Origin: a virus
Taxonomy: Duplodnaviria; Heunggongvirae; Uroviricota; Caudoviricetes
Virus record (IMG/VR): IMGVR_UViG_3300046542_000361
Length of the DNA: 51,436 bases
Direction: 5' to 3' (one strand)
Shown: positions 1 through 51,436 of the stretch, piece by piece
Position numbering within the stretch: the first letter of the stretch is position 1
How the letters are laid out: each line of letters opens with the position of its first letter
The notes under the pieces: generated by a model
The model's input: the letters and a program-made list of their open reading frames with translations, nothing else
What the model was told of the DNA's origin: nothing
The model's database searches: none
Translations under genes and position numbers: made by a program

Positions 1-481
1 GCGGGCTGGCCTCGACCGGTTCGTTGATCAGCGAGCCGCGGCGCTTCGGCTCGATGAAGGCGGTTGTCTTGCCATCGCGGCCAGGTGCGGTCTTCAACTG
101 TTCCTCGATGCGGCCGCGCGTCGTCAGAAGCATCTGGCGCTCATTGTCGGACAGGGCGAAGCGACCGAGCTCGCGCTGGATCGGAATGATATTCTTGATC
201 CGCTCGAGAATATCGGCGTGGATCTTGCCGACCTTCGGCTCCTTTGAGCCGTAGTCGTCAGAAACAGGCTGGCGCGCAAAGCTCATCTTGTTGACGATTG
301 CGGCAGCCGGACACATCGAGCAATTCATGGCCGCCTGGCAGCCCTGGCGCTTCTCGACGCGCTTGCCCATCCAAACGGCTTCGCGCAGCACCATGCAGGC
401 GGCCATCTTGGTCGTCGCGTTGAAGACCGGGCAGGTAAACTGGAACTCGTTCTCGCGCGAAAGTGTGAGGTAGTGGGCCAT
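1..481 (-). CDS. Hypothetical Cys-rich protein, 3' end runs off the window
   Basis: Not in the ORF track. Open frame from ATG at 481 (TAATG overlap with upstream stop): MAHYLTLSRENEFQFTCPVFNATTKMAACMVLREAVWMGKRVEKRQGCQAAMNCSMCPAA... Confidence 0.7.
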   Translation of the reverse strand, partial: MAHYLTLSRENEFQFTCPVFNATTKMAACMVLREAVWMGKRVEKRQGCQAAMNCSMCPAAAIVNKMSFARQPVSDDYGSKEPKVGKIHADILERIKNIIPIQRELGRFALSDNERQMLLTTRGRIEEQLKTAPGRDGKTTAFIEPKRRGSLINEPVEASP

Positions 482-747
482 TAAAATCTCCCGAAGTTTT
501 GGTGAATGGTTGTTTCGGCATGCGCCACATTGGCGTGAACACCGAAACGTTTGCGGTAGGCGCGGCGGATAGCGACGCGGCAGCGGCACTCATCGCGGGT
601 TTTCAAGGAGAACTGCTCAAACAGCGCCGGCATGTCGTTGCGCTTGGAGATCTCATCGATCAGGTCGGGCTTGGCATCCTCCCAGCGCTTCAAGGACATC
701 GGGCGCACACGGTCGAGCAGCCTTCCGGCAAATTCTGCTGTATCCAT
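481..747 (-). CDS. Hypothetical protein (88 aa)
   Basis: 3' part of ORF 481..984; ATG at 747 forms a TGATG overlap with the WGR gene stop. Confidence 0.65.
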   Translation of the reverse strand: MDTAEFAGRLLDRVRPMSLKRWEDAKPDLIDEISKRNDMPALFEQFSLKTRDECRCRVAIRRAYRKRFGVHANVAHAETTIHQNFGRF

Positions 748-1292
748 CAGAACATTCCGAAGCGTGGATTGGCCGCGTAGACCTTTTCGGCCTCGCGCTG
801 CTCCTCGATCTTTTCGGCTTCCTTCGCAGCGCGGATCTCGGCCTCGGAGAAGACTTTCGGCTTCGGCTCGCCCAGATAGCGGCCATCTTCGTTGAAGCGC
901 GGTGCCTTGAGTTCCGTCGCTCGACCGGTCACGTCCATCGTTGGGAAAACGTGCAGCAGATCCGGGCCAGGAATGCGCGGCCACACGGCCGGCCCGAGGG
1001 CCATGCGCAGCTGAGCCTCATCATTGAGCTGCCTGATATCGTTGGACTTGACCTGGTAGCCGCTGCGGCTGATCTTCTGCTCGACCAGCTTTTCGAATTC
1101 AGCCTCGGCCTTCTTCGGAATGGCAAAGCGTTCGATCTTCATTTCGCCCGGCACGCCGGCCTTGCCCCAACGGCGAACCATGATCGCCATACCGTTCGCG
1201 GCAGCGATCAAGCTCACATTGTAGAATTTGTTGGACCGATTGCCGTCCGAATAAGCGAGCGCAATTTGTGTGAAATCAATTGGATAGCTCAT
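747..1292 (-). CDS. WGR-domain protein
   Basis: NKFYNVSLI...VRRWGKAG...EAEFEKLVEQKISRSGY matches the WGR pattern; start reassigned to MSYPIDF. Confidence 0.75.
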   Translation of the reverse strand: MSYPIDFTQIALAYSDGNRSNKFYNVSLIAAANGMAIMVRRWGKAGVPGEMKIERFAIPKKAEAEFEKLVEQKISRSGYQVKSNDIRQLNDEAQLRMALGPAVWPRIPGPDLLHVFPTMDVTGRATELKAPRFNEDGRYLGEPKPKVFSEAEIRAAKEAEKIEEQREAEKVYAANPRFGMF

Positions 1293-1346
1293 TTCGTCTC
1301 TCGTTTCGTTGTCGTATTGTCTTGATAGCGCAGATTTAAACGGGTT

Positions 1347-1366
1347 GTAAGTAAATATTGACTTAG
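1347..1366. promoter_or_regulatory. 20-bp palindromic motif A
   Basis: GTAAGTAAATATTGACTTAG. Confidence 0.7.
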
Positions 1367-1369
1367 CCG

Positions 1370-2524
1370 TCAAGATCCCTGCGAGACTTTCTTTTTCGCC
1401 TCTTCCGCTTTCCACCGCGCTTCGTCAGCCGCGTAGGGGTTGCGCAGGCGCCATTTGACATCGAGCGACGGTGTCCAGAGCGTGGCTGCGTAGTAGGCCT
1501 TGCGCGTCACCTCGCCGACGACTTCGTTCGGGTCTTTCCGGTAGGGCAGCAGCGCAATGCGCACCTTGAGCCCGATCGACGTCAGCAGCTTGGCAGCATC
1601 GAGGGCCGCGATCAGCGCCTTGGGCTCGCCGTCCCACATGATCGTCACGGTCTTGATGCCCTGGCGCTTCAGCTGCAGGAAGCGGCCGAGCTGATCGTCG
1701 CCGGTCGCCGAGCCATAGGACAGATGCTTGCCGAACGAGCCGACCGGCACGACGCGCCGGAGATCGACGTCCTCGTCGAAGGCGATCTTGATCGCCGCAA
1801 CGTCGAAGGCACCTTCGCCCATGCACACCTCATCGGTGAGCTGGACGTTCTGACCGTTCAAAAGGAACTTGCCGGTGCCTGGCAGGCCCTTCGGGAAGAG
1901 GTATTTGCGCTCGATGAGCTTTGCCGCCTCGCCCATCGTCAGATCGCGGCCCTGGAACGTCTTTAGCGTGCCGTCGAGGTCGTAGACCGGGATGATGACG
2001 CGATTGGAGAACCATTGCTGCTGCAAAGCGCCCTTCTCGTCGCGGAACGGCCATGAACCATACTGGCAATAGCGCAGCTCGAAATACCGGGCGTATTCAG
2101 CGGTGATGCCGCGGTTCTCGAGATACACCAGGTTCTCGCCGTCTTCCGTCGGCAAGGGTGTCGAATAGGGCAGCTTGACCTCGCCGTGATCGACAGCGAC
2201 GGTCGCCATGCGTTTCGGGCGCCAGCCCTGTTCGCGCATGATCTCCTTGGCCTTCTCGATCGTCTCGCGCCAGTTGTCGTAGCCAAACTGCAGCTTGACG
2301 AATTTCGCCTTGTTGTAGGTCTGGTTGCAGACGAAGCAGTTCCCCTGCCCCGTGTCGGCGTTGAGATAGACGCGGTAGCGGCTGTCGCCGCAGTCCGGGC
2401 AGTGCTTGGCGTTGATCTGCATGCCGGATGAGCCTCGCCCCATTTTGAAGGGCAGGCTCTCGCGGTCGAAGAGAAACTCGAGGTCGAGGTTCTCGGTGAT
2501 CTCCTGGAAGATGTTGTCGCTCAC
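1370..2524 (-). CDS. DNA primase (zinc finger + TOPRIM)
   Basis: CPDC...CFVC zinc finger, FQGR, EGAFD, WDGE, DPNE motifs; GTGA overlap with helicase. Confidence 0.9.
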   Translation of the reverse strand: MSDNIFQEITENLDLEFLFDRESLPFKMGRGSSGMQINAKHCPDCGDSRYRVYLNADTGQGNCFVCNQTYNKAKFVKLQFGYDNWRETIEKAKEIMREQGWRPKRMATVAVDHGEVKLPYSTPLPTEDGENLVYLENRGITAEYARYFELRYCQYGSWPFRDEKGALQQQWFSNRVIIPVYDLDGTLKTFQGRDLTMGEAAKLIERKYLFPKGLPGTGKFLLNGQNVQLTDEVCMGEGAFDVAAIKIAFDEDVDLRRVVPVGSFGKHLSYGSATGDDQLGRFLQLKRQGIKTVTIMWDGEPKALIAALDAAKLLTSIGLKVRIALLPYRKDPNEVVGEVTRKAYYAATLWTPSLDVKWRLRNPYAADEARWKAEEAKKKVSQGS

Positions 2525-3885
2525 ACGCGCCCCATGACCTTTGTGAGGAATTTGAGCTTCTCGCGGTCCTGCCGGATGAGCAGCGAGAAACCATCCTCGG
2601 TGTTGCGGGATGCGACCCAGGTGAGCCGAGCTTCACCAGATTTCTTCTCGGCGTCGGTCGCGTTGATGGCGATAACCACGTCAGCGGTTCGGATCTTGTT
2701 GAAGTCCTCGGCGACGTCGGTCGCCTTCGCGGTGTGCGCCGCAGCGCCGGCGCGGTTCGTCTGGGTAGCCGAGATCAGCGCCAGGTCGTGCTCGTAGGCG
2801 ATCGCGCGCAGATCGAGATAGATGGAGTTGAGGTTCTCACGCTCCTGGTCACTGCGATATTCCGACGCCATGATGTCGGCATAGTCGACAGCCAAAAGAT
2901 CGAGGATGATCCCTTCTGAGCGCCAACGCTCGAGGAGCCGATTGATGCCAGACGGTTTCAGCGTGCGCGAAGCGAAGTCGCGAATAAGGAAGGTGCCGGC
3001 GTTGGCCTCGGCCGCCTGAATCTTCCTCATAACCGTCTGCGGGTCGTCCTTCAGCAGGCGCATGGCCGTGTCTGAAATGTTGGCGTCGAGACGGTCGGCG
3101 ATAATCTCCTTCGACACCTCAAGCGACAGATAAGCGGCATGGAAGCCGAGCAGCGATGCGTTCTTCGAGAACTCGCCGAGCGAGAGGGACTTGCCGGCCT
3201 TCGCAGCACCCATCATCAGCGACATTTCGCGCCGGCCCCAGCCGTTGTGATAGAGGTATGCGTCGATCTCGGCATAGCCGGTCGAGATCCCGCGCTTGAC
3301 GATCTTGCCGGCCTTCCAGTCCTCGCGAACCTGCGTTCTGTTCGCGATCTCCTTGAAGTAGTGGTAGTCGCCCTCGTCCTGCTGCAGGCCGACCGCAAGC
3401 GCCGCTTTCTGCAGCTTCTCGATGCCGGCGAAGTCACCACGCTGCAGGAGCTCGACGCTCTTCAGGATCGCCTGCTCCATCGCCGTGAACTTGGCGAAGT
3501 TCGACACCTGCTCGGCCACATAGGACGAGTTCGACAGATCGGTCTTGTAGACCTCGCGGATCGTCGTCTTGATCTCGGTCAGCACGTCGTCACGCAGGCG
3601 CTTCTTGGCTTTTTCGTCCTTCAGGATCTGGGTGAGGATCCGGATATCCGGCACGGCCTTATGAACCTGGATATGCTGCTTGATCAGGCTAACAAGTTGG
3701 CCGTGGGCGTCGTTTGCGAAGTAGGCCGGATCGATCAGATCCTTGGTGCGGTTGGCGAACTGGGTGTCGCGCATGAAGAGCGCAAGCGTCTTCCGCTGAA
3801 AGCCTTCGTCGAAATCCCACTTCGGCGCTTCCTGATCGGCGATCTCTTCATCTTCTTCTGCGGTCGCGAGTGCTGCCTGGGACAT
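2521..3885 (-). CDS. dnaB: DnaB-like replicative helicase
   Basis: Walker A GAAKAGKS, YLSLE, VDYAD, SATQTNR, AEDF..ADVVI; start MSQAALA with AAAGG RBS. Confidence 0.9.
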   Translation of the reverse strand: MSQAALATAEEDEEIADQEAPKWDFDEGFQRKTLALFMRDTQFANRTKDLIDPAYFANDAHGQLVSLIKQHIQVHKAVPDIRILTQILKDEKAKKRLRDDVLTEIKTTIREVYKTDLSNSSYVAEQVSNFAKFTAMEQAILKSVELLQRGDFAGIEKLQKAALAVGLQQDEGDYHYFKEIANRTQVREDWKAGKIVKRGISTGYAEIDAYLYHNGWGRREMSLMMGAAKAGKSLSLGEFSKNASLLGFHAAYLSLEVSKEIIADRLDANISDTAMRLLKDDPQTVMRKIQAAEANAGTFLIRDFASRTLKPSGINRLLERWRSEGIILDLLAVDYADIMASEYRSDQERENLNSIYLDLRAIAYEHDLALISATQTNRAGAAAHTAKATDVAEDFNKIRTADVVIAINATDAEKKSGEARLTWVASRNTEDGFSLLIRQDREKLKFLTKVMGRV

Positions 3886-3901
3886 GTTCTTACCTTTCGA
3901 A

Positions 3902-3921
3902 GTCAATCAATATTTACTGAT
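3902..3921. promoter_or_regulatory. 20-bp palindromic motif A
   Basis: GTCAATCAATATTTACTGAT. Confidence 0.7.
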
Positions 3922-4003
3922 CGCTGTAGCGCGAAAAATAGCGCTATCGACTTCTGACGAGCTTCATTTGCTCATTAGAAAATAGCGCTTTGTCAGCGGG
4001 TTG

Positions 4004-4723
4004 CTACTGGATATAGCGATGGACGCGCTCAACCAGATCTGGATCGAAGCGAGCCTCGACCTTGTCGAGCGGCAGCCGGTTCTGGTTGATGAACTGAGCC
4101 AGCACATACCAGGGATTTCCCCTGAGTGACGCCTGCTTGAACAGCCATTCGTGATAGTCGTCCTGATGGGCGATACCGCCGTAATTCTCGATCATGTAGG
4201 CCGAGTCATCGGAGAGGTAGAGGCGCGAGGCCTGCATTGCCTCCCACTTGTCGACGACCTTCTCGACGTCCTCGGCCTTGTAGAGGTGCTGGGCCTGGGG
4301 CAGATGACCCTGGCTCCAGAATCGCAGGCGCAAGCCCATGACCGAGTGGATATAATCCTTGTAGGGCATGCCGATCGCATCGGCCACCTGTCGGCCGCGC
4401 CACATGCCGGAGAATTGCATCATGTGCTTCTGGCTGAGCTCGGCGAGCCCTTGGAAGATCTCATCGATCGACGGCACCTTGATGAACTGCGAAGCTGTCT
4501 TGGAAAACTCGGCCGCGAAGTAGTCGCGATACACCTCACCGAATGCCTCGATATAGTGTCGGGTCGCCTGAAGCGGCGTCATCATCCGATAGTCAAACCA
4601 TTTGGTTCGAAAGAGCTCCGGGTCGATCGCCAGGAGCCCCTTGTCGATGAAGCGGAATGCGACCAGATCGTCTTCGATTGGATCTGGTCGCGGTGTGTCG
4701 TCAATTGCGGGTTGCACTTGCAT
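4004..4723 (-). CDS. Conserved phage hypothetical protein upstream of helicase
   Basis: 239-aa ORF with phage-like codon use, in operon between phoH and the helicase. Confidence 0.7.
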   Translation of the reverse strand: MQVQPAIDDTPRPDPIEDDLVAFRFIDKGLLAIDPELFRTKWFDYRMMTPLQATRHYIEAFGEVYRDYFAAEFSKTASQFIKVPSIDEIFQGLAELSQKHMMQFSGMWRGRQVADAIGMPYKDYIHSVMGLRLRFWSQGHLPQAQHLYKAEDVEKVVDKWEAMQASRLYLSDDSAYMIENYGGIAHQDDYHEWLFKQASLRGNPWYVLAQFINQNRLPLDKVEARFDPDLVERVHRYIQ

Positions 4724-5555
4724 TCAAAAATCTTCCGAGTCCTTCATGAGCTTCTTCGTCGTCGCTCTCTGAATAGATCGAAATCTGCTGGTCTTCGTAA
4801 AGTTCGACGATTTTCTGAATAAGACCGTGCCGAACGATGTCTTCACGACCGAATTCGACGACCGAAACCTCGGGCAGCCGGCCGAGCAATTTGATCGCAC
4901 GCGCCATGCCAGAGGCGATCCCGCGGTCGATCTGGCGCAGGTCGCCGTTGATGATGAACTTGGCGCCTTCGCCGATGCGGGTCAGCGCCATCTTGAACTC
5001 GCTGTCCGTGGCGTTCTGCATTTCGTCAAAGATCACCCAGGCGTTCTTCAGCGTGCGACCGCGCATGAAGGCAAGCGGCACCGGCACGATGATCTCGGCC
5101 TCGACCAGATATTCGTAGTGCGCCTGGCCGAATGCGTCATGGAAGGCCTCCTCGAGCGGCACCAGGTAGGGCTTGAACTTCTCCTTCAGGTCGCCGGTGA
5201 GGAAGCCGAAGCTACGCTCGACCTCGACGTTCGGACGGCTGACATAGATCTTATCGATCAGACGATCCTTGAGCGCCTCGGCTGCGCGCTGGACGGCGAA
5301 CCAGGTCTTGCCGGTGCCTGCAGGACCGGTGCCAAAGACGATATCGGAGGACTTGATTGCCGCATCATAGCGGCGCTGACCGTCGTTGAGTGCCTTGGCC
5401 GGACCTTCGCGGCGCTGGGTGCGGGAAGGCTTGTGGCGATGGGTCTGTTCCTCAATGACAGCGGCCAGAAGATTCTGGTGCTGATCGGGCCTGACACGGG
5501 CGCCGCGGCGCTCCTGTCTTTGAGAGGACTTGGAAGAGCGGCGAGCCTGGGACAT
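4701..5555 (-). CDS. phoH: PhoH-like ATPase
   Basis: GPAGTGKT, RP.VE...GFL.GDL.EK, AFMRGRTL, DEMQN, GDLRQID, DIVRH. Confidence 0.93.
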   Translation of the reverse strand: MSQARRSSKSSQRQERRGARVRPDQHQNLLAAVIEEQTHRHKPSRTQRREGPAKALNDGQRRYDAAIKSSDIVFGTGPAGTGKTWFAVQRAAEALKDRLIDKIYVSRPNVEVERSFGFLTGDLKEKFKPYLVPLEEAFHDAFGQAHYEYLVEAEIIVPVPLAFMRGRTLKNAWVIFDEMQNATDSEFKMALTRIGEGAKFIINGDLRQIDRGIASGMARAIKLLGRLPEVSVVEFGREDIVRHGLIQKIVELYEDQQISIYSESDDEEAHEGLGRFLNASATRN

Positions 5556-5604
5556 GGGTAAACTCCGATGCATGAATGACATCAGTTTACGCGAAACGAA
5601 CGCG

Positions 5605-5624
5605 GTAAGTAAATATTGATTGAT
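5605..5624. promoter_or_regulatory. 20-bp palindromic motif A
   Basis: GTAAGTAAATATTGATTGAT. Confidence 0.7.
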
Positions 5625-5651
5625 GCTGCTCGGTGATTATTCCGCTGGTCG

Positions 5652-6266
5652 TCAGACGAGCAAAGATGCCCGTCGCCACAGATCGTCAATTTGGGCCGCA
5701 GACATGCCTTGGGCCGCCCCAAAGCTATCGACAAGCAAATGGCTGCGACGAAAGGAATCCGCCCCGGTGATCAGCATCTGCGCGTCGAATTGCTGGGATG
5801 GATCGAGCGCGCTGATGAAAGCCATCATGGCAGCCGGGATCTCGCGAGTCTTCACCGCGGCCAAAGCCTCGGCCTGGGTGATCAAGCTAGAAATGGCGAG
5901 TTCCTGAAAGAACTGGCGCCGGCTGATTTCGTCAGGAACAGGATCGACCGGATCAGGCACTGGCAGCAGCACACCCTCGCTGTAAATCATACCGGGCAGG
6001 ATCTCCGAGACGTCAGCGTCGATACCAAGCACGATCTTGTTGTCAGGCACCATACGCGAAGGATCGAACTCAACATTGGTGACCACGCCGGTCACAGGAT
6101 CAACCATCGCCCAGGCACCGTAAACAGCGTCGATGAAATCTCCCTGGTTGCTCCAGGACGTCAACCCGCTGCGTAGCTCATACCAGTCCTGACCGTCCTC
6201 GTTCTGGTAGAAGATGACGCCTGTGGAGTTCTGGCGAGTGAAATGGCCGAAGTTTACAATTTCCAT
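5652..6266 (-). CDS. Tail fibre assembly protein
   Basis: FYQNEDGQDWYE pattern typical of fibre chaperones; start MEIVNFG 3 bp after the fibre stop. Confidence 0.7.
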   Translation of the reverse strand: MEIVNFGHFTRQNSTGVIFYQNEDGQDWYELRSGLTSWSNQGDFIDAVYGAWAMVDPVTGVVTNVEFDPSRMVPDNKIVLGIDADVSEILPGMIYSEGVLLPVPDPVDPVPDEISRRQFFQELAISSLITQAEALAAVKTREIPAAMMAFISALDPSQQFDAQMLITGADSFRRSHLLVDSFGAAQGMSAAQIDDLWRRASLLV

Positions 6267-6268
6267 GA

Positions 6269-8257
6269 TCAAGATCCTGAGAAGGTGACCCAACCACGAA
6301 CGGGGTCGTAAGCTTGGAGATAGTGGTAATACATTGCCGGGTTGTTTGAGGTTCCCTGCATATTCATACCGGTGAACACTGCGCCTGCCGGGCACATCAT
6401 CAGACCGTTGTCAGGGATGCTGAAATTACCGACGCTGACCTTTCGAAACGAGAGGTTCGCGACGCGGTCGTTGGCCCAGGCAGTGGCGCGGGCCTCGATG
6501 CGGGCGCTGAGGTCGCCAAGTTGAGCGGTCGAGATCGATCCATCCGCGCCAACTACTAGCGCGTTGACGGCGGTGCCATTCTGCTTCTGAAAGTAGAGCT
6601 TGCCATCGGTCCAATTGAGCACACCCCACTTGTTCCCGCCTGTGTCGGTGCTCTGAAGCGACAGGGCCGGCGAGCTCTTCGCGATGGTGATGTCGCCCGA
6701 CACCGTGCCGCCCGTCTTGTCGAGTTTGCCGCCAAGCGCCGTGTCGACCTGCGTCTTCACGTAGACGGCAGCCGCATCTGCCTTCTGGTCGACCTGGCTC
6801 TGCATTACAGTAAAAGCGGCCGCAGATGCCTTCTCGTCGAGAGCCGCGGTAAGGTCGGTGATATCGGCGATCGTGTGTTGGTGACCAATGTTGCTCTTGT
6901 TAGAAAGCTGGGTGCTGATCGACGCCATCTGAGCGGCGATCGTCGCCGCGAAGTTTGGATCGTCGCCAAGGGCGTCGGCGAGCTCGCGCAGCGTATCCAT
7001 CACGCCGGGCGCGCCATTGACGATCGCATCGATCCGCGCATTCACCCAGGCCGTCGTCGGGATGATAGTCGAGTTTTCAGCGCCGGCCGGCGTTGGTGCG
7101 GTCGGTGTGCCGATAAGTGCTGGCGAGGTAAGCGGCGCCTTTGCGTCAAGCGCTGTCTGCAGGCCGGTCACATTGGCGATGGTGTGCGTATGCACGAGGG
7201 CGGCTGCGTAAGCGACAATGGCCTGGCGGACGCGCTGTGCGGTCCAGGAGCGAACAGTTGCTGCCGTGCCGGTCTCCGCTTCCGACTGGCTGATCGTCGA
7301 GATCGAGCCGGAATTGTAATAAAGCTGCCAGCCGGTCCAGGTCGATCCGCCGTCTGTCGAGAAGCGCAGATATTCCTGCGAGCTGGAGTCGCGCAGATAG
7401 CTCTGCCAGATCCTCGAACCTGAAGTCGAACGCTCAACAAGCAGCCGGCCTGTGCCAGAAGCGACAGGGAAATTAAGGGCCGTGGTAGCGTTAGCTGCGG
7501 TCTCGAAGAAATAGACTCCGGACGTCAACAGCGTGTTGAGGTTAACCCCGGCCGACTGTTCCGGCTTCAGCAGATAGGAAATCGTGTTGAAGTCGAAAGA
7601 GGTCGCGGTTGCAGCTGCATCAGCGGCCTCTGAAGCGCTTGTCGCGGCAGAGCTTGCCGAAGATTGCGCAGCATCGCGGGCGCTCTCTGCGAGGCCCTGT
7701 GCGGCCACAGACGCGTTCTTTGCAGCAACTGCATCGGTCTTCGCTGTCTGAGCGGTAGCATCAGCGGCGACCGCAGTGTCGCGAGCACCTTGCGCCGTCG
7801 TTACGGCCGACTGAGCGTCATTCTTCGCCGTGACGGCAGTGTCTCTTGCACCCTCGGCAGCGGTCTTTGCCGTCTCTGCAGCCGTCTTTGCCGCCTCTGC
7901 AGCTGTCTTTGCCGCAACCGCGGTGTCGCGAGCCGTAGCGAGACCGGTCGCAGCAGCCTGCGCCTGGCCGACAGCCGTCGCGGCGTCGTCGCGATAGGTG
8001 GCCGTCTGGTTGCGGTAGCCCTGCGCATCAAGGGAAAACTGCAGCGCTTCATCACGCGCCTGGGCGAATTCCGGCGTGTAGGTCAGAACACCTGGTTCAC
8101 CCTTTGGTCCAATCGCGTAGCCGAGCACCTGCGGAACAATGGCGTCGCCAAGCTGGACGATCTCGATCGTGGCGTCATCACCAGCAATGACAATGCCGTT
8201 GGCGACGTAGGGATATTTTACGTCGAGCGCGCCGACTTCGATGATCAGCGTGTCCAT
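6269..8257 (-). CDS. Tail fibre protein
   Basis: Ala-rich heptad stalk, knob-like NLNTLLTSGVY segment, HTHTIANVTGLQTALDAK and DTLRELADALGDDPNFA fibre repeats. Confidence 0.88.
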   Translation of the reverse strand: MDTLIIEVGALDVKYPYVANGIVIAGDDATIEIVQLGDAIVPQVLGYAIGPKGEPGVLTYTPEFAQARDEALQFSLDAQGYRNQTATYRDDAATAVGQAQAAATGLATARDTAVAAKTAAEAAKTAAETAKTAAEGARDTAVTAKNDAQSAVTTAQGARDTAVAADATAQTAKTDAVAAKNASVAAQGLAESARDAAQSSASSAATSASEAADAAATATSFDFNTISYLLKPEQSAGVNLNTLLTSGVYFFETAANATTALNFPVASGTGRLLVERSTSGSRIWQSYLRDSSSQEYLRFSTDGGSTWTGWQLYYNSGSISTISQSEAETGTAATVRSWTAQRVRQAIVAYAAALVHTHTIANVTGLQTALDAKAPLTSPALIGTPTAPTPAGAENSTIIPTTAWVNARIDAIVNGAPGVMDTLRELADALGDDPNFAATIAAQMASISTQLSNKSNIGHQHTIADITDLTAALDEKASAAAFTVMQSQVDQKADAAAVYVKTQVDTALGGKLDKTGGTVSGDITIAKSSPALSLQSTDTGGNKWGVLNWTDGKLYFQKQNGTAVNALVVGADGSISTAQLGDLSARIEARATAWANDRVANLSFRKVSVGNFSIPDNGLMMCPAGAVFTGMNMQGTSNNPAMYYHYLQAYDPVRGWVTFSGS

Positions 8258-8601
8258 CAGACGCCCCGCGTGATGGCGCGGCGGACGGGAACGCGCAGCT
8301 CAAAGCCAAGATGCTGCTTCGGGGTGACGTCGGTGCGGACTACATCGATATAAGCGGTGCGGTTCGGCCAGCCGTCGCTCATTGCGCCAGGCAGGCGAAT
8401 ATCGATCGTCGTGCTGTCGACACGAGTAATTCCGCCGTTTTCGGTGGTCAGCGTCGCAAGCACATCGTCAACATCAGGATCACGCCGGACCTGGCTGGTG
8501 AAAGTCGCCTCGGCCGGGAACGTGACGGGCGAATTTGCGAAGCTCAGCCGGATCGACCAGTCGTAACCGGCCGTGATGATCTTTCCCTTGAATGTCTGCA
8601 T
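8257..8601 (-). CDS. Tail-fibre-associated beta-sandwich protein (BppU-N-like)
   Basis: 114 aa, beta-rich, coupled to the fibre gene by TGATG. Confidence 0.55.
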   Translation of the reverse strand: MQTFKGKIITAGYDWSIRLSFANSPVTFPAEATFTSQVRRDPDVDDVLATLTTENGGITRVDSTTIDIRLPGAMSDGWPNRTAYIDVVRTDVTPKQHLGFELRVPVRRAITRGV

Positions 8602-8647
8602 CTGCTCGCCTTCCTGATTGAAGAACCATTATCACCCGACCAACCGA

Positions 8648-8667
8648 GTAAATCAATATTGACTGAT
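8648..8667. promoter_or_regulatory. 20-bp palindromic motif A
   Basis: GTAAATCAATATTGACTGAT. Confidence 0.7.
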
Positions 8668-8671
8668 CAAA

Positions 8672-10534
8672 CTAGGCCCGCCAAGCCCCATCCTGATAGG
8701 TGACGAGCGTGCGCTTGCCGTTGCGGTATTGGATCGTGTCGGTCACGGTCCAGCCCGAGGGGCCTTTGTTGTAACCCTGGTGCAGGTTCTTGACGCCGGA
8801 GACATAGACTTCGTCGAGGATCTCGGAGGAGTGCTTGTCGCCAATATTCATCGGCCGCCCCAAAGCCGCATAGCCGGCCACTGAGCCGCGTGCGCCGTTT
8901 GCCCCTCTGAAGCCGTGATGACCGCACTCAACGCCGTTGACGACGAAGCTCTGGCCGTCATGCGCCCAATGAATGTCAGACAGGTCGAGCCCTTCCCTCT
9001 CCGCGATCAGATTGACCGCATATTCGAGCAGCGAGAAAGAGCGCGGCTTACGGCCGGCGTCGAGATCCATCGCCACTTCCTCGCGCCAGGCGAGATAGGC
9101 GTCCTCGAGCTGCAGGCCGAAGCGGATATTGATGCCGTCGTTGCGGTAGCGACCCTCGCGGACATAGCGCTCAAGCGCGATGTCGTGGTTGGACTCGACG
9201 ACGGTGACAGCCGCGGTCTGGCGCAGCTCTTCGAGCAGGTAGACCACGCCCTTCACTTCGTCGGCAACGCTCTCACGGCCGCGCACGGCGACCTCGTAGC
9301 TATGGGCATTGTCGTGGACGTTGTGATGATTGCGCCGGTAGTTGTCGAAGATGTCATGGACGATGACGCGCTTCGGCCTGATCGAGCGGACCAGGCTGTT
9401 TGACGTCCGAAAGGTTGCGTCGTAATTCTTGCGGTCTTCCTTGTCGTTGTGGAAGTCGGCCAGCACCGCTAGGTCGACGCCATCCTCGTCGATCTCGACG
9501 ACGCCATCCCGGATGAAGAATTCGAGGTCATGAAACGAGCCATCGGTATCGGCGAGCAGGTGGCGAACGAAGAGCTTGCCGGCCTGGTTGAACTCGAGGA
9601 GCACGGCGCCGAGCTTGTGCGAGCTGAGCGCCTTGATGCCGGCCTTGCGCGGGATGATCTTCGGACGCGTGACCATGCCGGTCGTCAGAACCTGGTGCGC
9701 CTGCTTTGCGGGATCGAGCGTCGGAACGGATTTGAGCTGGATCTTGGCGTGCGGAAAGACCGTCCACTTACCGCGCGAATAGCCGGCGAGGTCGCCAATC
9801 GGGCGATTGGCCGTCGGCAGCATGTTCATTTCGCCGGCAAAGACGAAGTTGTCGCCGATCTCCATCTGGCCGAAGCACAGATATTCCTGGATCTCCGGCG
9901 CATAGGAGCGGACAGCCGGGTTATTCTCTGCCCACCATTGCGTCTCGTAGGTGCCAGGCCCGACGATAATGTCAGCGTCGAGGAAGTTGGCGTAGGCCTG
10001 AAGGTTCTGCCAGAAGTCGCCGTCCACCGGGCAGTCGTTCTGGGCGCCGGTCAGAATGAACCTGCGACCGCGAGGATCCAGGACGCTTTCGACCTTGAGG
10101 ATATCGGTCAGCCAGGTGCGCGGCACGCCCTCGGTCGACTCAGGCGTTCCACTGGCGCGACTATAGCGATTGACCAGCGTTCCTTCGACCACCAGGGCGT
10201 CAGGATTGATCACCGGGTAGCGCGACGAGGAAAGCAGCTCGTGCAACTGCTCGCGCAGCAGGGAGGCGCGTGCGTTGGCGTGGATCATCGGATCGACGGC
10301 GACCTTCTCCTTGCCTGGCGCGCGCACACCGACACGAGAGATCAGTTCCGGAATGTTTTCGCCGGCACGTTTGCGCCCGCGCATGATTGCCGCTTTATTC
10401 CGGACTGTCTGATACGAAAGCTTCAGCTCGTAGCCGACGTCAGCAAGAAAAGGATAGGTAGCGGGATCGTTATACACCCGGATGAAGGCTTCATCGTCTG
10501 GCGTCAACGTTGTTTCCGGTCCGACTTCTTTCAT
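8672..10534 (-). CDS. N-terminal HTH + calcineurin-like metallophosphoesterase (T5 A1-like)
   Basis: LADFH, HDIFD, ESNHD, HHG and GDKHS motifs; C-terminal GYNKGPSGW; family link to T5 A1 is from recall. Confidence 0.65.
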   Translation of the reverse strand: MKEVGPETTLTPDDEAFIRVYNDPATYPFLADVGYELKLSYQTVRNKAAIMRGRKRAGENIPELISRVGVRAPGKEKVAVDPMIHANARASLLREQLHELLSSSRYPVINPDALVVEGTLVNRYSRASGTPESTEGVPRTWLTDILKVESVLDPRGRRFILTGAQNDCPVDGDFWQNLQAYANFLDADIIVGPGTYETQWWAENNPAVRSYAPEIQEYLCFGQMEIGDNFVFAGEMNMLPTANRPIGDLAGYSRGKWTVFPHAKIQLKSVPTLDPAKQAHQVLTTGMVTRPKIIPRKAGIKALSSHKLGAVLLEFNQAGKLFVRHLLADTDGSFHDLEFFIRDGVVEIDEDGVDLAVLADFHNDKEDRKNYDATFRTSNSLVRSIRPKRVIVHDIFDNYRRNHHNVHDNAHSYEVAVRGRESVADEVKGVVYLLEELRQTAAVTVVESNHDIALERYVREGRYRNDGINIRFGLQLEDAYLAWREEVAMDLDAGRKPRSFSLLEYAVNLIAEREGLDLSDIHWAHDGQSFVVNGVECGHHGFRGANGARGSVAGYAALGRPMNIGDKHSSEILDEVYVSGVKNLHQGYNKGPSGWTVTDTIQYRNGKRTLVTYQDGAWRA

Positions 10535-10588
10535 AGTTATTCTATTCTCTTTTAGAGTATAAGATATATAGAAGAGAGACGGACCGGA
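10515..10588. repeat. Palindromic element copy 1 (TCCGGTCCG...AT-rich...CGGACCGGA)
   Basis: Inverted GC arms around an AT-rich core; related copy at 39553. Confidence 0.8.
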
Positions 10589-10927
10589 TTACTTCGCGGT
10601 CGCGTCGAAATTCTTTCGAAGGTTCTCGTAGAAATCCGTAATCGTCTGAGCCTTCGTCCGGCATGCAAGCAGGTTCAAGCGGTCCCGGCGCCAAAGCTTT
10701 TCCGACTCGGCACGGGTAATATCGCGGTCAGGGATGAAGACCGGCCGAGGGCACACGGGCTCGCAGGTGCCGTCGGGCTTGCAAAGAAGGAGCTCGGGCG
10801 GCAGTGCCGGCAGCTCGATCTTGGCCTTAGCGGACGGCGTTAAGGCGCTGCACGCCGCTACGCTTGATGCCAACATCAGAACCGCCAGCATCCTGGTCAG
10901 CTTCCGCGTCGAGACGGTCACTTTCAT
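10589..10927 (-). CDS. Outer-membrane spanin (Rz1-like lipoprotein)
   Basis: Lipobox VAAC, Pro-rich; GGAG RBS before ATG 10927; overlaps the i-spanin 3' end. Confidence 0.8.
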   Translation of the reverse strand: MKVTVSTRKLTRMLAVLMLASSVAACSALTPSAKAKIELPALPPELLLCKPDGTCEPVCPRPVFIPDRDITRAESEKLWRRDRLNLLACRTKAQTITDFYENLRKNFDATAK

Positions 10928-11171
10928 TTTCAAGCTCCTGAATTTTAACAACCAGGGCGGCGACGTCTTCGCGCAGACCCTTTTCAGCAGAGGCGACAGC
11001 AACGGCGTTGGCCTTGCGCATGTCTTCCTTTTCCTGCTCGGCGATCACACCGCGGGCATCCCAGCCGCGATCGTAGATGACGCTATAGGCGTAGATGCCA
11101 CCGGCAACGGCAGCGACGGCGAGGCCGGCACAGATCCAGCCGAGGTAGGGTGCAAGAAGCGCCTTGATCAT
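10827..11171 (-). CDS. Inner-membrane spanin (Rz-like)
   Basis: N-terminal TM helix followed by coiled coil, directly after endolysin. Confidence 0.8.
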   Translation of the reverse strand: MIKALLAPYLGWICAGLAVAAVAGGIYAYSVIYDRGWDARGVIAEQEKEDMRKANAVAVASAEKGLREDVAALVVKIQELENESDRLDAEADQDAGGSDVGIKRSGVQRLNAVR

Positions 11172-11791
11172 TTCGGTAGCCCCGACACGCAGATCTCGGC
11201 TTCACCCATGCGCTGGGCGTCACCCATTTCGCGGCGCTTGACCAGGCCGTCGACGATGACGCCGCCTGCCTTGTTGAACGCGGTCTGAGCCTCGCAGCCT
11301 TTGCGATAGTCGCCGGCCATATGGAAGCGGGTTGCGCTCGATCCAGCCATGCCCTTGCGGGATGCGACCGAGCCGACGCCGAAGTTATAGGCGCCGGAAA
11401 GCATTGCCGCCTGAACGCCGACCGGGAAGCTGGTGAAGCCAGGCACCTGCTTGACGAGGGGCAGATAATAGTCGCGGTAGATCTGCTCGCGGGTCATCTG
11501 CATGCATTCGGCGCGGCTGAAGCGCATGTTTGCCGTAACCGGTTTGCCGTTGATACGGGTGATGCCGGCGCAGATGTCGTAGATCTTGGCGAACCGATCC
11601 CAATGCGCCTGCAGGACCATGCCTTCCCAGGGCAGGATCAGACTATTGGTGGCGAGAATGACGGCCGGAGGTAGAACGGTCTCGCTGGTATCCTTCTGGC
11701 TATGCCAACCGAGGGATGCGGCCGCAAGAAGTGCGGCAGCGATGGCTGCTACGCCGCGGCTGGATTTGGTGATCCTATTTACGGGCATCAT
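11168..11791 (-). CDS. Endolysin, GH24 lysozyme with probable SAR anchor
   Basis: Ala-rich N-terminal hydrophobic segment; EG-x7-D...ICAGIT, AYNFGVG, GLVKRR..E. Confidence 0.88.
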   Translation of the reverse strand: MMPVNRITKSSRGVAAIAAALLAAASLGWHSQKDTSETVLPPAVILATNSLILPWEGMVLQAHWDRFAKIYDICAGITRINGKPVTANMRFSRAECMQMTREQIYRDYYLPLVKQVPGFTSFPVGVQAAMLSGAYNFGVGSVASRKGMAGSSATRFHMAGDYRKGCEAQTAFNKAGGVIVDGLVKRREMGDAQRMGEAEICVSGLPK

Positions 11792-11996
11792 CGAATTCCT
11801 TCTGAGCCGCCATGCGAAAGTAGAAGGCCAGGGCCGAGGTCACGGCCGACAGGCTGGCGAAGAGGCCGAGCGGAATGAAAACGGGCGCGCCGAAGACTGC
11901 GAAATAAACCTCAAGTCCGGACAGGCCGATCGCCAGGGCGGTAAATCGCTGCGAGTGGGCCTTGGTCAGGATCTTCTTCCAATCGGGGCGCAGCAT
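11775..11996 (-). CDS. Holin-like two-TM protein
   Basis: 3' part of ORF 11775..12275 (MLRPDWKKIL...); TGATG coupling; two hydrophobic helices and a basic C-terminus. Confidence 0.7.
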   Translation of the reverse strand: MLRPDWKKILTKAHSQRFTALAIGLSGLEVYFAVFGAPVFIPLGLFASLSAVTSALAFYFRMAAQKEFDDARK

Positions 11997-12355
11997 CAGC
12001 GCACCTCGAGATTGATGGCCTGACGGCCGTCGGGCTTCGGGGTCATTTCCCAATAGGCCTTCTTGGGCATCGAGCTCCCCTGCTCGATGACGGTCGTCAA
12101 GCGGACCACGGCTTCCGTCAGCTGGCCGGTCTTCTGGCTGAGCTCCTTGGTGATCTGACGATCCTCGTCGGTGCGATCGAGGCGCGTATCCTGCTGCTGG
12201 TTCTTGGAAAGGATTTCCTGAACGACAGGGTTGTTCTTCGGCTCGAGGGTCTTGAAGTAGGAGATCACGTTCCAACCAACGGTCACGAGACCGATAAGGC
12301 CGGCCACGAGCGCGATCGTCTCCTTATTCACGGTGAAAGAAGGCAGAGCGGCCAT
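11996..12355 (-). CDS. Single-TM lysis-cassette protein (holin/antiholin candidate)
   Basis: One TM helix plus coiled coil at the head of the lysis cassette. Confidence 0.55.
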   Translation of the reverse strand: MAALPSFTVNKETIALVAGLIGLVTVGWNVISYFKTLEPKNNPVVQEILSKNQQQDTRLDRTDEDRQITKELSQKTGQLTEAVVRLTTVIEQGSSMPKKAYWEMTPKPDGRQAINLEVR

Positions 12356-12377
12356 AGCAGTTGATCCTTGGGGGTCG

Positions 12378-12397
12378 GTAAATCAATATTTACTGAC
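12378..12397. promoter_or_regulatory. 20-bp palindromic motif A
   Basis: GTAAATCAATATTTACTGAC. Confidence 0.7.
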
Positions 12398-12818
12398 CAT
12401 TATAGGCAAGAGCGAATCCCGTGGCAACTCCTGACAGAACTTCCTTTGCCGTATCGCGGCTTTGCTGGATAGCAGCCGGCGTTTGCGCCTCCCTCACCTG
12501 GGTTTTCCCAGCCAGGCGCGCGACCTCGATGTGACTGGAGAGCTCGCGCCACTGATGCGCCATGGTTAGCACGATCGCGGCCTGGTCGAGCAGCGTCAGC
12601 CCGTTCAGCTGCGCCTCGAGCACGATATGCGGCACGACGGCCGGGCTCACATCGGGATCAGCGGTGACGAGCTCGGCCTCCTTCTCCTTCTGCGTATAGA
12701 CCATCGACTGACCGGAGCCGGAGGTGATGAAGAGACCACGCACCGCTTCGGCGGTAGCGTCAATCTCCTGTTCGGCCGCGGTGCGCAGCGGTGTCAGATC
12801 CTTGGTCAGCCTAAGCAT
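12390..12818 (-). CDS. Tail-tip accessory/assembly protein (DUF4376-like)
   Basis: Helical protein, GQSMVYTQKEKEA pattern, position after tail tip genes. Confidence 0.55.
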   Translation of the reverse strand: MLRLTKDLTPLRTAAEQEIDATAEAVRGLFITSGSGQSMVYTQKEKEAELVTADPDVSPAVVPHIVLEAQLNGLTLLDQAAIVLTMAHQWRELSSHIEVARLAGKTQVREAQTPAAIQQSRDTAKEVLSGVATGFALAYNGQ

Positions 12819-13227
12819 TGACAGTCACCTTCAAGATAGCGGTTTGATAGGGCCACTTTTCCAGGACCAGCGTGTATTCGGCCGGCATGTCCGCGGAGAG
12901 CTCGAGCGTGCCGCCCGTCAGCTCGCTCACCTCACCGTCAAGGATCACCTCGATCGGATCAGGCAGACCAGTCAACGTGAAGGTTTCGCCAACGGTCAGC
13001 TGGGCAGTCGCGGGCACGTTGATCGCTGGACGGCGTGTGATCTGGCCGTCGTTGATATAGTCCAGCATCGGGTCGCACTCGACGTTCTGCGTGCCGTTTT
13101 CCGTCATGATCGGCGGAAAGTTACGATACTCGATCCCATTGGCGTCCATCGTCTCAAACAGGTCGGGTGGGACGGGATCGAAAACGATGTGACGGATGAG
13201 GCCTTCAGGGGTGTGTTCGATGATCAT
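12811..13227 (-). CDS. Hypothetical tail-associated protein
   Basis: 138-aa ORF overlapping both neighbours. Confidence 0.6.
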   Translation of the reverse strand: MIIEHTPEGLIRHIVFDPVPPDLFETMDANGIEYRNFPPIMTENGTQNVECDPMLDYINDGQITRRPAINVPATAQLTVGETFTLTGLPDPIEVILDGEVSELTGGTLELSADMPAEYTLVLEKWPYQTAILKVTVNA

Positions 13228-13598
13228 TAGCCAAAATTCCAGATGTAATACCAGGCGATGTAGGGGATCGAATAAGGGTTGCTAAAGACGATCCGGTTAT
13301 TATACAGCGACGCTACATTAGCGGAACTCCACATTTCACTTAGGGTCATGTAGTAATAGTTGCTGTCCTGGCCGAAGCCGTTCCACGGAACGACAGCAAT
13401 TGGCAACCGGGTGAAGGTGCGCCCGAAGAAAACAGTCTGCGAGCCGTTTGCTGGAATACTGACGCTACCCGAAAGAAGAAGGCTCATCGCCGACCAGTCA
13501 GACGAAAACTGCAGATTGGCATTGCCTGTCGTCAGCACGTCAAAGCCGGGTGACGAGACCTTCATGCCATTCGCATTAAGAAGAACTCTGTTTGCCAT
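13227..13598 (-). CDS. Tail-tip small protein, paralogue 3
   Basis: Starts MANRVLL (TGATG coupling); shares N-terminal motif with the two upstream genes. Confidence 0.7.
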   Translation of the reverse strand: MANRVLLNANGMKVSSPGFDVLTTGNANLQFSSDWSAMSLLLSGSVSIPANGSQTVFFGRTFTRLPIAVVPWNGFGQDSNYYYMTLSEMWSSANVASLYNNRIVFSNPYSIPYIAWYYIWNFG

Positions 13599-13996
13599 CA
13601 GCCAGGAATTCCCCATACACGATACGCGACATACCGCTGCGAGGCGCTGCCTTGAGGGGCCACATTCGGCACGATGCTGCCATCGGGGCCGTTCTGCGCC
13701 ACCTGGAAACGAATGAGGGTATTCGACAGAAACCGCGTGATGATATAATACCAACCAAGGCTCTCCATCTCGACCAGCGGTCGAAATCCCAGGTTCGGAA
13801 TGGCGACGTCGGTAGTGACAAACGAGCCGCCCGTCTGAGGAATGATGCCGAACTGCACGACCTGCGCCGCCTTCATATCGCTTCTGAACAGGAAATCCGT
13901 GGCGACATTCGAGTTCAGCGCATCCTTCCCCGCCTTGGAGATCCAGAGCCCGAAAGCGCCGGGCTCGCGCTGACCCAATACAACTCGATTGCTCAT
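13598..13996 (-). CDS. Tail-tip small protein, paralogue 2
   Basis: Starts MSNRVVL (ATGA overlap). Confidence 0.7.
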   Translation of the reverse strand: MSNRVVLGQREPGAFGLWISKAGKDALNSNVATDFLFRSDMKAAQVVQFGIIPQTGGSFVTTDVAIPNLGFRPLVEMESLGWYYIITRFLSNTLIRFQVAQNGPDGSIVPNVAPQGSASQRYVAYRVWGIPG

Positions 13997-14430
13997 TGCA
14001 CCCTCATCAGAAAATAGCGGAACCAACCCCAGGACATTGTGTTCGCGTTCGGCGGCCACCAAGGCGCGGACGCTTGGATCTCGACCTGCCTGGTGTTCGG
14101 ATTGTAGGAGGCGCCAAATGCGCTGCCGACGCTCGAAGGTGACCAATCGAGATCGGTCCATTCCGGGCGTGCGGAGACGATGACAAGCGGCAGGTTCGGG
14201 TAGTTGGCCGGCACGATGAAGCTCGAGGTCCACACCGGTCCAACCATGTCGACACGGGCCATCTGACCCCGGACCAGGCCTTGCTGGTGGATGACTGCCA
14301 GGGAGGCCCAGCGGCTGTCAAAGGCCAGTTGCTCCACAGGCAAGGCGGGATCGAGCACATTCGCGCCGGGGCGCGAGACCCGCAGAACGAAGGTGTTGTC
14401 GAAAGCGCCGAGAATAAGCCGGTTGCTCAT
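13993..14430 (-). CDS. Tail-tip small protein, paralogue 1
   Basis: Starts MSNRLIL; coupled to the J stop codon. Confidence 0.7.
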   Translation of the reverse strand: MSNRLILGAFDNTFVLRVSRPGANVLDPALPVEQLAFDSRWASLAVIHQQGLVRGQMARVDMVGPVWTSSFIVPANYPNLPLVIVSARPEWTDLDWSPSSVGSAFGASYNPNTRQVEIQASAPWWPPNANTMSWGWFRYFLMRVQ

Positions 14431-17400
14431 CAGGTATTGTCCGCGATCAGAATGCGTTTGTTGTTCAGATCGACCTGCATCTTGCCGTCCGACGACTGCA
14501 GCAGACCCGAGGTGATCGTGCCGATGTTGGCTGAGATTGCCGACAGCGACGAGACCGACAATGCCGTTGCCTGGATAGTGCCGGTCTTGATGTTCGAGCC
14601 GTCGATCGTCGTGCGGCCGTAATTGGCCGTCAGATCCTTACCGCCCAGGTAGAGCGCCAGGATGACCGCGTTGGCGCCAAAAGCGACAGCCGGGTCGGTC
14701 GTTGCCGTGATAGTGTTCGCGCCCTTGACCCAGATGAGATAAAGGAAGCCGCTCGTCCAGACAGCATTGCCGGCCGTGATCGCCCTGCTGGCCGTATTGC
14801 CATCGTCACCGATGTAACGGATGGTGCCGCTCGTCCAGGCGACGCTGTTGATCGTCGGGCTGTTGTGCTCGAAATTCAGACCGTCGGTCGTGATACCGCG
14901 CATGCCGATCGTCAGCACGTTGGCGTGAACCGAGTTGGCAGCCAGCGCCCCGCCGTTGATCATGGTGGTATCGCCACCATAGCGCCAGTCAGCAAGCGAC
15001 ACGCCGCTCGAGATCTTGATCATTCCCGGCTCGATCTGGGTCGTGCCGTTGTTGATCGTGTCGGCCGGGTCGCCGCTCGCGCCGATGTCGGACAGCGGAA
15101 TATTCCCGCCGCTGGTCGCAACGATGACGCTACCCGAAAGGATCGAACCGGCCTTGATCTTCCCGGCGTCAATCTCGACGATATGGGCGCTTTCGATGAA
15201 CGCCTCGTCGATCAGCGCGAAGCTGGAGATCAGCGCGTCGGGCGGCAGATCGCCAGGATTGATAGCGCCGGCAGTCGCCGTTGCTACATCACCCCAGTCG
15301 CTCCTGTTTTCGGACGTGTCGACCGCGCGGACACGGTAGCTCCAGACGTCACCGACAGTCAGCGACGAATGAATGAAGGCCGGCGCTTGGCAGAAGTAGA
15401 TGGTCGAAAGGCCGCCCTTGGTTGCCTCGACCTCGTAAAAACTGACGTCCGTTTCGGGCGAGAGCTCCCAGTCCACCCAGATCGAGCGGAAGAGACCGAT
15501 AGCACTGGCACCCGTCGGCACCGACGGCGCCTCGGTATCGACCACAGCCTTGATCGTCAGTGCTTCGCAGAAGTCCGACACATTGCCGAGCCGATCGCGC
15601 GCCCGGACCTTGATCTCGTAGTCGAAGCCAGCAATGGCGTCGAACTCGCAGGAGTTGACGGCGACCGGCAGCACGACCCAGTTGCCGACGCCCTGTTTGA
15701 CTGCAAAGTCGTAGGCGACGACGTCAGTCTCGGCGTTTGCATTCCAGGTCGCAGAGACGCGCGCCACGCCGTCGACGAAGTCCGTCGCGACAGCCAGGCC
15801 GGTCGGCACGGCAGGCGGATCGGTTTCGAAAAGACCGGTGGTCGAGACGAGCATCGCCGGCGAAATGTTGAGCCCGGTCTTGCCAAAGGCGTCGTAGGCG
15901 GCAGCGCGGACATAATAGGTCTGCAATTCCTCGCCAGGGAACACGTAGGCGCTACCAGTGCCGTCATAGCGCGGCGTCGTCGCGTAAGGATCAAAGTCGG
16001 CCGTGGTCTCCACCCAGATCAGCACGCCGGCGAGATCGGTGTCGACCTGCGTCGGCCAGTTCAGATGAATATTGGTAACGGAGACAAAGGCGGTCGGGTT
16101 GAAGGCTGCCGGCACAGGGTTCGAAACGGAGATCGTCGCCGGGTTGCTCTCGCGTGCCAGCGTATCGGTAACAGTGACGTCGAAGCGCAGCGTGCGCGTA
16201 GGACCGGCCAGTCCCGCGCGCTTGGTGTCGGCTGCGTTCATTTCAAGCGTGTAGCCGTAGATCGTGCTCTCGACCTTCTGCGTGCGCAGCAGCGTGCCCG
16301 TGGTCGTGTCCCAGACCTTGATCGTGTTGAAGTCGTAGAAAGGGCTGCGAACATTGGCGACCGTAGCGCCGTCGGCCGTCACTGAGGTCGTGACCGGGAA
16401 GTTGTTGAACCAGGAAATGTTCGCCGTCGAGCCCGAGAAGTGGACGCCGTCTTCGCTGTCGTTGAGCTTCAGGTTGGAGACGGTCGGCGAGGCAGCTACA
16501 GCCCAGCCGGCGATCTCGTATTCGAGCGCGGCCGGCTGCGAGCGCACCGACGAGAAGCTGATCGCGTAGACATAGAAGGTGTATTCGCCCGTCGGCAGCT
16601 CGGTGATGTCGATCGAGTTGTTCTGCGTCGTGCCAACGATGTTATAGCCGCTCGTGGGCGAGAGCATCGCGACTTCGTATTCCTTCGTCAGGAAGTCGCG
16701 CGGATTCGACCAGGAGAGCGTCAGTGTCGATTTGGGCAGCCCATTTTCGAGATAGCTGACTTCATGAACCTGCAGGTTCTCGACCGGCAGGCTTTCGTTG
16801 TTCGGCCGGGTGTAGGTGGTCGGCTGCAGAACGCCGATATTCTCGACACGGAAATACTTGTTCGGATCATGGAACAGCGCCGTGATCGCGAAGATGTTCT
16901 TCTTGTCTTCCTTGATGGTGATGACGCGGTAGAGGCGCGGCTGGATATCCGTGCCACGCATGACCCACATCGAGTTGACCAGCGGCAGCTCGACGAGCTC
17001 GTCGGCCAGAACGATGCGGTCGTAACCGATGCTCTCGCCGTTCTCAAACAGCTCGTTGGCGAAGGATGCGATATCGCAGAGCTTCACCTCGCCGTTCGGC
17101 AGGGTGACGTAGACCTGGTAGGTGGCGCCGAGCGTCGGCACGAAGGGACCGTCGAGCCAGAGCTGCGTCTCCTCGGCAGCCTTCAGACGGCCGCCCAGGC
17201 GGATCTGCGCCTTGGCAGGATCGGCGATCGCGATGATGTCGCCCGGTCGAACGTCGGTCGAGTCCCAGGATGCGGAGAAGTCGACCGTCTCGGTCTCGTT
17301 CTGCTCGACATCGAGGATCCATTTGCCATAGCGATGCGCCAGGCCGCGCGACGTGCAGCCCTGCAGCGACACCTGCTTTTCGCGCCAGCCGTAGCGGCGC

Positions 17401-18758
17401 AGACCCTCTTCGTGCGGAACAGGCTCGACGTCCGGGCGATAAAAGTCGTCCGGATTGTTGTAGCCGACGAGCGCGACCGTGTGGCGGGCCTTCTGTGCAG
17501 TGCCGGCGTAGTTGAAGTCGCCGACGACGTTGGCCGGCGAGAACAGCTTGACCGGATCGGACGGCATGTCAGCCGTCGCAAACACCTGGCCGAGCGACCA
17601 GTAGGCCATGCCGCGCCAGGCCGTCGAGATCTGCTGCAGCACGCGCCAGGCGTCCTCACGCGACCGCAGGACGCCGTTGTAGGTATAGCGGGGCTCATAG
17701 ATCCACTGGCCGGTGTCAGCGTTCTTGAAGCCCGATTTGACCTGCTGGTCGCAATACTGGGCGATCTGGTAGAGTGACCACTTGTCGACGATCTGGGCAG
17801 AGACGAACTCGCCAAGGCCATAGCGGTCATTGGTCAGGAGGTCGTAGAAGATCCAGGCCGGGTTGTTGGTCCAGGCCTGCTTGAACGTGCCATCCCAGAA
17901 GCCGGTGTAGACGCGGGTGATCGGGTTGTAGTTCGACGGCACGGAAATGATCAGGCCGCGGTAGCGATAGTTGCGCGCCGGCACCGACTGACCCATGTCC
18001 TCGGCGTTGACTTCCATCGCGATGAGAGCGGTGTTCGGATAGGTGAACTTGCCTTCGACGACGACCGTGTAGCTTTCGAAGACGGTATCGTTGGAGAGCG
18101 TGTCGCTGTCGCTGTCTGCCGTCAGACGGACAACGCGGATATCCCAGGGATGACCACCGAGCGGCAGGTCGATGCGATGGGCGCGCTGGACGGCCGAGGT
18201 GCATTTCTGGTTGACCAGGTTCTCGGTATGAGCGCGCTGCCAGGAGCCCTGATAGCCGCGCACGTCGATCGCATAGGAGACCGATGCGGTTCCGAGCTTG
18301 CCGGTCTTCTTGTCCTGCTTGACGAGCGCCGGCAGCTTGATGATGACGCGCACCGAGTCGGCGTTTTCTTCGTTGATGGTGCGCACGACCGGGCCGGTGT
18401 TGGCCTTGACCTGGGTGTCGACAGAAAACGGCGTCTCGACCTGCGGGAAGCCCGTCAGGTGCGCCTGGTCGGGATAGCCGAGGCGCTGATCAATGATGAC
18501 GTTCTGAAAATTCCGGCTGGAGTTTTCATTGATGACGGGCGTCTGCTCGAAATGCACGCCCTTGCCGTAGACGCTCGCGCTCAGCACATTGCCGAGGCTG
18601 TCAATCAGACCGACGCAGGGGCCTTCGGAAACGATCTCGACCATGCGCACGCGCGCCTTCGAGCGCAGCGTGTTGTCCGCATTCGAACCACCACCACCGC
18701 CCTTGCCCTTACCGCCGCCCTTCGAGCCGCGAATGAGTTCCATATCTTCAGTGATCAT
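14430..18758 (-). CDS. Central tail fibre / tip attachment protein (lambda J-like)
   Basis: GSKGGG start, SEGP..GL, YPNTAL, WTNNPAWIFYDLLT, Fn3-like repeats, C-terminal SLSAISANIGTIT. Confidence 0.93.
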   Translation of the reverse strand: MITEDMELIRGSKGGGKGKGGGGGSNADNTLRSKARVRMVEIVSEGPCVGLIDSLGNVLSASVYGKGVHFEQTPVINENSSRNFQNVIIDQRLGYPDQAHLTGFPQVETPFSVDTQVKANTGPVVRTINEENADSVRVIIKLPALVKQDKKTGKLGTASVSYAIDVRGYQGSWQRAHTENLVNQKCTSAVQRAHRIDLPLGGHPWDIRVVRLTADSDSDTLSNDTVFESYTVVVEGKFTYPNTALIAMEVNAEDMGQSVPARNYRYRGLIISVPSNYNPITRVYTGFWDGTFKQAWTNNPAWIFYDLLTNDRYGLGEFVSAQIVDKWSLYQIAQYCDQQVKSGFKNADTGQWIYEPRYTYNGVLRSREDAWRVLQQISTAWRGMAYWSLGQVFATADMPSDPVKLFSPANVVGDFNYAGTAQKARHTVALVGYNNPDDFYRPDVEPVPHEEGLRRYGWREKQVSLQGCTSRGLAHRYGKWILDVEQNETETVDFSASWDSTDVRPGDIIAIADPAKAQIRLGGRLKAAEETQLWLDGPFVPTLGATYQVYVTLPNGEVKLCDIASFANELFENGESIGYDRIVLADELVELPLVNSMWVMRGTDIQPRLYRVITIKEDKKNIFAITALFHDPNKYFRVENIGVLQPTTYTRPNNESLPVENLQVHEVSYLENGLPKSTLTLSWSNPRDFLTKEYEVAMLSPTSGYNIVGTTQNNSIDITELPTGEYTFYVYAISFSSVRSQPAALEYEIAGWAVAASPTVSNLKLNDSEDGVHFSGSTANISWFNNFPVTTSVTADGATVANVRSPFYDFNTIKVWDTTTGTLLRTQKVESTIYGYTLEMNAADTKRAGLAGPTRTLRFDVTVTDTLARESNPATISVSNPVPAAFNPTAFVSVTNIHLNWPTQVDTDLAGVLIWVETTADFDPYATTPRYDGTGSAYVFPGEELQTYYVRAAAYDAFGKTGLNISPAMLVSTTGLFETDPPAVPTGLAVATDFVDGVARVSATWNANAETDVVAYDFAVKQGVGNWVVLPVAVNSCEFDAIAGFDYEIKVRARDRLGNVSDFCEALTIKAVVDTEAPSVPTGASAIGLFRSIWVDWELSPETDVSFYEVEATKGGLSTIYFCQAPAFIHSSLTVGDVWSYRVRAVDTSENRSDWGDVATATAGAINPGDLPPDALISSFALIDEAFIESAHIVEIDAGKIKAGSILSGSVIVATSGGNIPLSDIGASGDPADTINNGTTQIEPGMIKISSGVSLADWRYGGDTTMINGGALAANSVHANVLTIGMRGITTDGLNFEHNSPTINSVAWTSGTIRYIGDDGNTASRAITAGNAVWTSGFLYLIWVKGANTITATTDPAVAFGANAVILALYLGGKDLTANYGRTTIDGSNIKTGTIQATALSVSSLSAISANIGTITSGLLQSSDGKMQVDLNNKRILIADNT

Positions 18759-18761
18759 CCG

Positions 18762-19358
18762 TCAGTTCCCGAGCTGTTCGATATCGACGCCGGCCGACAC
18801 AAGGGCGCCGCCCGTGATCACGTCGCCGTAGACAAGCGGCAGCGCGCCGCCCTGGTCGTAGGTGTTGCCTGGCCCGGACGAGACGTAGCTGTCCTCCTTC
18901 TTCTCATCCTTCTCCTCGGGCGAGAGCATCTGGCTCACACCGGCGACAGCGAGCGCCACGCCGAGGATTGCCATGTTGCCGTAGGTGACACCGCCCAGAG
19001 CTCCACCTGCGATCGGGGCTGCGAGCGCGCCGCCCGAAAACAGGAAGGCGGCGCCGACCAGTGCGACGCCGAGGACGACCTTCAGCAGCCCGCCGCGCTT
19101 GGAGCCGGCGATATGCGGAGCGATGTGCAGCGGCGCTTTGCCGAGCCGGTAGGAGGAGCAGAGCTCGAGGTCGAGATCGCGACCGGTGTCGATGTCATTG
19201 CCGCGGACGACGTGAAACTCGCCGGCGCGCATGGCTTGCTCGAAGCCGCGGAAGTTGACGCAGAGCGCACGCACTGCCTCGGCAGCCGTTTCGACTTCCA
19301 TGTCGAACTCGTAACCGAAGCGTGCGCCGAGTGCGCCGTGCAGGTAGATCTTACGCAT
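18762..19358 (-). CDS. Tail assembly protein I-like
   Basis: MRKIYLHGALGARFG...AEAVRAL...LPLVYGDV. Confidence 0.88.
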   Translation of the reverse strand: MRKIYLHGALGARFGYEFDMEVETAAEAVRALCVNFRGFEQAMRAGEFHVVRGNDIDTGRDLDLELCSSYRLGKAPLHIAPHIAGSKRGGLLKVVLGVALVGAAFLFSGGALAAPIAGGALGGVTYGNMAILGVALAVAGVSQMLSPEEKDEKKEDSYVSSGPGNTYDQGGALPLVYGDVITGGALVSAGVDIEQLGN

Positions 19359-20106
19359 TGGGTTTCCCCGTGTAACGGATCCACATTTCGGCGTGGCGCG
19401 CCCAGATGCCGGCCGGTTCACGGCGCGACAGGCGCTTGGGGAAATGCTGGGCGATCGTGTCCTGCGTCAGCAGCACGCCACCGTGATTGAACTTCTCGGA
19501 GTGCCACTTCAGGAGGAAGACGTCTCCCGGCCTGACGTCGGAGGCCGGGATCGCGGTGAAACCTTCGCCGGCCATGCCGTCGATGTAGAGATCCGCGTCG
19601 GAATCCCACCAGCCCTCGTCGCGCGGCTGTTCGCTGATGAGGTGCGGTGCGAGCGGCCAGTCGACGCCTTGGGCAGCACAGCCCTCCTTACCCAGGCGAA
19701 AGACGTCACGGATCAGCCCGAAGCAGTCGGTGATGCCAGGCACGAATTCGCGGCCGAGCAGCGGCGGAATATTGTCGTCGTCGCCCCAGATGATCGGGCG
19801 ACCCATGCGCTCTTCGTCGAGCGGGATGATCGCCCACGGCAGATCGGACTTCATCTGACCGATCATGTCGATCTTGGAGGGGTGCAGCGGGCCATTCGGG
19901 TGCGAATGGACGATCGCCTGCATCTTGCCGGTGCGGATGGCGTTCTTGTAGTCGGCCGGATGGATCGCAAAGTCCTGGGTCGGATCTTCAGCGACGTTGC
20001 GGCAGCGCATATACTCGCCACCGACAATGATACCGCAGCTCTCCTGCGGGAAAACCTGGCGCGCGTGCGTCTGCGCGGCGCTAACGATAGCGTCCGTGAA
20101 AATCAT
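19351..20106 (-). CDS. Tail assembly protein K-like (JAB + NlpC/P60)
   Basis: PQESCG, HSHP...PS..D, DCFGL, HGGV. Confidence 0.9.
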   Translation of the reverse strand: MIFTDAIVSAAQTHARQVFPQESCGIIVGGEYMRCRNVAEDPTQDFAIHPADYKNAIRTGKMQAIVHSHPNGPLHPSKIDMIGQMKSDLPWAIIPLDEERMGRPIIWGDDDNIPPLLGREFVPGITDCFGLIRDVFRLGKEGCAAQGVDWPLAPHLISEQPRDEGWWDSDADLYIDGMAGEGFTAIPASDVRPGDVFLLKWHSEKFNHGGVLLTQDTIAQHFPKRLSRREPAGIWARHAEMWIRYTGKPNA

Positions 20107-20813
20107 GGTCTGACCCTTCCAACACCGGGGAAGCCGCCGAACGGCAGCGGATTGTTCTCGCCAAAGCGAAGCTTGCAGCAGCTGACCGAGCGCGACGGCT
20201 CATCCTTGTCTGCCGTGGTCGGCAGATCCTGCTTGTCGAAATAACGGTTGCCGGTGTAGGGGCACTGGGCCTTCGAATAATCGAAGATGCCGGTGTTCCG
20301 GTTGAATGCGCGGTAGCGCCACAGGCAGGTGTCGCGGATAACCTGGCGACCAGGCAGCATCTTGCCTTCCTGGTCGATCGCAGCCGACAGCTCCCACTCG
20401 ACATAGACGGGGTTTTCGGATGCCTTGCGCTCGACCTTGAAGATGTCGGGGCCGAAGATCGCCGACGGATCGGGATCATCACCATCGTCGAGGTGCTGCC
20501 GGAAGGTGCGGATACGTCGGATCTCGCAGCCGAGCAGATCGCCATAGGTGTTGATGGCCGACTGAATCAGGCCGTCGGAGTTGGCAAGGCGGATCATCGG
20601 CGTCGGCAGCGCGCCCTGACCGGAGATCTCGAAGCCTTCGAACTCGACGTCGGCAGGCTGATACTCGATGCCGTCATGGACGATCGCGCCGCCCTCGACC
20701 CGACCCTGGACAAAATAAAACATCCCGCCGCCGACGGACGTTGCGTCCAGTCGGAACAGCGAGACGTATTCGCCTGGGTTGAGGCTTTGCGCGGTCTGAT
20801 AGATCGTAACCAT
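20103..20813 (-). CDS. Minor tail protein L-like
   Basis: CLWRYR...CPYTG...CCKLRFG...LPFGGFPG Cys cluster. Confidence 0.9.
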   Translation of the reverse strand: MVTIYQTAQSLNPGEYVSLFRLDATSVGGGMFYFVQGRVEGGAIVHDGIEYQPADVEFEGFEISGQGALPTPMIRLANSDGLIQSAINTYGDLLGCEIRRIRTFRQHLDDGDDPDPSAIFGPDIFKVERKASENPVYVEWELSAAIDQEGKMLPGRQVIRDTCLWRYRAFNRNTGIFDYSKAQCPYTGNRYFDKQDLPTTADKDEPSRSVSCCKLRFGENNPLPFGGFPGVGRVRP

Positions 20814-20839
20814 GGGGCTCCTGAATGAAGAAGCCTATG

Positions 20840-20859
20840 GTAAATCAATATTGACTGAC
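20840..20859. promoter_or_regulatory. 20-bp palindromic motif A
   Basis: GTAAATCAATATTGACTGAC. Confidence 0.7.
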
Positions 20860-20890
20860 TGCCAACCTAGATTTTGATCGGACCTGGCAT

Positions 20891-21247
20891 TTAGACCTCG
20901 TGCGTATTGGACTGAACGAAGGTCGCGGTGATCTTACGGGTGCCATCCGTGTTGACGGTGTCGTCCCATTCCCGGCAGGTCCACTTGACCGGCACGTTCT
21001 CACGCGGCGCGGTGTAGTAGAACGAGAGATCCCCGCCCCGCTCGTCGAGGAAGTCGGAGATCGCCCAGGCCTGTTCGTCGGTCAGGACTTCCCAGGAAAT
21101 CGACAGCTCGCGCCTGCGGTGATTGATGCCGGCGCGCGTTGGTTGGCTGTAGCCTTCGCCGAATTCAGCCTCGAGGATATTGTATTTGGTCTTGCGGCCG
21201 ATGCCCGGCGACGGCTGAATGGGCGGTTCGAAGGTTGGAAGTGCCAT
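20891..21247 (-). CDS. Minor tail protein M-like (distal tail)
   Basis: FGEGYSQ...GIN...FLDERGG..SF; position after the tape measure gene. Confidence 0.85.
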   Translation of the reverse strand: MALPTFEPPIQPSPGIGRKTKYNILEAEFGEGYSQPTRAGINHRRRELSISWEVLTDEQAWAISDFLDERGGDLSFYYTAPRENVPVKWTCREWDDTVNTDGTRKITATFVQSNTHEV

Positions 21248-24200
21248 TATCTACCCTTTCCTGCAGAAAGCATGTTGCCTGGACGCATCTGGCGCGACAG
21301 CTCGTCAACGACGACGCCGCGCATGGTGCTCTCCATCTGAGCACCCATCTGCTTGGCGAGGTCGGCGTTCTGTTCGGGCGTGCCACCACTGGCATTGACC
21401 GTCACCGGCGCGTTGATCGCGATCGTCTGGCCTCCACCGCTGCCGCTGGACATCTTGTCGCCCATTGCCGACATCTGCTCCTTGGTGAAGATGCCCTCTT
21501 CCTTCTTGGCGATGATCGGGATCTCACCCGGCAGCAGACGACGACCACCGATCGCGTTGGCGCCGGAGTGGAACTTCCTGGCGTTCTTGAAGATCGCAGG
21601 ATTGACCATGCGGCTCATCGACACACCCTGGCCGAGCATCGCACCGGTATGCGCCATGCCGACGGTTGCCTTGCCAGCTTTACCCGCGCCGGCGCCGGCC
21701 GTGGTCGCACCCTTAGACGCCTTGCTGCCCAGACCACCCGCGCCACCCGACTTCGAGCCCATCATGCCCGACATCATCTTCTTGATGAAGATATTGATGA
21801 TCGAGCTGGCGACCTGCTGAAGCGACTGCATCGCCGACTTCAGGCTGCCCGTGCCGGAGATAAGACCGGTCAGACCATCAGCGATGGAGTCCGTCCACTG
21901 CGTCGAAGCCTGGGCGAGGTTGTCCTGAAGATTGCCCCACTCCTTCATCTGCTTCGTCATCGGATCTTGCGCGGCAAACTTCTGACGGATCGCGGCCTTC
22001 TCGGCTTCAAACTGCTCGGTCGCCTGAACGTCGAGCTGGCCGGCGTTGCGATAGTAGGCGATCTTAGCGTCGACCTCGGCGAGCTCCTGCTGCATGGCCG
22101 CCTGGCGCGAAGCCGTTTCGGTCATCAGGCCGCGCTGCAGTTCGCGGGTCTTGGCGTTGGAGTTGGAGACGTCCTGCAGCAGCTCGGTCTGACCGAACAT
22201 CGCAAGCGCCTGGTGCTTCTTCTCCTGGGCGGCCGCGTAGGCGGTCGAGTCCTTGCCGTAGATCGTTTCGACGTCGCGCAGGTAGTCATCCATCGACGCG
22301 CGAAGCTGCACCAGGCCGTCGCTTTCCAGCTTGACGTTCGGGTCTTTGGCCTTGGTCTTGAGCTGCTCGATCTGGCGCTGAAGCTGAAGCTCCTGCTCCT
22401 TGATCTTGATCTGGGCGTTGTCGATGTTGCCGGATGCCTGCTTCTTGTCGGCGCGCGACTTCTCGGCAGTGTCCAGCTCTCGTGCCAGGCGCAGCAATTC
22501 CTTAGCCTGGTCGGTCTGCAGCGCTTCTTCGCCTTTGCCACCACCGAGCTTACCACTGGAGATCAGCTTGGAGACGGCGCGATAGTTCTTGTCCAAACCG
22601 TCAAGGCTCTCTGCAGCCTCGTCGATCAGCCGGACGAGCTCGGTCTTCTTGTCGTTGGCGAGCTGAGCCTTCTGGTCGTCGTTAAGCTGGTTTTCCTTCG
22701 CCGTCAGCTCGCCGGTCGCCTCAACGGCAGTCGCAAGCAGCCTGTTGCGCGCCTCGAGGTATTCGTTACCCTCTGCGTAGGCAGCACTCGGATCGGCCGA
22801 ACCCTGGTTTTCGAACGGGTTGCGAAGGTTGAACGACTTGTTCATGTCGAAGGCAGGGGTTGCCTCGCCAGTGCCATCGCCGCCCTTCCATTCGAAGTGC
22901 ATCGCATCCTTCATCGACTTCCAGTCGCCGCCCCAGGAGAGGCCGTGCTTGGCTGCCATTTCGCGAATGTTCGCGGGCATGTCGGTGACGAGATTACTGC
23001 CGTAAGGGTTCTGGCCGGGATTGATGTCGATCGCATTGCCAAAGGCGTGCTCAGACAGGCCCTTGCCGTTGACCTTGTTGCGCAAGTTGTAGCCGCCCAG
23101 CGACTTGATCTTGTAGCCGGAGCCGATCAACTCGTCGAGGAAGCCCTTGAAGGCATCAGCGGCCGCCTTGTGAACCTGAACGGTCATGCCGTCCTTGGTC
23201 ATCACCGAGGTGATGTTGTCGTCCTTCCAGCCGGCCGAGCGCGGATCGCCGAAGGTGTTCATGTTCTTCGACATCAGGTTGGCGCCGGACGTCGGCATGC
23301 CGGTGAAGCCCATCATGCCCTTCAGCGGGCCATTCTGGCCGCCTGCGCTGAAATCCTGAAGTCCGCGGGCCATTCCGTCGAAGCTGATGCCGTTAACGCC
23401 AGTGCCGATCCCTGTGACAATGCCAAGGGTCTTTGCAAGGACGTCATTCATCGTCGTGATCTTGGTAACAGCGGTCTGGCCGAAGGTCTTGTCGACCGAC
23501 TGGCCGAGAGCGTCAGTGACCCTGCCCTGAACGGTCAGTCCCTTGATCGCATCCTGAAGCGCCTGCATGGCCGGCGAGTTCGAGCCAAGGCCCGGATAGG
23601 CGCCCGACTTGATCTTGCGCTCGATCTTTTCGCCTTCCGTCAGCTCGCGGCCGAGCGCCTTCTCCTCGAGCGCCATACGCTCTTCGACCAGCTTGATGCG
23701 GGCAGCCTCGATATCGCTTTGCAGCGAGTTGGCGCCCTTGTCCATTTCCTCGAGGGCGGCCTTCCGCTTCATCAGCAGCTCGATGCTGCCGGAGAGTTCC
23801 TGGACCTGTTCGCTGGACATGTTGCCATAGGCGCCGCGGGCCAGCTTTGCGAGGAACTCGCCGAGCTCCTCGTTGCCGCCCTGCAGCTTGTCCTCAAGAC
23901 CCTGCACGTCCTCGTTGGTGCGATCGAAGACCTTCTGCAGGTTCTCGAGCTGCTTGACCGAGTTCGAGGTAACGCCGACGTCCGGCAGAATGCCGTTCAT
24001 CTTGAGACCCGAGGTCTTTTCGCGCAGCGCGTCCAGCTTCTTCAGGATCTCGTCCAGCTCAAGCTGGCTGGTCAGCTGCATCGGACCCGTGCCGTTGCTC
24101 TTCCAGAGCTCGTTGACGGCCTGCTGAAGACGACCCTGCTGTTCCTTGTAAAGGTCAGCCGCGTTGTTCATCAGCGCTTCGGCGCGTTCCTTTTCGATCG

Positions 24201-26022
24201 CGTCGATGTCGCCCTTGGCCTGCTTTGCAGCGGCAACCTTGGCGTCGTATTCCTTCTGAATGTCTTCACGGCGGATCTGGTAGGCGCGCTGCTCAGCGGC
24301 TTCCTCACGATCCATATCGCGCAGCCGGAGATCGGCCACGTTCTTCGCGTCGGTCTCGGCGAGCTTGGTTCTGGCCTCCTGAAGCAGGAAGCTGTCACGC
24401 TCGAGCTCGGCCCGGCGCTTCTCGATGTCGTATTGATCCTCGAGCCGCTTGCGCTCGGCGTCCGCCTGGGAGGCCTTCGACGCCTTCGAGCCGAGGAACA
24501 TGCCGTTCTTGACCTGCGAGTTGATCGACTGCATGTCCTTGACGAGGTCGGCCTGGCGCCGGGCGATGTCCTTCTGGGCGTTCGGAAGCTGATCCTTGGC
24601 AAGCTGGCCGAACTCGCGCAGCGTGCTGATGGCTTCCTTGCCGCGATTGCCGAAGACGTCGAAGGCATCGGCGATCTCATAAATAGCCAGGCCGAGGATG
24701 CCGGCAGCCGGAACAAGACTCATGGCAGCCGAAGCCATTGCACGAAGGCCGGTGCTCGCGGCCGCCCGCGCAAGACGATCAACGCTCTCATACCCGACAG
24801 CAGTGTTGCGGAGCGCGGCCTGGTGCGCGCTGAGCATCGTGTTTGCGTCTGCAAACTTGAGCTTGATGATGTCGATCCCGCGCGTCATCGCCTGATAGCC
24901 GGCGCCGACCGACGACATGACGGATGCAGCGACCTTCAGGCCGACGACCCAGGCGGCAAGCTCGGCCGCGTTGTAGATTGCGGAGCGGAACTCGATCGCC
25001 TTTTCGATGACCGTCTGCAGGCCGGTCGCAACCGAGGCAAGAGTCTGGCCGATCTGCTGGGCAAAGATCTGGCCGCCCGGCGAAGCAAGCGCCTGGTTCA
25101 GCTGGCGGACCTGTTCGGTCACGGTATAGAAGAAGCCGCCCTCGTTGGCATTGCCGGTGCTCGCATCAACGTCGCCGATGATCTGCGCGAAGCCCTGCAA
25201 CTCCGTCTTGGTGCGGGCGAGCTGGCCGGTGAAGGTCTGCATCATGCGCGAAGCCGAACCACCGAAGGAGCGATCAAGCTCCTGATAGAAGGCGTCGAGC
25301 GCCGGGCCGGCAGCCATACGGCCGGTTGAAATGTGCTTGATAAGGGCCGCCATCGAGACGCCCATGGAAGCAGCCATCAGGGTCATCGCCTGCGGCATGG
25401 ACTCACCGATCTGCTGGCGCAGCTCTTCCATCTGAATGACGCCCTTGCCGGACGCCTGGGAGATACCGAGAACCGTGCGCTCGAGCGACTGACCATCACC
25501 ACCGAAGGCCGCGACGCCGTCGAGGATAGCCTTCAGGGAGCCGTTCATCGGATCGGTGCCGGTCGCCTTGAGCTTGGTGAACGACTTGGTGAGGTTGTCG
25601 AGGCTGAAGGGAGCGTCCTTCGCCATTTCGACGAGGCTCTGCACCTGGTTGGCCGCATCCTTGACCGGATCGGCAGCGCTCGACATCGAGCGCAGCATAT
25701 GCGTCAGACGTTCGAATTCAGCGTTGGTGCGGATAACAGCGCCAACCCAGGTATCCTGAACATTGATAATCTTGTTGAAGCCGACGGAGACGGCCGTGGT
25801 GACGATCGACACGTCGCGCAAGGTCGCCAGGAAGCCCTTGCCGGCCTCCTGCGACTTCTCCATCGAGCGGATAACCAGCTGGCCGTCAGAGGCCATGCGG
25901 CGCAGAGCCGGCGAGGAACGAGCGACGTTCCGGTTGAACTGTTCGATCGTTTCGCCAGCGTGCAGCATGCGCGTGGTGAACGAGCCGTCTACAAGTTCCA
26001 GTTCAACCTTAATTGCAGTCAT
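21247..26022 (-). CDS. Tape measure protein with internal M15 peptidase domain
   Basis: 1591 aa helical; N-terminal GKGVIQMEELRQQIGE; internal SEHAFGNAID...WGGDW...DAMHFE. Confidence 0.93.
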   Translation of the reverse strand: MTAIKVELELVDGSFTTRMLHAGETIEQFNRNVARSSPALRRMASDGQLVIRSMEKSQEAGKGFLATLRDVSIVTTAVSVGFNKIINVQDTWVGAVIRTNAEFERLTHMLRSMSSAADPVKDAANQVQSLVEMAKDAPFSLDNLTKSFTKLKATGTDPMNGSLKAILDGVAAFGGDGQSLERTVLGISQASGKGVIQMEELRQQIGESMPQAMTLMAASMGVSMAALIKHISTGRMAAGPALDAFYQELDRSFGGSASRMMQTFTGQLARTKTELQGFAQIIGDVDASTGNANEGGFFYTVTEQVRQLNQALASPGGQIFAQQIGQTLASVATGLQTVIEKAIEFRSAIYNAAELAAWVVGLKVAASVMSSVGAGYQAMTRGIDIIKLKFADANTMLSAHQAALRNTAVGYESVDRLARAAASTGLRAMASAAMSLVPAAGILGLAIYEIADAFDVFGNRGKEAISTLREFGQLAKDQLPNAQKDIARRQADLVKDMQSINSQVKNGMFLGSKASKASQADAERKRLEDQYDIEKRRAELERDSFLLQEARTKLAETDAKNVADLRLRDMDREEAAEQRAYQIRREDIQKEYDAKVAAAKQAKGDIDAIEKERAEALMNNAADLYKEQQGRLQQAVNELWKSNGTGPMQLTSQLELDEILKKLDALREKTSGLKMNGILPDVGVTSNSVKQLENLQKVFDRTNEDVQGLEDKLQGGNEELGEFLAKLARGAYGNMSSEQVQELSGSIELLMKRKAALEEMDKGANSLQSDIEAARIKLVEERMALEEKALGRELTEGEKIERKIKSGAYPGLGSNSPAMQALQDAIKGLTVQGRVTDALGQSVDKTFGQTAVTKITTMNDVLAKTLGIVTGIGTGVNGISFDGMARGLQDFSAGGQNGPLKGMMGFTGMPTSGANLMSKNMNTFGDPRSAGWKDDNITSVMTKDGMTVQVHKAAADAFKGFLDELIGSGYKIKSLGGYNLRNKVNGKGLSEHAFGNAIDINPGQNPYGSNLVTDMPANIREMAAKHGLSWGGDWKSMKDAMHFEWKGGDGTGEATPAFDMNKSFNLRNPFENQGSADPSAAYAEGNEYLEARNRLLATAVEATGELTAKENQLNDDQKAQLANDKKTELVRLIDEAAESLDGLDKNYRAVSKLISSGKLGGGKGEEALQTDQAKELLRLARELDTAEKSRADKKQASGNIDNAQIKIKEQELQLQRQIEQLKTKAKDPNVKLESDGLVQLRASMDDYLRDVETIYGKDSTAYAAAQEKKHQALAMFGQTELLQDVSNSNAKTRELQRGLMTETASRQAAMQQELAEVDAKIAYYRNAGQLDVQATEQFEAEKAAIRQKFAAQDPMTKQMKEWGNLQDNLAQASTQWTDSIADGLTGLISGTGSLKSAMQSLQQVASSIINIFIKKMMSGMMGSKSGGAGGLGSKASKGATTAGAGAGKAGKATVGMAHTGAMLGQGVSMSRMVNPAIFKNARKFHSGANAIGGRRLLPGEIPIIAKKEEGIFTKEQMSAMGDKMSSGSGGGQTIAINAPVTVNASGGTPEQNADLAKQMGAQMESTMRGVVVDELSRQMRPGNMLSAGKGR

Positions 26023-26032
26023 TCGTTCCTCA

Positions 26033-26052
26033 CTAAATCAGTTTTGATTTAT
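26033..26052. promoter_or_regulatory. 20-bp palindromic motif A (degenerate)
   Basis: CTAAATCAGTTTTGATTTAT. Confidence 0.55.
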
Positions 26053-26426
26053 CGACCATGGCGCACGATGCTCGCCCTCAGACCTTCGAGCTTGCCCCGG
26101 TCAAAACCGGGATCTGGCTCGCTTGCGTTGCTAGAGTTGACATCGAGTGCCTGAATGACCGGCTGGTAGACCATGATCTGCCCAAGTGCCTCGTCCAGAC
26201 GCTCCTGAAGCTGCTTGACACCCTCCTGGCTGGTCACGCCGGCCAGAAGATGCAGCCGCCTGAGATCCTCTTCAGCCCTGATCCGATCGACCTGCCGGTG
26301 ATAGAACCAGAACCGCTTGATCGGCATCCGCACGAGCTCGTCGTGCGAGAAGCCAAAGACCTTGACCACCCTGGCGAAGTAAAATCCGAAGTCGACGGAC
26401 TTTAGCTCGCCTTGGGTGCGTTTCCC
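26049..26426 (-). CDS. Tail chaperone T (C-terminal part of the G-T frameshift product)
   Basis: The -1 frame is open from the slippery site: GKRTQGELKSVDFGFYFARVVKVFGF... Confidence 0.8.
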   Translation of the reverse strand, partial: GKRTQGELKSVDFGFYFARVVKVFGFSHDELVRMPIKRFWFYHRQVDRIRAEEDLRRLHLLAGVTSQEGVKQLQERLDEALGQIMVYQPVIQALDVNSSNASEPDPGFDRGKLEGLRASIVRHGR

Positions 26427-26758
26427 GAGGCACCCTCGCCGGCTGGCTTGACCTCTTCGGCCTTCTCGCCGTTTGCGGTCATCACGAAGTCGCGGATCTT
26501 GTGGAGTTGGGACAGCTTCAACTTGCGCAGCTCGTCTTCCGGAATGGACGGAAGGGTGCGGCCGATAATCGACAGCGTGACCTCGAGCTCCTTTTCGACA
26601 GACGCACCGATCGACAGGCTTTCGATTGCGCGGGCCGTGGTGATGAAGTCGCTCACATTGGTTTCGACGACCTTATGCTCCTTGCCATTGAGCTTGATGG
26701 TGAAATCGACAGGCGATTCAATTGCATCCAGGTCGAGATAAACGGGTTCAACAGGCAT
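26402..26758 (-). CDS. Tail assembly chaperone G
   Basis: 118 aa between major tail and tape measure genes; ends just after the slippery heptamer. Confidence 0.85.
   Translation of the reverse strand: MPVEPVYLDLDAIESPVDFTIKLNGKEHKVVETNVSDFITTARAIESLSIGASVEKELEVTLSIIGRTLPSIPEDELRKLKLSQLHKIRDFVMTANGEKAEEVKPAGEGASGNAPKAS
26420..26426 (-). other. -1 ribosomal frameshift site G GGA AAC
   Basis: X XXY YYZ heptamer in the correct phase (TCG GGA AAC). Confidence 0.85.
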
Positions 26759-26811
26759 GTTGGGGTTTTCATCCTTCTGAAACGAAAAAGACTTACCGAG
26801 AGAAATTCCCG

Positions 26812-26831
26812 GTAAGTCAATTTTGATTTAC
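26812..26831. promoter_or_regulatory. 20-bp palindromic motif A
   Basis: GTAAGTCAATTTTGATTTAC. Confidence 0.7.
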
Positions 26832-26851
26832 TTTGCGGAGCAAAGCAAGGG

Positions 26852-27685
26852 TTATGCAGCTGCGGTTTCGTCGCCGACGGCAAAAAGACGACCGGAGACG
26901 TCAGCGTAGCCCTTGAAGACCACGTTGAAGATGCGTTCCTGGTCCGTCTGGTAGGCGAACTGGATGGCGCCGGAGGTCATCGCCTTGAAGATAGTGAAGT
27001 CGTCGCGGGCGTCGACATTGCCCTTCGGGCGCAGAACGAGCTTCTTGGCGAGCTTCAGCAGCGAAATGTTGGTGCCGGTTTCGACAACGACCTTCGCCTT
27101 CGTGGCATCGACACCACCGGCCATGTTGACCGCGGTGATGTTGGCCGGCGTGGCAGCCGTCTTGGTGACAGTCAGGTTGCCCGAGACGCCGCGGTTGCTG
27201 GCCGTCAGGGTGACGACGGCAGCGTTTGCGGTCGCCAGCACACCGATAACGGCGTTGTTGACGGCAGCGGCAAGCGCAAGAGCGGCAGCGCCGATCGTGG
27301 CCGGGATTGCCATGTCGCGCGGGCCGGTCGGGACCGTCTTGAAGATGAAGTCGAGGCCGTCGATCGTCACCTTGTCGCCGTTGACCGGAGCGCCGGTCGA
27401 GAAGGTCACGGTGCCGCTGGCATAGGAGCCGTCGGTGACGAGCGTGGAGCCCGGCATGACGCGTGCGAGGTTGTCGAGCGTGGTCTCGGCCATCGGAATC
27501 GTCACCTGGACCGTGCGGCCGGTGATAATTTCGTCGATCGGGGTTTCGCCCATCTGGTCGACCGTAACCTCGTGGGTGTTGGTCTGAACCTCGACTTCCA
27601 CGCCGCCCTTGGTGAAGCCCAGGTCGGCAGAGTCGAAGGTGGCGGTGCAAACACCCAGCTTCACGTTCTCGGTATTCGAAGGCAT
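26852..27685 (-). CDS. Major tail (tube) protein
   Basis: NVKLGVC...DLGFTKGGVEV...DQMGETP; GAGGAG RBS; start MPSNTEN. Confidence 0.88.
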   Translation of the reverse strand: MPSNTENVKLGVCTATFDSADLGFTKGGVEVEVQTNTHEVTVDQMGETPIDEIITGRTVQVTIPMAETTLDNLARVMPGSTLVTDGSYASGTVTFSTGAPVNGDKVTIDGLDFIFKTVPTGPRDMAIPATIGAAALALAAAVNNAVIGVLATANAAVVTLTASNRGVSGNLTVTKTAATPANITAVNMAGGVDATKAKVVVETGTNISLLKLAKKLVLRPKGNVDARDDFTIFKAMTSGAIQFAYQTDQERIFNVVFKGYADVSGRLFAVGDETAAA

Positions 27686-27714
27686 TGTGATTTCTCCTCT
27701 ACGTGGCCGTCGAT

Positions 27715-27734
27715 AAAAGTCAAAATTGATTGAC
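27715..27734. promoter_or_regulatory. 20-bp palindromic motif A
   Basis: AAAAGTCAAAATTGATTGAC. Confidence 0.65.
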
Positions 27735-27762
27735 CATATGATACAGGCAGTAAAGGGCATCG

Positions 27763-27782
27763 GTCAATCAATAATGATTGAC
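27763..27782. promoter_or_regulatory. 20-bp palindromic motif A
   Basis: GTCAATCAATAATGATTGAC. Confidence 0.7.
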
Positions 27783-27820
27783 TAATGCCGCGGCTTTACG
27801 TAGAGCTGTTCGTTTCGTCT

Positions 27821-28228
27821 TCAGACAGGCTTCAGGGTGAACGCCGTCTGGAAATTGATCGACCATTCGGTGAGATCGCCGGCTGCAGCCGGGAACTGGA
27901 TCGGCAAGGCTTTCGGATAGAAAACCTTCAGATGCACCCTGCCCCGCTCGTCGTTGGCCTCGTAGACCTCCTCGGCCGTAACCGTCAGCAGATCCATGAT
28001 CTGATGGGCGAGCTTGCGCCCGAGCGAGATCTTGTTGTGACGAACGATGATCTTCAGGTTCGGCTTATAGAAATACGGCAGGTTCGGATCGACATGGATG
28101 CCGTCGAGCGGTTCGAACAGACCGATCGCGATATTGGCGTCGGCCGGCATGGTCGAGCGGAAGATCGTCGTGCCCTCGTTGCCGAGCGCGGCGTCCTGGA
28201 TCTTCTTGATGATAATGTCCCAGATCAC
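27821..28228 (-). CDS. Tail terminator-like protein
   Basis: Position before the tube gene; size and C-terminal WSINF strand. Confidence 0.65.
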   Translation of the reverse strand: MIWDIIIKKIQDAALGNEGTTIFRSTMPADANIAIGLFEPLDGIHVDPNLPYFYKPNLKIIVRHNKISLGRKLAHQIMDLLTVTAEEVYEANDERGRVHLKVFYPKALPIQFPAAAGDLTEWSINFQTAFTLKPV

Positions 28229-28659
28229 TTCGCGGTCTCCTCTGTGATGACGCCGATCATGCGCGCGCCAAGCTTTTCTTCTTCAGCCTCGGCCGCCCGC
28301 GTGAGGAAGCCCGGCCCGACCGTTTCGCTCTGGCTGTCGTTCTTGATCTGCGATTTGGGGCCGAGCTTGTATCTGCCCTCGTGCATGTATGTCGCGTAGT
28401 CCTCGACGCGCACGCCGTTAACCTCGGGCAGGATCTCAACGTTGATCGCCAGGCGCCGGCGCGTTCCCTCGTAATCGACCTTCTTGACGATCGCCTCTTC
28501 GAGATTGTGCTCGTCGACCGGCGCCATCTTCTTTGCGGTCTCGACAATGCGATCGGCAGCCGCATGCATGGTCTTACGCGCGTTCTCATGGACGCGCGCA
28601 CCGATGTTGCGCAGCCGCAGAACGTTATCCTTGATGCCCGTGACCTTCATGTTGATCAT
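28225..28659 (-). CDS. HK97 gp10-like tail completion protein
   Basis: AKKMAPVDEHNL...YATYMHEG...FLTRA. Confidence 0.8.
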   Translation of the reverse strand: MINMKVTGIKDNVLRLRNIGARVHENARKTMHAAADRIVETAKKMAPVDEHNLEEAIVKKVDYEGTRRRLAINVEILPEVNGVRVEDYATYMHEGRYKLGPKSQIKNDSQSETVGPGFLTRAAEAEEEKLGARMIGVITEETAK

Positions 28660-29003
28660 TCGGAGACGAGCTCCAGGAAGGCCTCGTTGTGATCGAAGTT
28701 GCCAAAGACGGTATAGCGCGGATGCGTGCCCTTGATGCGGAAGACCGAGCCACCGATCGACAGCAGATCGTCAACGCCGAGCGTCTCCCTGGTCAGGATC
28801 TTGCCGCGTTCGGCGACCATTTCGTCAGCCTGGCCGCGCGAGGCCGAGCTGTCGGACCTAACCGAGGTCTTTTGCGACTGGGTGGCGAGATTGACGACCG
28901 ACAGACCGATATCGACCGGGTCGGCATAGATCTCCTCGCCGTCGACGTTGCGACCGGTCTTGCGCATCAGCGGCGCGATCTGATTAGGCGTGAACATCGG
29001 CAC
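28656..29003 (-). CDS. Head-closure (stopper) protein
   Basis: Position and size; GDD/GGSVFRI-type segment. Confidence 0.65.
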   Translation of the reverse strand: MPMFTPNQIAPLMRKTGRNVDGEEIYADPVDIGLSVVNLATQSQKTSVRSDSSASRGQADEMVAERGKILTRETLGVDDLLSIGGSVFRIKGTHPRYTVFGNFDHNEAFLELVSE

Positions 29004-29745
29004 CCTCCATTTTCAGCCAGGCGTTTGCATTCGGATGAAAGACCGTCTCGCGGATCTCGGAATAGGTCGGCAGCTCGGTGCTCGAGGACAGCGCGATCAC
29101 CATGCCGTCGTGCTGAGCGTCCGGCGAGTGGTGCTCGACCTCGGCGCGATCGATACCGTGATCGGCCAGCGTATAGAGGACGATCTCGTTATAGACCGAC
29201 AGCAGCGTCTGGCGATAAACCGAACGGACGAAGAGCTTCGACTCCCACTTGCGCGAGGCCTTGTCGTGAAAGAAGAAGTCGATGTCGGTCTTGTTGCCGA
29301 TCATGTATTCGATCATCGCCGCGCGCTGGGATCGGCCGGACGAGCGAGACGCCAGCGACACTTCCAGACGCACCCGTTGAATCGATCTGCGCATCGTTGC
29401 GACGTCACGCGATGCTTGCGCAAGCAATTCGTCAGCGAGATATGCGCTAGACACGCTCAGATGCTCGAGCGCTTCGTCCGACAGATTTTCTGTGTCGTTG
29501 CTCGCAATTTCGTCAAGCGTCGCTGTGTGCGCAATCTCAGCGATTTCCTGAACTGCAGCCTGGATCGCATTGCCCTCGTTGCGCAGGAACGAAATGGCGA
29601 GCTCGCCGGCTTCCTGGGTCGCGGCGCTGTCATCGAGCACCTGGCTGTTCAGCGCCCGGCGATAGATCGACCGCAGGCCGTCGGTAAACATCGCGTAGCG
29701 AACGCTCGCCTGGCCGGCGAGGTCCGTTAGATGATTGCAGATCAT
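28984..29745 (-). CDS. Head morphogenesis/minor head protein-like
   Basis: Helical; ends FHPNA, resembling the HPNC motif of gp7/gpF-type proteins but without Cys. Confidence 0.45.
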   Translation of the reverse strand: MICNHLTDLAGQASVRYAMFTDGLRSIYRRALNSQVLDDSAATQEAGELAISFLRNEGNAIQAAVQEIAEIAHTATLDEIASNDTENLSDEALEHLSVSSAYLADELLAQASRDVATMRRSIQRVRLEVSLASRSSGRSQRAAMIEYMIGNKTDIDFFFHDKASRKWESKLFVRSVYRQTLLSVYNEIVLYTLADHGIDRAEVEHHSPDAQHDGMVIALSSSTELPTYSEIRETVFHPNANAWLKMEGADVHA

Positions 29746-30578
29746 GCGCGGGCCAGCCTCACATTGTAGTAGACGAAGCCGGTGAGCGCGCGCAGGGTCT
29801 CGGTCGAGACGCCAAGCTCGAGCTTCCCGCCGCGCAACATGATCGAGCTTTCGCCGACGGTCTCGGAAATGACGCCGGCGCGGTGACGCGCTTCGAACGG
29901 ATTGTCGGTCAGAACCTCGTTGGCTTCGACGAGCTGGGCGAGCCGAAGGGCCTTGCGGAAATCAGCCGGCATCGCCAGGAAATCTTCCTTGGTGAAGCGG
30001 CTGCCCCAGTCGCCCGGCCGGATCACCACATCGCAGTCCTCGCGATACAGGCGGGTCGGATCATAGGTGCGGATCGTGGTCGCAACGTCAGCTTCAGCCC
30101 GCGGCTTGGCATAGCGCAGCTGGACGCGCGACAGCCGGGTATAGGCATTGATCAGCGCGGCCGACTTCTTCTCGTCGTCAGCAGCAGCCCAGCCCTTCAG
30201 GCGCGGATTGTCGCGCGCCAGGATCTCAGCTGCCGGCAGTGTCAGAAAGGTGTTGTTGAGGATCTCGAGACGGCTTTCCGCCTCGATGATGTAGGAAAGG
30301 AACCGCGGGAAGACGATCGTTCCATTGCCGATATAGGCGCGCAGCGTGCGCGCGGCAGACAGTTCGCCCTCCCCGAGAACGTTAAGATTGGCCGGCACCG
30401 TGATCGTCACCTTGCCGTCGGCCAGGTCGAACGGGATCTCGCCGAAGTCGGCCAGCTCACGATCGTCACCGTCGCGGACGGAAGCGGAGACGCCCGTCAC
30501 GTTGAGGGGCGCACCGCTGTTATCGGTGAAGAGGACGTCGATCGCGACATCGTAGTTCTCGGGGTAGAGCTTAATCAT
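29742..30578 (-). CDS. Head-tail adaptor with N-terminal Ig-like extension
   Basis: NTFLTL..A...WAAADDEKKSAALINA...ETVGESS. Confidence 0.7.
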   Translation of the reverse strand: MIKLYPENYDVAIDVLFTDNSGAPLNVTGVSASVRDGDDRELADFGEIPFDLADGKVTITVPANLNVLGEGELSAARTLRAYIGNGTIVFPRFLSYIIEAESRLEILNNTFLTLPAAEILARDNPRLKGWAAADDEKKSAALINAYTRLSRVQLRYAKPRAEADVATTIRTYDPTRLYREDCDVVIRPGDWGSRFTKEDFLAMPADFRKALRLAQLVEANEVLTDNPFEARHRAGVISETVGESSIMLRGGKLELGVSTETLRALTGFVYYNVRLARA

Positions 30579-30581
30579 GGA

Positions 30582-31526
30582 TCAGGCTTCCTCACCCTGG
30601 TCTTTGCTTTCATCAGCCTCGCCTTCGGCGCCGTCGGTCTTTTCACCTTCAGCGCCCTCGCCTTCACCAGCAGGCGCTTCCTGCTCTTCGGGCTCTGCAG
30701 GCACTTCCGGCTCCTTGACGTCTTCGGCCGGCGCTTCACCGACGACGACAGGCTCGAGCTTGGCGCCGTAGTGCTCCTCGAGCGCTGCGATCTCCTGGTC
30801 GACGAGGATCTTGCGCTCGTTGTCGCGCAGAGCATTCCAGCCGGTCAGGGACTTGCCGGAGTTGCGCAGCGCGGATTCGAAGAGATCGGCAGCAGTGACG
30901 ACATTGGCGAGAACCGTGTATTCGGCTGTCATACCCTCGACACCCGCGACAGCCGGCGTTTCATCGACGGCGATCGTGGCTTCTTCTTCCTCGGTCGCAA
31001 GCGTCGTTGCCTTGAGCACCGAGCCGCCTGCCTGGTCCATCTTCTGATTGCGCAGCTGCAGGAACTGAGCCTGGGCCTTCAGGATCTTTTCGATGAGCTC
31101 GGGAATACCGCGGCCCTTGACCTTCCACTTGTCGCCGATGTCGCGCAGACCCTTCATGCCGGTGTCGTCAGCGATCTTCTCGAGGTCGACGCGGGTGAAC
31201 AGAGTTTCGACCGGAGCTGTCAGCGAGCGTGCGGCGTCGAGTTTGGCTTCCAGGCTCTTGTCGGCCTCGCTCTGCGTCTGCAGGCTGGTCGTGATGATGG
31301 CGCGAGCGGCCGTTTCGGAAATCAAACGATGCTGAACACCGACGGCAACCGGCTTCTTGGCCGCCTTGCCCTTTTCGTCGCATTGAACGACCTGCACGGA
31401 CGCGGCAATGCGGTCAGCAATGCGCGGAGGAACAGGCTCGGTCGAGACGCCGTCCTTGAAGCTGATGATGTTGAGCTGACCAGTGTAACCCTGCCAGCCC
31501 TTCGAGACGATCTTGAGATAGTGCAT
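30582..31526 (-). CDS. Head-associated protein with acidic low-complexity tail
   Basis: N-terminus similar to that of 33231..33797; Glu/Gly-rich C-terminus. Confidence 0.6.
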   Translation of the reverse strand: MHYLKIVSKGWQGYTGQLNIISFKDGVSTEPVPPRIADRIAASVQVVQCDEKGKAAKKPVAVGVQHRLISETAARAIITTSLQTQSEADKSLEAKLDAARSLTAPVETLFTRVDLEKIADDTGMKGLRDIGDKWKVKGRGIPELIEKILKAQAQFLQLRNQKMDQAGGSVLKATTLATEEEEATIAVDETPAVAGVEGMTAEYTVLANVVTAADLFESALRNSGKSLTGWNALRDNERKILVDQEIAALEEHYGAKLEPVVVGEAPAEDVKEPEVPAEPEEQEAPAGEGEGAEGEKTDGAEGEADESKDQGEEA

Positions 31527-31552
31527 TATCCACCAATCTTGTGTTGATAAGG

Positions 31553-31575
31553 AAAAAGGGCGGGAGAGCCCGCCC
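31553..31575 (-). terminator. Intrinsic terminator
   Basis: GGGCGGG-CTCT-CCCGCCC-TTTTT on the minus strand. Confidence 0.85.
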
Positions 31576-31580
31576 TAATG

Positions 31581-31600
31581 GTAAGTCAATATTGATTTAT
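31581..31600. promoter_or_regulatory. 20-bp palindromic motif A
   Basis: GTAAGTCAATATTGATTTAT. Confidence 0.7.
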
Positions 31601-31602
31601 GA

Positions 31603-33231
31603 TCAAGCCGCAGCCACGATACGAGGCCCGAACTGATCCTTCATCGTCGGGGGCATACGGCCAACGATATACTCGACATAGCCAGGTGTCGGGTGAACAC
31701 CGACGCCATCGTTGACGATCGCCAGCTGGATCTTGGCGTTCGGCTGGAAGATCGTCGCGAAGTTTTCCATGAACGTGACATTATAGGGTGCTGCCTCCGT
31801 GCAGTCATAGATCGTGCGGGTCGACCACACGCCCGGCTGATACTCGATCAGATACGGATAACCGCGCTTCAGCGGCACGCTGGAGACAGCCTGATTCCAG
31901 ATCGTCACACCGTCGCCATTGCCACTCGTGCTGATCAATCGGCCAATTTCGCCGAATGAATTCGATCCACGCCACCTGTTCAAGTTGTCGGGATCGGACC
32001 AGGCGTTGTAGACCTCGACGACGCCGTCATGCCAGTTGCCGGTGTTTGCCCGGATTTCTTCATTGAGCAGACCGAGACCCGTGTTGTTATTGCCGGCGAC
32101 GCCGGGCACCTGCCACGGGTTCGGAACCGTCTGACCAGCCGCGGTGCGGTAGGTGTCGCTCGAGGTAGCGCGACCGGTGATCGTCGCCTGGAAAACGCGA
32201 ACGCCGGGATAGCGAGCCTTGAGGCGCTGGATCAATGCCTTCGGTCGGGAGATCCAGGTGGAAGCGGTGACGTTGGAGTCGTTGAAGCCCATCTGATTGA
32301 GGATCACCGTGAACGGCCACTTCCCGCCATTCATCGCGATGATCTCATCAAGAACGCGCCAGCGCTGGAAGGCGCCGGTCAGCAGCTCGCGACTGGCCGC
32401 AGCACCTGGCCCGGCGATAAAGAAGGCGGGCAGGCTGCCGAACGCCCCGTCATCGGCGTCGAGATAGCGACGATAGATACCCATGTTGCCGCGATCGTCA
32501 GCCGAATGGGCGATTTCCTGGCGCGCTTCACCAATGCTGTCGGGAACCACCAGCACGACCGGACGGCCATCCCAGTCACCCTTGGCGACCATGAAGTCAG
32601 GGCCGAAAGCAAGCTGCTGGCCGCTCGCCTGGGCGCCGACGACGTTATAGAAGACATCGAGCGCCGGCGTGTTGCCGTTTGCTGCGACAAGAGCCTTCAG
32701 AGCAGCGAGCGAGCCGGCGCCACGGAAGGTTTCGCCGCGGTGACGCTGAACACGATAGCCAGCGACAAAGTTGCCACTGCCCGGAACCGACCAGTAGGTG
32801 CGGATACCGAACTTGGCGCGCTTGGGCAGGTCGAACGGCAGCACGCAATTGCCAAAGACGCCGTCGGAGCCCTTGAGGATCGTGACCGAGGTCTGGCCCG
32901 AAAACAGCAGCGGATATTCGGCGCCGTTATAAACGAGATAGGCCTCGTCGATAACAATGTCGTTCGTCGGCAAGAGGTTTTCAGCCGGCGCCGCACCGCC
33001 CTCAGTGCCCATGACGCCGGAGAAGTGGAACTGGAAATCGCGCGTCCTGTAGGACGGGCAACCAAAATAAAGCGTGCTCTCGAAATTCGTCAGTCCGGAC
33101 GGCGCCGTCATCAGGACGCCGGACAGGATGCGATTGCGGGTCGCAAAGAACATGTAGCGGCTAGGATCGACAGGCGCCAGCGCGCCGGACGGCACGCCCA
33201 GCTGGAAGCGCTTGAGCAGAGGATGGGCCAT
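31603..33231 (-). CDS. SGNH/GDSL-like hydrolase, probable head fibre/spike
   Basis: VVPDSIG (block I), GPG, QMGFND (block III), DGVGVHP (block V). Confidence 0.7.
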   Translation of the reverse strand: MAHPLLKRFQLGVPSGALAPVDPSRYMFFATRNRILSGVLMTAPSGLTNFESTLYFGCPSYRTRDFQFHFSGVMGTEGGAAPAENLLPTNDIVIDEAYLVYNGAEYPLLFSGQTSVTILKGSDGVFGNCVLPFDLPKRAKFGIRTYWSVPGSGNFVAGYRVQRHRGETFRGAGSLAALKALVAANGNTPALDVFYNVVGAQASGQQLAFGPDFMVAKGDWDGRPVVLVVPDSIGEARQEIAHSADDRGNMGIYRRYLDADDGAFGSLPAFFIAGPGAAASRELLTGAFQRWRVLDEIIAMNGGKWPFTVILNQMGFNDSNVTASTWISRPKALIQRLKARYPGVRVFQATITGRATSSDTYRTAAGQTVPNPWQVPGVAGNNNTGLGLLNEEIRANTGNWHDGVVEVYNAWSDPDNLNRWRGSNSFGEIGRLISTSGNGDGVTIWNQAVSSVPLKRGYPYLIEYQPGVWSTRTIYDCTEAAPYNVTFMENFATIFQPNAKIQLAIVNDGVGVHPTPGYVEYIVGRMPPTMKDQFGPRIVAAA

Positions 33232-33797
33232 TATTCTGCCGTCCTTCCGGTCAGCTGGAAACTGCCGTCGGGCAGACGGGAGAGCGAGAGCACGGCCAGG
33301 CGCTTTTCGGACCTGAAGTTGCCGTCGATTTCATCGAGCACGACGCCGAGAACGGCCGCGACTTCGATCTGGTCGTCACCGGCCTGGCGCAGATTGCAGT
33401 AGAAGCCATCCTGCAGGGTGGACGGGATGGTGATTTCGGTGCCGAGCGAGAAGTTGAGCAGATAGCCGGCGTCGCCCTGGGAGAGGGTATAGGTGAGCGC
33501 ATCGATCTGCTTGACGTAGAGCGGCTCGAGGTCGAGGCGCAGCTGGTTGGCCGGCGCGTCGATCGAGGGAGCAGCGGCCGCGCGATCAGGCGCCTGGGCA
33601 GCAGCACGGGCAGCCGGGCTTGCAGGACCAATGACGGTCGTGCCGTTGGCCTGGACCAGGACCGATTCATATGCGGCGCCGACCACTTCGGCCTGTGCCT
33701 GAGTGATAACGCCGGAAACACCATCGACAAAGCGAACCTTGCCGAGATTGCCGGTGAATTGCTCCATTCCGAGAGCAGTCAGTCGAACGCGAGCCAT
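33231..33797 (-). CDS. Head fibre anchor/base-like protein
   Basis: GGAGA RBS before MARVRL; C-terminal YTLSQGDAG...TIP..L.DGF...RQAG beta domain; coupled to the SGNH gene. Confidence 0.55.
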   Translation of the reverse strand: MARVRLTALGMEQFTGNLGKVRFVDGVSGVITQAQAEVVGAAYESVLVQANGTTVIGPASPAARAAAQAPDRAAAAPSIDAPANQLRLDLEPLYVKQIDALTYTLSQGDAGYLLNFSLGTEITIPSTLQDGFYCNLRQAGDDQIEVAAVLGVVLDEIDGNFRSEKRLAVLSLSRLPDGSFQLTGRTAE

Positions 33798-33814
33798 CTT
33801 TATCTCCAAATAGC

Positions 33815-33840
33815 AAAAGGGGCAGGAAGAACCTGCCCCT
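33815..33840 (-). terminator. Intrinsic terminator after major capsid gene
   Basis: AGGGGCAGG-TTCTT-CCTGCCCCT-TTT on the minus strand. Confidence 0.85.
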
Positions 33841-33843
33841 ATT

Positions 33844-33863
33844 GTAAGTCAATATTGATTGAC
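33844..33863. promoter_or_regulatory. 20-bp palindromic motif A
   Basis: GTAAGTCAATATTGATTGAC. Confidence 0.7.
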
Positions 33864-33871
33864 TAACCAGA

Positions 33872-34774
33872 TTAAATGTTGAGGATGCCCTTGAGACGTG
33901 CAACCGAGTGGGTGGCCTTGAGGGCAGTGCCCGCATACCACTTGACACGGTAGCGGCTCGCATCCTTGTTCTGGATCGTGCCGATCTCTTCGAACTGGAT
34001 ACCAGCCGAAGGACCACCGAAGATGCCGTGGAAGCCGTCAGCTTCGTTCAGACGCAGAGCGTAGACCGAGCAGGTTTCGTTGGCAGAGCCCATGACTTCA
34101 TCGGCCGTCAGGAAGTCGTTGATGATGACCGGGATACCGTCGTAGGCCGGAACCGGCTTGCCGAAGTTCGGGATCTGGATCATGTCGCCGGTGTTGCCAC
34201 CGAACGAGCGCATGATCGCGCGGATTGCGCGCCAGGTGCCGCGGCGCATCATCAGAACGTCGGCGCCGAGCTTGACGGCATCGAGCAGCTCGTCGAGCAT
34301 TTCGGCCGAAACAGCAGCACCGTTGGTGCCGGCGATCAGCGTCTGGGCAGCTGGGGTCAGCTTCTTGACGCCGTCGAAGGACTTGGTGTTGACGGAGCTG
34401 TCGCCGTTGACGATCGTGCGCTTGAACTTGCGGCCAAGTGCCTTAGCCTTGGCAGCGAGCTGGATCGCGACCTGCGGGTTGAGGCTGGACTGGACCGAAG
34501 CCGTGAACTTGTCGATGTCGACGTCGCCAGCAAGCACCTTGAGCTTGGTCGTGACTTCGTCGAACGTGGCTGCGCCTTCCGGAACGGCCTCGTAGGCATC
34601 GAGGAATTCACCTTCGGAGAGCGTGCCCTCGCGAACGTAGGTGAAAGTCTTGTCGCTCACATGCTGGAACGGCATCAGCGCGAAGAGAGATTCGGTATCG
34701 ATGATCTCTTCGATCACACCGCGAGCCTTGTCCTCCTGGGACAGCTTGTCGGCTTCATCAATCAAAAGCGGCAT
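33872..34774 (-). CDS. Major capsid protein (HK97 fold)
   Basis: 300 aa after the scaffold gene; strong RBS; GDVDIDKF, SFDG, YDGIPV, RVKWY. Confidence 0.9.
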   Translation of the reverse strand: MPLLIDEADKLSQEDKARGVIEEIIDTESLFALMPFQHVSDKTFTYVREGTLSEGEFLDAYEAVPEGAATFDEVTTKLKVLAGDVDIDKFTASVQSSLNPQVAIQLAAKAKALGRKFKRTIVNGDSSVNTKSFDGVKKLTPAAQTLIAGTNGAAVSAEMLDELLDAVKLGADVLMMRRGTWRAIRAIMRSFGGNTGDMIQIPNFGKPVPAYDGIPVIINDFLTADEVMGSANETCSVYALRLNEADGFHGIFGGPSAGIQFEEIGTIQNKDASRYRVKWYAGTALKATHSVARLKGILNI

Positions 34775-34804
34775 TGTAATTCTCCTCTACGTGGCCGTCG
34801 GAAA

Positions 34805-34824
34805 CTAAGTCAAAATTGATTGAC
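34805..34824. promoter_or_regulatory. 20-bp palindromic motif A
   Basis: CTAAGTCAAAATTGATTGAC. Confidence 0.7.
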
Positions 34825-34866
34825 CATAGTCTAACCCGACGTCCACGCATGGAGCAAGAAAAAAAT

Positions 34867-34886
34867 GTAAATCAGTATTGATTTAC
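34867..34886. promoter_or_regulatory. 20-bp palindromic motif A
   Basis: GTAAATCAGTATTGATTTAC. Confidence 0.7.
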
Positions 34887-34910
34887 TATCGCGACTCGCG
34901 CTATACCGGT

Positions 34911-35822
34911 TTATTTGGCTGCGTTCAGGCCGGCCAGAATACGCGCCGCACCGAACAGAGCCTTGTCCTTGTTCTCGACTTTCGGGTCAGCAACCTTCTG
35001 CGAAGTCGAACCGGCGCCGACCTTGGCCTTGTCGCGGTAGAGCGATTCCTTCTCCGGATCGGCATCGATAATGCGCTTGATGGCCTCATCGAAGGAGACC
35101 GGCTTGCCGGCTGCGTCGATCAGCTGCGTGCGCTCCTTGGCACCAACCGGCTTGTCGAAGCCGACGATCTGACCATCGACGACGTCGAAATGGCCGGAAT
35201 AGATCGCACGCGCCTTGGCGCGCGGCAGCACCAGGTCTTCGCCGATGAACTTGCTTTCGGAGAACGAGCGGCCGACGGTCAGGTCGTTGATGGTGCCATT
35301 GGCGCCTTCGAGCGCCTTCTGCAGATCGGCAATCGTGTCCTGCAGGCTCTTCTTGTCCTTGGTATGCTCCTCGGCCATCATTTCCTTGACGCGTTCGAAG
35401 TTGCCCTTGGCTTCTTCAGCGGAAAGTTCTGCCTTGCGCTTTTCATCGAGGAGGGCGCGCACGGCGTCGGGATCAATACCTTCGAAGCGGGCGATCGTGG
35501 CTTCGAGTTCCTTGATCTTGTTCTTCTTCGCCATCACTTCGGCGAGCAGACCATTGTCCTTGGTTTTGTCTTTGTCCTTGTCGTCGCCGGCCTTTTCAGC
35601 GGCGAGACGATCGGCTTCAGCCTTTTCGGCAGCGATCTTGTCAGCTTCTGCTTTTTCAGCGGCAGCCTTTGCAGCGGCGTCATCGTCGGTGCCACCGTTG
35701 CCACCAGTGCCTTCGCCGGCAGGGGCAAATGCGATACGCGGAGCGCCCGGATACATCGGAGCGGCTGCGAATGCGCCAAACGAGGAGGCGCGGGAATACG
35801 TCTTCAGAGCTTCAGTCATCAT
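34911..35822 (-). CDS. Capsid scaffolding protein
   Basis: Charged coiled coil with AAEKAEAD repeats, between portal and capsid genes. Confidence 0.75.
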   Translation of the reverse strand: MMTEALKTYSRASSFGAFAAAPMYPGAPRIAFAPAGEGTGGNGGTDDDAAAKAAAEKAEADKIAAEKAEADRLAAEKAGDDKDKDKTKDNGLLAEVMAKKNKIKELEATIARFEGIDPDAVRALLDEKRKAELSAEEAKGNFERVKEMMAEEHTKDKKSLQDTIADLQKALEGANGTINDLTVGRSFSESKFIGEDLVLPRAKARAIYSGHFDVVDGQIVGFDKPVGAKERTQLIDAAGKPVSFDEAIKRIIDADPEKESLYRDKAKVGAGSTSQKVADPKVENKDKALFGAARILAGLNAAK

Positions 35823-35916
35823 TTTCATCCTTGCCCAGTCTCTCGGGCGTTCGTTATTCACAAGGGTGGCCGGTCACTTGGCCTATCGGTAGTCTGATTG
35901 GTCAGTATCTCGACCG

Positions 35917-37491
35917 TTACTTTGCGGCTGTGGAGCCTTGTTTGTTCGGCGACGTCTTCGTGACCTGCCCCTGTCTGGAGGGACCGGCCGGCGCTTTCGT
36001 GCCGAAGGTTGAGGGAACAGCCAGAAGATCCACACCTTCCAGCCATTTGTTGATGTCCTTCTCCATCTTCGCGCGGATATCCGCCTTCAGACGCGGGAAG
36101 AGCTTGTTGACGACGACACGCAGCTGCTCGCGGCGAACTTCGGCAGGCGCCATGATCGTTGCGAGCTGCTCGGCGACCGCAAGGTCATCCATCAGACGCA
36201 TGACGTCATAGGTTTCGGGATACTTGACCAGCTTGTCGGTCGGAACCGTTTCACCAGCCCAGAGGCACACCAGCTCGACCAGCTCGTTTTCGACCTTCTC
36301 GCAGGACTGACCCTTCGAGGTCAGCAGCGAGTTGACGCGTTCGAAATCGTAGGCCTTGGCAACACCCGAGGAATTGTCGATGCCGACGGCATTGTCTTCC
36401 TTGGTGCGTTCGCCGGCCAGGCCGACGGTGTTGTAGATCTCGTTGATGATCTTGTTGATCACCGTCAGGATCACGCCCGCCTGCTTCGGATCGGGCGAAA
36501 GATATTCAGGCTTGCCGGAGCCGAGACCACCGTCATAGGTGAAGACGCGCTTGGTGCCAGCCTCGATCAGCTGGTTATAGCCGTCTTCGCCCGGCATAAG
36601 GTTCTGCGCCGGCATGGCGAGCTGCGAGAAGGTCTGATCCTGAATGATCGCATCCAGGTTCGACAGATAGTTGGCGATCGCGCGGTCGAGATAGGCGATA
36701 TCGTCGATCAGGCCAGGCGTGCGATACGGATTATCGGTGATGATGTGATCGAGGAAGATGATCGGCACCTTCTTCAGATCGTGCAAACCGCGGTCGATCT
36801 CGACGATCTTCTTGGCGACCTTCTTGCGGCCACGGGTGTCCTGCGAGGTTTCTTCCTGCTCTTCGTAGAGCACCCACTCTTCGCGCGTCCACAGACGCAC
36901 GCGGGTGACGACCTCGCCGGTGCCGTTCAACGGATCGGCGTCGTCACGGAAATATTCGCGCACCTTGACCCAGAGCAGACCACCGTCGCCGAGCTCGTCA
37001 TAGGCATAGTCGAGCAGGTCGGTCGCATCGACCGTATAGGCGTAGATCTTGCGCTTGGCCTTCTTGGCTTCAGCCACCGAGATCGCGCCTTCGCGCGCAT
37101 TGGTGTCGACAACCAGCGCCACGCGACCCTTAACCGAGCTCGAGGTGCCGGCCGAGCGCATCAGCTGGTCGATGCGCATGTTCTGCAAGGTCGAGCTCTT
37201 CCAGAAGTCCTTGATGGTCTGGGAGGCGTTATCGGTGTCGCGGGTGATCTGGCCCTTGAACAGGTATTTGGTGACGAGCTCGACGACTTCGCGGGTATGG
37301 TTGAAGCGGTAGGCGCGCTCGAGGCGCTTCTTGTATTCGTCCTCACCTTCCTTGTGATAGCGGAAGATGTTTTCTTCGAACCAGGTGCGGCCGCCCTCGT
37401 AGGTCTTCTCGAGGAAACGCCAATGACCGATCGACCGGGCGTAATCCGGGTGTCGCCGATCATAAAAGCTTCTGAGCAGATCCGTGTTCAT
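35917..37491 (-). CDS. Portal protein
   Basis: 524 aa after terL; start MNTDLL; SGVAKAYDF, DIAYLDRA. Confidence 0.88.
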   Translation of the reverse strand: MNTDLLRSFYDRRHPDYARSIGHWRFLEKTYEGGRTWFEENIFRYHKEGEDEYKKRLERAYRFNHTREVVELVTKYLFKGQITRDTDNASQTIKDFWKSSTLQNMRIDQLMRSAGTSSSVKGRVALVVDTNAREGAISVAEAKKAKRKIYAYTVDATDLLDYAYDELGDGGLLWVKVREYFRDDADPLNGTGEVVTRVRLWTREEWVLYEEQEETSQDTRGRKKVAKKIVEIDRGLHDLKKVPIIFLDHIITDNPYRTPGLIDDIAYLDRAIANYLSNLDAIIQDQTFSQLAMPAQNLMPGEDGYNQLIEAGTKRVFTYDGGLGSGKPEYLSPDPKQAGVILTVINKIINEIYNTVGLAGERTKEDNAVGIDNSSGVAKAYDFERVNSLLTSKGQSCEKVENELVELVCLWAGETVPTDKLVKYPETYDVMRLMDDLAVAEQLATIMAPAEVRREQLRVVVNKLFPRLKADIRAKMEKDINKWLEGVDLLAVPSTFGTKAPAGPSRQGQVTKTSPNKQGSTAAK

Positions 37492-37518
37492 GGCCGTCCT
37501 TCGAATTAAGCGCCAATG

Positions 37519-37538
37519 GTAAATCAATATTGACTGAC
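37519..37538. promoter_or_regulatory. 20-bp palindromic motif A
   Basis: GTAAATCAATATTGACTGAC. Confidence 0.7.
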
Positions 37539-37546
37539 CGTCAACG

Positions 37547-38821
37547 TCACAGAGAGACGCCGAGGATCTGGATCTTGCGGACGGGATATTCGAACTCGGC
37601 GAAGTAGCCAAGCGCGTCGGCGGGGTGCTCGACGCCGGCCTTCTTGTCGACATCGCGGGTGCCGGCCTTGTAGATCGTCTGCTCCATGGCTTCGATCGTG
37701 TGCTTGCACTTGCGGTCGAACTTCATCCGGATCGTGCCCTCGGCATCCATCAGCAGCCGGTTGACGGCGTTGACGCGATCATCGACAGGCGGATGCTTGC
37801 GATGGAATTTGATCCGCTTGAAGCCAGCATCGCGCAGGATCTCGAGCGAGGATTCGCCGCGTGCGTGCGTGCGGTTGTTGCCGGCCGGGTCAGGATAGAT
37901 CGTGATGTTGTTGATATGCCGGTGATAGCGGCGCCCGAGCTCGTCGGCTGTCTCCTGGGTATTGGAGCCAAGCAGGATCGCTTCGTCGACCACCCAGATC
38001 TCGCCGTTTGCCTGCTCCTGCATGATGACCGAGCTCATCGGATCGATGTTGAAGTCCTGGCCGATGATGATCGGCAGCTTCGGATTGAACGGGTAGTCGC
38101 CGACATGGGTGCGCCGGTCGAACGGATAGTAGACACGACCCGACATCGACTCGAAGGACGCCTCGAATTCCTGGCGGAAGCTCTTCGGATCCATTTCACG
38201 CCGGGCCGTCTCGATTTCGGCGCGCGGAATGAACGGCGACATGATCGTCGGGAACTGCCAGCTCTTCCACGAATTGACGACGATCTTACCCTTGTCGTCG
38301 CGGTAGGTGTCGCCGCGCTGACCGAGCACATACATGTCGTAGAGCCAGTTGAAGGCCTTCGGCGTGCCGATGAAGATGACCTGGCCGCCCGTCGAGGCGA
38401 GCGTCGGACGCAGAACCGTCTTCCAGGTCTCTTCCTTCATATCCTGGGCTTCGTCGAGCACCAGGAAGTTGATCCCGACGCCGCGCAGCGTGTCGGGGTT
38501 ATCGGCGCCCTTCAGCTCGATGCGCGAGCCGTTGATCAGCCGCACGGTCATCCGGGTCTCGTTAATGCCGTTATAGACGATCAGCGCCTTCGGGATCGAG
38601 CGCTTCAGGTCGTCCCAAAGGATCTGCCGGGCCATCTGATAGGTCGGCGCCACATACCAGCACAGCTGGTTCTTGCGGCTGACGGCCGCCTTGATCAACG
38701 CGATCTTGGAGATCTGCGTCTTGCCCCAGCGTCGGCCGGCGACGATGACCTTGAAGCGGCGCTTGTCCTTCAGAACGATCTTCTGACCGCGGTGCGCCTT
38801 CAAAACAAGCGGAGCACTCAC
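37547..38821 (-). CDS. terL: Terminase large subunit
   Basis: AGRRWGKT, APTYQMA, LRGVG..FLVLDEA, IGTP, GQDFNID, DALGY. Confidence 0.95.
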   Translation of the reverse strand: MSAPLVLKAHRGQKIVLKDKRRFKVIVAGRRWGKTQISKIALIKAAVSRKNQLCWYVAPTYQMARQILWDDLKRSIPKALIVYNGINETRMTVRLINGSRIELKGADNPDTLRGVGINFLVLDEAQDMKEETWKTVLRPTLASTGGQVIFIGTPKAFNWLYDMYVLGQRGDTYRDDKGKIVVNSWKSWQFPTIMSPFIPRAEIETARREMDPKSFRQEFEASFESMSGRVYYPFDRRTHVGDYPFNPKLPIIIGQDFNIDPMSSVIMQEQANGEIWVVDEAILLGSNTQETADELGRRYHRHINNITIYPDPAGNNRTHARGESSLEILRDAGFKRIKFHRKHPPVDDRVNAVNRLLMDAEGTIRMKFDRKCKHTIEAMEQTIYKAGTRDVDKKAGVEHPADALGYFAEFEYPVRKIQILGVSL

Positions 38822-39504
38822 GCGGTAATCTCCACCGCGTTGATTTCGGCCAGGATCGCATCCGGGTCTTCACCCTCGTCGATCAGACCGTTCTCCTTGT
38901 GGTGCGAGAGAATGTCGTCGTCGGTCAGATCCTCGAAATGGATCTCCGGCAGATCATCCTCGTCGATCAGCTCATTGGCGCGCAGAACCTCGAGCCTGGT
39001 CAGGGTGTTTTCGACCAGGATCTTCTGGTAGCGCTGGACGGCTTTGAGGTCTTCGTCTGTCGCAGCGATCGTGCCGGAGGGAATGGTCCCTGCCCCGGCC
39101 GCCTTGATGGCGTCGGTGACGATCTTCTTTGCCAGCATGTCGGCTTGCTTCAGCGCCCGGTAGCCGGCAGTCCTGGTTTCCTCGATCCACTCGGCGCGCT
39201 TGTCGTTGTAGCGCTCCTGCTGCTGGGAGACCTGCTGAGCCGCTGCCTGCGTCGTCGCTGCCTTGACACCAGCTGCTGCCGCGGCGCTCACCTCTGACGC
39301 CCTGGTGCCGTATTCTACGCCATCCTGCTTGAAACGACGCCACAGCGCCTGCCGGGAGACGTCGTATTTCTCGCCGAGCTCCGACAGACGCATCTTGCCG
39401 AGCTCATACAGCTCCTTGGCCGCGGCATAGTCCGCGTCAGAGAGGCGCTTGGCTTTCGGATCGGCAGCGTCTTCGCTCGCCGGAGTAGTCGTTTCTTCAG
39501 TCAT
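38818..39504 (-). CDS. terS: Terminase small subunit
   Basis: N-terminal HTH (LSELGEKYDVSRQALWRRF); overlaps the terL start. Confidence 0.75.
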   Translation of the reverse strand: MTEETTTPASEDAADPKAKRLSDADYAAAKELYELGKMRLSELGEKYDVSRQALWRRFKQDGVEYGTRASEVSAAAAAGVKAATTQAAAQQVSQQQERYNDKRAEWIEETRTAGYRALKQADMLAKKIVTDAIKAAGAGTIPSGTIAATDEDLKAVQRYQKILVENTLTRLEVLRANELIDEDDLPEIHFEDLTDDDILSHHKENGLIDEGEDPDAILAEINAVEITA

Positions 39505-39515
39505 CACCGGAACCA

Positions 39516-39535
39516 GTCAATCAATATTTATTTAT
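39516..39535. promoter_or_regulatory. 20-bp palindromic motif A
   Basis: GTCAATCAATATTTATTTAT. Confidence 0.7.
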
Positions 39536-39552
39536 CGTAACACGCGCACTCG

Positions 39553-39635
39553 TTCCGGTCCAACTCCCTTCATAGTATCTTATATCTGTAACTAACTATT
39601 AGATATTAAATACATAGAAGGGAGACGGACCGGAA
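39553..39635. repeat. Palindromic element copy 2 (TTCCGGTCC...AT-rich...GGACCGGAA)
   Basis: Arms TTCCGGTCCaaCTCCCTTC / GAAGGGAGacGGACCGGAA. Confidence 0.8.
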
Positions 39636-39638
39636 AGC

Positions 39639-39881
39639 TTACCGGAACCACCGGTAGAGAAGCATGTTTGGTTTAATCAGAACGGACATGCCGGCTCGCT
39701 CTTTCGTCACCCAGTCTCTTTCCTCGAAAAGCTTGATGATCTTCCGGAGTGAACCGTATGCGCAGCCGTAGGAGAGACTCTCGTGGATCTCGGTCACGGT
39801 CAGAAACCGGCCGGTATCGGCCGCCTTCAGAATGATACCGGCGATCTCGCGATGTTTCTCCCCTCTGCGGATCATCGCCAT
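39639..39881 (-). CDS. Winged-helix DNA-binding protein
   Basis: 80 aa, helix-turn-helix then beta wing (WVTKERAGMSVLIKP); TAATG-coupled to the GNAT gene. Confidence 0.65.
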   Translation of the reverse strand: MAMIRRGEKHREIAGIILKAADTGRFLTVTEIHESLSYGCAYGSLRKIIKLFEERDWVTKERAGMSVLIKPNMLLYRWFR

Positions 39882-40765
39882 TACGGCTTCCACTTCAAAG
39901 GTTCGGACGTGCCCTGGCAGTCGAAGGCCAGAAGCGGCAACCGGTCGGGAATGGAGCCCGGCTTGTCGACCGCTTTCCAGACGCCATACATCGGTGACGC
40001 CAGACTGACCTGCTGAATACCCTTGACCAGGTCGCGCACGCTCATCGCGGCGACCTTTGCCTGGGCCTTGTCACGGGCAGCACCGGTGTTTTCCATCGCC
40101 GAATTGCGCAGGTAGAAGTCCCGGCAGGCTTGCGCGAGCTTCTCCGGATCGGCCGAGGCCTCGATCTCCTGGATGACCGCCTCGAAGTCCTGGGGCGTCG
40201 CCTGAAAGTGCGAGCGGAAGAATTTCATGCCGACATCGTATTTGTTGGCGTTCTGGGGTGGCGCGAACTGAAAGCCCGCCTTCTGGCCGAAGACGTTGAA
40301 CTTCGACATCGACGACTGGATCTCGATCACCTTCAGCGGCTTTGCCAGATCCGCGGCTTCCATGCGGCTGACCAGGTTCATCATCCGGTAGCCGGCGCCG
40401 ATACCGCGATACATCGTGTCGACGACGAACCGCGAGATCACCCGGAAGTTCTTGTTGAGGTAGACGAAGCGATTGGTGTTGGTCATCTTCGTCTCCTGCC
40501 CGGTCGGCTTGAGTTTCGGAAAGACCAGGTGCCGCTCGCGCAGCATGCCCTTGGGCGCGCCGGTGACGAGGACGCCGATCGTGTCGGTGCCAATCACCAG
40601 GCGCCAGAACTTCGGCGCGAAGGGCAGTTTTTCAGCCTTGTAGTGGAGATCGTGCAGCAGCTCCCAGTCGGCAGCCGTGCCGCGTTCGACAAACATGTCG
40701 TCGGCCAGCGTGAAGCGTGCTCGAGGGTTCTCAAAACGCTGCACAATCAGCTCAGGTTCGCTCAC
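39881..40765 (-). CDS. GNAT-fold acetyltransferase-like protein
   Basis: ISRFVVDTMYRGIGAG acyl-CoA-binding motif A. Confidence 0.75.
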   Translation of the reverse strand: MSEPELIVQRFENPRARFTLADDMFVERGTAADWELLHDLHYKAEKLPFAPKFWRLVIGTDTIGVLVTGAPKGMLRERHLVFPKLKPTGQETKMTNTNRFVYLNKNFRVISRFVVDTMYRGIGAGYRMMNLVSRMEAADLAKPLKVIEIQSSMSKFNVFGQKAGFQFAPPQNANKYDVGMKFFRSHFQATPQDFEAVIQEIEASADPEKLAQACRDFYLRNSAMENTGAARDKAQAKVAAMSVRDLVKGIQQVSLASPMYGVWKAVDKPGSIPDRLPLLAFDCQGTSEPLKWKP

Positions 40766-40858
40766 AGCGCGCTCCGTCGGGTTTTGCGTATGCGGGTGCT
40801 CCCGCAGTGCAGGCGCTCACCAGCAGCGAAATAGCGAAAGCAAGAATTAGCGATTTCG

Positions 40859-41050
40859 TCACGCGTCCACTGCCTCAACCAGGCCAAGCTGCACCGCCTC
40901 TTCCATGTCGAAGCGCAGGCTGCCGGTCGTGTCCTTGTCGAAGCCGATGATCACCTCACCGTGTTCGGTGAGGTATCGCGAGACCACGGGACCGATACCG
41001 ACTTCGGTGCCGGCCGGGATGACGATATCCCTGGTGGTGCGATAGCCCAT
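40859..41050 (-). CDS. Hypothetical protein (63 aa)
   Basis: TGATG-coupled to the upstream gene. Confidence 0.6.
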   Translation of the reverse strand: MGYRTTRDIVIPAGTEVGIGPVVSRYLTEHGEVIIGFDKDTTGSLRFDMEEAVQLGLVEAVDA

Positions 41051-41352
41051 CAGACGAGCTCCCAGTCTTCGGCGCCCATGTCGGCCTGCGAGGCAACCCA
41101 GCCGACAACCGTCGAGCCGTCGGCAGCGCGCAGGCAGAAAGACGGCATCCGGATCGTGGTGCCTTCGTCGCCGTCGGTGAAGAGATCGACGCGAACGCTG
41201 TTGATCAGATCAACACCGTTGCGAATGCTGACCTCGGTCGACCGCGGTGCTGAGCCCGGCATCAGGAAGACGAACATCTTCTTGCCATTCCAGCCGGCGC
41301 GGGCCGCCCGCTTGCCATTTTTGACTGCCTCGAGTGCTTCGCCCAAGTTCAT
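41050..41352 (-). CDS. DUF2829 / Tad2-like protein
   Basis: ALEAVKNGKRAARAGWNGKKMFVFL...GWVASQADMGAEDW. Confidence 0.85.
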   Translation of the reverse strand: MNLGEALEAVKNGKRAARAGWNGKKMFVFLMPGSAPRSTEVSIRNGVDLINSVRVDLFTDGDEGTTIRMPSFCLRAADGSTVVGWVASQADMGAEDWELV

Positions 41353-41993
41353 GCTGCTTCTCCTGTTGTGATATCGACCTTTTCCTTGAAGCGCTTGTAG
41401 ACGGCGAGGTTGGGCGCCAGTTCCGCTTCGAGGTCGGTGTGGGTGGTTGCGACGATGAGGCTCTTGCCCCGTTGACGAGCGACCTTCTGGACGCTCATGG
41501 CGATGGCCTTGGCTGTGACGCGGTCGAGCACGGCGCCGAACTCGTCGGCGACCCAGACATCGGCGTCGGTCTCCATGACCTTTGCCAGCTTCAGGCGATA
41601 GCGCTGGCCGTCGGAAAGCTCCGAGGGCTTGCGGATATAGATCCAGGCGTCGGAGATCCCGGCGCAGGCCAAAAGATAGAGGGCGTCGTTGCTGGTCTTG
41701 CCGAGCTGGTCGATCACCGGACGGTCATCGAGCACGACCTCGTTCAGATCAGCGACCACCCTCCCCTGCTCGCGCATCTGGCGGGTAAGGTCGCGCAGCA
41801 GCAGCGACTTGCCGGAGCCGGACTGACCGTTGATGTAGATCACGTCATCGTCGCGGATATCGAGCTTGAGGTCGCGGTAGATCTCAAACCGTTTCTCGGC
41901 CAGTCCCAGGCCGAAGGACTCGGCGATCTCCAGCACGCGCGGGCTGCGCTCAACCGACGAGGTGAAGCCGCAATTGATGGTGTAGACGGTCAT
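41349..41993 (-). CDS. Stand-alone ABC-type ATPase
   Basis: GQSGSGKS, LSDGQ, VWVADEF, ATTH; no adjacent membrane subunit. Confidence 0.9.
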   Translation of the reverse strand: MTVYTINCGFTSSVERSPRVLEIAESFGLGLAEKRFEIYRDLKLDIRDDDVIYINGQSGSGKSLLLRDLTRQMREQGRVVADLNEVVLDDRPVIDQLGKTSNDALYLLACAGISDAWIYIRKPSELSDGQRYRLKLAKVMETDADVWVADEFGAVLDRVTAKAIAMSVQKVARQRGKSLIVATTHTDLEAELAPNLAVYKRFKEKVDITTGEAA

Positions 41994-42406
41994 TCGTATT
42001 CCCACTCTTCTTCAGGGACGGCTGTCGGGTCGAGACGCTCGCCACCGATCATCAGCGCCGGCGCGGTTGCGGCCGCCTGGTCGGCGAGCTCGAGCTTCAG
42101 CGTCTCCATGACGCCAACGAAGGCGTGCAGGTCGTTCGGCGGGATGAGACGATCATCGAGCAGGATCTCGGTCAGGAAGATCTTGTGCTTGGTGTCGCGG
42201 GAGAGCAGCACCAGGCCTTCGAGGTGCCCTTCCCGCGTCATCTTCAAAAGACCCTCGAGGATCTCGACCATGGCGTCGCGGTGTTCCATCACCGCGTCGG
42301 CCGCCTGTCTCTTGGCTTTGCGTGTCGCCGCGCGCTTCTGCTTGCGCTCTTCGGAGCGGGCGAGCGCAAAGGGCTTGCGGGTCTTCAGATCGATGACCTC
42401 GCTCAT
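41990..42406 (-). CDS. Hypothetical protein
   Basis: 138 aa, ATGA overlaps on both sides. Confidence 0.65.
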   Translation of the reverse strand: MSEVIDLKTRKPFALARSEERKQKRAATRKAKRQAADAVMEHRDAMVEILEGLLKMTREGHLEGLVLLSRDTKHKIFLTEILLDDRLIPPNDLHAFVGVMETLKLELADQAAATAPALMIGGERLDPTAVPEEEWEYE

Positions 42407-43065
42407 GCAGCTTGATCCGTTGCTTCCAGGACGTAGATCAGCGCCTCGACGCCCTTGCGGCCGGAGCGCTGCTCGACCCGCGACATGAGATCGCGGATCT
42501 TGCGGCTCTCGGCGATCGTGACGCGCTTGAAGCCCAGCGCATCGGCAACCGGTGCGGCGACATCGTCGACCTCTTTGGTCTTCTGCTCGTTCTCGGTCTT
42601 CTGCTTTTCGACCGCAGCGCCGATGTCGTCGACGAAGATCGTGTCGTCCATGTCGATCAGGTCAGCGGTCGCGAAGTCCAGCTCGTGCTCGGAATAGCCG
42701 AGCATCGTCAGATCGATACCCTCGAAGTCCGACAGCATCGCCAGTTCAGCCTGCTCGAGGCCGAGATCGTATTCGGTGGATGCGACGCGGTTGTCAGCCA
42801 GGCGCAGCGCGGCCGCCTCTTCCTTGGTCAGATCGTCGCGGATGATCACCGGCGCCTTCTCGAGGCCAAGCTTCAGGGCAGCAAGCCGTCGGCCGTGGCC
42901 GGCGATGATCACCAGATCCTTGTCAACGACGATCGGCGAGGTCCAGCCGTAGCGGCTGATGAGCGCCATCAGCTTCTCGACCTGGTCGTCGGAGTGCTTC
43001 TTGGCGTTGTTTTCGTATGGCACCAGGTCGGCAACAGCGACCAGCGTGACGGCCTTATTCGTCAT
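42403..43065 (-). CDS. ParB/Srx N-terminal-domain protein
   Basis: LVPYENNAKKH...GWTSPIVVD...IIAGHGRRLAA...RLADNR. Confidence 0.88.
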   Translation of the reverse strand: MTNKAVTLVAVADLVPYENNAKKHSDDQVEKLMALISRYGWTSPIVVDKDLVIIAGHGRRLAALKLGLEKAPVIIRDDLTKEEAAALRLADNRVASTEYDLGLEQAELAMLSDFEGIDLTMLGYSEHELDFATADLIDMDDTIFVDDIGAAVEKQKTENEQKTKEVDDVAAPVADALGFKRVTIAESRKIRDLMSRVEQRSGRKGVEALIYVLEATDQAA

Positions 43066-43237
43066 CGTGATATTCCCCGTAGAGTTCCATGAGTTCGTGG
43101 CGCGTCTTTTCACGCGAGCGGATCTTCTCCTCGTAGAACTCGCCGCTGTCGCACTCGCCGCAGATCGGGTTCACTCGGTTTTTCAGGAAGAAGACGCAGG
43201 ACTTGCAGTCGTCGAATTTCGGCCGGACGAAGGTCAT
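43055..43237 (-). CDS. Small zinc-finger protein
   Basis: CKSC-x11-CGEC; overlaps both neighbours. Confidence 0.6.
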   Translation of the reverse strand: MTFVRPKFDDCKSCVFFLKNRVNPICGECDSGEFYEEKIRSREKTRHELMELYGEYHDDE

Positions 43238-43980
43238 GCTGCGTCCTCGTCAAGCAGGTCATCGAGCTCATCTAGCTCGCTCTGGGCGGCCGCCTGGTTC
43301 TTGCCGGCAAGCAGCAGGTGAACCAGGGCGTCGCCGGCGTTGGTCAGCTCGTCGGAGGAGGTGAAGCCGTTGTCCTTCATCGTGCGCTCGATCAGCGCGG
43401 TGATGTCTTCGGCGTCGCGGTTGGAGACCTTGTAGCGGATGATCGTGTGGGTCTTCGGGGCTTTTGGCTGGACCGGCTCCTCACCACTGTCTTTTTCCGC
43501 TTCCTTTTCGAAGTTTTCTTCAAGACCCAGCGAATCCAGATCTATTTCAGATGTTGTGAACAGATCGGTGAAATCATGCTCGGTGTAGGGAAGGAAGTCC
43601 TTCAGTTGCTCTGCGTTGCCCATTCCCTTGATGAGGTCGGCAAAGGCGATCTGATCGTCCATGCCGTATCGCGAGTTGTCGGCGATGCCGATCTCCTTGG
43701 CCTTCAGATCGTCGATCGGACCAAGGTTGACGACCGGGATCTTTTCGAGACCCATCTTCGCCGCGATCTGGGCGCGGTGCTCGCCGCCCAGGATTTCGTA
43801 TGCGAACGGATCGCTAAATCCCGAAATAGCGATTTCGCGAACGACGGCCGGGCGAAAGAAGCCCAAGCGCCGGATGGACTCCTCCAGCTTCGCCTCGTTC
43901 TCGGGCGTCACGATGTTCGTGTTCCAGGGGTTGGGTCGCAGAGAGCTCGGATCGAGCTCGATCATCTTCGGATATGTCAT
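43234..43980 (-). CDS. ParB/Srx N-terminal-domain protein
   Basis: LRPNPWNTN...SIRRLGFFRPAVV...ILGGEHR...ADN; start MTYPKMI. Confidence 0.88.
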   Translation of the reverse strand: MTYPKMIELDPSSLRPNPWNTNIVTPENEAKLEESIRRLGFFRPAVVREIAISGFSDPFAYEILGGEHRAQIAAKMGLEKIPVVNLGPIDDLKAKEIGIADNSRYGMDDQIAFADLIKGMGNAEQLKDFLPYTEHDFTDLFTTSEIDLDSLGLEENFEKEAEKDSGEEPVQPKAPKTHTIIRYKVSNRDAEDITALIERTMKDNGFTSSDELTNAGDALVHLLLAGKNQAAAQSELDELDDLLDEDAA

Positions 43981-44007
43981 CGGCGCCTTGTGCAATAGTG
44001 GGTGGCA

Positions 44008-44027
44008 GTCAGTAAATATTGATTTAT
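44008..44027. promoter_or_regulatory. 20-bp palindromic motif A
   Basis: GTCAGTAAATATTGATTTAT, between divergent genes. Confidence 0.7.
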
Positions 44028-44067
44028 CATATCCGCCAAACAAGGCAACAGGCAAACGAGAAATTTC

Positions 44068-45669
44068 ATGACTTTGATTAAACTGGCCTACAACGCCGTC
44101 ACCGCCCAGCTGCTCGACAACCCGCCCGAGACGGTCACCAACACCGTTTCGGACCTGCTCTCCTATATGGTCGACGGCGCCGAGCAGACTTTTGCGTTCA
44201 ACCAGGGCACCTGGGATGGCAAGTCGTCCTTCTACGAATACAAGACCAACTCCTTCCCGGCCGGCTTTGCCTTCATGGTTCACAAGGAGCTGATGCGGCT
44301 TGGCTACAAGGTGCAGATCTTCCGGAAGAAGGCCGCTGAGCCGCTCGGCCCCGAAAACCCGATCGTCGATGATTTCGGCAACGAGGATCCACGCTACGCT
44401 CACCAGCCGGAGAGCCTGCGCCGCGTCGAGAAGTTCGGCCGCGGCATCATCCAGGTCGCAACGGGCGGTGGCAAGTCGAAGATCGCCAAGATGATCATGC
44501 TGCGCTACCGGCGCCCTACCCTCTTCCTGACGACGCGCAAGGTGCTGCTCTACCAAATGAAGGAGCAGCTCGACGCGCTCGATCTCAACACCGGCGTCAT
44601 CGGCGACGGCAAGGAGAAGATGGTCAAGGGCGTCAACCTCGCCATGGTGCAGACGCTCGTTGAAGCGCTCGAGGAGCCGAACCTGCAGAAGGAGATCATC
44701 GCCGTCACCAAGTCACAGCATCGTTCGAAGAAGAAGGATTCGAACATGCCGAAGGAGCAGGTGCGCGAACTTGCCCAGGCCCGCTTTGACGAAAAGACGA
44801 AAAAGCGAAATCGCTATTTGAAGTTCCTCGAGCTGATCGACGTGGTCATCGGTGAGGAAGCCCATGAGGCAGGCGGCAACAGCTATTACGAGATCCTCAA
44901 GCACTGCAAGAACGCCACGATCCGCGTTGCCCTCACCGCAACGCCGTTCATGCGCTCCAGCGCTGAAGACAACATGCGCCTGATGGCCGCCTTCGGTTCG
45001 GTGCTGATCCGCATCACCGAGGAGCAGCTGATCGAGTCCGGTGTGCTTGCCAAGCCGATCTTCAAATACGTGACCTCGGAGCCGCACAAGCTGCTGTTTC
45101 GCTCGTCGCCCTGGGCGCGCGCCTACCAATTCGGCTATATCGAGAACACCTTCATGCACAAGGACATCGTGCGTGACGCTCTGATGGCAAAGCGCTACGG
45201 GTTGCCGGTGCTGACGCTGATCCAGCGCATGGACCACGGGGAGATCCTGTTCAAGAAGTTCACCCATGTCGGGCTGCGCACGGTCTTCCTGCGCGGCGAG
45301 AACGATCAGAAGGAACGTCAGGCGGCTCTGTCTGCGCTCGAGCGCGGCGAAATCGATGCGATCATCGGCTCGACCATCGTCGACGTCGGCGTCGATGTGC
45401 CGGGTATCGGCCTGGTGCAGCTTGCCGGTGGTGGCAAGGCTGAAGTGGCGTTGCGTCAGCGGATCGGCCGCGGTCTGCGCGCCAAGAAAAATATGCCGAA
45501 CTATGCCTTCATTGCCGACTATTCATGTGCCAACAACATTGCGCTGTCCGAGCACACGGCCGAGCGCAAGAACATCGTCAAATCCACACCCGGCTTCCGG
45601 GAGAACATCTTGCCGGCGAGCGAAGACTTTCCCTGGCAGATCTTCGCAGCGCAGAGGAAAGCAGCATGA
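44068..45669 (+). CDS. SF2 DNA helicase
   Basis: ATGGGKS, EEAH, TATP, GVDVP, QRIGRGLR. Confidence 0.9.
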   Translation: MTLIKLAYNAVTAQLLDNPPETVTNTVSDLLSYMVDGAEQTFAFNQGTWDGKSSFYEYKTNSFPAGFAFMVHKELMRLGYKVQIFRKKAAEPLGPENPIVDDFGNEDPRYAHQPESLRRVEKFGRGIIQVATGGGKSKIAKMIMLRYRRPTLFLTTRKVLLYQMKEQLDALDLNTGVIGDGKEKMVKGVNLAMVQTLVEALEEPNLQKEIIAVTKSQHRSKKKDSNMPKEQVRELAQARFDEKTKKRNRYLKFLELIDVVIGEEAHEAGGNSYYEILKHCKNATIRVALTATPFMRSSAEDNMRLMAAFGSVLIRITEEQLIESGVLAKPIFKYVTSEPHKLLFRSSPWARAYQFGYIENTFMHKDIVRDALMAKRYGLPVLTLIQRMDHGEILFKKFTHVGLRTVFLRGENDQKERQAALSALERGEIDAIIGSTIVDVGVDVPGIGLVQLAGGGKAEVALRQRIGRGLRAKKNMPNYAFIADYSCANNIALSEHTAERKNIVKSTPGFRENILPASEDFPWQIFAAQRKAA

Positions 45670-45848
45670 CCCACAAATCTCAGGAACGTCTCGTCGATCC
45701 GGTTCACTTCTTCAACTCCTGCGGCCTCTCGGCGATGAGCGAGGTCTTCTATCTCGAGGCAATCGAGAAGCTGCAGGCCGACAATCAGCGCCTGACCCGG
45801 CTCGTCGAACGCGCCAAGAATCGCGGCCTTCTCGATCTGGAGAATTAG
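45666..45848 (+). CDS. Hypothetical protein (60 aa)
   Basis: ATGA overlap with the helicase stop. Confidence 0.6.
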   Translation: MTHKSQERLVDPVHFFNSCGLSAMSEVFYLEAIEKLQADNQRLTRLVERAKNRGLLDLEN

Positions 45849-45862
45849 CGAAATCGCTATTT
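45843..45862. promoter_or_regulatory. Motif B inverted pair (WWWTAGCGA)
   Basis: AATTAGCGA-AA-TCGCTATTT; further copies are listed in the findings. Confidence 0.6.
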
Positions 45863-45890
45863 CGCGCCTTCCCTAAAACGCTCCTTTGCA

Positions 45891-45910
45891 GTAAGTAAAT
45901 ATTGATTGAC
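45891..45910. promoter_or_regulatory. 20-bp palindromic motif A
   Basis: GTAAGTAAATATTGATTGAC. Confidence 0.7.
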
Positions 45911-45925
45911 TGCAAAGGAGCAAAA

Positions 45926-46492
45926 GTGACCAATCCAACCGCTTATCCCAAACTGATCGCCCTGTGTGGCAACCCGACCTCGGGCAAATCGACGGCCGCT
46001 GAAATCATCAATGACTGCTACGGGCACAAGCTCGCCGATGACGGCCTCCCTCTCCGCAAAATCGCCATCGATTATCTCGGCCTGACGCCCGAGCAGGTGT
46101 TCACCCAGGCCGGCAAGCTCGAATCCGTCACCATCAACGGCCGCAAGTGGCAGGTGCGTGAGGTTCTGGGCGAGATCGGCAACGCCTTCGAAGAGAAGTT
46201 CGGTGGCGATATCATCCCGATCATGAGCCACAATGCCCAGCCGAAGGACCAGTTCTCGGTGTTCGGCTCCGTCCGGCGCGAGCAGGGCCGTTACTGGAAG
46301 CAACAGGGCGCTCTCATTCTCGAGATCATCAATCCCCTCGCCGGTCCGTCGAAATTTGAATTCGACGTCTACAATCCGGTCTACGCCGATCATCAGATCC
46401 AGAACGACGGCCTGGCGCGCGGTCTGTCGCCGCAAGAGGCTCGCCTCGACCTGATGGACAAGCTGATCAAAGTGATTGGGCCGGTGTTTTGA
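45926..46492 (+). CDS. Deoxynucleoside monophosphate kinase-like P-loop protein
   Basis: LIALCGNPTSGKST, REVLGEIG, VRREQ; AAGGAG RBS before GTG. Confidence 0.7.
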   Translation: MTNPTAYPKLIALCGNPTSGKSTAAEIINDCYGHKLADDGLPLRKIAIDYLGLTPEQVFTQAGKLESVTINGRKWQVREVLGEIGNAFEEKFGGDIIPIMSHNAQPKDQFSVFGSVRREQGRYWKQQGALILEIINPLAGPSKFEFDVYNPVYADHQIQNDGLARGLSPQEARLDLMDKLIKVIGPVF

Positions 46493-46845
46493 TCGACGTC
46501 TGGTATGGAAGTCAACGGATGGGCGCGCTTGAGCGGAGCGCGCCTTTGAACAACCTCCTGGTCTTCAGGGAAATGCCGGCAGGCTCGTTTCTCTCTGCCG
46601 ACATTCGCGAAACCGTCTTTTCGCTAATTCGCCACACCGAAACCGTCGAAAAGATCGCTCTGATGCGATCAAACATGTCGATTTTCGAATATGTCGATCG
46701 GATGCTCGGTCTGAACATCGAGGAGCTCGTCGTGACCGAGTGTCCGCACATCGACGCCGTTCGGGTCTCCTGGCTGAAGGTCGTCGCTGACGATATCGAC
46801 CAATACGAATTCCTCTTCGACCAGCCCGACTTCGTTCCCGTTTGA
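46489..46845 (+). CDS. Hypothetical protein
   Basis: 118 aa, TTGA overlap with the kinase stop. Confidence 0.5.
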   Translation: MIDVWYGSQRMGALERSAPLNNLLVFREMPAGSFLSADIRETVFSLIRHTETVEKIALMRSNMSIFEYVDRMLGLNIEELVVTECPHIDAVRVSWLKVVADDIDQYEFLFDQPDFVPV

Positions 46846-47054
46846 TCTTGAAGAGCGCCGGCAGTCGAACTATGTAATTCCCCGGCGCGGCCCTAGAACT
46901 CTCTGCCAGCTCCGATCTCCCAAGATTCCGGAGCAGCCGTGTTCGTTGTTGACGCAAATGGGCCGCGTCACCCCTCCCTTCCCAATCCCGTAAAAATTCG
47001 TTAACCATTGGGCGCTAAAGATTTAGCGAATTAACGACATAGGGATTTCGCGAA

Positions 47055-47699
47055 ATGAGCACCATCATCGCATGTCTGTCCCAGAAAGGCGGCGTCGGCA
47101 AGTCGACGATAGCCCGTCTCCTGGCGCGCACCTTCGCTTCTGCCGGCTGGTCGGTGAAGATCTGCGACTTCAACGTCAATCAGCTCACCTCGACCGACTG
47201 GGTGGCAATACGGATGGTCGCCAACATCGAGCCGGCGATCGAAGCCCAGCCGATGAACTCGGTCAAGAAGCTCAAGGCTGAACGTCACGACCTCCTGGTC
47301 GTCGACGGCGCCCCGGACAGTCAGCAGACCTCGCTCGATGCAGCCCAGCTTGCCGATGTGGTGATCATACCGACCGGCGCGACCCGCGATGACCTGAAGC
47401 CGCAGCTTGCCTTTGCGCACGAGCTTTCGAACAAGGGCGTGTCGCGCAAGAAGATGCTGTTCGTCCTCAACAAGACGACCGAGAGCGACCTGGCCTCCCG
47501 CGAAGCCACCCAGTTCATCAAGGAGCAGGGCTTTGAGGTCGCCGAAACCGACATCGTCTCGAAGACCGGCTATCAGATGGCCCAGAACCGCGGCTTCTCG
47601 ATCGCTGAAACGCTTTACCCGTCTCTGAATGAGCGCGCCGACCGGCTCGCGGTCGAGATCGTCGATAAACTCAACACCCTACAGGTAGCCGCAGCATGA
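47055..47699 (+). CDS. parA: Partition ATPase ParA
   Basis: SQKGGVGKST deviant Walker A, VVDGAP, ADVVIIP; short, no N-terminal HTH (type Ib). Confidence 0.92.
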   Translation: MSTIIACLSQKGGVGKSTIARLLARTFASAGWSVKICDFNVNQLTSTDWVAIRMVANIEPAIEAQPMNSVKKLKAERHDLLVVDGAPDSQQTSLDAAQLADVVIIPTGATRDDLKPQLAFAHELSNKGVSRKKMLFVLNKTTESDLASREATQFIKEQGFEVAETDIVSKTGYQMAQNRGFSIAETLYPSLNERADRLAVEIVDKLNTLQVAAA

Positions 47700-47962
47700 A
47701 GAGCCCAGCCCCAGCGACGAAGGCCAATATCAAGCCAAGACAGCAGTCCGGCGCGATGAAATACCTCGGCAGCCTCACCGAAGAGCCGGTCAAGCCGGCC
47801 GACAACATGAAGAAGAAGGACGCGGTGCTGCGCGACCTCAACTTCAAGGTCGATCCGGACTTTCACACCAGGTTCAAGATGACCGCGACCGCGGCCGGGC
47901 TGTCGATGAAGGAGCTGCTCGAGCAGTGCTTCGATGCCTGGACGACCTTGCGCCGTGGCTGA
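47696..47962 (+). CDS. ParG-like ribbon-helix-helix partition protein
   Basis: Flexible N-terminus then LNFKVDPDFHTRFKMTATAAGLSMKELL; ATGA-coupled to parA. Confidence 0.75.
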   Translation: MKSPAPATKANIKPRQQSGAMKYLGSLTEEPVKPADNMKKKDAVLRDLNFKVDPDFHTRFKMTATAAGLSMKELLEQCFDAWTTLRRG

Positions 47963-47967
47963 CACAG

Positions 47968-48000
47968 AAAAGGGCGGTCGAAACCGCCCTTTCTTTATTT
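47968..48000. terminator. Bidirectional intrinsic terminator
   Basis: AAAAGGGCGGT-CGAA-ACCGCCCTTTCTTT between convergent genes. Confidence 0.88.
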
Positions 48001-48004
48001 CACG

Positions 48005-48021
48005 ATTTAGCGAAATCGCTA
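48005..48021. promoter_or_regulatory. Motif B inverted pair downstream of the par operon
   Basis: ATTTAGCGA-AA-TCGCTA. Confidence 0.6.
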
Positions 48022-48240
48022 CCGGCGCAGTTCGAACTTGAAACCGTGCGTCTCGCGCGGATCGAGGTAGCTACCGAGAAGCGACAGCACGATCACCAGA
48101 AAGAGCACGATCAGGAACGGCACGCCGATCATGAACAGGCCGGCGCCGATCATCAGCGCGAGAACGACGAGCAGAGCGACGACAGCCAGACGGATGATAT
48201 CGGCAAAGAACTTGCGCAGGCTGAACTTGAATTTTTCCAT
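48019..48240 (-). CDS. Small two-TM membrane protein
   Basis: Long hydrophobic stretch flanked by basic residues. Confidence 0.65.
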   Translation of the reverse strand: MEKFKFSLRKFFADIIRLAVVALLVVLALMIGAGLFMIGVPFLIVLFLVIVLSLLGSYLDPRETHGFKFELRR

Positions 48241-48250
48241 GGATAGATCC

Positions 48251-48706
48251 TCAGAGGTTGGAAGTGGCTTCGTTGAGACTGAGCGTCAGGACAGGCCCGC
48301 CGCACCAGAAATCACAGGCCTTGGCCGCCTCGACGGCTTCGACCGCGTTGGCACCCATCTGGATCGCGCCGTGGGCGTATTTCTTGCCAGAGCCGATCGA
48401 CCAGGTGTTGCCGAAGAGCGGGCCTGAAGGCGTATAGCCGTCGCTGTAGAGGAAGACCTCGCCGGCTGGCGTGACGTGGATCGCGTCGAAGGCGGGCTCG
48501 CCCGGCATGTCAGCCTTTCGATCGGCGCCAGCAGCCAGCCAGTCGCGAAACGCTTCCGGCATGCCGATCTGGTTCGAGGTGATGCCGACAAGCCCACCGT
48601 CGGGTAGACGGTGGATCTTGCGCTTGTTGCCGACCGGGTGTTGATCTCCACCATAGGCACGACTGTCAGCGGCCATCACGCCCTCGTGATAGACGACGAC
48701 GCTCAT
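48251..48706 (-). CDS. Ntn-hydrolase (HslV/proteasome-beta-like) protein
   Basis: MSVVVY...MAADSR...KI...SIGSG...D..CGG; ATGA overlap. Confidence 0.75.
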   Translation of the reverse strand: MSVVVYHEGVMAADSRAYGGDQHPVGNKRKIHRLPDGGLVGITSNQIGMPEAFRDWLAAGADRKADMPGEPAFDAIHVTPAGEVFLYSDGYTPSGPLFGNTWSIGSGKKYAHGAIQMGANAVEAVEAAKACDFWCGGPVLTLSLNEATSNL

Positions 48707-49032
48707 GCGGCGTCCTCGGGCAGCTTGATGCGCTTGGGCTGGAAGACAGCCCGATTGAGCCACATGAAGGCCTCCTGGATGCTCCGGCGTGCGAGCTGGA
48801 CCATTGCCTGGTCGATCTCCTGGCTATCGCGGCTACGAACATGGCGATCGACCTGGCGCAGCACGCGTTCCTCGAGCTCCTTGTTCTCGTTGACCAGCGC
48901 AACCTTCTCGTCGCTCTGTGTGGTGTAGCCAGCGACGGGCAGGGGAGTGTGAACCGCCGCGGTTACACGACCGGCGAGGGGAATACCTTCAAGCGGGAAG
49001 CCGAAGGGCAGGGAGGCGTCTTTGTCGGACAT
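48703..49032 (-). CDS. Acb2-like anti-CBASS protein
   Basis: GYTTQSDEKVALVNENKE...LARRSIQEAFMWLNRAVFQP matches the Acb2 pattern GY-x9-N-x2-K...Q-x3-M-x3-RA-x2-QP. Confidence 0.75.
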   Translation of the reverse strand: MSDKDASLPFGFPLEGIPLAGRVTAAVHTPLPVAGYTTQSDEKVALVNENKELEERVLRQVDRHVRSRDSQEIDQAMVQLARRSIQEAFMWLNRAVFQPKRIKLPEDAA

Positions 49033-49069
49033 AGAGATTTCCTGATTTAGCGAAAGGGCGAATTAGCGA

Positions 49070-49951
49070 TTATTCGTCGTCGATGCGGTTGCCGATCGGG
49101 CCAAAGCGGGGCTTCCAGAGCAGCGTCGTGCCGGCAGGCACCATCGAGCTGAGATCGACGCTCTTGTCGGCCCAGATACCGCCCCAGACAGCCTTGGCGT
49201 GCTCTTCAGCAGCGACGGCAGCACAGGCTTCGCAACCACAGTCCTCAGCCGGCCCCTTGGTGATCTCGAACGGCCCCTCGCTTGCGACGCTGAGCGGATT
49301 GATCAGCTCGACGTCATCGTCATCCTCGTCGACCTCATCGACGATCGGCAGCAGCTCGTAGGAGCGCCAGGACGGATGCACATCGATGAAGCTGCCCACG
49401 GTCGTCTCCAGGCTCAGCTCGCCATCGACGTTGAGAATGGAGCAGACATCGAGGAACATCGAGTTCGACCCGTCGGCAAAGCGCACGAAGGCATTGGCCG
49501 GCTCGTCGAGCACCAGAACCAGATCATCGGCGATCGCCTTGATCTCCTCGTCGCGCTCCTGATGAGCGACCTGACGTCCAGCTTCGAAAGCCTGGTCGAT
49601 CATCGTCGAAACCCTGGCTTCGTGATCCGACATCGGAATCACATTCTGCTCGGTGTGATCGACGCCGATCAACTTGCCGGTGCCGAACGCCTTGCGCACG
49701 CCGTCGACGAAGGAGACGTAAGCGAAGGTCTCGAGCAGATAGGTGAGGGTGGTGCCTGCCTCGTCGCTCAGCTTGAAAGGCTGGCCGATCGCGAAGGCCT
49801 TCTCACCCTCGATGAGGAAGCGCGCCTGCAAAGGCGCGGTGACGAAGTGTGTCAGCTGACCGGTGCCGCCTGCGTAAAGGACATCGCCGCGCTGGGGAAA
49901 ATTGATCTTCATGGAATGTTGGATCCTTGGACGTTGGAATTGCCAGGACAT
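49070..49951 (-). CDS. Hypothetical protein
   Basis: 293 aa (alternative start 49912); acidic patch and CGCEAC motif. Confidence 0.65.
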   Translation of the reverse strand: MSWQFQRPRIQHSMKINFPQRGDVLYAGGTGQLTHFVTAPLQARFLIEGEKAFAIGQPFKLSDEAGTTLTYLLETFAYVSFVDGVRKAFGTGKLIGVDHTEQNVIPMSDHEARVSTMIDQAFEAGRQVAHQERDEEIKAIADDLVLVLDEPANAFVRFADGSNSMFLDVCSILNVDGELSLETTVGSFIDVHPSWRSYELLPIVDEVDEDDDDVELINPLSVASEGPFEITKGPAEDCGCEACAAVAAEEHAKAVWGGIWADKSVDLSSMVPAGTTLLWKPRFGPIGNRIDDE

Positions 49952-49967
49952 TATCCGAGCGCTCGCA

Positions 49968-49987
49968 GTCAGTCAATATTGATTGAT
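49968..49987. promoter_or_regulatory. 20-bp palindromic motif A
   Basis: GTCAGTCAATATTGATTGAT. Confidence 0.7.
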
Positions 49988-49999
49988 CGAAAAGAGGAT

Positions 50000-50056
50000 G
50001 GGTAGCTTGGGCAAGGGGAATCCGGGCTGCGGGGCAGGGGAACCGGGGCGCCGGGG
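50000..50056 (+). other. Cluster of eight G-runs (G-quadruplex-forming motif)
   Basis: G3-4 runs at 50000, 50009, 50015, 50024, 50031, 50037, 50045, 50053; loops of 2-6 nt. Confidence 0.7.
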
Positions 50057-50453
50057 ATTTGGTTGACGGATCACTACCCAGGGAGAGCTGTCCGTCCCGG
50101 TGAGGCACTAGGACAGGTAGTCGATGGTCGATTTTCGCCGGGCAGCAGTGGGCATCATGCTCGCACACGTCGAAAATCTCTAAGACTTCGATCACTGACG
50201 CGCGCAACGCTTTGACAGTGACACATAGCAGCTCGAGGGATCGATCGTCGCGCTTCTGTGACACATGACACTGCTCACACGTCTATGCGTGTCAGTGACG
50301 CTCTACGAGTCAAAGCGCGCGTATCATCACATAGCAATAATCATATGAAAATAAATTCGCGATTTAGCGATTTAGCTATTGCATGACACTGCGAACTAGT
50401 GTCTAAAGAGCATGTCAACAACGACAACTAGACAACACAAGAGAGAAACGAAC

Positions 50454-51026
50454 ATGACACACACTGTCGCAGTTAACGCTTACGCACTGTCTCTGTCTGC
50501 ACGCTATGACACTGAACTCGCAGCAAAGAAGTCTGCTAATTCGCTCAACTTCATATCGAAGTGCGCGCTTGTCGTATCGCAGAAGAGCGTTGCTGACATG
50601 CTCGCTGCATGCGAAGTCAAGACAGACTTTGCGCAAGATAGCGTTCAAGCTAACAGCGCGTTCTGCATGAAAGCGCTTGAGAATTGCGCTCACATGCTCG
50701 AGTTTGCAGCAAATACGCGTAACGTCGACAAGCTGAAAAGCAACGTCGAAGAAGTGCTGCGCACGCTCGTCAACTTCAAAAAGAACAATGAGCAATTCAG
50801 CGCAAGCGACATTGAAATCGCGCTTGATAAAAACATCAAAGTCGCGAAAGAGCGTGTCGCGCTTTACTATCGTCGCAAAGACGAATTCTCTTCTGCGAAG
50901 CGACACGCTTCTATGAACATGCGCGCACTTGTTGCACTCAACTTGCTCAAAGCTGCATCGAAAGACAAATACACTGTCAACGATAACGCGATCATGCAAG
51001 CGATCGAAGCGCGCTTCGCAGCGTAG
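50454..51026 (+). CDS. Hypothetical protein lacking Gly, Pro and Trp; possible C-terminal winged helix
   Basis: 190 aa from MTHTVAV (ORF open from 50412); lies inside the GG/CC-free tract. Confidence 0.75.
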   Translation: MTHTVAVNAYALSLSARYDTELAAKKSANSLNFISKCALVVSQKSVADMLAACEVKTDFAQDSVQANSAFCMKALENCAHMLEFAANTRNVDKLKSNVEEVLRTLVNFKKNNEQFSASDIEIALDKNIKVAKERVALYYRRKDEFSSAKRHASMNMRALVALNLLKAASKDKYTVNDNAIMQAIEARFAA

Positions 51027-51029
51027 ACA

Positions 51030-51049
51030 GTAAATCAAGATTGATTGCT
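51030..51049. promoter_or_regulatory. 20-bp palindromic motif A (degenerate)
   Basis: GTAAATCAAGATTGATTGCT. Confidence 0.6.
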
Positions 51050-51070
51050 AGCGCGTCATACGCGCTAGCA
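51046..51070. repeat. Perfect 11-bp hairpin
   Basis: TGCTAGCGCGT-CAT-ACGCGCTAGCA, no U tract. Confidence 0.7.
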
Positions 51071-51100
51071 CGTCGCAACAAATCACACGAAAGCAAAACG

Positions 51101-51256
51101 ATGTTCATTCTGTATCTGCGATTAGTCGCTGCACTCGTCAATTCACGCGCAGCTAATCGAGAACTGCAGCGCGCGCTAAGAGCGCGTCACACTGCACGCA
51201 TGCGCTCGAAGCGCGTCACAGAGCAACGTCGCGCGATTGTGTCACGTTTCAATTGA
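51101..51256 (+). CDS. Small basic hypothetical protein
   Basis: MFILYLRLV..., 51 aa, no G/P/W. Confidence 0.5.
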   Translation: MFILYLRLVAALVNSRAANRELQRALRARHTARMRSKRVTEQRRAIVSRFN

Positions 51257-51267
51257 AAGCTAGAGAC

Positions 51268-51436
51268 ATGAGCAAAAGCTATAGCGCAGCGCGCGTATCG
51301 CTGACCGAGCGCGAACTAAGAGACAGACAAAAGCGACGCGCGTTCAAGACGCGTAACGCGACCGGCGATAGTGTCGAATTGCTAGATCGACGTTTCGACT
51401 ATCAGCAAATCGACATATACGAAATGCTGAATATGC
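51268..51436 (+). CDS. Hypothetical protein, 3' end runs off the window
   Basis: Open frame MSKSYSAARVSLTERELRDRQKRRAFKTRNATGDSVELL... to the window end. Confidence 0.5.
   Translation, partial: MSKSYSAARVSLTERELRDRQKRRAFKTRNATGDSVELLDRRFDYQQIDIYEMLNM

Follow-up and report, generated by a model that had tools for sequence, protein, structure and literature searches.

What might a phage gain from an operon that places two ParB-like proteins, an ABC-type ATPase and a GNAT-fold acyltransferase directly ahead of its terminase genes? This question is raised by a 51,436-nucleotide stretch of viral DNA (Caudoviricetes; IMG/VR record IMGVR_UViG_3300046542_000361), hereafter the window, whose proteins are about 96% identical to those of Rhizobium phage RHEph10. 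An initial annotation had proposed a new, packaging-coupled DNA modification system, in which the GNAT acylates a base with the help of the ATPase and the ParB-like proteins, and a tract devoid of GG and CC may reveal the target sequence. The sequence of the window was found in metagenome contigs only.

All genes named in that annotation were located on the minus strand (Table 1). The operon runs from 43980, the position of the ParB-A start codon (ATG), to 39639 and reads into the terS-like, TerL and portal-position genes. Its junctions are mostly overlaps of 1–16 nt; gaps occur only ahead of the GNAT gene (93 nt) and the terS-like gene (131 nt). The gene list was incomplete, since it left out the 138-aa protein, the Tad2-like (DUF2829) protein and the 63-aa protein. 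Among 80 related IMG/VR loci, 68 are untruncated, with enough upstream DNA, and serve as the denominator for gene-presence counts; the order ParB-A, ParB-B, ABC, GNAT is kept in 68/68 of them, so the arrangement is not a matter of chance. The core comprises these four genes and that of a small probable winged-helix protein, and the zinc finger, the 138-aa protein, the 63-aa protein and Tad2 are lineage-specific optional inserts. The divergently transcribed helicase gene is a conserved neighbor (60 of the 68 loci).

Table 1. Coordinates of the module genes, the GNAT-gene leader and flanking genes in the window.
Feature	Position	Strand	Matches and remarks
SF2 helicase, UvsW/ResIII type, divergently transcribed	44068..45669	+	ResIII 6.8e-16, Helicase_C, UvsW_N
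ParB-A, ParB/Srx N-domain, 248 aa, pI 4.4 (acidic)	43234..43980	-	Pfam ParB_N 34.7 bits; phrog_723 4.8e-53; first operon gene
CxxC-x11-CxxC zinc-finger-like protein, 60 aa	43055..43237	-	Cys pattern in translation; no Pfam or PHROG match; optional insert
ParB-B, ParB/Srx N-domain, 220 aa, pI 4.6 (acidic)	42403..43065	-	phrog_930 3e-88; GHGRR arginine patch
138-aa protein	41990..42406	-	No match in family searches; optional insert, in 32/68 related loci
Soluble ABC-type ATPase, 218 aa	41349..42005	-	ABC_tran 1.8e-12; phrog_293; Walker A, LSDGQ signature, Walker B
Tad2-like (DUF2829) protein, 100 aa	41050..41352	-	PF11195 82.2 bits; anti-Thoeris-type sponge family
63-aa protein	40859..41050	-	No Pfam or PHROG family match; optional insert, in 11/68 loci
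93-nt gap before GNAT gene	40766..40858	-	Two AWWTAGCGAWW copies (40829, 40845)
GNAT-fold acyltransferase, 294 aa, pI 9.5 (basic)	39881..40765	-	phrog_886 3e-126; AF2 pLDDT 89.6
Probable small basic wHTH protein, 84 aa, pI 9.7	39639..39893	-	Penicillinase_R E 0.0087, below cut-off
terS-like DNA-binding protein (context, outside module)	38818..39507	-	phrog_867 1.2e-57; phrog_1206 terminase small subunit 0.005
Terminase large subunit, TerL (context)	37547..38821	-	Terminase_6N 39.1 bits, Terminase_3 36.1 bits

Judging by sequence comparison, the ABC ATPase and the GNAT are the N- and C-terminal halves of one fused ABC–GNAT enzyme family. The full-length ATPase aligns with the N-terminal half of a fused protein (P0051; 38% identity, E 4e-45). 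The GNAT has 148 related library representatives, many of them proteins of 450–900 aa, and all 10 of the 10 long relatives scanned have ABC_tran at the N-terminus and the GNAT region behind it, i.e., the domain order repeats the gene order of the window. Because they match two halves of a fused family, the two proteins are best regarded as one functional unit, which bears out the proposed cooperation of the GNAT with the ATPase. Likewise upheld was the description of the latter as an ABC protein without a membrane partner: it matches ABC_tran, and no permease gene was found nearby. The GNAT itself scores weakly against Pfam (E 0.018); its identity is nevertheless secured by the AF2 model, which matches GNAT folds at Z 11–12, and by the conserved motif A (R-x-V-V-D-x-x-Y-R-G-x-G-x-A/G).

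The top-ranked structural match of the model is Mom of phage Mu (VIA; Z 12.2, rmsd 4.2), aligned over 172 residues compared with about 130–140 for other GNATs. Both proteins add a helical insertion to the GNAT fold, which in the model comprises about 80 residues ahead of the last strands; in Mom, the only proven DNA-modifying GNAT, the insertion is essential (PMC13219725). Sequence similarity between the window GNAT and Mom was not found (hhalign probability 0.5%), and Mom, which uses glycyl-tRNA, needs neither an ATPase nor a ParB, whereas the window GNAT comes with genes of both types. Foldseek matches of the model are headed by NAT10/TmcA and Mom, the only GNATs known to modify nucleic acids.

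The claim of novelty has to be withdrawn. DNA base acylation by an ABC ATPase-coupled GNAT is an existing prediction (Iyer, Zhang, Burroughs and Aravind, NAR 2013), restated in section 3.4.7 of a later review (Viruses 2021, PMC7824862), where Tenacibaculum phage pT24 is the example given. The window ATPase and GNAT belong to the same family, align with its two halves and are related to proteins bearing the database label ‘MK0520 / ABC-type ATPase fused to a predicted acetyltransferase’ (COG2401); pT24 was among the homologs retrieved. Unlike the predicted system, the window encodes its enzyme in two separate genes, with cargo inserted in between; two ParB-like genes come before this pair and the wHTH gene after it. 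The associations of the family with ParB, terminase, formyltransferase and PanD/CoA-transferase genes were documented by our own searches.

Phages from at least five bacterial phyla carry the fused family, and the module adjoins the terminase in five lineages, i.e., that of the window, NHagos, 315.4, LE4 and a group of metagenomic prophages, which have the fused gene right behind TerL in 33 of 72 loci. In Burkholderia phage phiE255, Pseudomonas phage Komp_PAO1_1 and a Porphyromonas phage, a small ORF and the fused enzyme gene follow the tail-fibre or tail genes; this is the location of com–mom in Mu, where mom is a late gene, and in Mu-like phages the fused relatives lie behind a small ORF that overlaps them. 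A Formyl_trans_N gene comes directly after the enzyme gene in NHagos and in these three phages (34.6–76.5 bits), and in Rhodococcus phage Jace the enzyme gene is followed by genes for an aspartate decarboxylase (2e-33) and a CoA-transferase-III-like protein; in 315.4, the gene behind the enzyme encodes an ASCH domain. Such donor-making and tailoring enzymes next to the relatives support a chemical modification pathway. The window module itself has no enzyme of this kind, so its chemistry is the least constrained.

Two ParB/Srx N-domain proteins had been recognized in the operon, and both assignments hold. ParB-A exceeds the Pfam ParB_N cut-off of 26.3 bits; ParB-B, at 26.0 bits, lies slightly below it and is identified by phrog_930 and its AF2 model, which resembles the CTP-binding N-domains of ParB/Noc proteins (Foldseek 4e-7). 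Both are strongly acidic, with a central DNA-binding domain that is vestigial at most. Outside its own lineage, the nearest homolog of ParB-A is gp91 of Arthrobacter phage Mufasa8, encoded within a DpdA/7-deazaguanine DNA-modification cluster, and ParB-B resembles the ParB portion of ParB–methyltransferase fusions (phrog_498, PADLOC MTase_II). Two ParB genes are present in 68/68 complete loci of the SSU5/RHEph10 type. Their suggested role as partners gains from recurrence in unrelated phages: a ParB_N gene immediately precedes and overlaps the enzyme gene in Gordonia phage NHagos, Rhodococcus phage Jace, Arthrobacter phage EastWest, Streptococcus pyogenes 315.4 and Leptospira LE4. The enzyme occurs with no detectable ParB in phiE255, Komp_PAO1_1, the Porphyromonas phage, Nonlabens P12024S and the TerL-linked prophage group.

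A phage ParB is known to activate a thymine dioxygenase (5mYOX with its cognate ParB) on double-stranded DNA (PNAS 2026, PMC13229309). It shares with the window proteins an N-terminal nucleotide-binding domain, a C-terminal domain and the lack of a clear DNA-binding domain, and its gene lies beside that of the DNA-modifying enzyme, often near the terminase. The partner in the window differs from those in ParB–dioxygenase and ParB–methyltransferase systems, being a GNAT with an ABC ATPase, and there are two ParB paralogs; by this analogy, the window enzyme may be ParB-dependent. Complex prediction lends weak support to the binding of ParB-B to the ABC–GNAT complex. The score was 0.42 (runs of 0.42, 0.37 and 0.49, sharing at least 85% of contacts; partner pLDDT at least 75) against 0.00 for the best of three controls. 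In the calibration set, which differed from this prediction in its alignments and in not using three chains, 58 of 80 solved complexes passed the mark, as did 2 of 110 mismatched pairs, and the range up to 0.60 held only 7 of the 80 solved complexes but both passing mismatches.

The CxxC-x11-CxxC pattern of the zinc finger is present as described, but its casting as a counterpart of Mu Com fails: a homolog occurs in 40 of the 68 loci and is absent from SSU5, Cyrano, X66 and the Stenotrophomonas phage, and the gene lies about 2.3 kb, or five genes, upstream of the GNAT gene. A Com-type RNA target is lacking too, as no unusual hairpin was found in the GNAT-gene leader (fold z +0.72). The small ORFs of phiE255 and nickie are not zinc fingers. 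The leader carries a pair of AWWTAGCGAWW elements, a motif found 12 times in the window versus 0.24 expected, and is possibly an operator or promoter. Homologs of the 84-aa protein were detected by phmmer in 46 of the 68 loci; the gene is present as described, and its product is probably a winged helix, as the sub-threshold Penicillinase_R match hints. Tad2 was considered as a module partner and rejected as a movable insert, found in 24 of the 68 loci at three different module positions.

The GG/CC-free tract is real and conserved in RHEph10-like phages, and only there. Its link to the module is not supported, since SSU5 carries the module while its longest GG/CC-free tract is 154 bp.

With moderate confidence, the module most likely places an acyl mark on a base of phage DNA. 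Of the original proposal, the enzyme unit, the ParB linkage and the tailoring neighbors (in relatives) stood up to scrutiny, and DNA as the substrate is what we infer from them. The charge of the GNAT and wHTH proteins is consistent with such a substrate; against it, the Mom match is tied with GNATs acting on proteins and small molecules (Z 11–12), and the site ahead of the terminase commonly holds unrelated cargo genes as well. Acylation of RNA or tRNA, e.g., N4-acetylation of cytidine as by TmcA/NAT10, tuning translation or evading tRNA-targeting defenses, is an unlikely alternative, although TmcA/NAT10 dominate the Foldseek lists (best E 2.7e-5 in PDB and 7.4e-5 in Swiss-Prot models, with low TM-scores of 0.28–0.35 by query) and likewise couple an ATPase with a GNAT acting on a nucleic-acid base. 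These cellular housekeeping enzymes join a helicase-type ATPase and DUF1726 in one chain, whereas the module has an ABC-type ATPase and no DUF1726 domain according to Pfam. The ASCH fold is linked to RNA binding and N4-acetylcytidine, and an ASCH domain gene follows the enzyme gene in 315.4; tRNA genes lie about 2 kb from the module in nickie. Yet many carriers encode no tRNA, the recurrent ParB-like partners are otherwise tied to DNA enzymes, and linkage to the terminase or the mom position fits DNA. Somewhat less probable is acetylation of a packaging or virion protein or of a host protein (RNA polymerase, a defense protein), as by the Rac GNAT of phiKMV-like phages: most GNATs of similar Z-score are N-terminal or lysine acetyltransferases (NatA, RimI, GCN5), and phage GNATs acting on host proteins are known (PMC7824862), but the ParB partners, the ABC ATPase, the formyltransferase, the aspartate decarboxylase with CoA-transferase and the com–mom-like position would all be left unexplained.

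Still more doubtful is a non-catalytic role in packaging or plasmid maintenance, with the ParB-like proteins and the ABC ATPase clamping or condensing DNA at the pac region and the GNAT fold serving for binding only. The phage group that carries the module consists of phage-plasmids, DNA handling is known for ABC ATPases of the SMC/Rad50 kind, and linkage of the module with the terS-like and TerL genes is tight. However, motif A is conserved in split and fused forms alike, as are the invariant polar residues D33, H41, Y42, R78, R112 and E148, which would be expected of an active enzyme; relatives are accompanied by tailoring enzymes; other phages have the same enzyme well away from the terminase, within replication modules or behind tail genes; and a separate putative ParA-type partition cassette was read from the window sequence at about 47.0–48.0 kb in the initial annotation. 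The least probable reading is a small-molecule pathway making or modifying an amine metabolite (e.g., a polyamine or a beta-alanyl conjugate) used during infection. It would accommodate the PanD and CoA-transferase of Jace and the formyltransferases, which are ordinary small-molecule enzymes, the polyamine acetyltransferases among the fold matches and the inclusion of kinases such as SerK in the ParB/Srx fold; however, in most carriers, as in the window, the module lacks any further metabolic gene, and the basic GNAT, the wHTH protein and the ParB partners better suit a nucleic-acid substrate.

Under the preferred reading of DNA base acylation, the basic GNAT with its helical insertion would bind DNA and move an acyl group from acetyl-CoA, another acyl-CoA or, as for Mom, an aminoacyl donor to the exocyclic amine of a base. 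The ABC ATPase dimer may spend ATP on clamping or distorting the duplex so that the base is presented, a counterpart to the action of the TmcA/NAT10 helicase module on RNA. The two ParB-like proteins, each with a nucleotide-binding N-domain and a small C-terminal domain, would activate the enzyme on double-stranded DNA in the manner of the cognate ParB of the thymine dioxygenase, and the wHTH protein might target or regulate it. Overall, the window module is a further case of a widespread, experimentally uncharacterized system predicted in the literature. It may represent an ATP-dependent, ParB-assisted acyltransferase that acts on replicated phage DNA shortly ahead of packaging; the acylated virion DNA would then enter the next host already protected from nucleases.

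The operon proposed in the initial annotation is present on the minus strand with all the genes named there, and these overlap by 1–16 nt at every junction except for the two gaps listed in the table below. The window itself can be assigned to the Rhizobium phage RHEph10 group by 93–96% protein identity; this group comprises 115-kb siphophages, kin of the SSU5-type phage-plasmids. The stretch was found only in Logan contigs from rhizosphere metagenomes, with no RNA dataset among those listed. The conservation survey covered 80 of the 393 IMG/VR loci found for the lineage, and 68 of them had enough flanking DNA. In all 68, the genes for two ParB/Srx N-domain proteins (ParB-A and ParB-B), the soluble ABC ATPase, and the GNAT-fold protein occur in the same order; the surveyed loci harbor the terS-like and TerL genes downstream of this core and the helicase gene opposite to it. 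The same core was encountered in the cultured relatives, e.g., SSU5, Cyrano, Klebsiella phage-plasmids, nickie, Stenotrophomonas phages, and Xanthomonas JGB6.

Features of the module, its surroundings, and related loci of other phages (window positions unless a locus handle, L, is given)
Feature	Position	Strand	Size	Remarks
Whole operon	43980–39639	minus
Gene 1, ParB-A		minus	248 aa	core
Gene 2, CxxC-x11-CxxC protein (zinc finger)		minus	60 aa	optional, 40/68 loci
Gene 3, ParB-B		minus	220 aa	core
Gene 4, 138-aa protein		minus	138 aa	optional, 32/68 loci
Gene 5, ABC ATPase		minus	218 aa	core
Gene 6, Tad2/DUF2829 protein		minus	100 aa	optional, 24/68 loci
Gene 7, 63-aa protein		minus	63 aa	optional, 11/68 loci
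Gap between genes 7 and 8			93 nt
Gene 8, GNAT-fold protein		minus	294 aa	core
Gene 9, basic protein		minus	84 aa	probably winged helix
Gap downstream of module			131 nt	followed by terS-like gene, TerL, gene in portal position
UvsW/ResIII helicase	from 44068			divergent to operon
AWWTAGCGAWW, 12 copies	40829–50372			all within 40.8–50.4 kb
AWWTAGCGAWW, further pairs	45843/45852 and 49045/49061
GG/CC-free tract	50238–51305		1,067 bp	~50% G+C
phiE255 cassette	L175:3795–5688			small ORF, fused ABC-GNAT, formyltransferase
Komp_PAO1_1 cassette	L186:2855–4730			same set
Porphyromonas phage cassette	L187:2876–4604			same set
NHagos cassette	L171:1–2473			same set
Jace row	L170:2938–5703			ParB, fused ABC-GNAT, aspartate decarboxylase, CoA-transferase-III-like
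Prophage 315.4	L174:3492–5496			ASCH domain gene after enzyme
Mufasa8	L173:3154–7589			ParB-like gene among DNA-modification genes

The zinc finger, 138-aa, Tad2, and 63-aa genes are optional. Judging by its profile match (PF11195, 82.2 bits vs. the cut-off of 25, profile positions 1–73 of 73), the 100-aa insert is a member of the Tad2 (DUF2829) sponge family; since it occupies three different slots, it is movable anti-defence cargo and not a partner of the core. PADLOC and NCBIfam returned nothing specific for the GNAT, zinc finger, 138-aa, 63-aa, and winged-helix proteins, and the protein atlas returned unnamed clusters only for the 138-aa protein.

Comparison with their homologs shows ATPase and GNAT to be the two halves of a single enzyme. 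The ATPase (ABC_tran, 1.8e-12) displays the Walker A (GQSGSGKS), signature (LSDGQ), and Walker B (VWVADEF) motifs, and neither a permease gene nor another membrane partner for it is found in the operon. The GNAT is barely detected by Pfam (E 0.018), and a PDB sequence search with it gave nothing useful; its AF2 model (pLDDT 89.6) has GNAT matches with Z 11–12. This basic protein (pI 9.5) possesses a conserved motif A (R-G-x-G-x-A/G) as well as several invariant polar positions, and its model features an approximately 80-residue helical insertion (176–255) preceding the last strands. An exhaustive search with the GNAT retrieved only 148 representatives, many of them 450–900 aa long, and in 10/10 of those scanned the GNAT region was preceded by an N-terminal ABC domain. 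The full-length window ATPase aligns to the N-half of one such fused representative, P0051 (38% identity, E 4e-45), the fused profile carries the same motifs as the split proteins in both halves, and the fusions from actinophages match this profile at 99.7–99.9% probability. The gene order in the operon (ABC, GNAT) is also the domain order of the fusions.

Of the fused representatives P0082 and P0088, one contains an intein that has a LAGLIDADG domain, and the other ends in a TFIIB repeat at its C-terminus; features of this sort are typically archaeal. The neighborhoods of the long fused representatives P0041, P0054, P0095, and P0088 were phage-like or too short and added no information. Fusion of ParB to the long (677–897 aa) family members was considered and rejected, as no ParB domain is seen in their N-terminal extensions. 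Among the Swiss-Prot models matched by the GNAT model, Druantia type I DruA (P0DW34) ranked second but had the top TM-score by query (0.44), covering GNAT residues 21–266; hence, an extended fold related to that of the GNAT may be present in DruA.

A system of this kind has already been predicted. The relevant passage of the 2021 review by Iyer et al. (PMC7824862), citing their own NAR 2013 article, predicts an ABC-coupled GNAT acylation of DNA bases, exemplified by the Tenacibaculum phage pT24. The window matches the predicted system in its soluble ABC ATPase, which has all motifs and lacks a membrane partner, and in its GNAT fold with the acyl-CoA-binding motif A; the two parts are fused there, whereas here they are split and homologous to the fused form. 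The window ATPase matches pT24 (tblastn E 4e-12), and the fused protein gp86 of Rhodococcus phage Jace matches the same pT24 genes (E 4e-48, 89% coverage). By these sequence features, the module is a member of the kind already predicted, and the “new system” of the initial annotation loses its novelty, since the same idea is found in that passage and its example is among the homologs retrieved. The literature search yielded no paper on “COG2401” (the database label of the system) or “ABC-type ATPase fused”, and none joining SSU5 with ParB-like and terminase genes.

Structural comparison of the GNAT placed NAT10/TmcA and Mu Mom among its best matches. In VIA, Mom ranked first at Z 12.2 with 172 aligned residues, in a tie with ordinary GNATs, and a sequence-level comparison (hhalign of the GNAT alignment A1 with Mom) gave a probability of 0.5% over 12 aligned columns. 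Mom, a GNAT whose helical insertion is essential, moves glycine from charged tRNA onto adenine in dsDNA (PMC13219725). The insertion of the Mom family is HTH-like and located near the C-terminus; in the window GNAT, the modeled helices precede the last strands. In TmcA/NAT10, DUF1726 and a helicase-type ATPase are fused to the GNAT, whereas the ATPase here is of the ABC_tran type, and the proteins of the module gave no DUF1726 or helicase match.

ParB-A and ParB-B both harbor the ParB/Srx N-domain (ParB_N matches) and are strongly acidic (pI 4.4 and 4.6, respectively); beyond this domain, only several helices and a C-terminal domain of small size are left. The ParB-B model, with only three short helices after the N-domain, has Foldseek matches to ParB and Noc in their CTP- and CDP-bound forms (4e-7, alignments of ~135 columns), and its GHGRR arginine patch is invariant or nearly so. 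The nucleotide-binding N-terminal domain and the arginine patch are thus shared with the partition ParB, a CTP-dependent clamp, but the adjacent ParA of partition systems is absent: the operon contains no ParA-type gene, and its ATPase, an ABC-type one, has its homologs in the enzyme fusions. ParB-B resembles the ParB portion of ParB-methyltransferase fusions. The closest outside homolog of ParB-A comes from Arthrobacter phage Mufasa8, where its gene is flanked by one for a DpdA-like transglycosylase and by the 7-deazaguanine synthesis genes (FolE/QueC/QueD/QueE); this locus is another case of a ParB paired with a DNA-modification pathway. Activation of a cognate thymine dioxygenase, specific to dsDNA, is shown for a phage ParB whose architecture is reduced in the same way, and ParB and terminase genes often neighbor such dioxygenases (2026, PMC13229309). 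In a three-chain complex prediction (ParB-B vs. ABC and GNAT), with a mark reached by 58/80 solved complexes and 2/110 mismatches, the score was 0.42, within the range (0.60 or less) where predictions are wrong more often than right unless the pairing is already likely, and the best control scored 0.00. The runs shared at least 85% of the contacts, and the partner pLDDT was at least 75; the prediction lends weak support to a contact of ParB-B with the enzyme.

Cultured phages of Actinobacteria, Firmicutes, Bacteroidota, Spirochaetes, and Proteobacteria account for 82 records of the enzyme, fused or split. In Gordonia NHagos, Rhodococcus Jace, Arthrobacter EastWest, S. pyogenes 315.4, and Leptospira LE4, the gene immediately 5′ of the enzyme gene, overlapping with it, is a ParB_N gene; the set adjoins the terminase in NHagos, 315.4, and LE4. 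Of 72 loci from a metagenomic prophage group, 33 have the fused gene in last place after TerL. Carriers without any detectable ParB include the Burkholderia phage phiE255 (BcepMu-like), Pseudomonas Komp_PAO1_1, a Porphyromonas phage, Nonlabens P12024S, and the TerL-linked group. In the first three of these, a small ORF overlapping the fused enzyme gene follows the tail-fibre or tail genes, i.e., the place occupied by com-mom in Mu.

The neighbors of the enzyme gene hint at its chemistry. A formyltransferase gene is situated directly 3′ of it in NHagos, phiE255, Komp_PAO1_1, and the Porphyromonas phage (34.6–76.5 bits; three phyla), and the NHagos cassette sits between the ParB and terminase genes. 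In Jace, the genes after the enzyme encode an aspartate decarboxylase (2e-33) and a CoA-transferase-III-like protein, which could plausibly supply a beta-alanyl donor. Together with the ASCH domain gene of the S. pyogenes prophage, these neighbors suggest a transfer-then-tailor pathway for an acyl or aminoacyl group; the window version lacks a helper enzyme, so a host metabolite would serve. In prophage 315.4 as well as in further phages of the streptococcal, lactococcal, and Oenococcus kind, tblastn matched the fused enzyme in two pieces; the halves are in different frames, representing a split, a frameshift, or decay. The GNAT part of these is annotated merely as an 89-aa ORF.

The zinc finger was initially considered an analog of Com, the zinc-finger translational activator whose gene overlaps the enzyme gene in Mu. 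This analogy was abandoned: the zinc finger gene is not so placed in the window but lies five genes upstream of the GNAT gene, it is retained only in part of the relatives, and, compared with shuffled versions, the 131 nt surrounding the GNAT start show no stronger folding. The small ORFs preceding the enzyme gene of phiE255 and nickie encode no zinc finger either. At the same time, two copies of AWWTAGCGAWW, 16 bp apart, are present within the 93-nt gap preceding the GNAT gene, and the 12 copies in the window compare with 0.24 expected. This element looks more like a candidate protein-binding site or promoter element than a Com-type one, and is probably recognised by a phage regulator.

The desert of GG/CC dinucleotides, suggested earlier to reveal the target sequence of the modification, is real and conserved in the RHEph10 group. 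The tract extends over 1,150 bp in RHph_N1_15 and is nearly retained in RHEph10 (549 + 424 bp); since it is kept at only about 80% nucleotide identity, it is under selection. According to blastn, this region is confined to the seven RHEph10-like phages. The desert and the module do not co-occur across the range of the latter: in SSU5, a carrier of the module, the longest GG/CC-free tract was 154 bp (100 of its 103 kb scanned). As a general link, the exempt-region idea was rejected on the basis of the blastn search and the SSU5 scan.

Overall, the best explanation of the module is a DNA acyltransferase that depends on ATP, is assisted by ParB, and works prior to packaging, a reading to which we would give roughly even chances; to this extent, the interpretation in the initial annotation is partly supported, stripped of the Com analogy, the desert, and the novelty. 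Acylation of RNA or tRNA, acylation of a protein, and participation in a small-molecule pathway are the rival roles for the enzyme. On indirect evidence, DNA seems to be the likeliest substrate, because the ParB relatives partner DNA modifiers, the GNAT matches Mom, NAT10, and TmcA, and the complex prediction weakly points to ParB-B as a partner. The module could also have a non-catalytic role in DNA handling, but the tailoring and donor genes adjoining the enzyme in other phages count against a purely structural role in packaging. Within the DNA acyltransferase reading, a more specific version is tentative and falls somewhat short of even chances: the module would put a new N-acyl or N-aminoacyl mark on DNA bases, the second GNAT-type mark after momylation, with access to the duplex via ATP hydrolysis by the ABC part and the ParB-like activators, its kin adding N-formyl or using a beta-alanyl donor.

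Direct testing is possible, since there are cultured carriers (RHEph10, SSU5, nickie, Jace, NHagos, and phiE255). The design of experiments is eased by the formyltransferase and PanD/CoA-transferase partners, which hint at the masses to seek, by the cassettes in the mom position, and by the DpdA link of the ParB-A relatives. The database labels “ABC transporter” and “partition protein” are misleading for these genes. If the prediction is true, thousands of phages and phage-plasmids bear an unrecognised DNA modification, including SSU5/pHCM2-type enterobacterial elements, streptococcal prophages, and Mu-like phages. The enzyme would then represent a new class, an ATP- and ParB-driven DNA acyltransferase of interest for labelling DNA, and the mark would have consequences for host range, sequencing, and the evasion of restriction.

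Follow-up and report, generated by a model that had tools for sequence, protein, structure and literature searches.

What keeps GG and CC out of one short segment at the end of the window (the whole 51,436-bp stretch of DNA analysed here), and does the segment correspond to a functional unit? A recount confirmed the GG/CC desert reported in the first-pass annotation: both dinucleotides are absent from 50239-51305, with successive matches at 50238 and 51305, and this gap of 1,067 bp compares with 105 bp for the second-longest gap across the window. By a Poisson estimate, the probability of such a gap arising by chance is ~1e-57 to 1e-65. The desert is real, but the positions first assigned to it (50240 to 51305) are not its limits, as the left edge lies at 50152 and the right end falls past the window, ~115 to 125 bp beyond its last position according to a 93%-identical contig (L021) and five relatives. 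The whole tract measures ~1.4 kb. Between 50152 and 51436 (1,285 bp), five GG/CC dinucleotides are present, compared to 156 expected from base composition, and they are confined to a GGG at 50237-50239, a CC at 51305, and a CCGG at 51362-51365. The GC content of this part is 0.493, compared to ~0.60 elsewhere. The odds ratios are nevertheless near zero for GG (0.04) and CC (0.02) and high for CG (1.75) and GC (1.85), which indicates specific avoidance rather than low GC. The 150 bp immediately upstream (50000-50151) carry 0.27 GG/CC per nt against a background of 0.14, with 31 GG versus 9 CC, and a tendency towards a GG-rich upstream flank was seen in 8 of 11 precisely mapped relatives. The features of the tract and of this flank are as follows.

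50000-50151, plus strand: GG-rich flank ("wall"), in the divergent intergenic region and outside the desert.
50009-50030 and 50031-50052, plus strand: 22-nt tandem pair of G-runs (repeat D6) in the GG-rich flank.
50152-50453, plus strand: control region and leader, from the alignment of six islands.
50454-51026, plus strand: ORF1, 190 aa, free of Gly, Pro, and Trp; the gene that defines the cassette.
51022-51045, no strand assigned: copy of a dyad word dispersed in the genome, with core AATCAAGATTGATT (repeat D4), overlapping the ORF1 stop codon; a putative operator.
51046-51070, plus strand: perfect hairpin with an 11-bp stem, TGCTAGCGCGT-cat-ACGCGCTAGCA (inverted repeat I17).
51101-51256, plus strand: ORF2, 51 aa, no Gly, Pro, or Trp; hydrophobic N-terminus and basic C-terminus.
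51268-51436, plus strand: ORF3, truncated after 56 codons by the end of the window; relatives encode 64 aa.

The same island was found in all 25 other loci examined, with lengths of 770 to 1,465 bp, and 9 of the 26 islands contain no GG or CC at all. The carriers include the isolated Rhizobium phages RHEph10, RHph_N1_15, B1VFA, and X66, a Pararhizobium plasmid, and contigs from several independent metagenome runs. An assembly artefact, which had been named at the outset as one finding that would undo the claim, is ruled out, because seven isolate genomes, one plasmid, and numerous metagenome contigs share the island. There is no second island of this kind in a complete 116.7-kb relative, where the next-longest GG/CC gap is 79 bp. 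The edges of the desert are sharp: at least ~98 nt of it precede the ATG, and its other limit comes after a closing hairpin.

The ban is old. Six islands that were aligned with one another (71 to 90% identical) are separated by at least 698 changes, and ~27% of random changes would create a GG or CC, but each of these islands holds only 4 to 7 (9 in L002 with wider bounds). The accumulation of so many changes without a build-up of GG/CC indicates selection and not a single event. In two relatives with 64 to 67% identity to ORF1, the deserts are perfect over 1,465 and 1,456 bp, and in B1VFA and X66 a desert lies at the syntenic gene. A BLASTP search of ORF1 against its B1VFA counterpart gave no match (E = 3); the counterpart is probably a member of the ORF1 family, judging by motifs shared with remote representatives and by synteny rather than by a formal test. 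Beyond ORF1 itself, 29 of 39 other representatives of the family (clusters at 50% identity or less) contain no G, P, or W.

The level at which the ban operates was visible in the distribution of the missing dinucleotides within and between codons. When the protein is back-translated with the codon usage of the phage, ORF1 is expected to contain 58 ± 6 GG/CC. The expectation for its codon junctions is 18.7 ± 3.0, and both observed counts are 0. Across nine genes, junction GG/CC number 0, compared to 15 to 23 in synonymous-codon shuffles, and none of 2,000 shuffles reached 0. The non-coding parts of the island contain 2 GG/CC where 41 are expected. Because junctions and non-coding parts are equally clear, the ban is on nucleotides and not on codons, which rules out a codon- or tRNA-level cause (dispensing with Gly, Pro, and Trp tRNAs). 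A fold that dictates its own composition is likewise ruled out, since ORF1 has a paralogue of normal composition (~95 GG/CC, 12 Gly, and 6 Pro) on the opposite strand, at a distance of 1.3 kb. Unrelated small cargo ORFs within the cassette also obey the ban; taken with the normal paralogue, this ties it to the unit and not to one protein. Thus, the counts, the relatives, and the codon-junction shuffles all support strong, specific, strand-symmetric selection against GG/CC in this segment, as the first-pass annotation had proposed.

Certain lineages have relaxed the ban, and each re-admits a single word: CCGG in L019, GGCA in L020, GGA/TCC in L029, and GGT/ACC in L032. In L019, 40 of 53 occurrences are CCGG (P = 1e-25), divided 20 + 20 between the two strands and spread over all frames and non-coding DNA. 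The P values are 1e-12 for GGCA in L020 and 1e-7 for GGA/TCC in L029. Use of both strands is clear only for CCGG and GGA (4 + 7), whereas the words tolerated in L020 and L032 are found predominantly on the coding strand (14:3 and 8:2) and partly reflect one preferred Gly codon. The exemptions point to a reader of duplex DNA that depends on sequence context, and this putative reader may be methylation sensitive. Ordinary restriction avoidance is also present but separate, since it clears sites genome-wide: GTAC is absent from the window (185 expected) and from the complete 116.7-kb relative, TGGCCA numbers 0 against 29 expected, and the island obeys both of these bans too. Ordinary restriction systems are therefore an unlikely cause of the GG/CC ban, as the phage removes such sites from its entire genome.

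The tract covers real genes, as noted from the outset, and their proteins are forced to do without Gly, Pro, and Trp. Variable columns in ORF1 are distributed 127:36:28 over codon positions 3:1:2, so the plus-strand frame is coding and the overlapping minus-strand ORF (50415-51038, gp148 in the RHEph10 annotation) is not. An AF2 model of ORF1 (pLDDT 89, pTM 0.86) has a helical N-terminal half and a C-terminal winged-helix domain with a helix at residues 148-161 and a hairpin at 165-175. Structural matches to the winged helix (Z of 5.5 to 7.2 over 72 to 95 aligned residues) include AF1382, MukF/JetA, TubR, ORC/Cdc6, and ArsR/MarR/PadR/Fur regulators. On the strength of the model, ORF1 is predicted to be a winged-helix protein of the DNA-binding type, an assignment of fold class only, as these Z scores fall in the "common arrangement" range. 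No Pfam, PHROG, or PADLOC family scored above threshold for ORF1 and no PDB sequence matched; its only matches are uncharacterised AFDB and Atlas clusters. ORF2 is optional cargo that is present in the window, RHph_N1_15, and the L007 lineage (where the homologue is 52% identical) and missing from four close relatives; its codon-position pattern (13:8:7) weakly supports a coding function. ORF3 has a basic N-terminus, an acidic C-terminus, a codon-position pattern of 35:16:13, and homologues in L004, L007, and L009, and it contains the exceptional CC at 51305 and CCGG at 51362-51365.

Upstream of ORF1, the leader contains a single GG/CC exception, the conserved GGG at 50237-50239 within GAGGGATCGATCG, which is kept in five of the six aligned leaders. 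The six-island alignment also revealed the conserved blocks TCTCTAAGACTTCG, CACAGTGACACA, TAGCGATTTAGCGAAATAGCTATTGCA, and CATGTCAACAACGAC, as well as a ribosome-binding region, GAGAGAAACGAnCATG, that lacks GG. The word ATGACACTG occurs three times, at 50265, 50383, and 50506. A scan for consensus sigma-70 sites found none in the leader; GTGACG-N17/18-TATCAT near 50297-50327 is a possible promoter by its sequence. Rfam returned no known RNA family in the leader at E ≤ 1. A further copy of the putative operator with the AATCAAGATTGATT core is found at 49964-49987, ahead of the leftward operon. The hairpin at 51046-51070 is GC-rich although built without GG or CC, is not followed by a T-run, and is kept in all six aligned islands. 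A terminator scan inside the window found nothing over shuffle level; in L021, a further 114 nt of cassette follow the position of the window end, and the hairpin AGAGCGCGC-tttaaacg-AGCGCGCT and a T-run close it.

The desert matches one transcription-unit-sized block, and its edges suggest a unit that runs from promoter to terminator. It holds an upstream control region, a GG-less ribosome site, the 190-aa winged-helix protein, variable small ORFs, and GC-rich hairpins, and it is oriented opposite to the lytic genes and in the same direction as the plasmid-maintenance genes (ParA block, RepC). Our preferred reading, for which we consider the case evenly balanced, is that the tract forms a single expression cassette, complete and self-contained, of a Rhizobium phage-plasmid, and that GG/CC are kept out of it by long-term purifying selection at the level of the double-stranded DNA sequence, most likely through target avoidance. 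The dinucleotides are under-represented on both strands, and the avoidance has been kept by selection across diverged relatives, as is the case for target sites that are avoided. Under this proposal, a factor would act directly on duplex DNA at short GG/CC-cored words, a single match would be enough to disable a transcription unit, and the preferred flanking bases would vary by lineage; methylation may block the factor, given the exemption of CCGG in one lineage. The ~16,000 GG/CC sites in the remaining genome would not be removable, and the genes that carry them could wait or stay silent, so that only the unit needed while the factor is active would have been cleared. We infer both a reader that works on DNA and a cassette whose expression comes first or is constitutive. 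Candidates for the reader include a defence or silencing activity of the host or a competitor, a frequent nickase, and modification or nicking by the phage of its own DNA. Of the earlier suggestions, target avoidance is closest to the evasion of DNA targeting that depends on GG/CC.

Several observations weigh against target avoidance. We know of no enzyme class documented to act at GG/CC in rhizobia or in these phages, and among ten cassette, neighbour, and ParB/ABC-module proteins, Pfam and PADLOC identified no candidate reader. A frequent cutter that destroyed its targets would not spare the other ~16,000 sites of the phage or, if host-encoded, the host itself, so the action would have to be reversible, timed, or prevented at other sites, and this requires one more assumption. 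In addition, the ParA and RepC blocks, which are also needed in the plasmid state, are not GG/CC-free, and the adjacent anti-defence genes (Acb2/Tad1-like and Tad2-like) are normal in composition. Viral enzymes with comparably short words do exist: the chlorella virus enzymes Nt.CviPII, which acts at CCD, and CviJI, which acts at RGCY, are frequent-cutting. They illustrate that viral readers of two or three bases, with context preference and methylation sensitivity, are possible. Enzymes of this type are, to our knowledge, not known in rhizobia, and the tools used here detected no homologue in these phages. A bolder form of target avoidance, which we regard as possible but doubtful, holds that an undescribed activity, belonging to rhizobial phage-plasmids, their hosts, or their rivals, targets duplex DNA at almost all GG/CC. 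It could be a very-short-word nickase, a base modifier, or a DNA-coating silencer, and methylation at CCGG-type words would block it. The cassette would be a "blind spot" to this activity: an entire operon, including its promoter, ribosome site, terminators, and proteins devoid of Gly, Pro, and Trp, written in a 14-dinucleotide alphabet, that alone works while the activity is on and that encodes the response to it.

Alternatively, the phage could mark its own DNA, with modifications or single-strand nicks at GG/CC-cored words that block host RNA polymerase until repair removes them or replication dilutes them out. The cassette alone would then be readable on entry, and its winged-helix protein would start the programme. 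A perfect ban across promoter and transcribed DNA would follow from a single lesion at each site that blocks the polymerase, and the context exemptions could be words that the enzyme leaves untouched. Two ParB-N/Srx-type proteins and an ABC-type ATPase adjoin the terminase, the B1VFA homologue is recorded as an "ssDNA cleaving nuclease" domain protein, and relatives carry two ATP-dependent DNA ligases, one of them ~3.5 kb from the island. The first-pass annotation had assigned self-modification to a ParB/ABC/GNAT module, and the content of that module does not bear this out. Pfam identified ParB_N twice, ABC_tran, and a Tad2-like domain, nothing for the 138-aa and 294-aa proteins, and no GNAT or methyltransferase domain; PADLOC matches to MTase_II cover only the ParB-like N-domain of ParB-methyltransferase fusions (positions 13-154 of 436). 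Neither base-modification pathway genes nor any DNA-modifying enzyme are annotated in the complete relative, and the replication genes would themselves need to be read from marked DNA. Considering both sides, self-marking appears rather improbable.

The suggestion that the tract is first-injected DNA fared no better, as nothing places a virion end here. In relatives, whose records have been written as circles or linearised at arbitrary points, the island is found in the middle of the record, and the cassette follows the plasmid-maintenance genes in orientation rather than resembling an entry-proximal early region. The first-step-transfer (pre-early) region of T5 and the early region of T7 lack certain restriction sites and are, like the cassette would be, small gene blocks required before the rest of the genome is available. 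Those blocks are located at a defined virion end, however, whereas the cassette is oriented like maintenance genes, and the homologue of T5 A1 in relatives lies elsewhere in the genome.

A rule acting on RNA is an unlikely explanation and would require both the cassette transcripts and the antisense read-through from converging neighbours to lack GG and CC, with a RegB-like cutter at GGAG, CsrA at GGA, a MazF-type toxin, or Vipr-type proteins gripping GGY as the agent. Site-free mRNAs are an established strategy: ACA-less messages escape MazF, and the GCU-free mqsRA operon escapes MqsR. In these systems, as proposed for the cassette, a few genes stay expressible by lacking the recognition word while the activity disables others. 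The rebuilding of the ribosome-binding region without GG would also fit, and an RtcB RNA ligase in these phages hints at RNA-cleaving conflicts. The MazF and MqsR rules, however, concern sense RNA only, whereas the rule in the cassette is not confined to the sense transcript but is strand-symmetric and extends into upstream DNA that is apparently not transcribed. GG and CC are banned alike, and CCGG (20 + 20) and GGA/TCC (4 + 7) are tolerated in both orientations. Moreover, the desert begins at least 98 to 300 nt upstream of the ATG and, in the group of the window, ~150 nt ahead of the one promoter that is plausible, and it extends 40 to 60 nt beyond the closing hairpin.

One RNA-based system invites closer comparison. 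VIPR is a phage-borne, RNA-guided silencing system that uses GGY-motif RNAs and aims at the lysogeny regulators of rivals (bioRxiv 10.64898/2026.04.26.720920, 10.64898/2026.04.26.720927, and 10.64898/2026.10.15.759431). Its loci consist of arrays of 9 to 16 GGY-NN repeats phased at 5 nt beside a vipr (RAMP) gene. One relative, L016, carries two vrRNA-like, 5-nt-phased GGY-NN arrays of 8 and 11 units 150 nt from its island, which favours an RNA rule to some extent. A scan of the window and of 13 loci from relatives found phased GGY-NN arrays of at least seven units in L016 alone, so the arrays of a VIPR locus are missing from the window and the other 12 loci, and ORF1 is a winged-helix protein and not a RAMP. 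The G-runs in the flank are not vrRNA arrays either, as their spacing is 6 to 9 nt and not phased at 5 nt. VIPR is ruled out as the reader because its targets need neither GG/CC nor a PAM (bioRxiv 10.64898/2026.04.26.720920), which also counts against an RNA rule.

It is less probable still that the cassette avoids the CC/GG PAM of an RNA-guided system (type I-F-like CC, Cas9-like NGG or NNNCC, or of a silencing type), such that a regulator gene on the lysogeny side is neither targeted nor sampled for spacers. Genome-wide PAM depletion is documented in phages (PMC4246573), including depletion of the CC PAM of type I-F in Pseudomonas phages (PMC12174588). Cytosine methylation can blind a CC PAM (AceCas9, PMC7733487), which would fit the CCGG exemption, and the preference of guide-directed silencers for lysogeny regulators (the VIPR papers) would explain why only an expressed regulator gene is protected. 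The risk per PAM is small, however, and the correspondingly weak selection per site could hardly reach a perfect ban that strips out Gly, Pro, and Trp; for a nuclease-type system, a cut at any genomic position is lethal; and exemptions set by the base 3′ of GG (GGA, GGT, GGCA) are unlike PAM rules. The general principle of restriction-site and PAM avoidance (PMC12174588; PMC4246573) is nonetheless shared with the cassette: a short word is selected out of both DNA strands, and the enzyme finds no target. The known cases are genome-wide, statistical, and concern words of 3 to 6 bp, whereas the cassette avoids a dinucleotide in an essentially absolute manner, within one 0.8- to 1.5-kb unit, and at the cost of three amino acids in its proteins.

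Finally, a physical or mutational by-product with no reader, whether a needed mechanical property of DNA without GG/CC steps (no A-philic steps, G-runs, R-loops, or quadruplexes) or CC-directed deamination of exposed single strands that erases CC on both strands, could accommodate the fall in GC from 0.60 to 0.49, a drop that C-to-T loss at CC would produce, and the contrast with the G-run-rich flanks, but is very improbable given that island divergence is ordinary (71 to 90% identity) and mostly at third codon positions, hence no hypermutation, that the conserved GGG persists in five of six leaders, that a bulk mechanical property does not predict word-specific exemptions (CCGG, GGCA), and that transcription-coupled deamination would affect one strand only.

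Literature searches found no published description of a GG/CC-free cassette; the phenomenon is real, old, and, as far as those searches reached, unreported, and it stands even if the reader proves mundane. If target avoidance is the correct explanation, the cassette would be the sequence footprint of an undescribed DNA-acting factor whose specificity could be read from the erased words, as a GG/CC core with exemptions that differ between lineages. It would also be the first case in which avoidance of a two-base word, rather than a 4- to 6-bp site, has reshaped a whole operon, with the promoter region, ribosome-binding site, and GC-rich hairpins all rebuilt and a folded DNA-binding family left without glycine, proline, and tryptophan. 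Strand-symmetric word deserts, correlated with gene content, would then offer a bioinformatic handle on such readers, the ORF1 family would give a natural example of a working winged helix that dispenses with G, P, and W, and the isolated Rhizobium phages that carry the island are tractable for direct experiments.

Recounting the window placed successive GG/CC matches 1,067 bp apart, at 50238 and 51305; the second-longest gap in the 51,436 bp is 105 bp. The first-pass annotation, which had described a tract without GG or CC at 50240-51305, was therefore right in its numbers, but the true tract is larger, beginning at 50152 and continuing beyond the window end. Its right edge lies approximately 115 to 125 bp past that end, as judged from a 93%-identical contig and five aligned relatives. 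From 50152 to the window end (1,285 bp), only three exception sites occur (GGG at 50237-50239, CC at 51305, and CCGG at 51362-51365), amounting to 5 GG/CC dinucleotides versus 156 expected from base composition. The GC content of this island is 0.49, versus 0.60 elsewhere. GG and CC are depleted (odds ratios of 0.04 and 0.02) while CG and GC are enriched (1.75 and 1.85), which bears out the earlier proposal of specific avoidance rather than low GC content. Directly upstream, positions 50000-50151 are rich in GG and biased toward G on this strand (0.27 GG/CC per nt; 31 GG versus 9 CC) and include a 22-nt tandem pair of G-runs. Most relatives have similar GG/CC-rich flanks, with a recurring CCATGG motif on the far side.

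The island is a single self-contained unit on the plus strand, and the genes on both sides run the opposite way. Its features, in order, are as follows.

Upstream and leader region, about 300 bp, plus strand: conserved, with one conserved GGG
Ribosome-binding region, within the leader, plus strand: GAGAGAAACGAnCATG, rebuilt without GG
ORF1, 50454-51026, plus strand: 190 aa, after the ribosome-binding region
One copy of a dispersed dyad word of the genome, after ORF1: overlaps the ORF1 stop codon
Hairpin, after the dyad word: perfect, GC-rich, with GC/CG steps only
ORF2, 51101-51256, plus strand: 51 aa, optional
ORF3, from 51268, plus strand: 64 aa, after ORF2
Closing hairpin, end of the cassette: with a T-run

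Variable alignment columns in ORF1 fall at codon positions 3, 1, and 2 in the ratio 127:36:28; therefore, the plus-strand frame is a gene, and the tract spans coding sequence, as first reported. In the GenBank record of the relative RHEph10 (locus L002), the genes annotated over ORF1 and ORF3 lie on the minus strand (15258-15938, gp148; 15935-16099, gp147). The codon-position pattern shows that the minus-strand frame overlapping ORF1 is noncoding and that the genuine genes at gp148/gp147 are the plus-strand frames. ORF1 is bracketed by two copies of the dyad "operator" word: the first (49964-49987) precedes the leftward operon, and the second (51022-51045) overlaps the ORF1 stop codon. Three perfect copies of ATGACACTG, at 50265, 50383, and 50506 (spacing of 118 and 123 bp), run from the leader to the start of ORF1; this triplet is only partly kept in relatives. 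Almost every gene of the complete relative RHph_N1_15 points the same way; only the cassette, a ParA-helicase block, a RepC block, and three small, isolated genes are reversed. We therefore infer that expression of the cassette is uncoupled from that of the lytic operons and may take place in the plasmid state.

The window comes from a rhizosphere metagenome and is part of a Rhizobium phage-plasmid of ∼117 kb in the RHEph10 group. RHEph10 itself, RHph_N1_15, N2_6, Y2_11, Y2_17_1, N1_10, and a 115.6-kb Pararhizobium plasmid all carry this island. Perfect deserts of 1,465 and 1,456 bp occur in relatives whose ORF1 is only 64 to 67% identical. In the more distant phages B1VFA and X66, where BLASTN and BLASTP detect no similarity, the deserts at the syntenic gene measure 851 and 768 bp. 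Across 26 loci, the islands span 770 to 1,465 bp with a GC content of 0.43 to 0.54, in genomes of 0.56 to 0.62, and 9/26 contain no GG/CC at all. The complete RHph_N1_15 genome (116.7 kb) has no second such island: its next GG/CC gap measures 79 bp, and none of the other dinucleotide classes has a comparable outlier. Relatives at loci L013 and L001 (MN988506) encode two ATP-dependent DNA ligases, a T5 A1-like protein, RtcB, rIIA/rIIB, a sigma-70-family factor of their own, a Pol III alpha subunit, and a RepC-type replication protein, and are unusually self-sufficient phage-plasmids.

Back-translation of the ORF1 protein with phage codon usage predicted 58 ± 6 GG/CC, versus none observed, and the noncoding parts of the island contain 2, versus 41 expected. 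Synonymous codons were also permuted in nine genes, with the protein sequence and the codon usage of the island itself preserved. Each gene had no GG/CC at codon junctions, versus 15 to 23 in the shuffles, and 0/2,000 shuffles reached zero. The absence at junctions and near-absence in noncoding DNA rule out a codon or tRNA explanation. A new GG/CC would arise from approximately 27% of all possible point changes and from 29% of the synonymous changes; even so, six islands separated by at least 698 changes have only 4 to 7 each (9 in L002, with wider bounds), ruling out a one-off event. Thus, the rule operates at the nucleotide level, on both strands, and is upheld by purifying selection, as the first-pass annotation had proposed.

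ORF1, ORF2, and ORF3 encode no Gly, Pro, or Trp, residues that make up 13% of phage reference proteins (chance of none in 305 residues, ∼3e-19). ORF1 has no sequence relative in Pfam, PHROG, PADLOC, or PDB. In a confident predicted structure (pLDDT, 89; pTM, 0.86), the N-terminal half is helical and the C-terminal part forms a winged helix; the latter matches kleisin-type (MukF, JetA), TubR, ORC/Cdc6, and ArsR/MarR/PadR/Fur domains (Z, 5.5 to 7.2), and these model-based matches fix the fold class only. Full-length matches were all uncharacterized viral and proteobacterial clusters. Searching 1.8 billion representatives with a profile yielded a family of 40 clusters, and 29 of the 39 other than ORF1's own also lack the three residues. 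Each phage also encodes a conserved ORF1 paralogue (∼230 aa) at a distance of 1.3 kb, on the other (minus) strand and beyond the window's end (L001, 22427-23128; L004, 22123-22821; L007, 13947-14639), with which ORF1 might form a regulator pair. Because the paralogue is normal in composition (GC, 0.61; ∼95 GG/CC; 12 Gly; 6 Pro), the winged-helix fold does not impose the ban. ORF3 is conserved among relatives, ORF2 is common to the window and the L007 lineage, and unrelated cargo occupies the islands of L009 (63-aa ORF) and L031 (124-aa ORF); all four small ORFs lack Gly, Pro, and Trp. The ban is a property of the cassette, not of one gene.

We give roughly even odds to a target-free "blind-spot" cassette as the general explanation. 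The putative reader of GG/CC may be a defense or silencing function of the host or a rival, a frequently cutting nickase, or the phage marking its own DNA. The last of these, self-marking, is unlikely. It had been attributed to a ParB/ABC/GNAT module, but Pfam finds two ParB_N proteins, an ABC-type ATPase, and a Tad2-like protein there and no GNAT, PADLOC methyltransferase matches cover only the ParB-like N-domain, and the annotation of the complete relative's genome includes no modification pathway. Nor does anything place a virion end at the cassette, as the idea of first-injected DNA had supposed. Two members of anti-CBASS/anti-Thoeris sponge families lie nearby, an Acb2/Tad1 hairpin (48703-49032, minus strand; E, 2e-16) and the Tad2-like protein (41050-41352, minus strand; E, 4e-23), both ordinary in composition. 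The RNA-guided phage silencing system VIPR was considered as the reader because L016 has two arrays of 5-nt-phased GGY-NN units (8 and 11 units; 10794-10909, minus strand, and around 11404-11470) resembling VIPR vrRNA genes, 150 nt downstream of its own island. VIPR was rejected, since its targets need neither GG/CC nor a PAM. The window has no 5-nt-phased GGY-NN arrays; its flanking G-runs are spaced 6 to 9 nt apart.

Relaxed lineages readmit essentially one word each.

Words readmitted in relaxed islands (hits; P; plus:minus strand use)
L019: CCGG; 40/53; 1e-25; 20:20, in all frames and noncoding DNA
L020: GGCA; 17/25; 1e-12; 14:3
L029: GGA/TCC; 11/12; 1e-7; 4:7
L032: GGT/ACC; 10/13; 6e-5; 8:2
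L030: CGG/CCG; 8/8; 8e-4; 5:3

The RHEph10 group has few exceptions, mostly ACCG. GGCA and GGT copies are mostly on the coding strand and partly represent one preferred Gly codon. Both-strand use is clear for CCGG and GGA, and a rule read in RNA is distinctly improbable. The exemption in L019, which admits GG/CC essentially as CCGG, carries the most weight. CCGG is a well-known palindromic site of cytosine methylation, and its exemption suggests a duplex-DNA reader that would be blind to CCGG through methylation or a context rule of its own.

PAM avoidance we consider quite doubtful. Genome-wide, statistical depletion of PAMs or motifs has been described (PMC4246573, PMC12174588); literature searches turned up only depletion of this kind and no absolute dinucleotide ban over an operon, and the titles and abstracts of papers naming RHEph10 concern no GG/CC ban. 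A physical or mutational by-product is very improbable.

Other words are avoided throughout the genome. GTAC is absent from the window (185 expected), including the island, from the complete relative (∼418 expected), and from 50-kb pieces of B1VFA and X66; TGGCCA is likewise absent from the window (29 expected), and GANTC is at about half of expectation. L001, L013, L014 (complete MN988506), L002-L004, L011, L012, and L016 also lack GTAC, the textbook pattern of restriction sites cleared from an entire genome; in the L007/L009 lineage, GTAC and TGGCCA each occur a few times. CTAG is ∼10-fold depleted genome-wide (17 in the window versus 185 expected), with 6/17 in the 1.3-kb island (4.7 versus 0.22 per kb), about chance level there and in most relatives' islands. 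Since GTAC and TGGCCA are cleared everywhere, real restriction pressures have been solved genome-wide and the GG/CC pressure only in the cassette, which is what one would predict for a word that, with ∼16,000 sites, is too common to remove from 116 kb. That the ParA and RepC blocks are not GG/CC-free is a weakness of the blind-spot reading. Under that reading, a factor would act directly on duplex DNA at GG/CC-cored words, a single hit would disable a transcription unit, and escape by genome-wide clearing would be impossible; the one unit that must work while the factor is active would have been rewritten without GG/CC.

What the first reader, a model, noticed from the sequence alone, without database searches (positions are those of the whole stretch)
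50412..51256. Proteins and translation signals rebuilt to obey the GG/CC ban
Seen: the 190-aa and 51-aa ORFs contain no Gly (GGN), Pro (CCN) or Trp (TGG). Their upstream regions have no GGAG Shine-Dalgarno; AAGAGAG precedes ATG 50454 instead. Inference: the DNA constraint overrides protein and RBS optimisation, so the selection must be strong. The 190-aa protein ends in a helix-helix-beta pattern that could be a winged helix, and it may be an early regulator or anti-defence factor.
Basis: partly seen in the sequence, partly recalled or inferred. Interest (0 to 1): 0.7.

Follow-up and report, generated by a model that had tools for sequence, protein, structure and literature searches.

The report
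Phage operon rewritten without GG/CC
One small operon of a Rhizobium phage-plasmid is kept free of the DNA words GG and CC, so its proteins have no glycine, proline or tryptophan and its ribosome-binding sites are rebuilt as GAGAG or GAAAG. Distant relatives keep the same trait, so something still unidentified reads that two-letter word.

Summary

**The tract**
- Window 50152 to the window end is one rightward operon of an RHEph10-type Rhizobium phage-plasmid.
- It holds 5 GG/CC where about 150 are expected.

**The genes**
- ORF1 (190 aa) and ORF3 (64 aa, cut by the window end) are under clear purifying selection.
- ORF2 (51 aa) is an accessory gene under weaker constraint.

**The ban acts on nucleotides**
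- Junctions between codons carry 0 GG/CC, against 23-32 expected.
- Non-coding DNA is purged too.
- 129-203 substitutions between relatives created only 0-2 GG/CC, against 32-50 expected.

**The wider family**
- Thirteen lineages, down to about 25% protein identity, keep the purge: 7 GG/CC in 14.1 kb.
- The two homologues in relaxed DNA have regained Gly, Pro and Trp. One of them also has an AAGG Shine-Dalgarno.

**Translation signal**
- The Shine-Dalgarno is replaced by GAGAG or GAAAG, 6-9 nt before the ATG.

**Protein and cause**
- ORF1 folds confidently, with a C-terminal winged helix, but belongs to no described family.
- What reads GG/CC is unknown.

This scan found the same cassette before in other genomes. 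Those notes gave leads only: a physical DNA end, and the element's own DNA-marking enzyme. I could not confirm either.

The parts
50152..51436 (.). GG/CC-purged tract. A 99%-identical contig shows that it continues about 100-150 bp past the window end, to just after a terminator-like hairpin.
   Evidence: 5 GG/CC against about 152 expected in 1256 bp. It is the only such tract in a 116-kb sister genome.
50178..50191 (+). Conserved landmark TCTCTAAGACTTCG at the 5' edge of the purge
   Evidence: The same word lies at the 5' edge of the purged tract in loci L009 and L023, whose ORF1 proteins are 28-36% identical to this one. Its function is unknown.
50235..50247 (+). GAGGGATCGATCG, the one GG-containing word kept in all five close relatives
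   Evidence: Alignment. Its function is unknown.
50379..50407 (+). Predicted promoter: -35 TTGCAT (50379-50384), 17-nt spacer, -10 TCTAAA (50402-50407), with the start of transcription inferred near 50413
   Evidence: Read by eye from conservation in L005 and L021 (-10 TTTAGT) and L019 (-10 TATAGT), each followed by GAGCATGTCA. The consensus scanner found no promoter. Inferred, not shown.
50415..50453 (+). CA-rich 5' leader holding the GG-free Shine-Dalgarno substitute AAGAGAG (50439-50445, 8 nt before the ATG)
   Evidence: GAGAG lies 6-9 nt before the ATG in 9 of 10 strict lineages read.
50454..51026 (+). ORF1, 190 aa, no Gly/Pro/Trp. Two-part helical protein with a C-terminal winged helix (residues about 76-190).
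   Evidence: Variable columns by codon position 29/23/112. 21 clusters of relatives. AF2 pLDDT 91.9. VIA Z up to 7.5. The antisense ORF 50415-51038 is a shadow.
51031..51048 (.). One copy of the element's dispersed palindrome (about 20 sites in the window) directly after the ORF1 stop
   Evidence: 62 matches against 11 expected. Another copy lies at 49969-49986.
51046..51070 (+). Perfect 11-bp-stem hairpin between ORF1 and ORF2
   Evidence: I17. Conserved in all five relatives.
51101..51256 (+). ORF2, 51 aa, no Gly/Pro/Trp. Accessory gene preceded by GAAAG (51089-51093, 7 nt before the ATG).
   Evidence: The 51-aa length is kept in 4 lineages. Variable columns 15/12/25, and synonymous and non-synonymous codon differences about equal. 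The segment is absent from RHEph10, Y2_11 and N1_10.
51268..51436 (+). ORF3, first 56 of 64 codons. Small Arg-rich protein preceded by GAAAG (51255-51259, 8 nt before the ATG).
   Evidence: Variable columns 6/5/27. Homologues follow ORF1 in L005, L021 and L022. Found on 115-119-kb contigs of cultured rhizobia.

Best explanation
This is a self-contained rightward operon of a roughly 116-kb RHEph10-type Rhizobium phage-plasmid. In order it holds a promoter, a CA-rich leader, ORF1, an operator palindrome plus hairpin, the optional ORF2, ORF3 and a terminator. Purifying selection on the double-stranded DNA sequence keeps it free of GG and CC.

- Gly, Pro and Trp codons are impossible.
- Neighbouring codons are chosen so that no junction makes GG or CC.
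- Loop glycines are replaced by Asn, Asp or Ser.
- A conserved recognition-helix position that is Trp in relaxed relatives is His or Gln here.
- The GGAGG-type Shine-Dalgarno is replaced by GAGAG or GAAAG at normal spacing.

Shown: the ban, its nucleotide-level nature, its age, its continuing maintenance, and the coding status of ORF1 and ORF3.

Inferred: ORF1 is a DNA-binding regulator, from its winged-helix fold and net basic charge. Also inferred: the operon must stay invisible to a DNA-level reader of GG/CC, either a cut or a mark made by the host or by the element itself, so that it can be expressed when the rest of the genome is being read.
For: - **The purge is real and unique.** Searches give 5 GG/CC against about 152 expected. 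It is the only such tract in a 116-kb sister genome.
- **Both strands, coding and non-coding.** It covers about 260 bp upstream of the inferred start of transcription, the spacers between genes and the terminator.
- **Codon junctions.** 0 GG/CC against 23-32 expected, with a minimum of 11 in 2000 shuffles, in each of 7 lineages.
- **Ongoing selection.** 129-203 substitutions made 0-2 GG/CC against 32-50 expected, with a minimum of 16 in 1000 simulations.
- **Coding.** Variable sites by codon position are 29/23/112 for ORF1 and 6/5/27 for ORF3.
- **Family-wide.** 14 of 20 distant cluster representatives have zero G/P/W. Thirteen lineages pooled give 7 GG/CC in 14,119 bp.
- **Relaxed lineages.** L016 and L017 have G/P/W, and Trp at position 151 where the other members have His or Gln. 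L016 also has an AAGG Shine-Dalgarno.
- **Shine-Dalgarno substitute.** It is conserved at 6-9 nt. In the sister phage 23 of 33 non-desert genes use a GG-containing Shine-Dalgarno.
- **Fold.**
- **Setting.** The next operon, divergently transcribed, encodes an Acb2/Tad1-domain protein.
Against: - No reader of a two-base DNA word is known for rhizobia or these elements, and none was found here.
- The purge matches one transcription unit, which an RNA-level cause would also predict.
- The promoter and the start of transcription are inferred only; the consensus scanner found none.
- The rest of the genome has ordinary GG/CC density. A DNA-cutting reader would therefore still destroy the phage unless entry is stepwise or ORF1 acts first, and neither is shown.
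- DNA binding by ORF1 is not shown. Winged helices also mediate protein contacts, and the best matches reach only Z 7.5.
Confidence: 0.55

Rival explanations
1. Self-avoidance. ORF1 itself is the reader: a DNA-binding protein that coats or silences DNA through GG/CC-containing contacts. Its own operon is purged so that it alone escapes.
For: The purge always travels with this protein family. The smallest purged tracts hold ORF1 plus 75-220 bp upstream and 18-50 bp downstream (L019, L020, L023). ORF1 has a winged helix. A tract very rich in G-runs abuts the purge.
Against: Winged-helix proteins normally read longer sites. The element's own genome is as rich in GG/CC as the host's, so a global binder would also silence it. 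No binding data exist. In the RHEph10 group the purge also covers ORF2 and ORF3.
Confidence: 0.15
2. RNA-level cause. The messenger RNA must lack GG and CC, for example to escape an RNase or an RNA-modifying defence that reads dinucleotides, or for translation reasons.
For: The purge matches promoter to terminator in every lineage and includes the ribosome-binding sites. Earlier scan notes cite CmdTAC, a defence that marks GA in mRNA, as a precedent for an RNA reader of dinucleotides. I did not check this.
Against: Both GG and CC are banned about equally on the coding strand, as expected for double-stranded DNA. About 260 bp upstream of the inferred start of transcription is also purged here, and at least 70 bp in every lineage. 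No RNase or RNA-modifying enzyme is known to read both words.
Confidence: 0.15
3. Protein-first. The family does not need Gly, Pro or Trp, and the DNA pattern is a by-product of amino-acid content and low GC.
For: The proteins are mostly helical, and the island has 48% GC against 60% for the genome.
Against: Codon junctions carry 0 GG/CC against 23-32 expected, and non-coding DNA is purged. Relaxed homologues use Gly in the loops and Trp at position 151.
Confidence: 0.02
4. Mutational erosion, such as a CC-specific deaminase acting on a highly transcribed tract, rather than selection.
For: GC content drops in the tract.
Against: The expected products are not enriched (TC 1.29, CT 1.15, GA 1.06, AG 0.95). 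Instead CG and GC rise to 1.75 and 1.85. Protein sequence is under strong purifying selection.
Confidence: 0.03

Closest known systems
First-step-transfer DNA of phage T5 lacking EcoRI sites, and the leading end of T7 (own knowledge, not checked in papers here)
   Same: A local stretch of phage DNA, carrying the first-expressed genes, is kept free of a word that a DNA enzyme reads. The rest of the genome is not.
   Different: Here the word is only two bases long, so proteins and ribosome-binding sites had to be rewritten. No reader is known. A position at the first-entering end is not shown: the cassette is internal in every large contig I saw, which says nothing for circular assemblies.
Restriction-site, PAM or CpG avoidance in phage genomes
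   Same: A short word is depleted by selection and the depletion is maintained across relatives.
   Different: Those depletions are usually genome-wide and partial. This one is near-absolute, confined to one operon of 0.7-1.4 kb, and linked to one protein family.
Winged-helix transcription regulators (MarR, ArsR, PadR types) and winged-helix domains of kleisins and ORC
   Same: ORF1 residues about 76-190 have the helix-turn-helix plus beta-wing topology. The nearly invariant Arg150 sits at the start of the predicted recognition helix.
   Different: There is no sequence match to any curated family. An extra N-terminal helical half is present. DNA binding is untested.
Canonical Shine-Dalgarno initiation (GGAGG pairing with CCUCC of 16S rRNA)
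   Same: A purine-rich element lies at Shine-Dalgarno spacing, 6-9 nt before the ATG.
   Different: The GG core is replaced: GAGAG or GAAAG. By my own knowledge of the alphaproteobacterial 16S 3' end (CCUCCUUUCU), AGAGAG or AGAAAG could pair with the terminal CUUUCU rather than with the CCUCC core. Predicted duplex energies are -4 to -9 kcal/mol.

Membership tests
Winged-helix (wHTH) DNA-binding domains | Three-helix core followed by a beta-hairpin wing | tested here: met
   AF2 model with pLDDT 91.9. H117-124, H132-137, H148-161, E165-169, E172-175. All of the top 50 VIA matches are winged-helix domains, Z 5.7-7.5, rmsd 2.3-5.4.
Winged-helix (wHTH) DNA-binding domains | Sequence membership of a curated wHTH family | tested here: not met
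   Nothing above the cut-off in Pfam, PHROGs or NCBIfam, or in a profile search of the sequences of solved structures.
Winged-helix (wHTH) DNA-binding domains | Binds DNA | not testable with these tools
   Inferred only, from the fold, the net basic charge and the conserved Arg150.
Site avoidance in first-entering phage DNA (T5 first-step-transfer or T7 leading-end type) | A word locally absent far below expectation and held absent by selection | tested here: met
Site avoidance in first-entering phage DNA (T5 first-step-transfer or T7 leading-end type) | The tract lies at the physical end that enters first | tested here: inconclusive
The cassette is internal in five contigs of 110-116 kb (L013, L014, L022, L023, L029). 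These are probably circular assemblies, so this is uninformative.
Site avoidance in first-entering phage DNA (T5 first-step-transfer or T7 leading-end type) | The avoided word is the site of a known host enzyme | not testable with these tools
   I know of no enzyme with a GG/CC dinucleotide site, and no host genome was at hand.
Canonical Shine-Dalgarno-led genes | GGAG, GAGG or AGGA core 5-10 nt before the start codon | tested here: not met
   Absent before all three ATGs here and in 9 of 10 strict lineages. Present in 23 of 33 non-desert genes of the sister phage.
CRISPR PAM avoidance (type I-F CC, type II-A NGG) | PAM depleted wherever targeting would be lethal, that is across the genome | tested here: not met
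   Outside the tract the GG and CC odds ratios are 0.74 and 0.80, which is ordinary density.
Ribbon-helix-helix proteins (considered for ORF3) | N-terminal beta-strand followed by two helices, forming a dimer | tested here: inconclusive
   The monomer model is poor (pLDDT 65.3) and shows two helices without a strand. No Pfam match.

The most novel reading that the evidence does not exclude
Rhizobia, or these phage-plasmids themselves, have an undescribed DNA-level reader of the dinucleotide step GG/CC, a nuclease or a base-marking enzyme. This operon is the element's reader-proof first or immunity gene set. As a side effect it yields natural, well-folded proteins made without Gly, Pro or Trp, and a working GG-free ribosome-binding site.
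Probability: 0.45. Interest if true: 0.9.

Novelty: new variant of a known kind. Interest (0 to 1): 0.78.

Why it matters
**A possible new reader of DNA.** Short-word avoidance normally points to a reader of DNA. A two-base word held absent for as long as it took proteins to diverge to about 25% identity implies a reader of a kind not yet described. That could be a defence, or the element's own marking system.

**A test object for finding it.** The cassette is ready-made for the purpose: put GG/CC back and see what breaks, and in which host or mutant.

**Protein fold.** The family is a natural experiment. A 190-residue two-domain protein folds confidently without Gly, Pro or Trp, using Asn, Asp or Ser in its turns.

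**Translation.** It is also a natural experiment in initiation, with GAGAG or GAAAG in place of GGAGG.

**Annotation.** The purge leaves the antisense frame open, and the RHEph10 GenBank record annotates the wrong strand.

Tried and rejected
- **Family and RNA searches.** Pfam, PHROGs, NCBIfam and PADLOC gave nothing significant for ORF1, ORF2 or ORF3. A profile search against the sequences of solved structures gave only spurious BAR-domain hits. Rfam found nothing in 49900-51436.
- **Fold searches.** Foldseek against PDB gave nothing below E 0.1. Against viral models it found only the family itself and one unnamed protein.
- **ORF3 model.** Too poor to use.
- **ORF1 homodimer.** The job returned no verdict, so it is evidence neither way.
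- **Consensus promoter scan.** It found no promoter.
- **Cultured phages.** tblastn with distant members (P0019, P0014) found no further cultured phages.
- **Relaxed lineages.** P0017 has no relatives on longer contigs. I therefore could not test whether relaxed lineages lack the ParB, ABC-ATPase and GNAT module beside the terminase.
- **Profile searches for loci.** Two failed for lack of conserved blocks.
- **Physical-end lead from earlier notes.** Contig ends near the cassette are mostly short metagenome fragments breaking at different points. I count this as uninformative. I first took the window end for a record end and dropped that idea.
- **Other banned words.** Apart from GG/CC, only GTAC is clearly low, 6 against 28 when both strands are counted.
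- **Literature.** Searches found no description of the trait.

Full report
**What the window is.** The last 1.3 kb of the window matches, at 80-84% DNA identity, seven records (five distinct phages) of Rhizobium phages RHEph10, RHph_N1_15, N2_6, N1_10, Y2_11 and Y2_17_1, all 115-117 kb. The same protein is encoded on a 115.6-kb plasmid of Pararhizobium qamdonense. ORF3 homologues lie on 115-119-kb contigs of Rhizobium lentis, R. azibense and R. bangladeshense. The element is therefore a phage-plasmid, as the literature already suspected for RHEph10 (PMC7969092).

**The observation.**
- GG or CC occurs 6979 times in the window. The largest gap between occurrences is 1067 bp (50238 to 51305), and the next largest outside this tract is 105 bp.
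- From 50151 to the window end there are 6 occurrences. A tract of 1256 bp holds 5 against about 152 expected from its own base composition.
- CG and GC are enriched (odds 1.75 and 1.85), so G and C are kept but never doubled.
- ORF1 and ORF2 have no Gly, Pro or Trp. Other proteins of the sister phage carry 12.1% of these residues.
- No GGAG precedes any start codon. AAGAGAG lies 8 nt before ATG 50454.

**Anatomy.**
- Alignment with four distinct relatives shows one unit on the + strand, flanked by minus-strand genes.
- About 300 bp of conserved upstream DNA comes first. It holds one conserved GG-containing word, GAGGGATCGATCG. Then follow ORF1, a palindrome and a perfect hairpin, a segment with ORF2 that is present only in the window and N1_15 lineages, ORF3, and a hairpin after which GG/CC resume.
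- Variable alignment columns fall 29/23/112 on codon positions 1/2/3 of ORF1 and 6/5/27 of ORF3, so both are coding on the + strand.
- The stretch 50412-50453 varies 4/3/4 and has indels that are not multiples of three, so the start is ATG 50454.
- The 207-aa antisense ORF uses the same triplets and is a shadow. RHEph10's GenBank record annotates that strand.
- ORF2 keeps its 51-aa length in four lineages, with 15/12/25 variable columns and about equal synonymous and non-synonymous codon differences. It is probably a real but accessory gene.

**The ban acts on nucleotides, not amino acids.**
- In seven lineages the junctions between codons carry 0 GG/CC. Shuffling codon order gives 23-32, never fewer than 11 in 2000 trials.
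- Non-coding DNA on both sides of the genes is purged.
- Selection is still acting. The 129-203 substitutions that separate the window from each relative inside the strict tract produced 0-2 GG/CC. Random substitutions with the same positions or the same spectrum give 32-50, with a minimum of 16.
- Deamination-type products are not enriched.

**Depth of the trait.**
- A search of 1.8 billion cluster representatives found 21 clusters at 24-47% identity. Fourteen of the 20 besides the query have no G, P or W.
- Their DNA, fetched from metagenome and viral contigs, shows strict purges of 0.7-1.4 kb around the gene in every case examined: L005, L007, L009, L019, L020, L013, L014, L021, L022, L023, L029 and L037.
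- Pooled, 13 lineages give 7 GG/CC in 14,119 bp, and only GTAC is otherwise clearly low.
- Gene order around the cassette is conserved even in L023, a 110-kb contig of 49% GC.
- The smallest purged tracts hold ORF1 with 75-220 bp upstream and 18-50 bp downstream.
- Two sister homologues sit in relaxed DNA. L016 has GG 18 against 46 expected and CC 4 against 31. L017 has 17 against 27 and 10 against 18.5.
- Those two proteins carry 4.3% and 7.9% G+P+W. They have Gly in loops where strict members have Asn, Asp or Ser. Both have Trp at position 151, in the predicted recognition helix next to the nearly invariant Arg150, where the other members have His or Gln.

**Translation signals.**
- In the sister phage, 23 of 33 genes outside the tract have a GG-containing Shine-Dalgarno.
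- In nine of ten strict lineages read, ORF1 is preceded by GAGAG, 6-9 nt before the ATG, after a CA-rich leader. The exception is L020, where the called ATG may be wrong.
- ORF2 and ORF3 have GAAAG or GAGAG at 7-8 nt.
- The relaxed L016 has AAGG. Neighbouring genes just outside purged tracts have GGAGG.
- Predicted pairing energies with the 16S 3' end, whose sequence I took from memory, are -4 to -9 kcal/mol. That is at the weak end of this phage's range.
- So the ribosome-binding site has been rebuilt, not lost.

**Promoter (inferred).**
- TTGCAT, then 17 nt, then TCTAAA, followed by GAGCATGTCAAC, is conserved. L005 and L021 have TTTAGT and L019 has TATAGT at the -10 position. The scanner found nothing.
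- If +1 is near 50413, about 260 bp of purged DNA lies upstream of the transcript.
- A word, TCTCTAAGACTTCG, marks the 5' edge of the purge here and in L009 and L023.

**The proteins.**
- ORF1 folds with pLDDT 91.9 and pTM 0.87.
- Residues about 76-190 match only winged-helix domains (Z 5.7-7.5). The level is modest, but all of the top 50 rows agree.
- No curated family matches.
- ORF3 is a small Arg-rich protein with a poor model.
- A copy of the element's dispersed palindrome sits directly after ORF1.
- The divergent neighbouring operon encodes an Acb2/Tad1-domain protein (E 2e-16). This fits an early or anti-defence neighbourhood but proves nothing about ORF1.

**Why the ban exists.**
- This is not solved. 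The symmetry of the ban (GG and CC alike on the coding strand) and the purged promoter-side DNA favour a reader of double-stranded DNA.
- I rank the explanations as follows: escape of a must-express operon from a GG/CC-directed cut or mark, 0.55; self-avoidance by ORF1, 0.15; an RNA-level reader, 0.15; protein-first or mutational causes, 0.05 together.
- Earlier notes of this scan report the same cassette in other genomes. They propose that it lies at a physical DNA end, or that it escapes the element's own DNA-marking module. I could not test either idea.

Noticed in passing
L002 12287-12967 (RHEph10 gp148, JX483881.1 99105-99785): GenBank annotates the antisense shadow ORF of ORF1. The purge removes the codons whose complements are stops, so the opposite strand stays open. 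Codon-position variability shows the other strand is the coding one.
   Followed up: yes
window 48703-49032 (-): A 109-aa protein with an Acb2/Tad1 hairpin domain (Pfam PF24729, E 2e-16). It is a candidate cyclic-nucleotide sponge (anti-CBASS or anti-Thoeris type) in the operon that diverges from the purged unit. A gene with the same Pfam domain lies in that position in L005, L024/L025, L029 and L037.
   Followed up: partly
window 29374-29547: A second, small GG/CC-poor stretch: 173 bp with one CC, about 23 expected. It lies inside the gene annotated 'putative minor capsid protein' in N1_15. The homologous stretch in N1_15 (L010 9646-9829) is also poor. Unexplained.
   Followed up: partly
window 50000-50085: A tract very rich in G-runs, enough for G-quadruplexes, lies about 70-150 bp before the purge begins. 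G-run-rich DNA also precedes the purge in distant lineages (L007, L036). Several metagenome contigs break there.
   Followed up: partly
window 49969-49986, 51031-51048 and about 18 other sites: A dispersed palindrome of the type TCAATATTGATTGA occurs in intergenic gaps: 62 pattern matches against 11 expected. One copy sits inside the purged unit, right after the ORF1 stop.
   Followed up: partly
window 50100-50160 (-), and L005, L009, L013: A block GGCAGCAGTGGGCATC, with GGCATCC(CC) in distant lineages, is conserved just outside the 5' edge of the purge. It could be read as a minus-strand peptide (..DAxCCP..), but L023 has a stop just after the landmark motif, so a DNA element seems more likely.
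   Followed up: partly
L031 about 20-100: In the P0023 lineage the DNA upstream of the cassette looks like a tRNA gene on the opposite strand (T-arm-like GGGACTCGAACCC). I did not run ARAGORN.
   Followed up: no
L010 28691-30553 (N1_15 EVB78_067): The sister phage has a gene annotated 'A1 protein', the name of the T5 pre-early protein. It lies in the middle of the genome, far from the purged unit.
   Followed up: no
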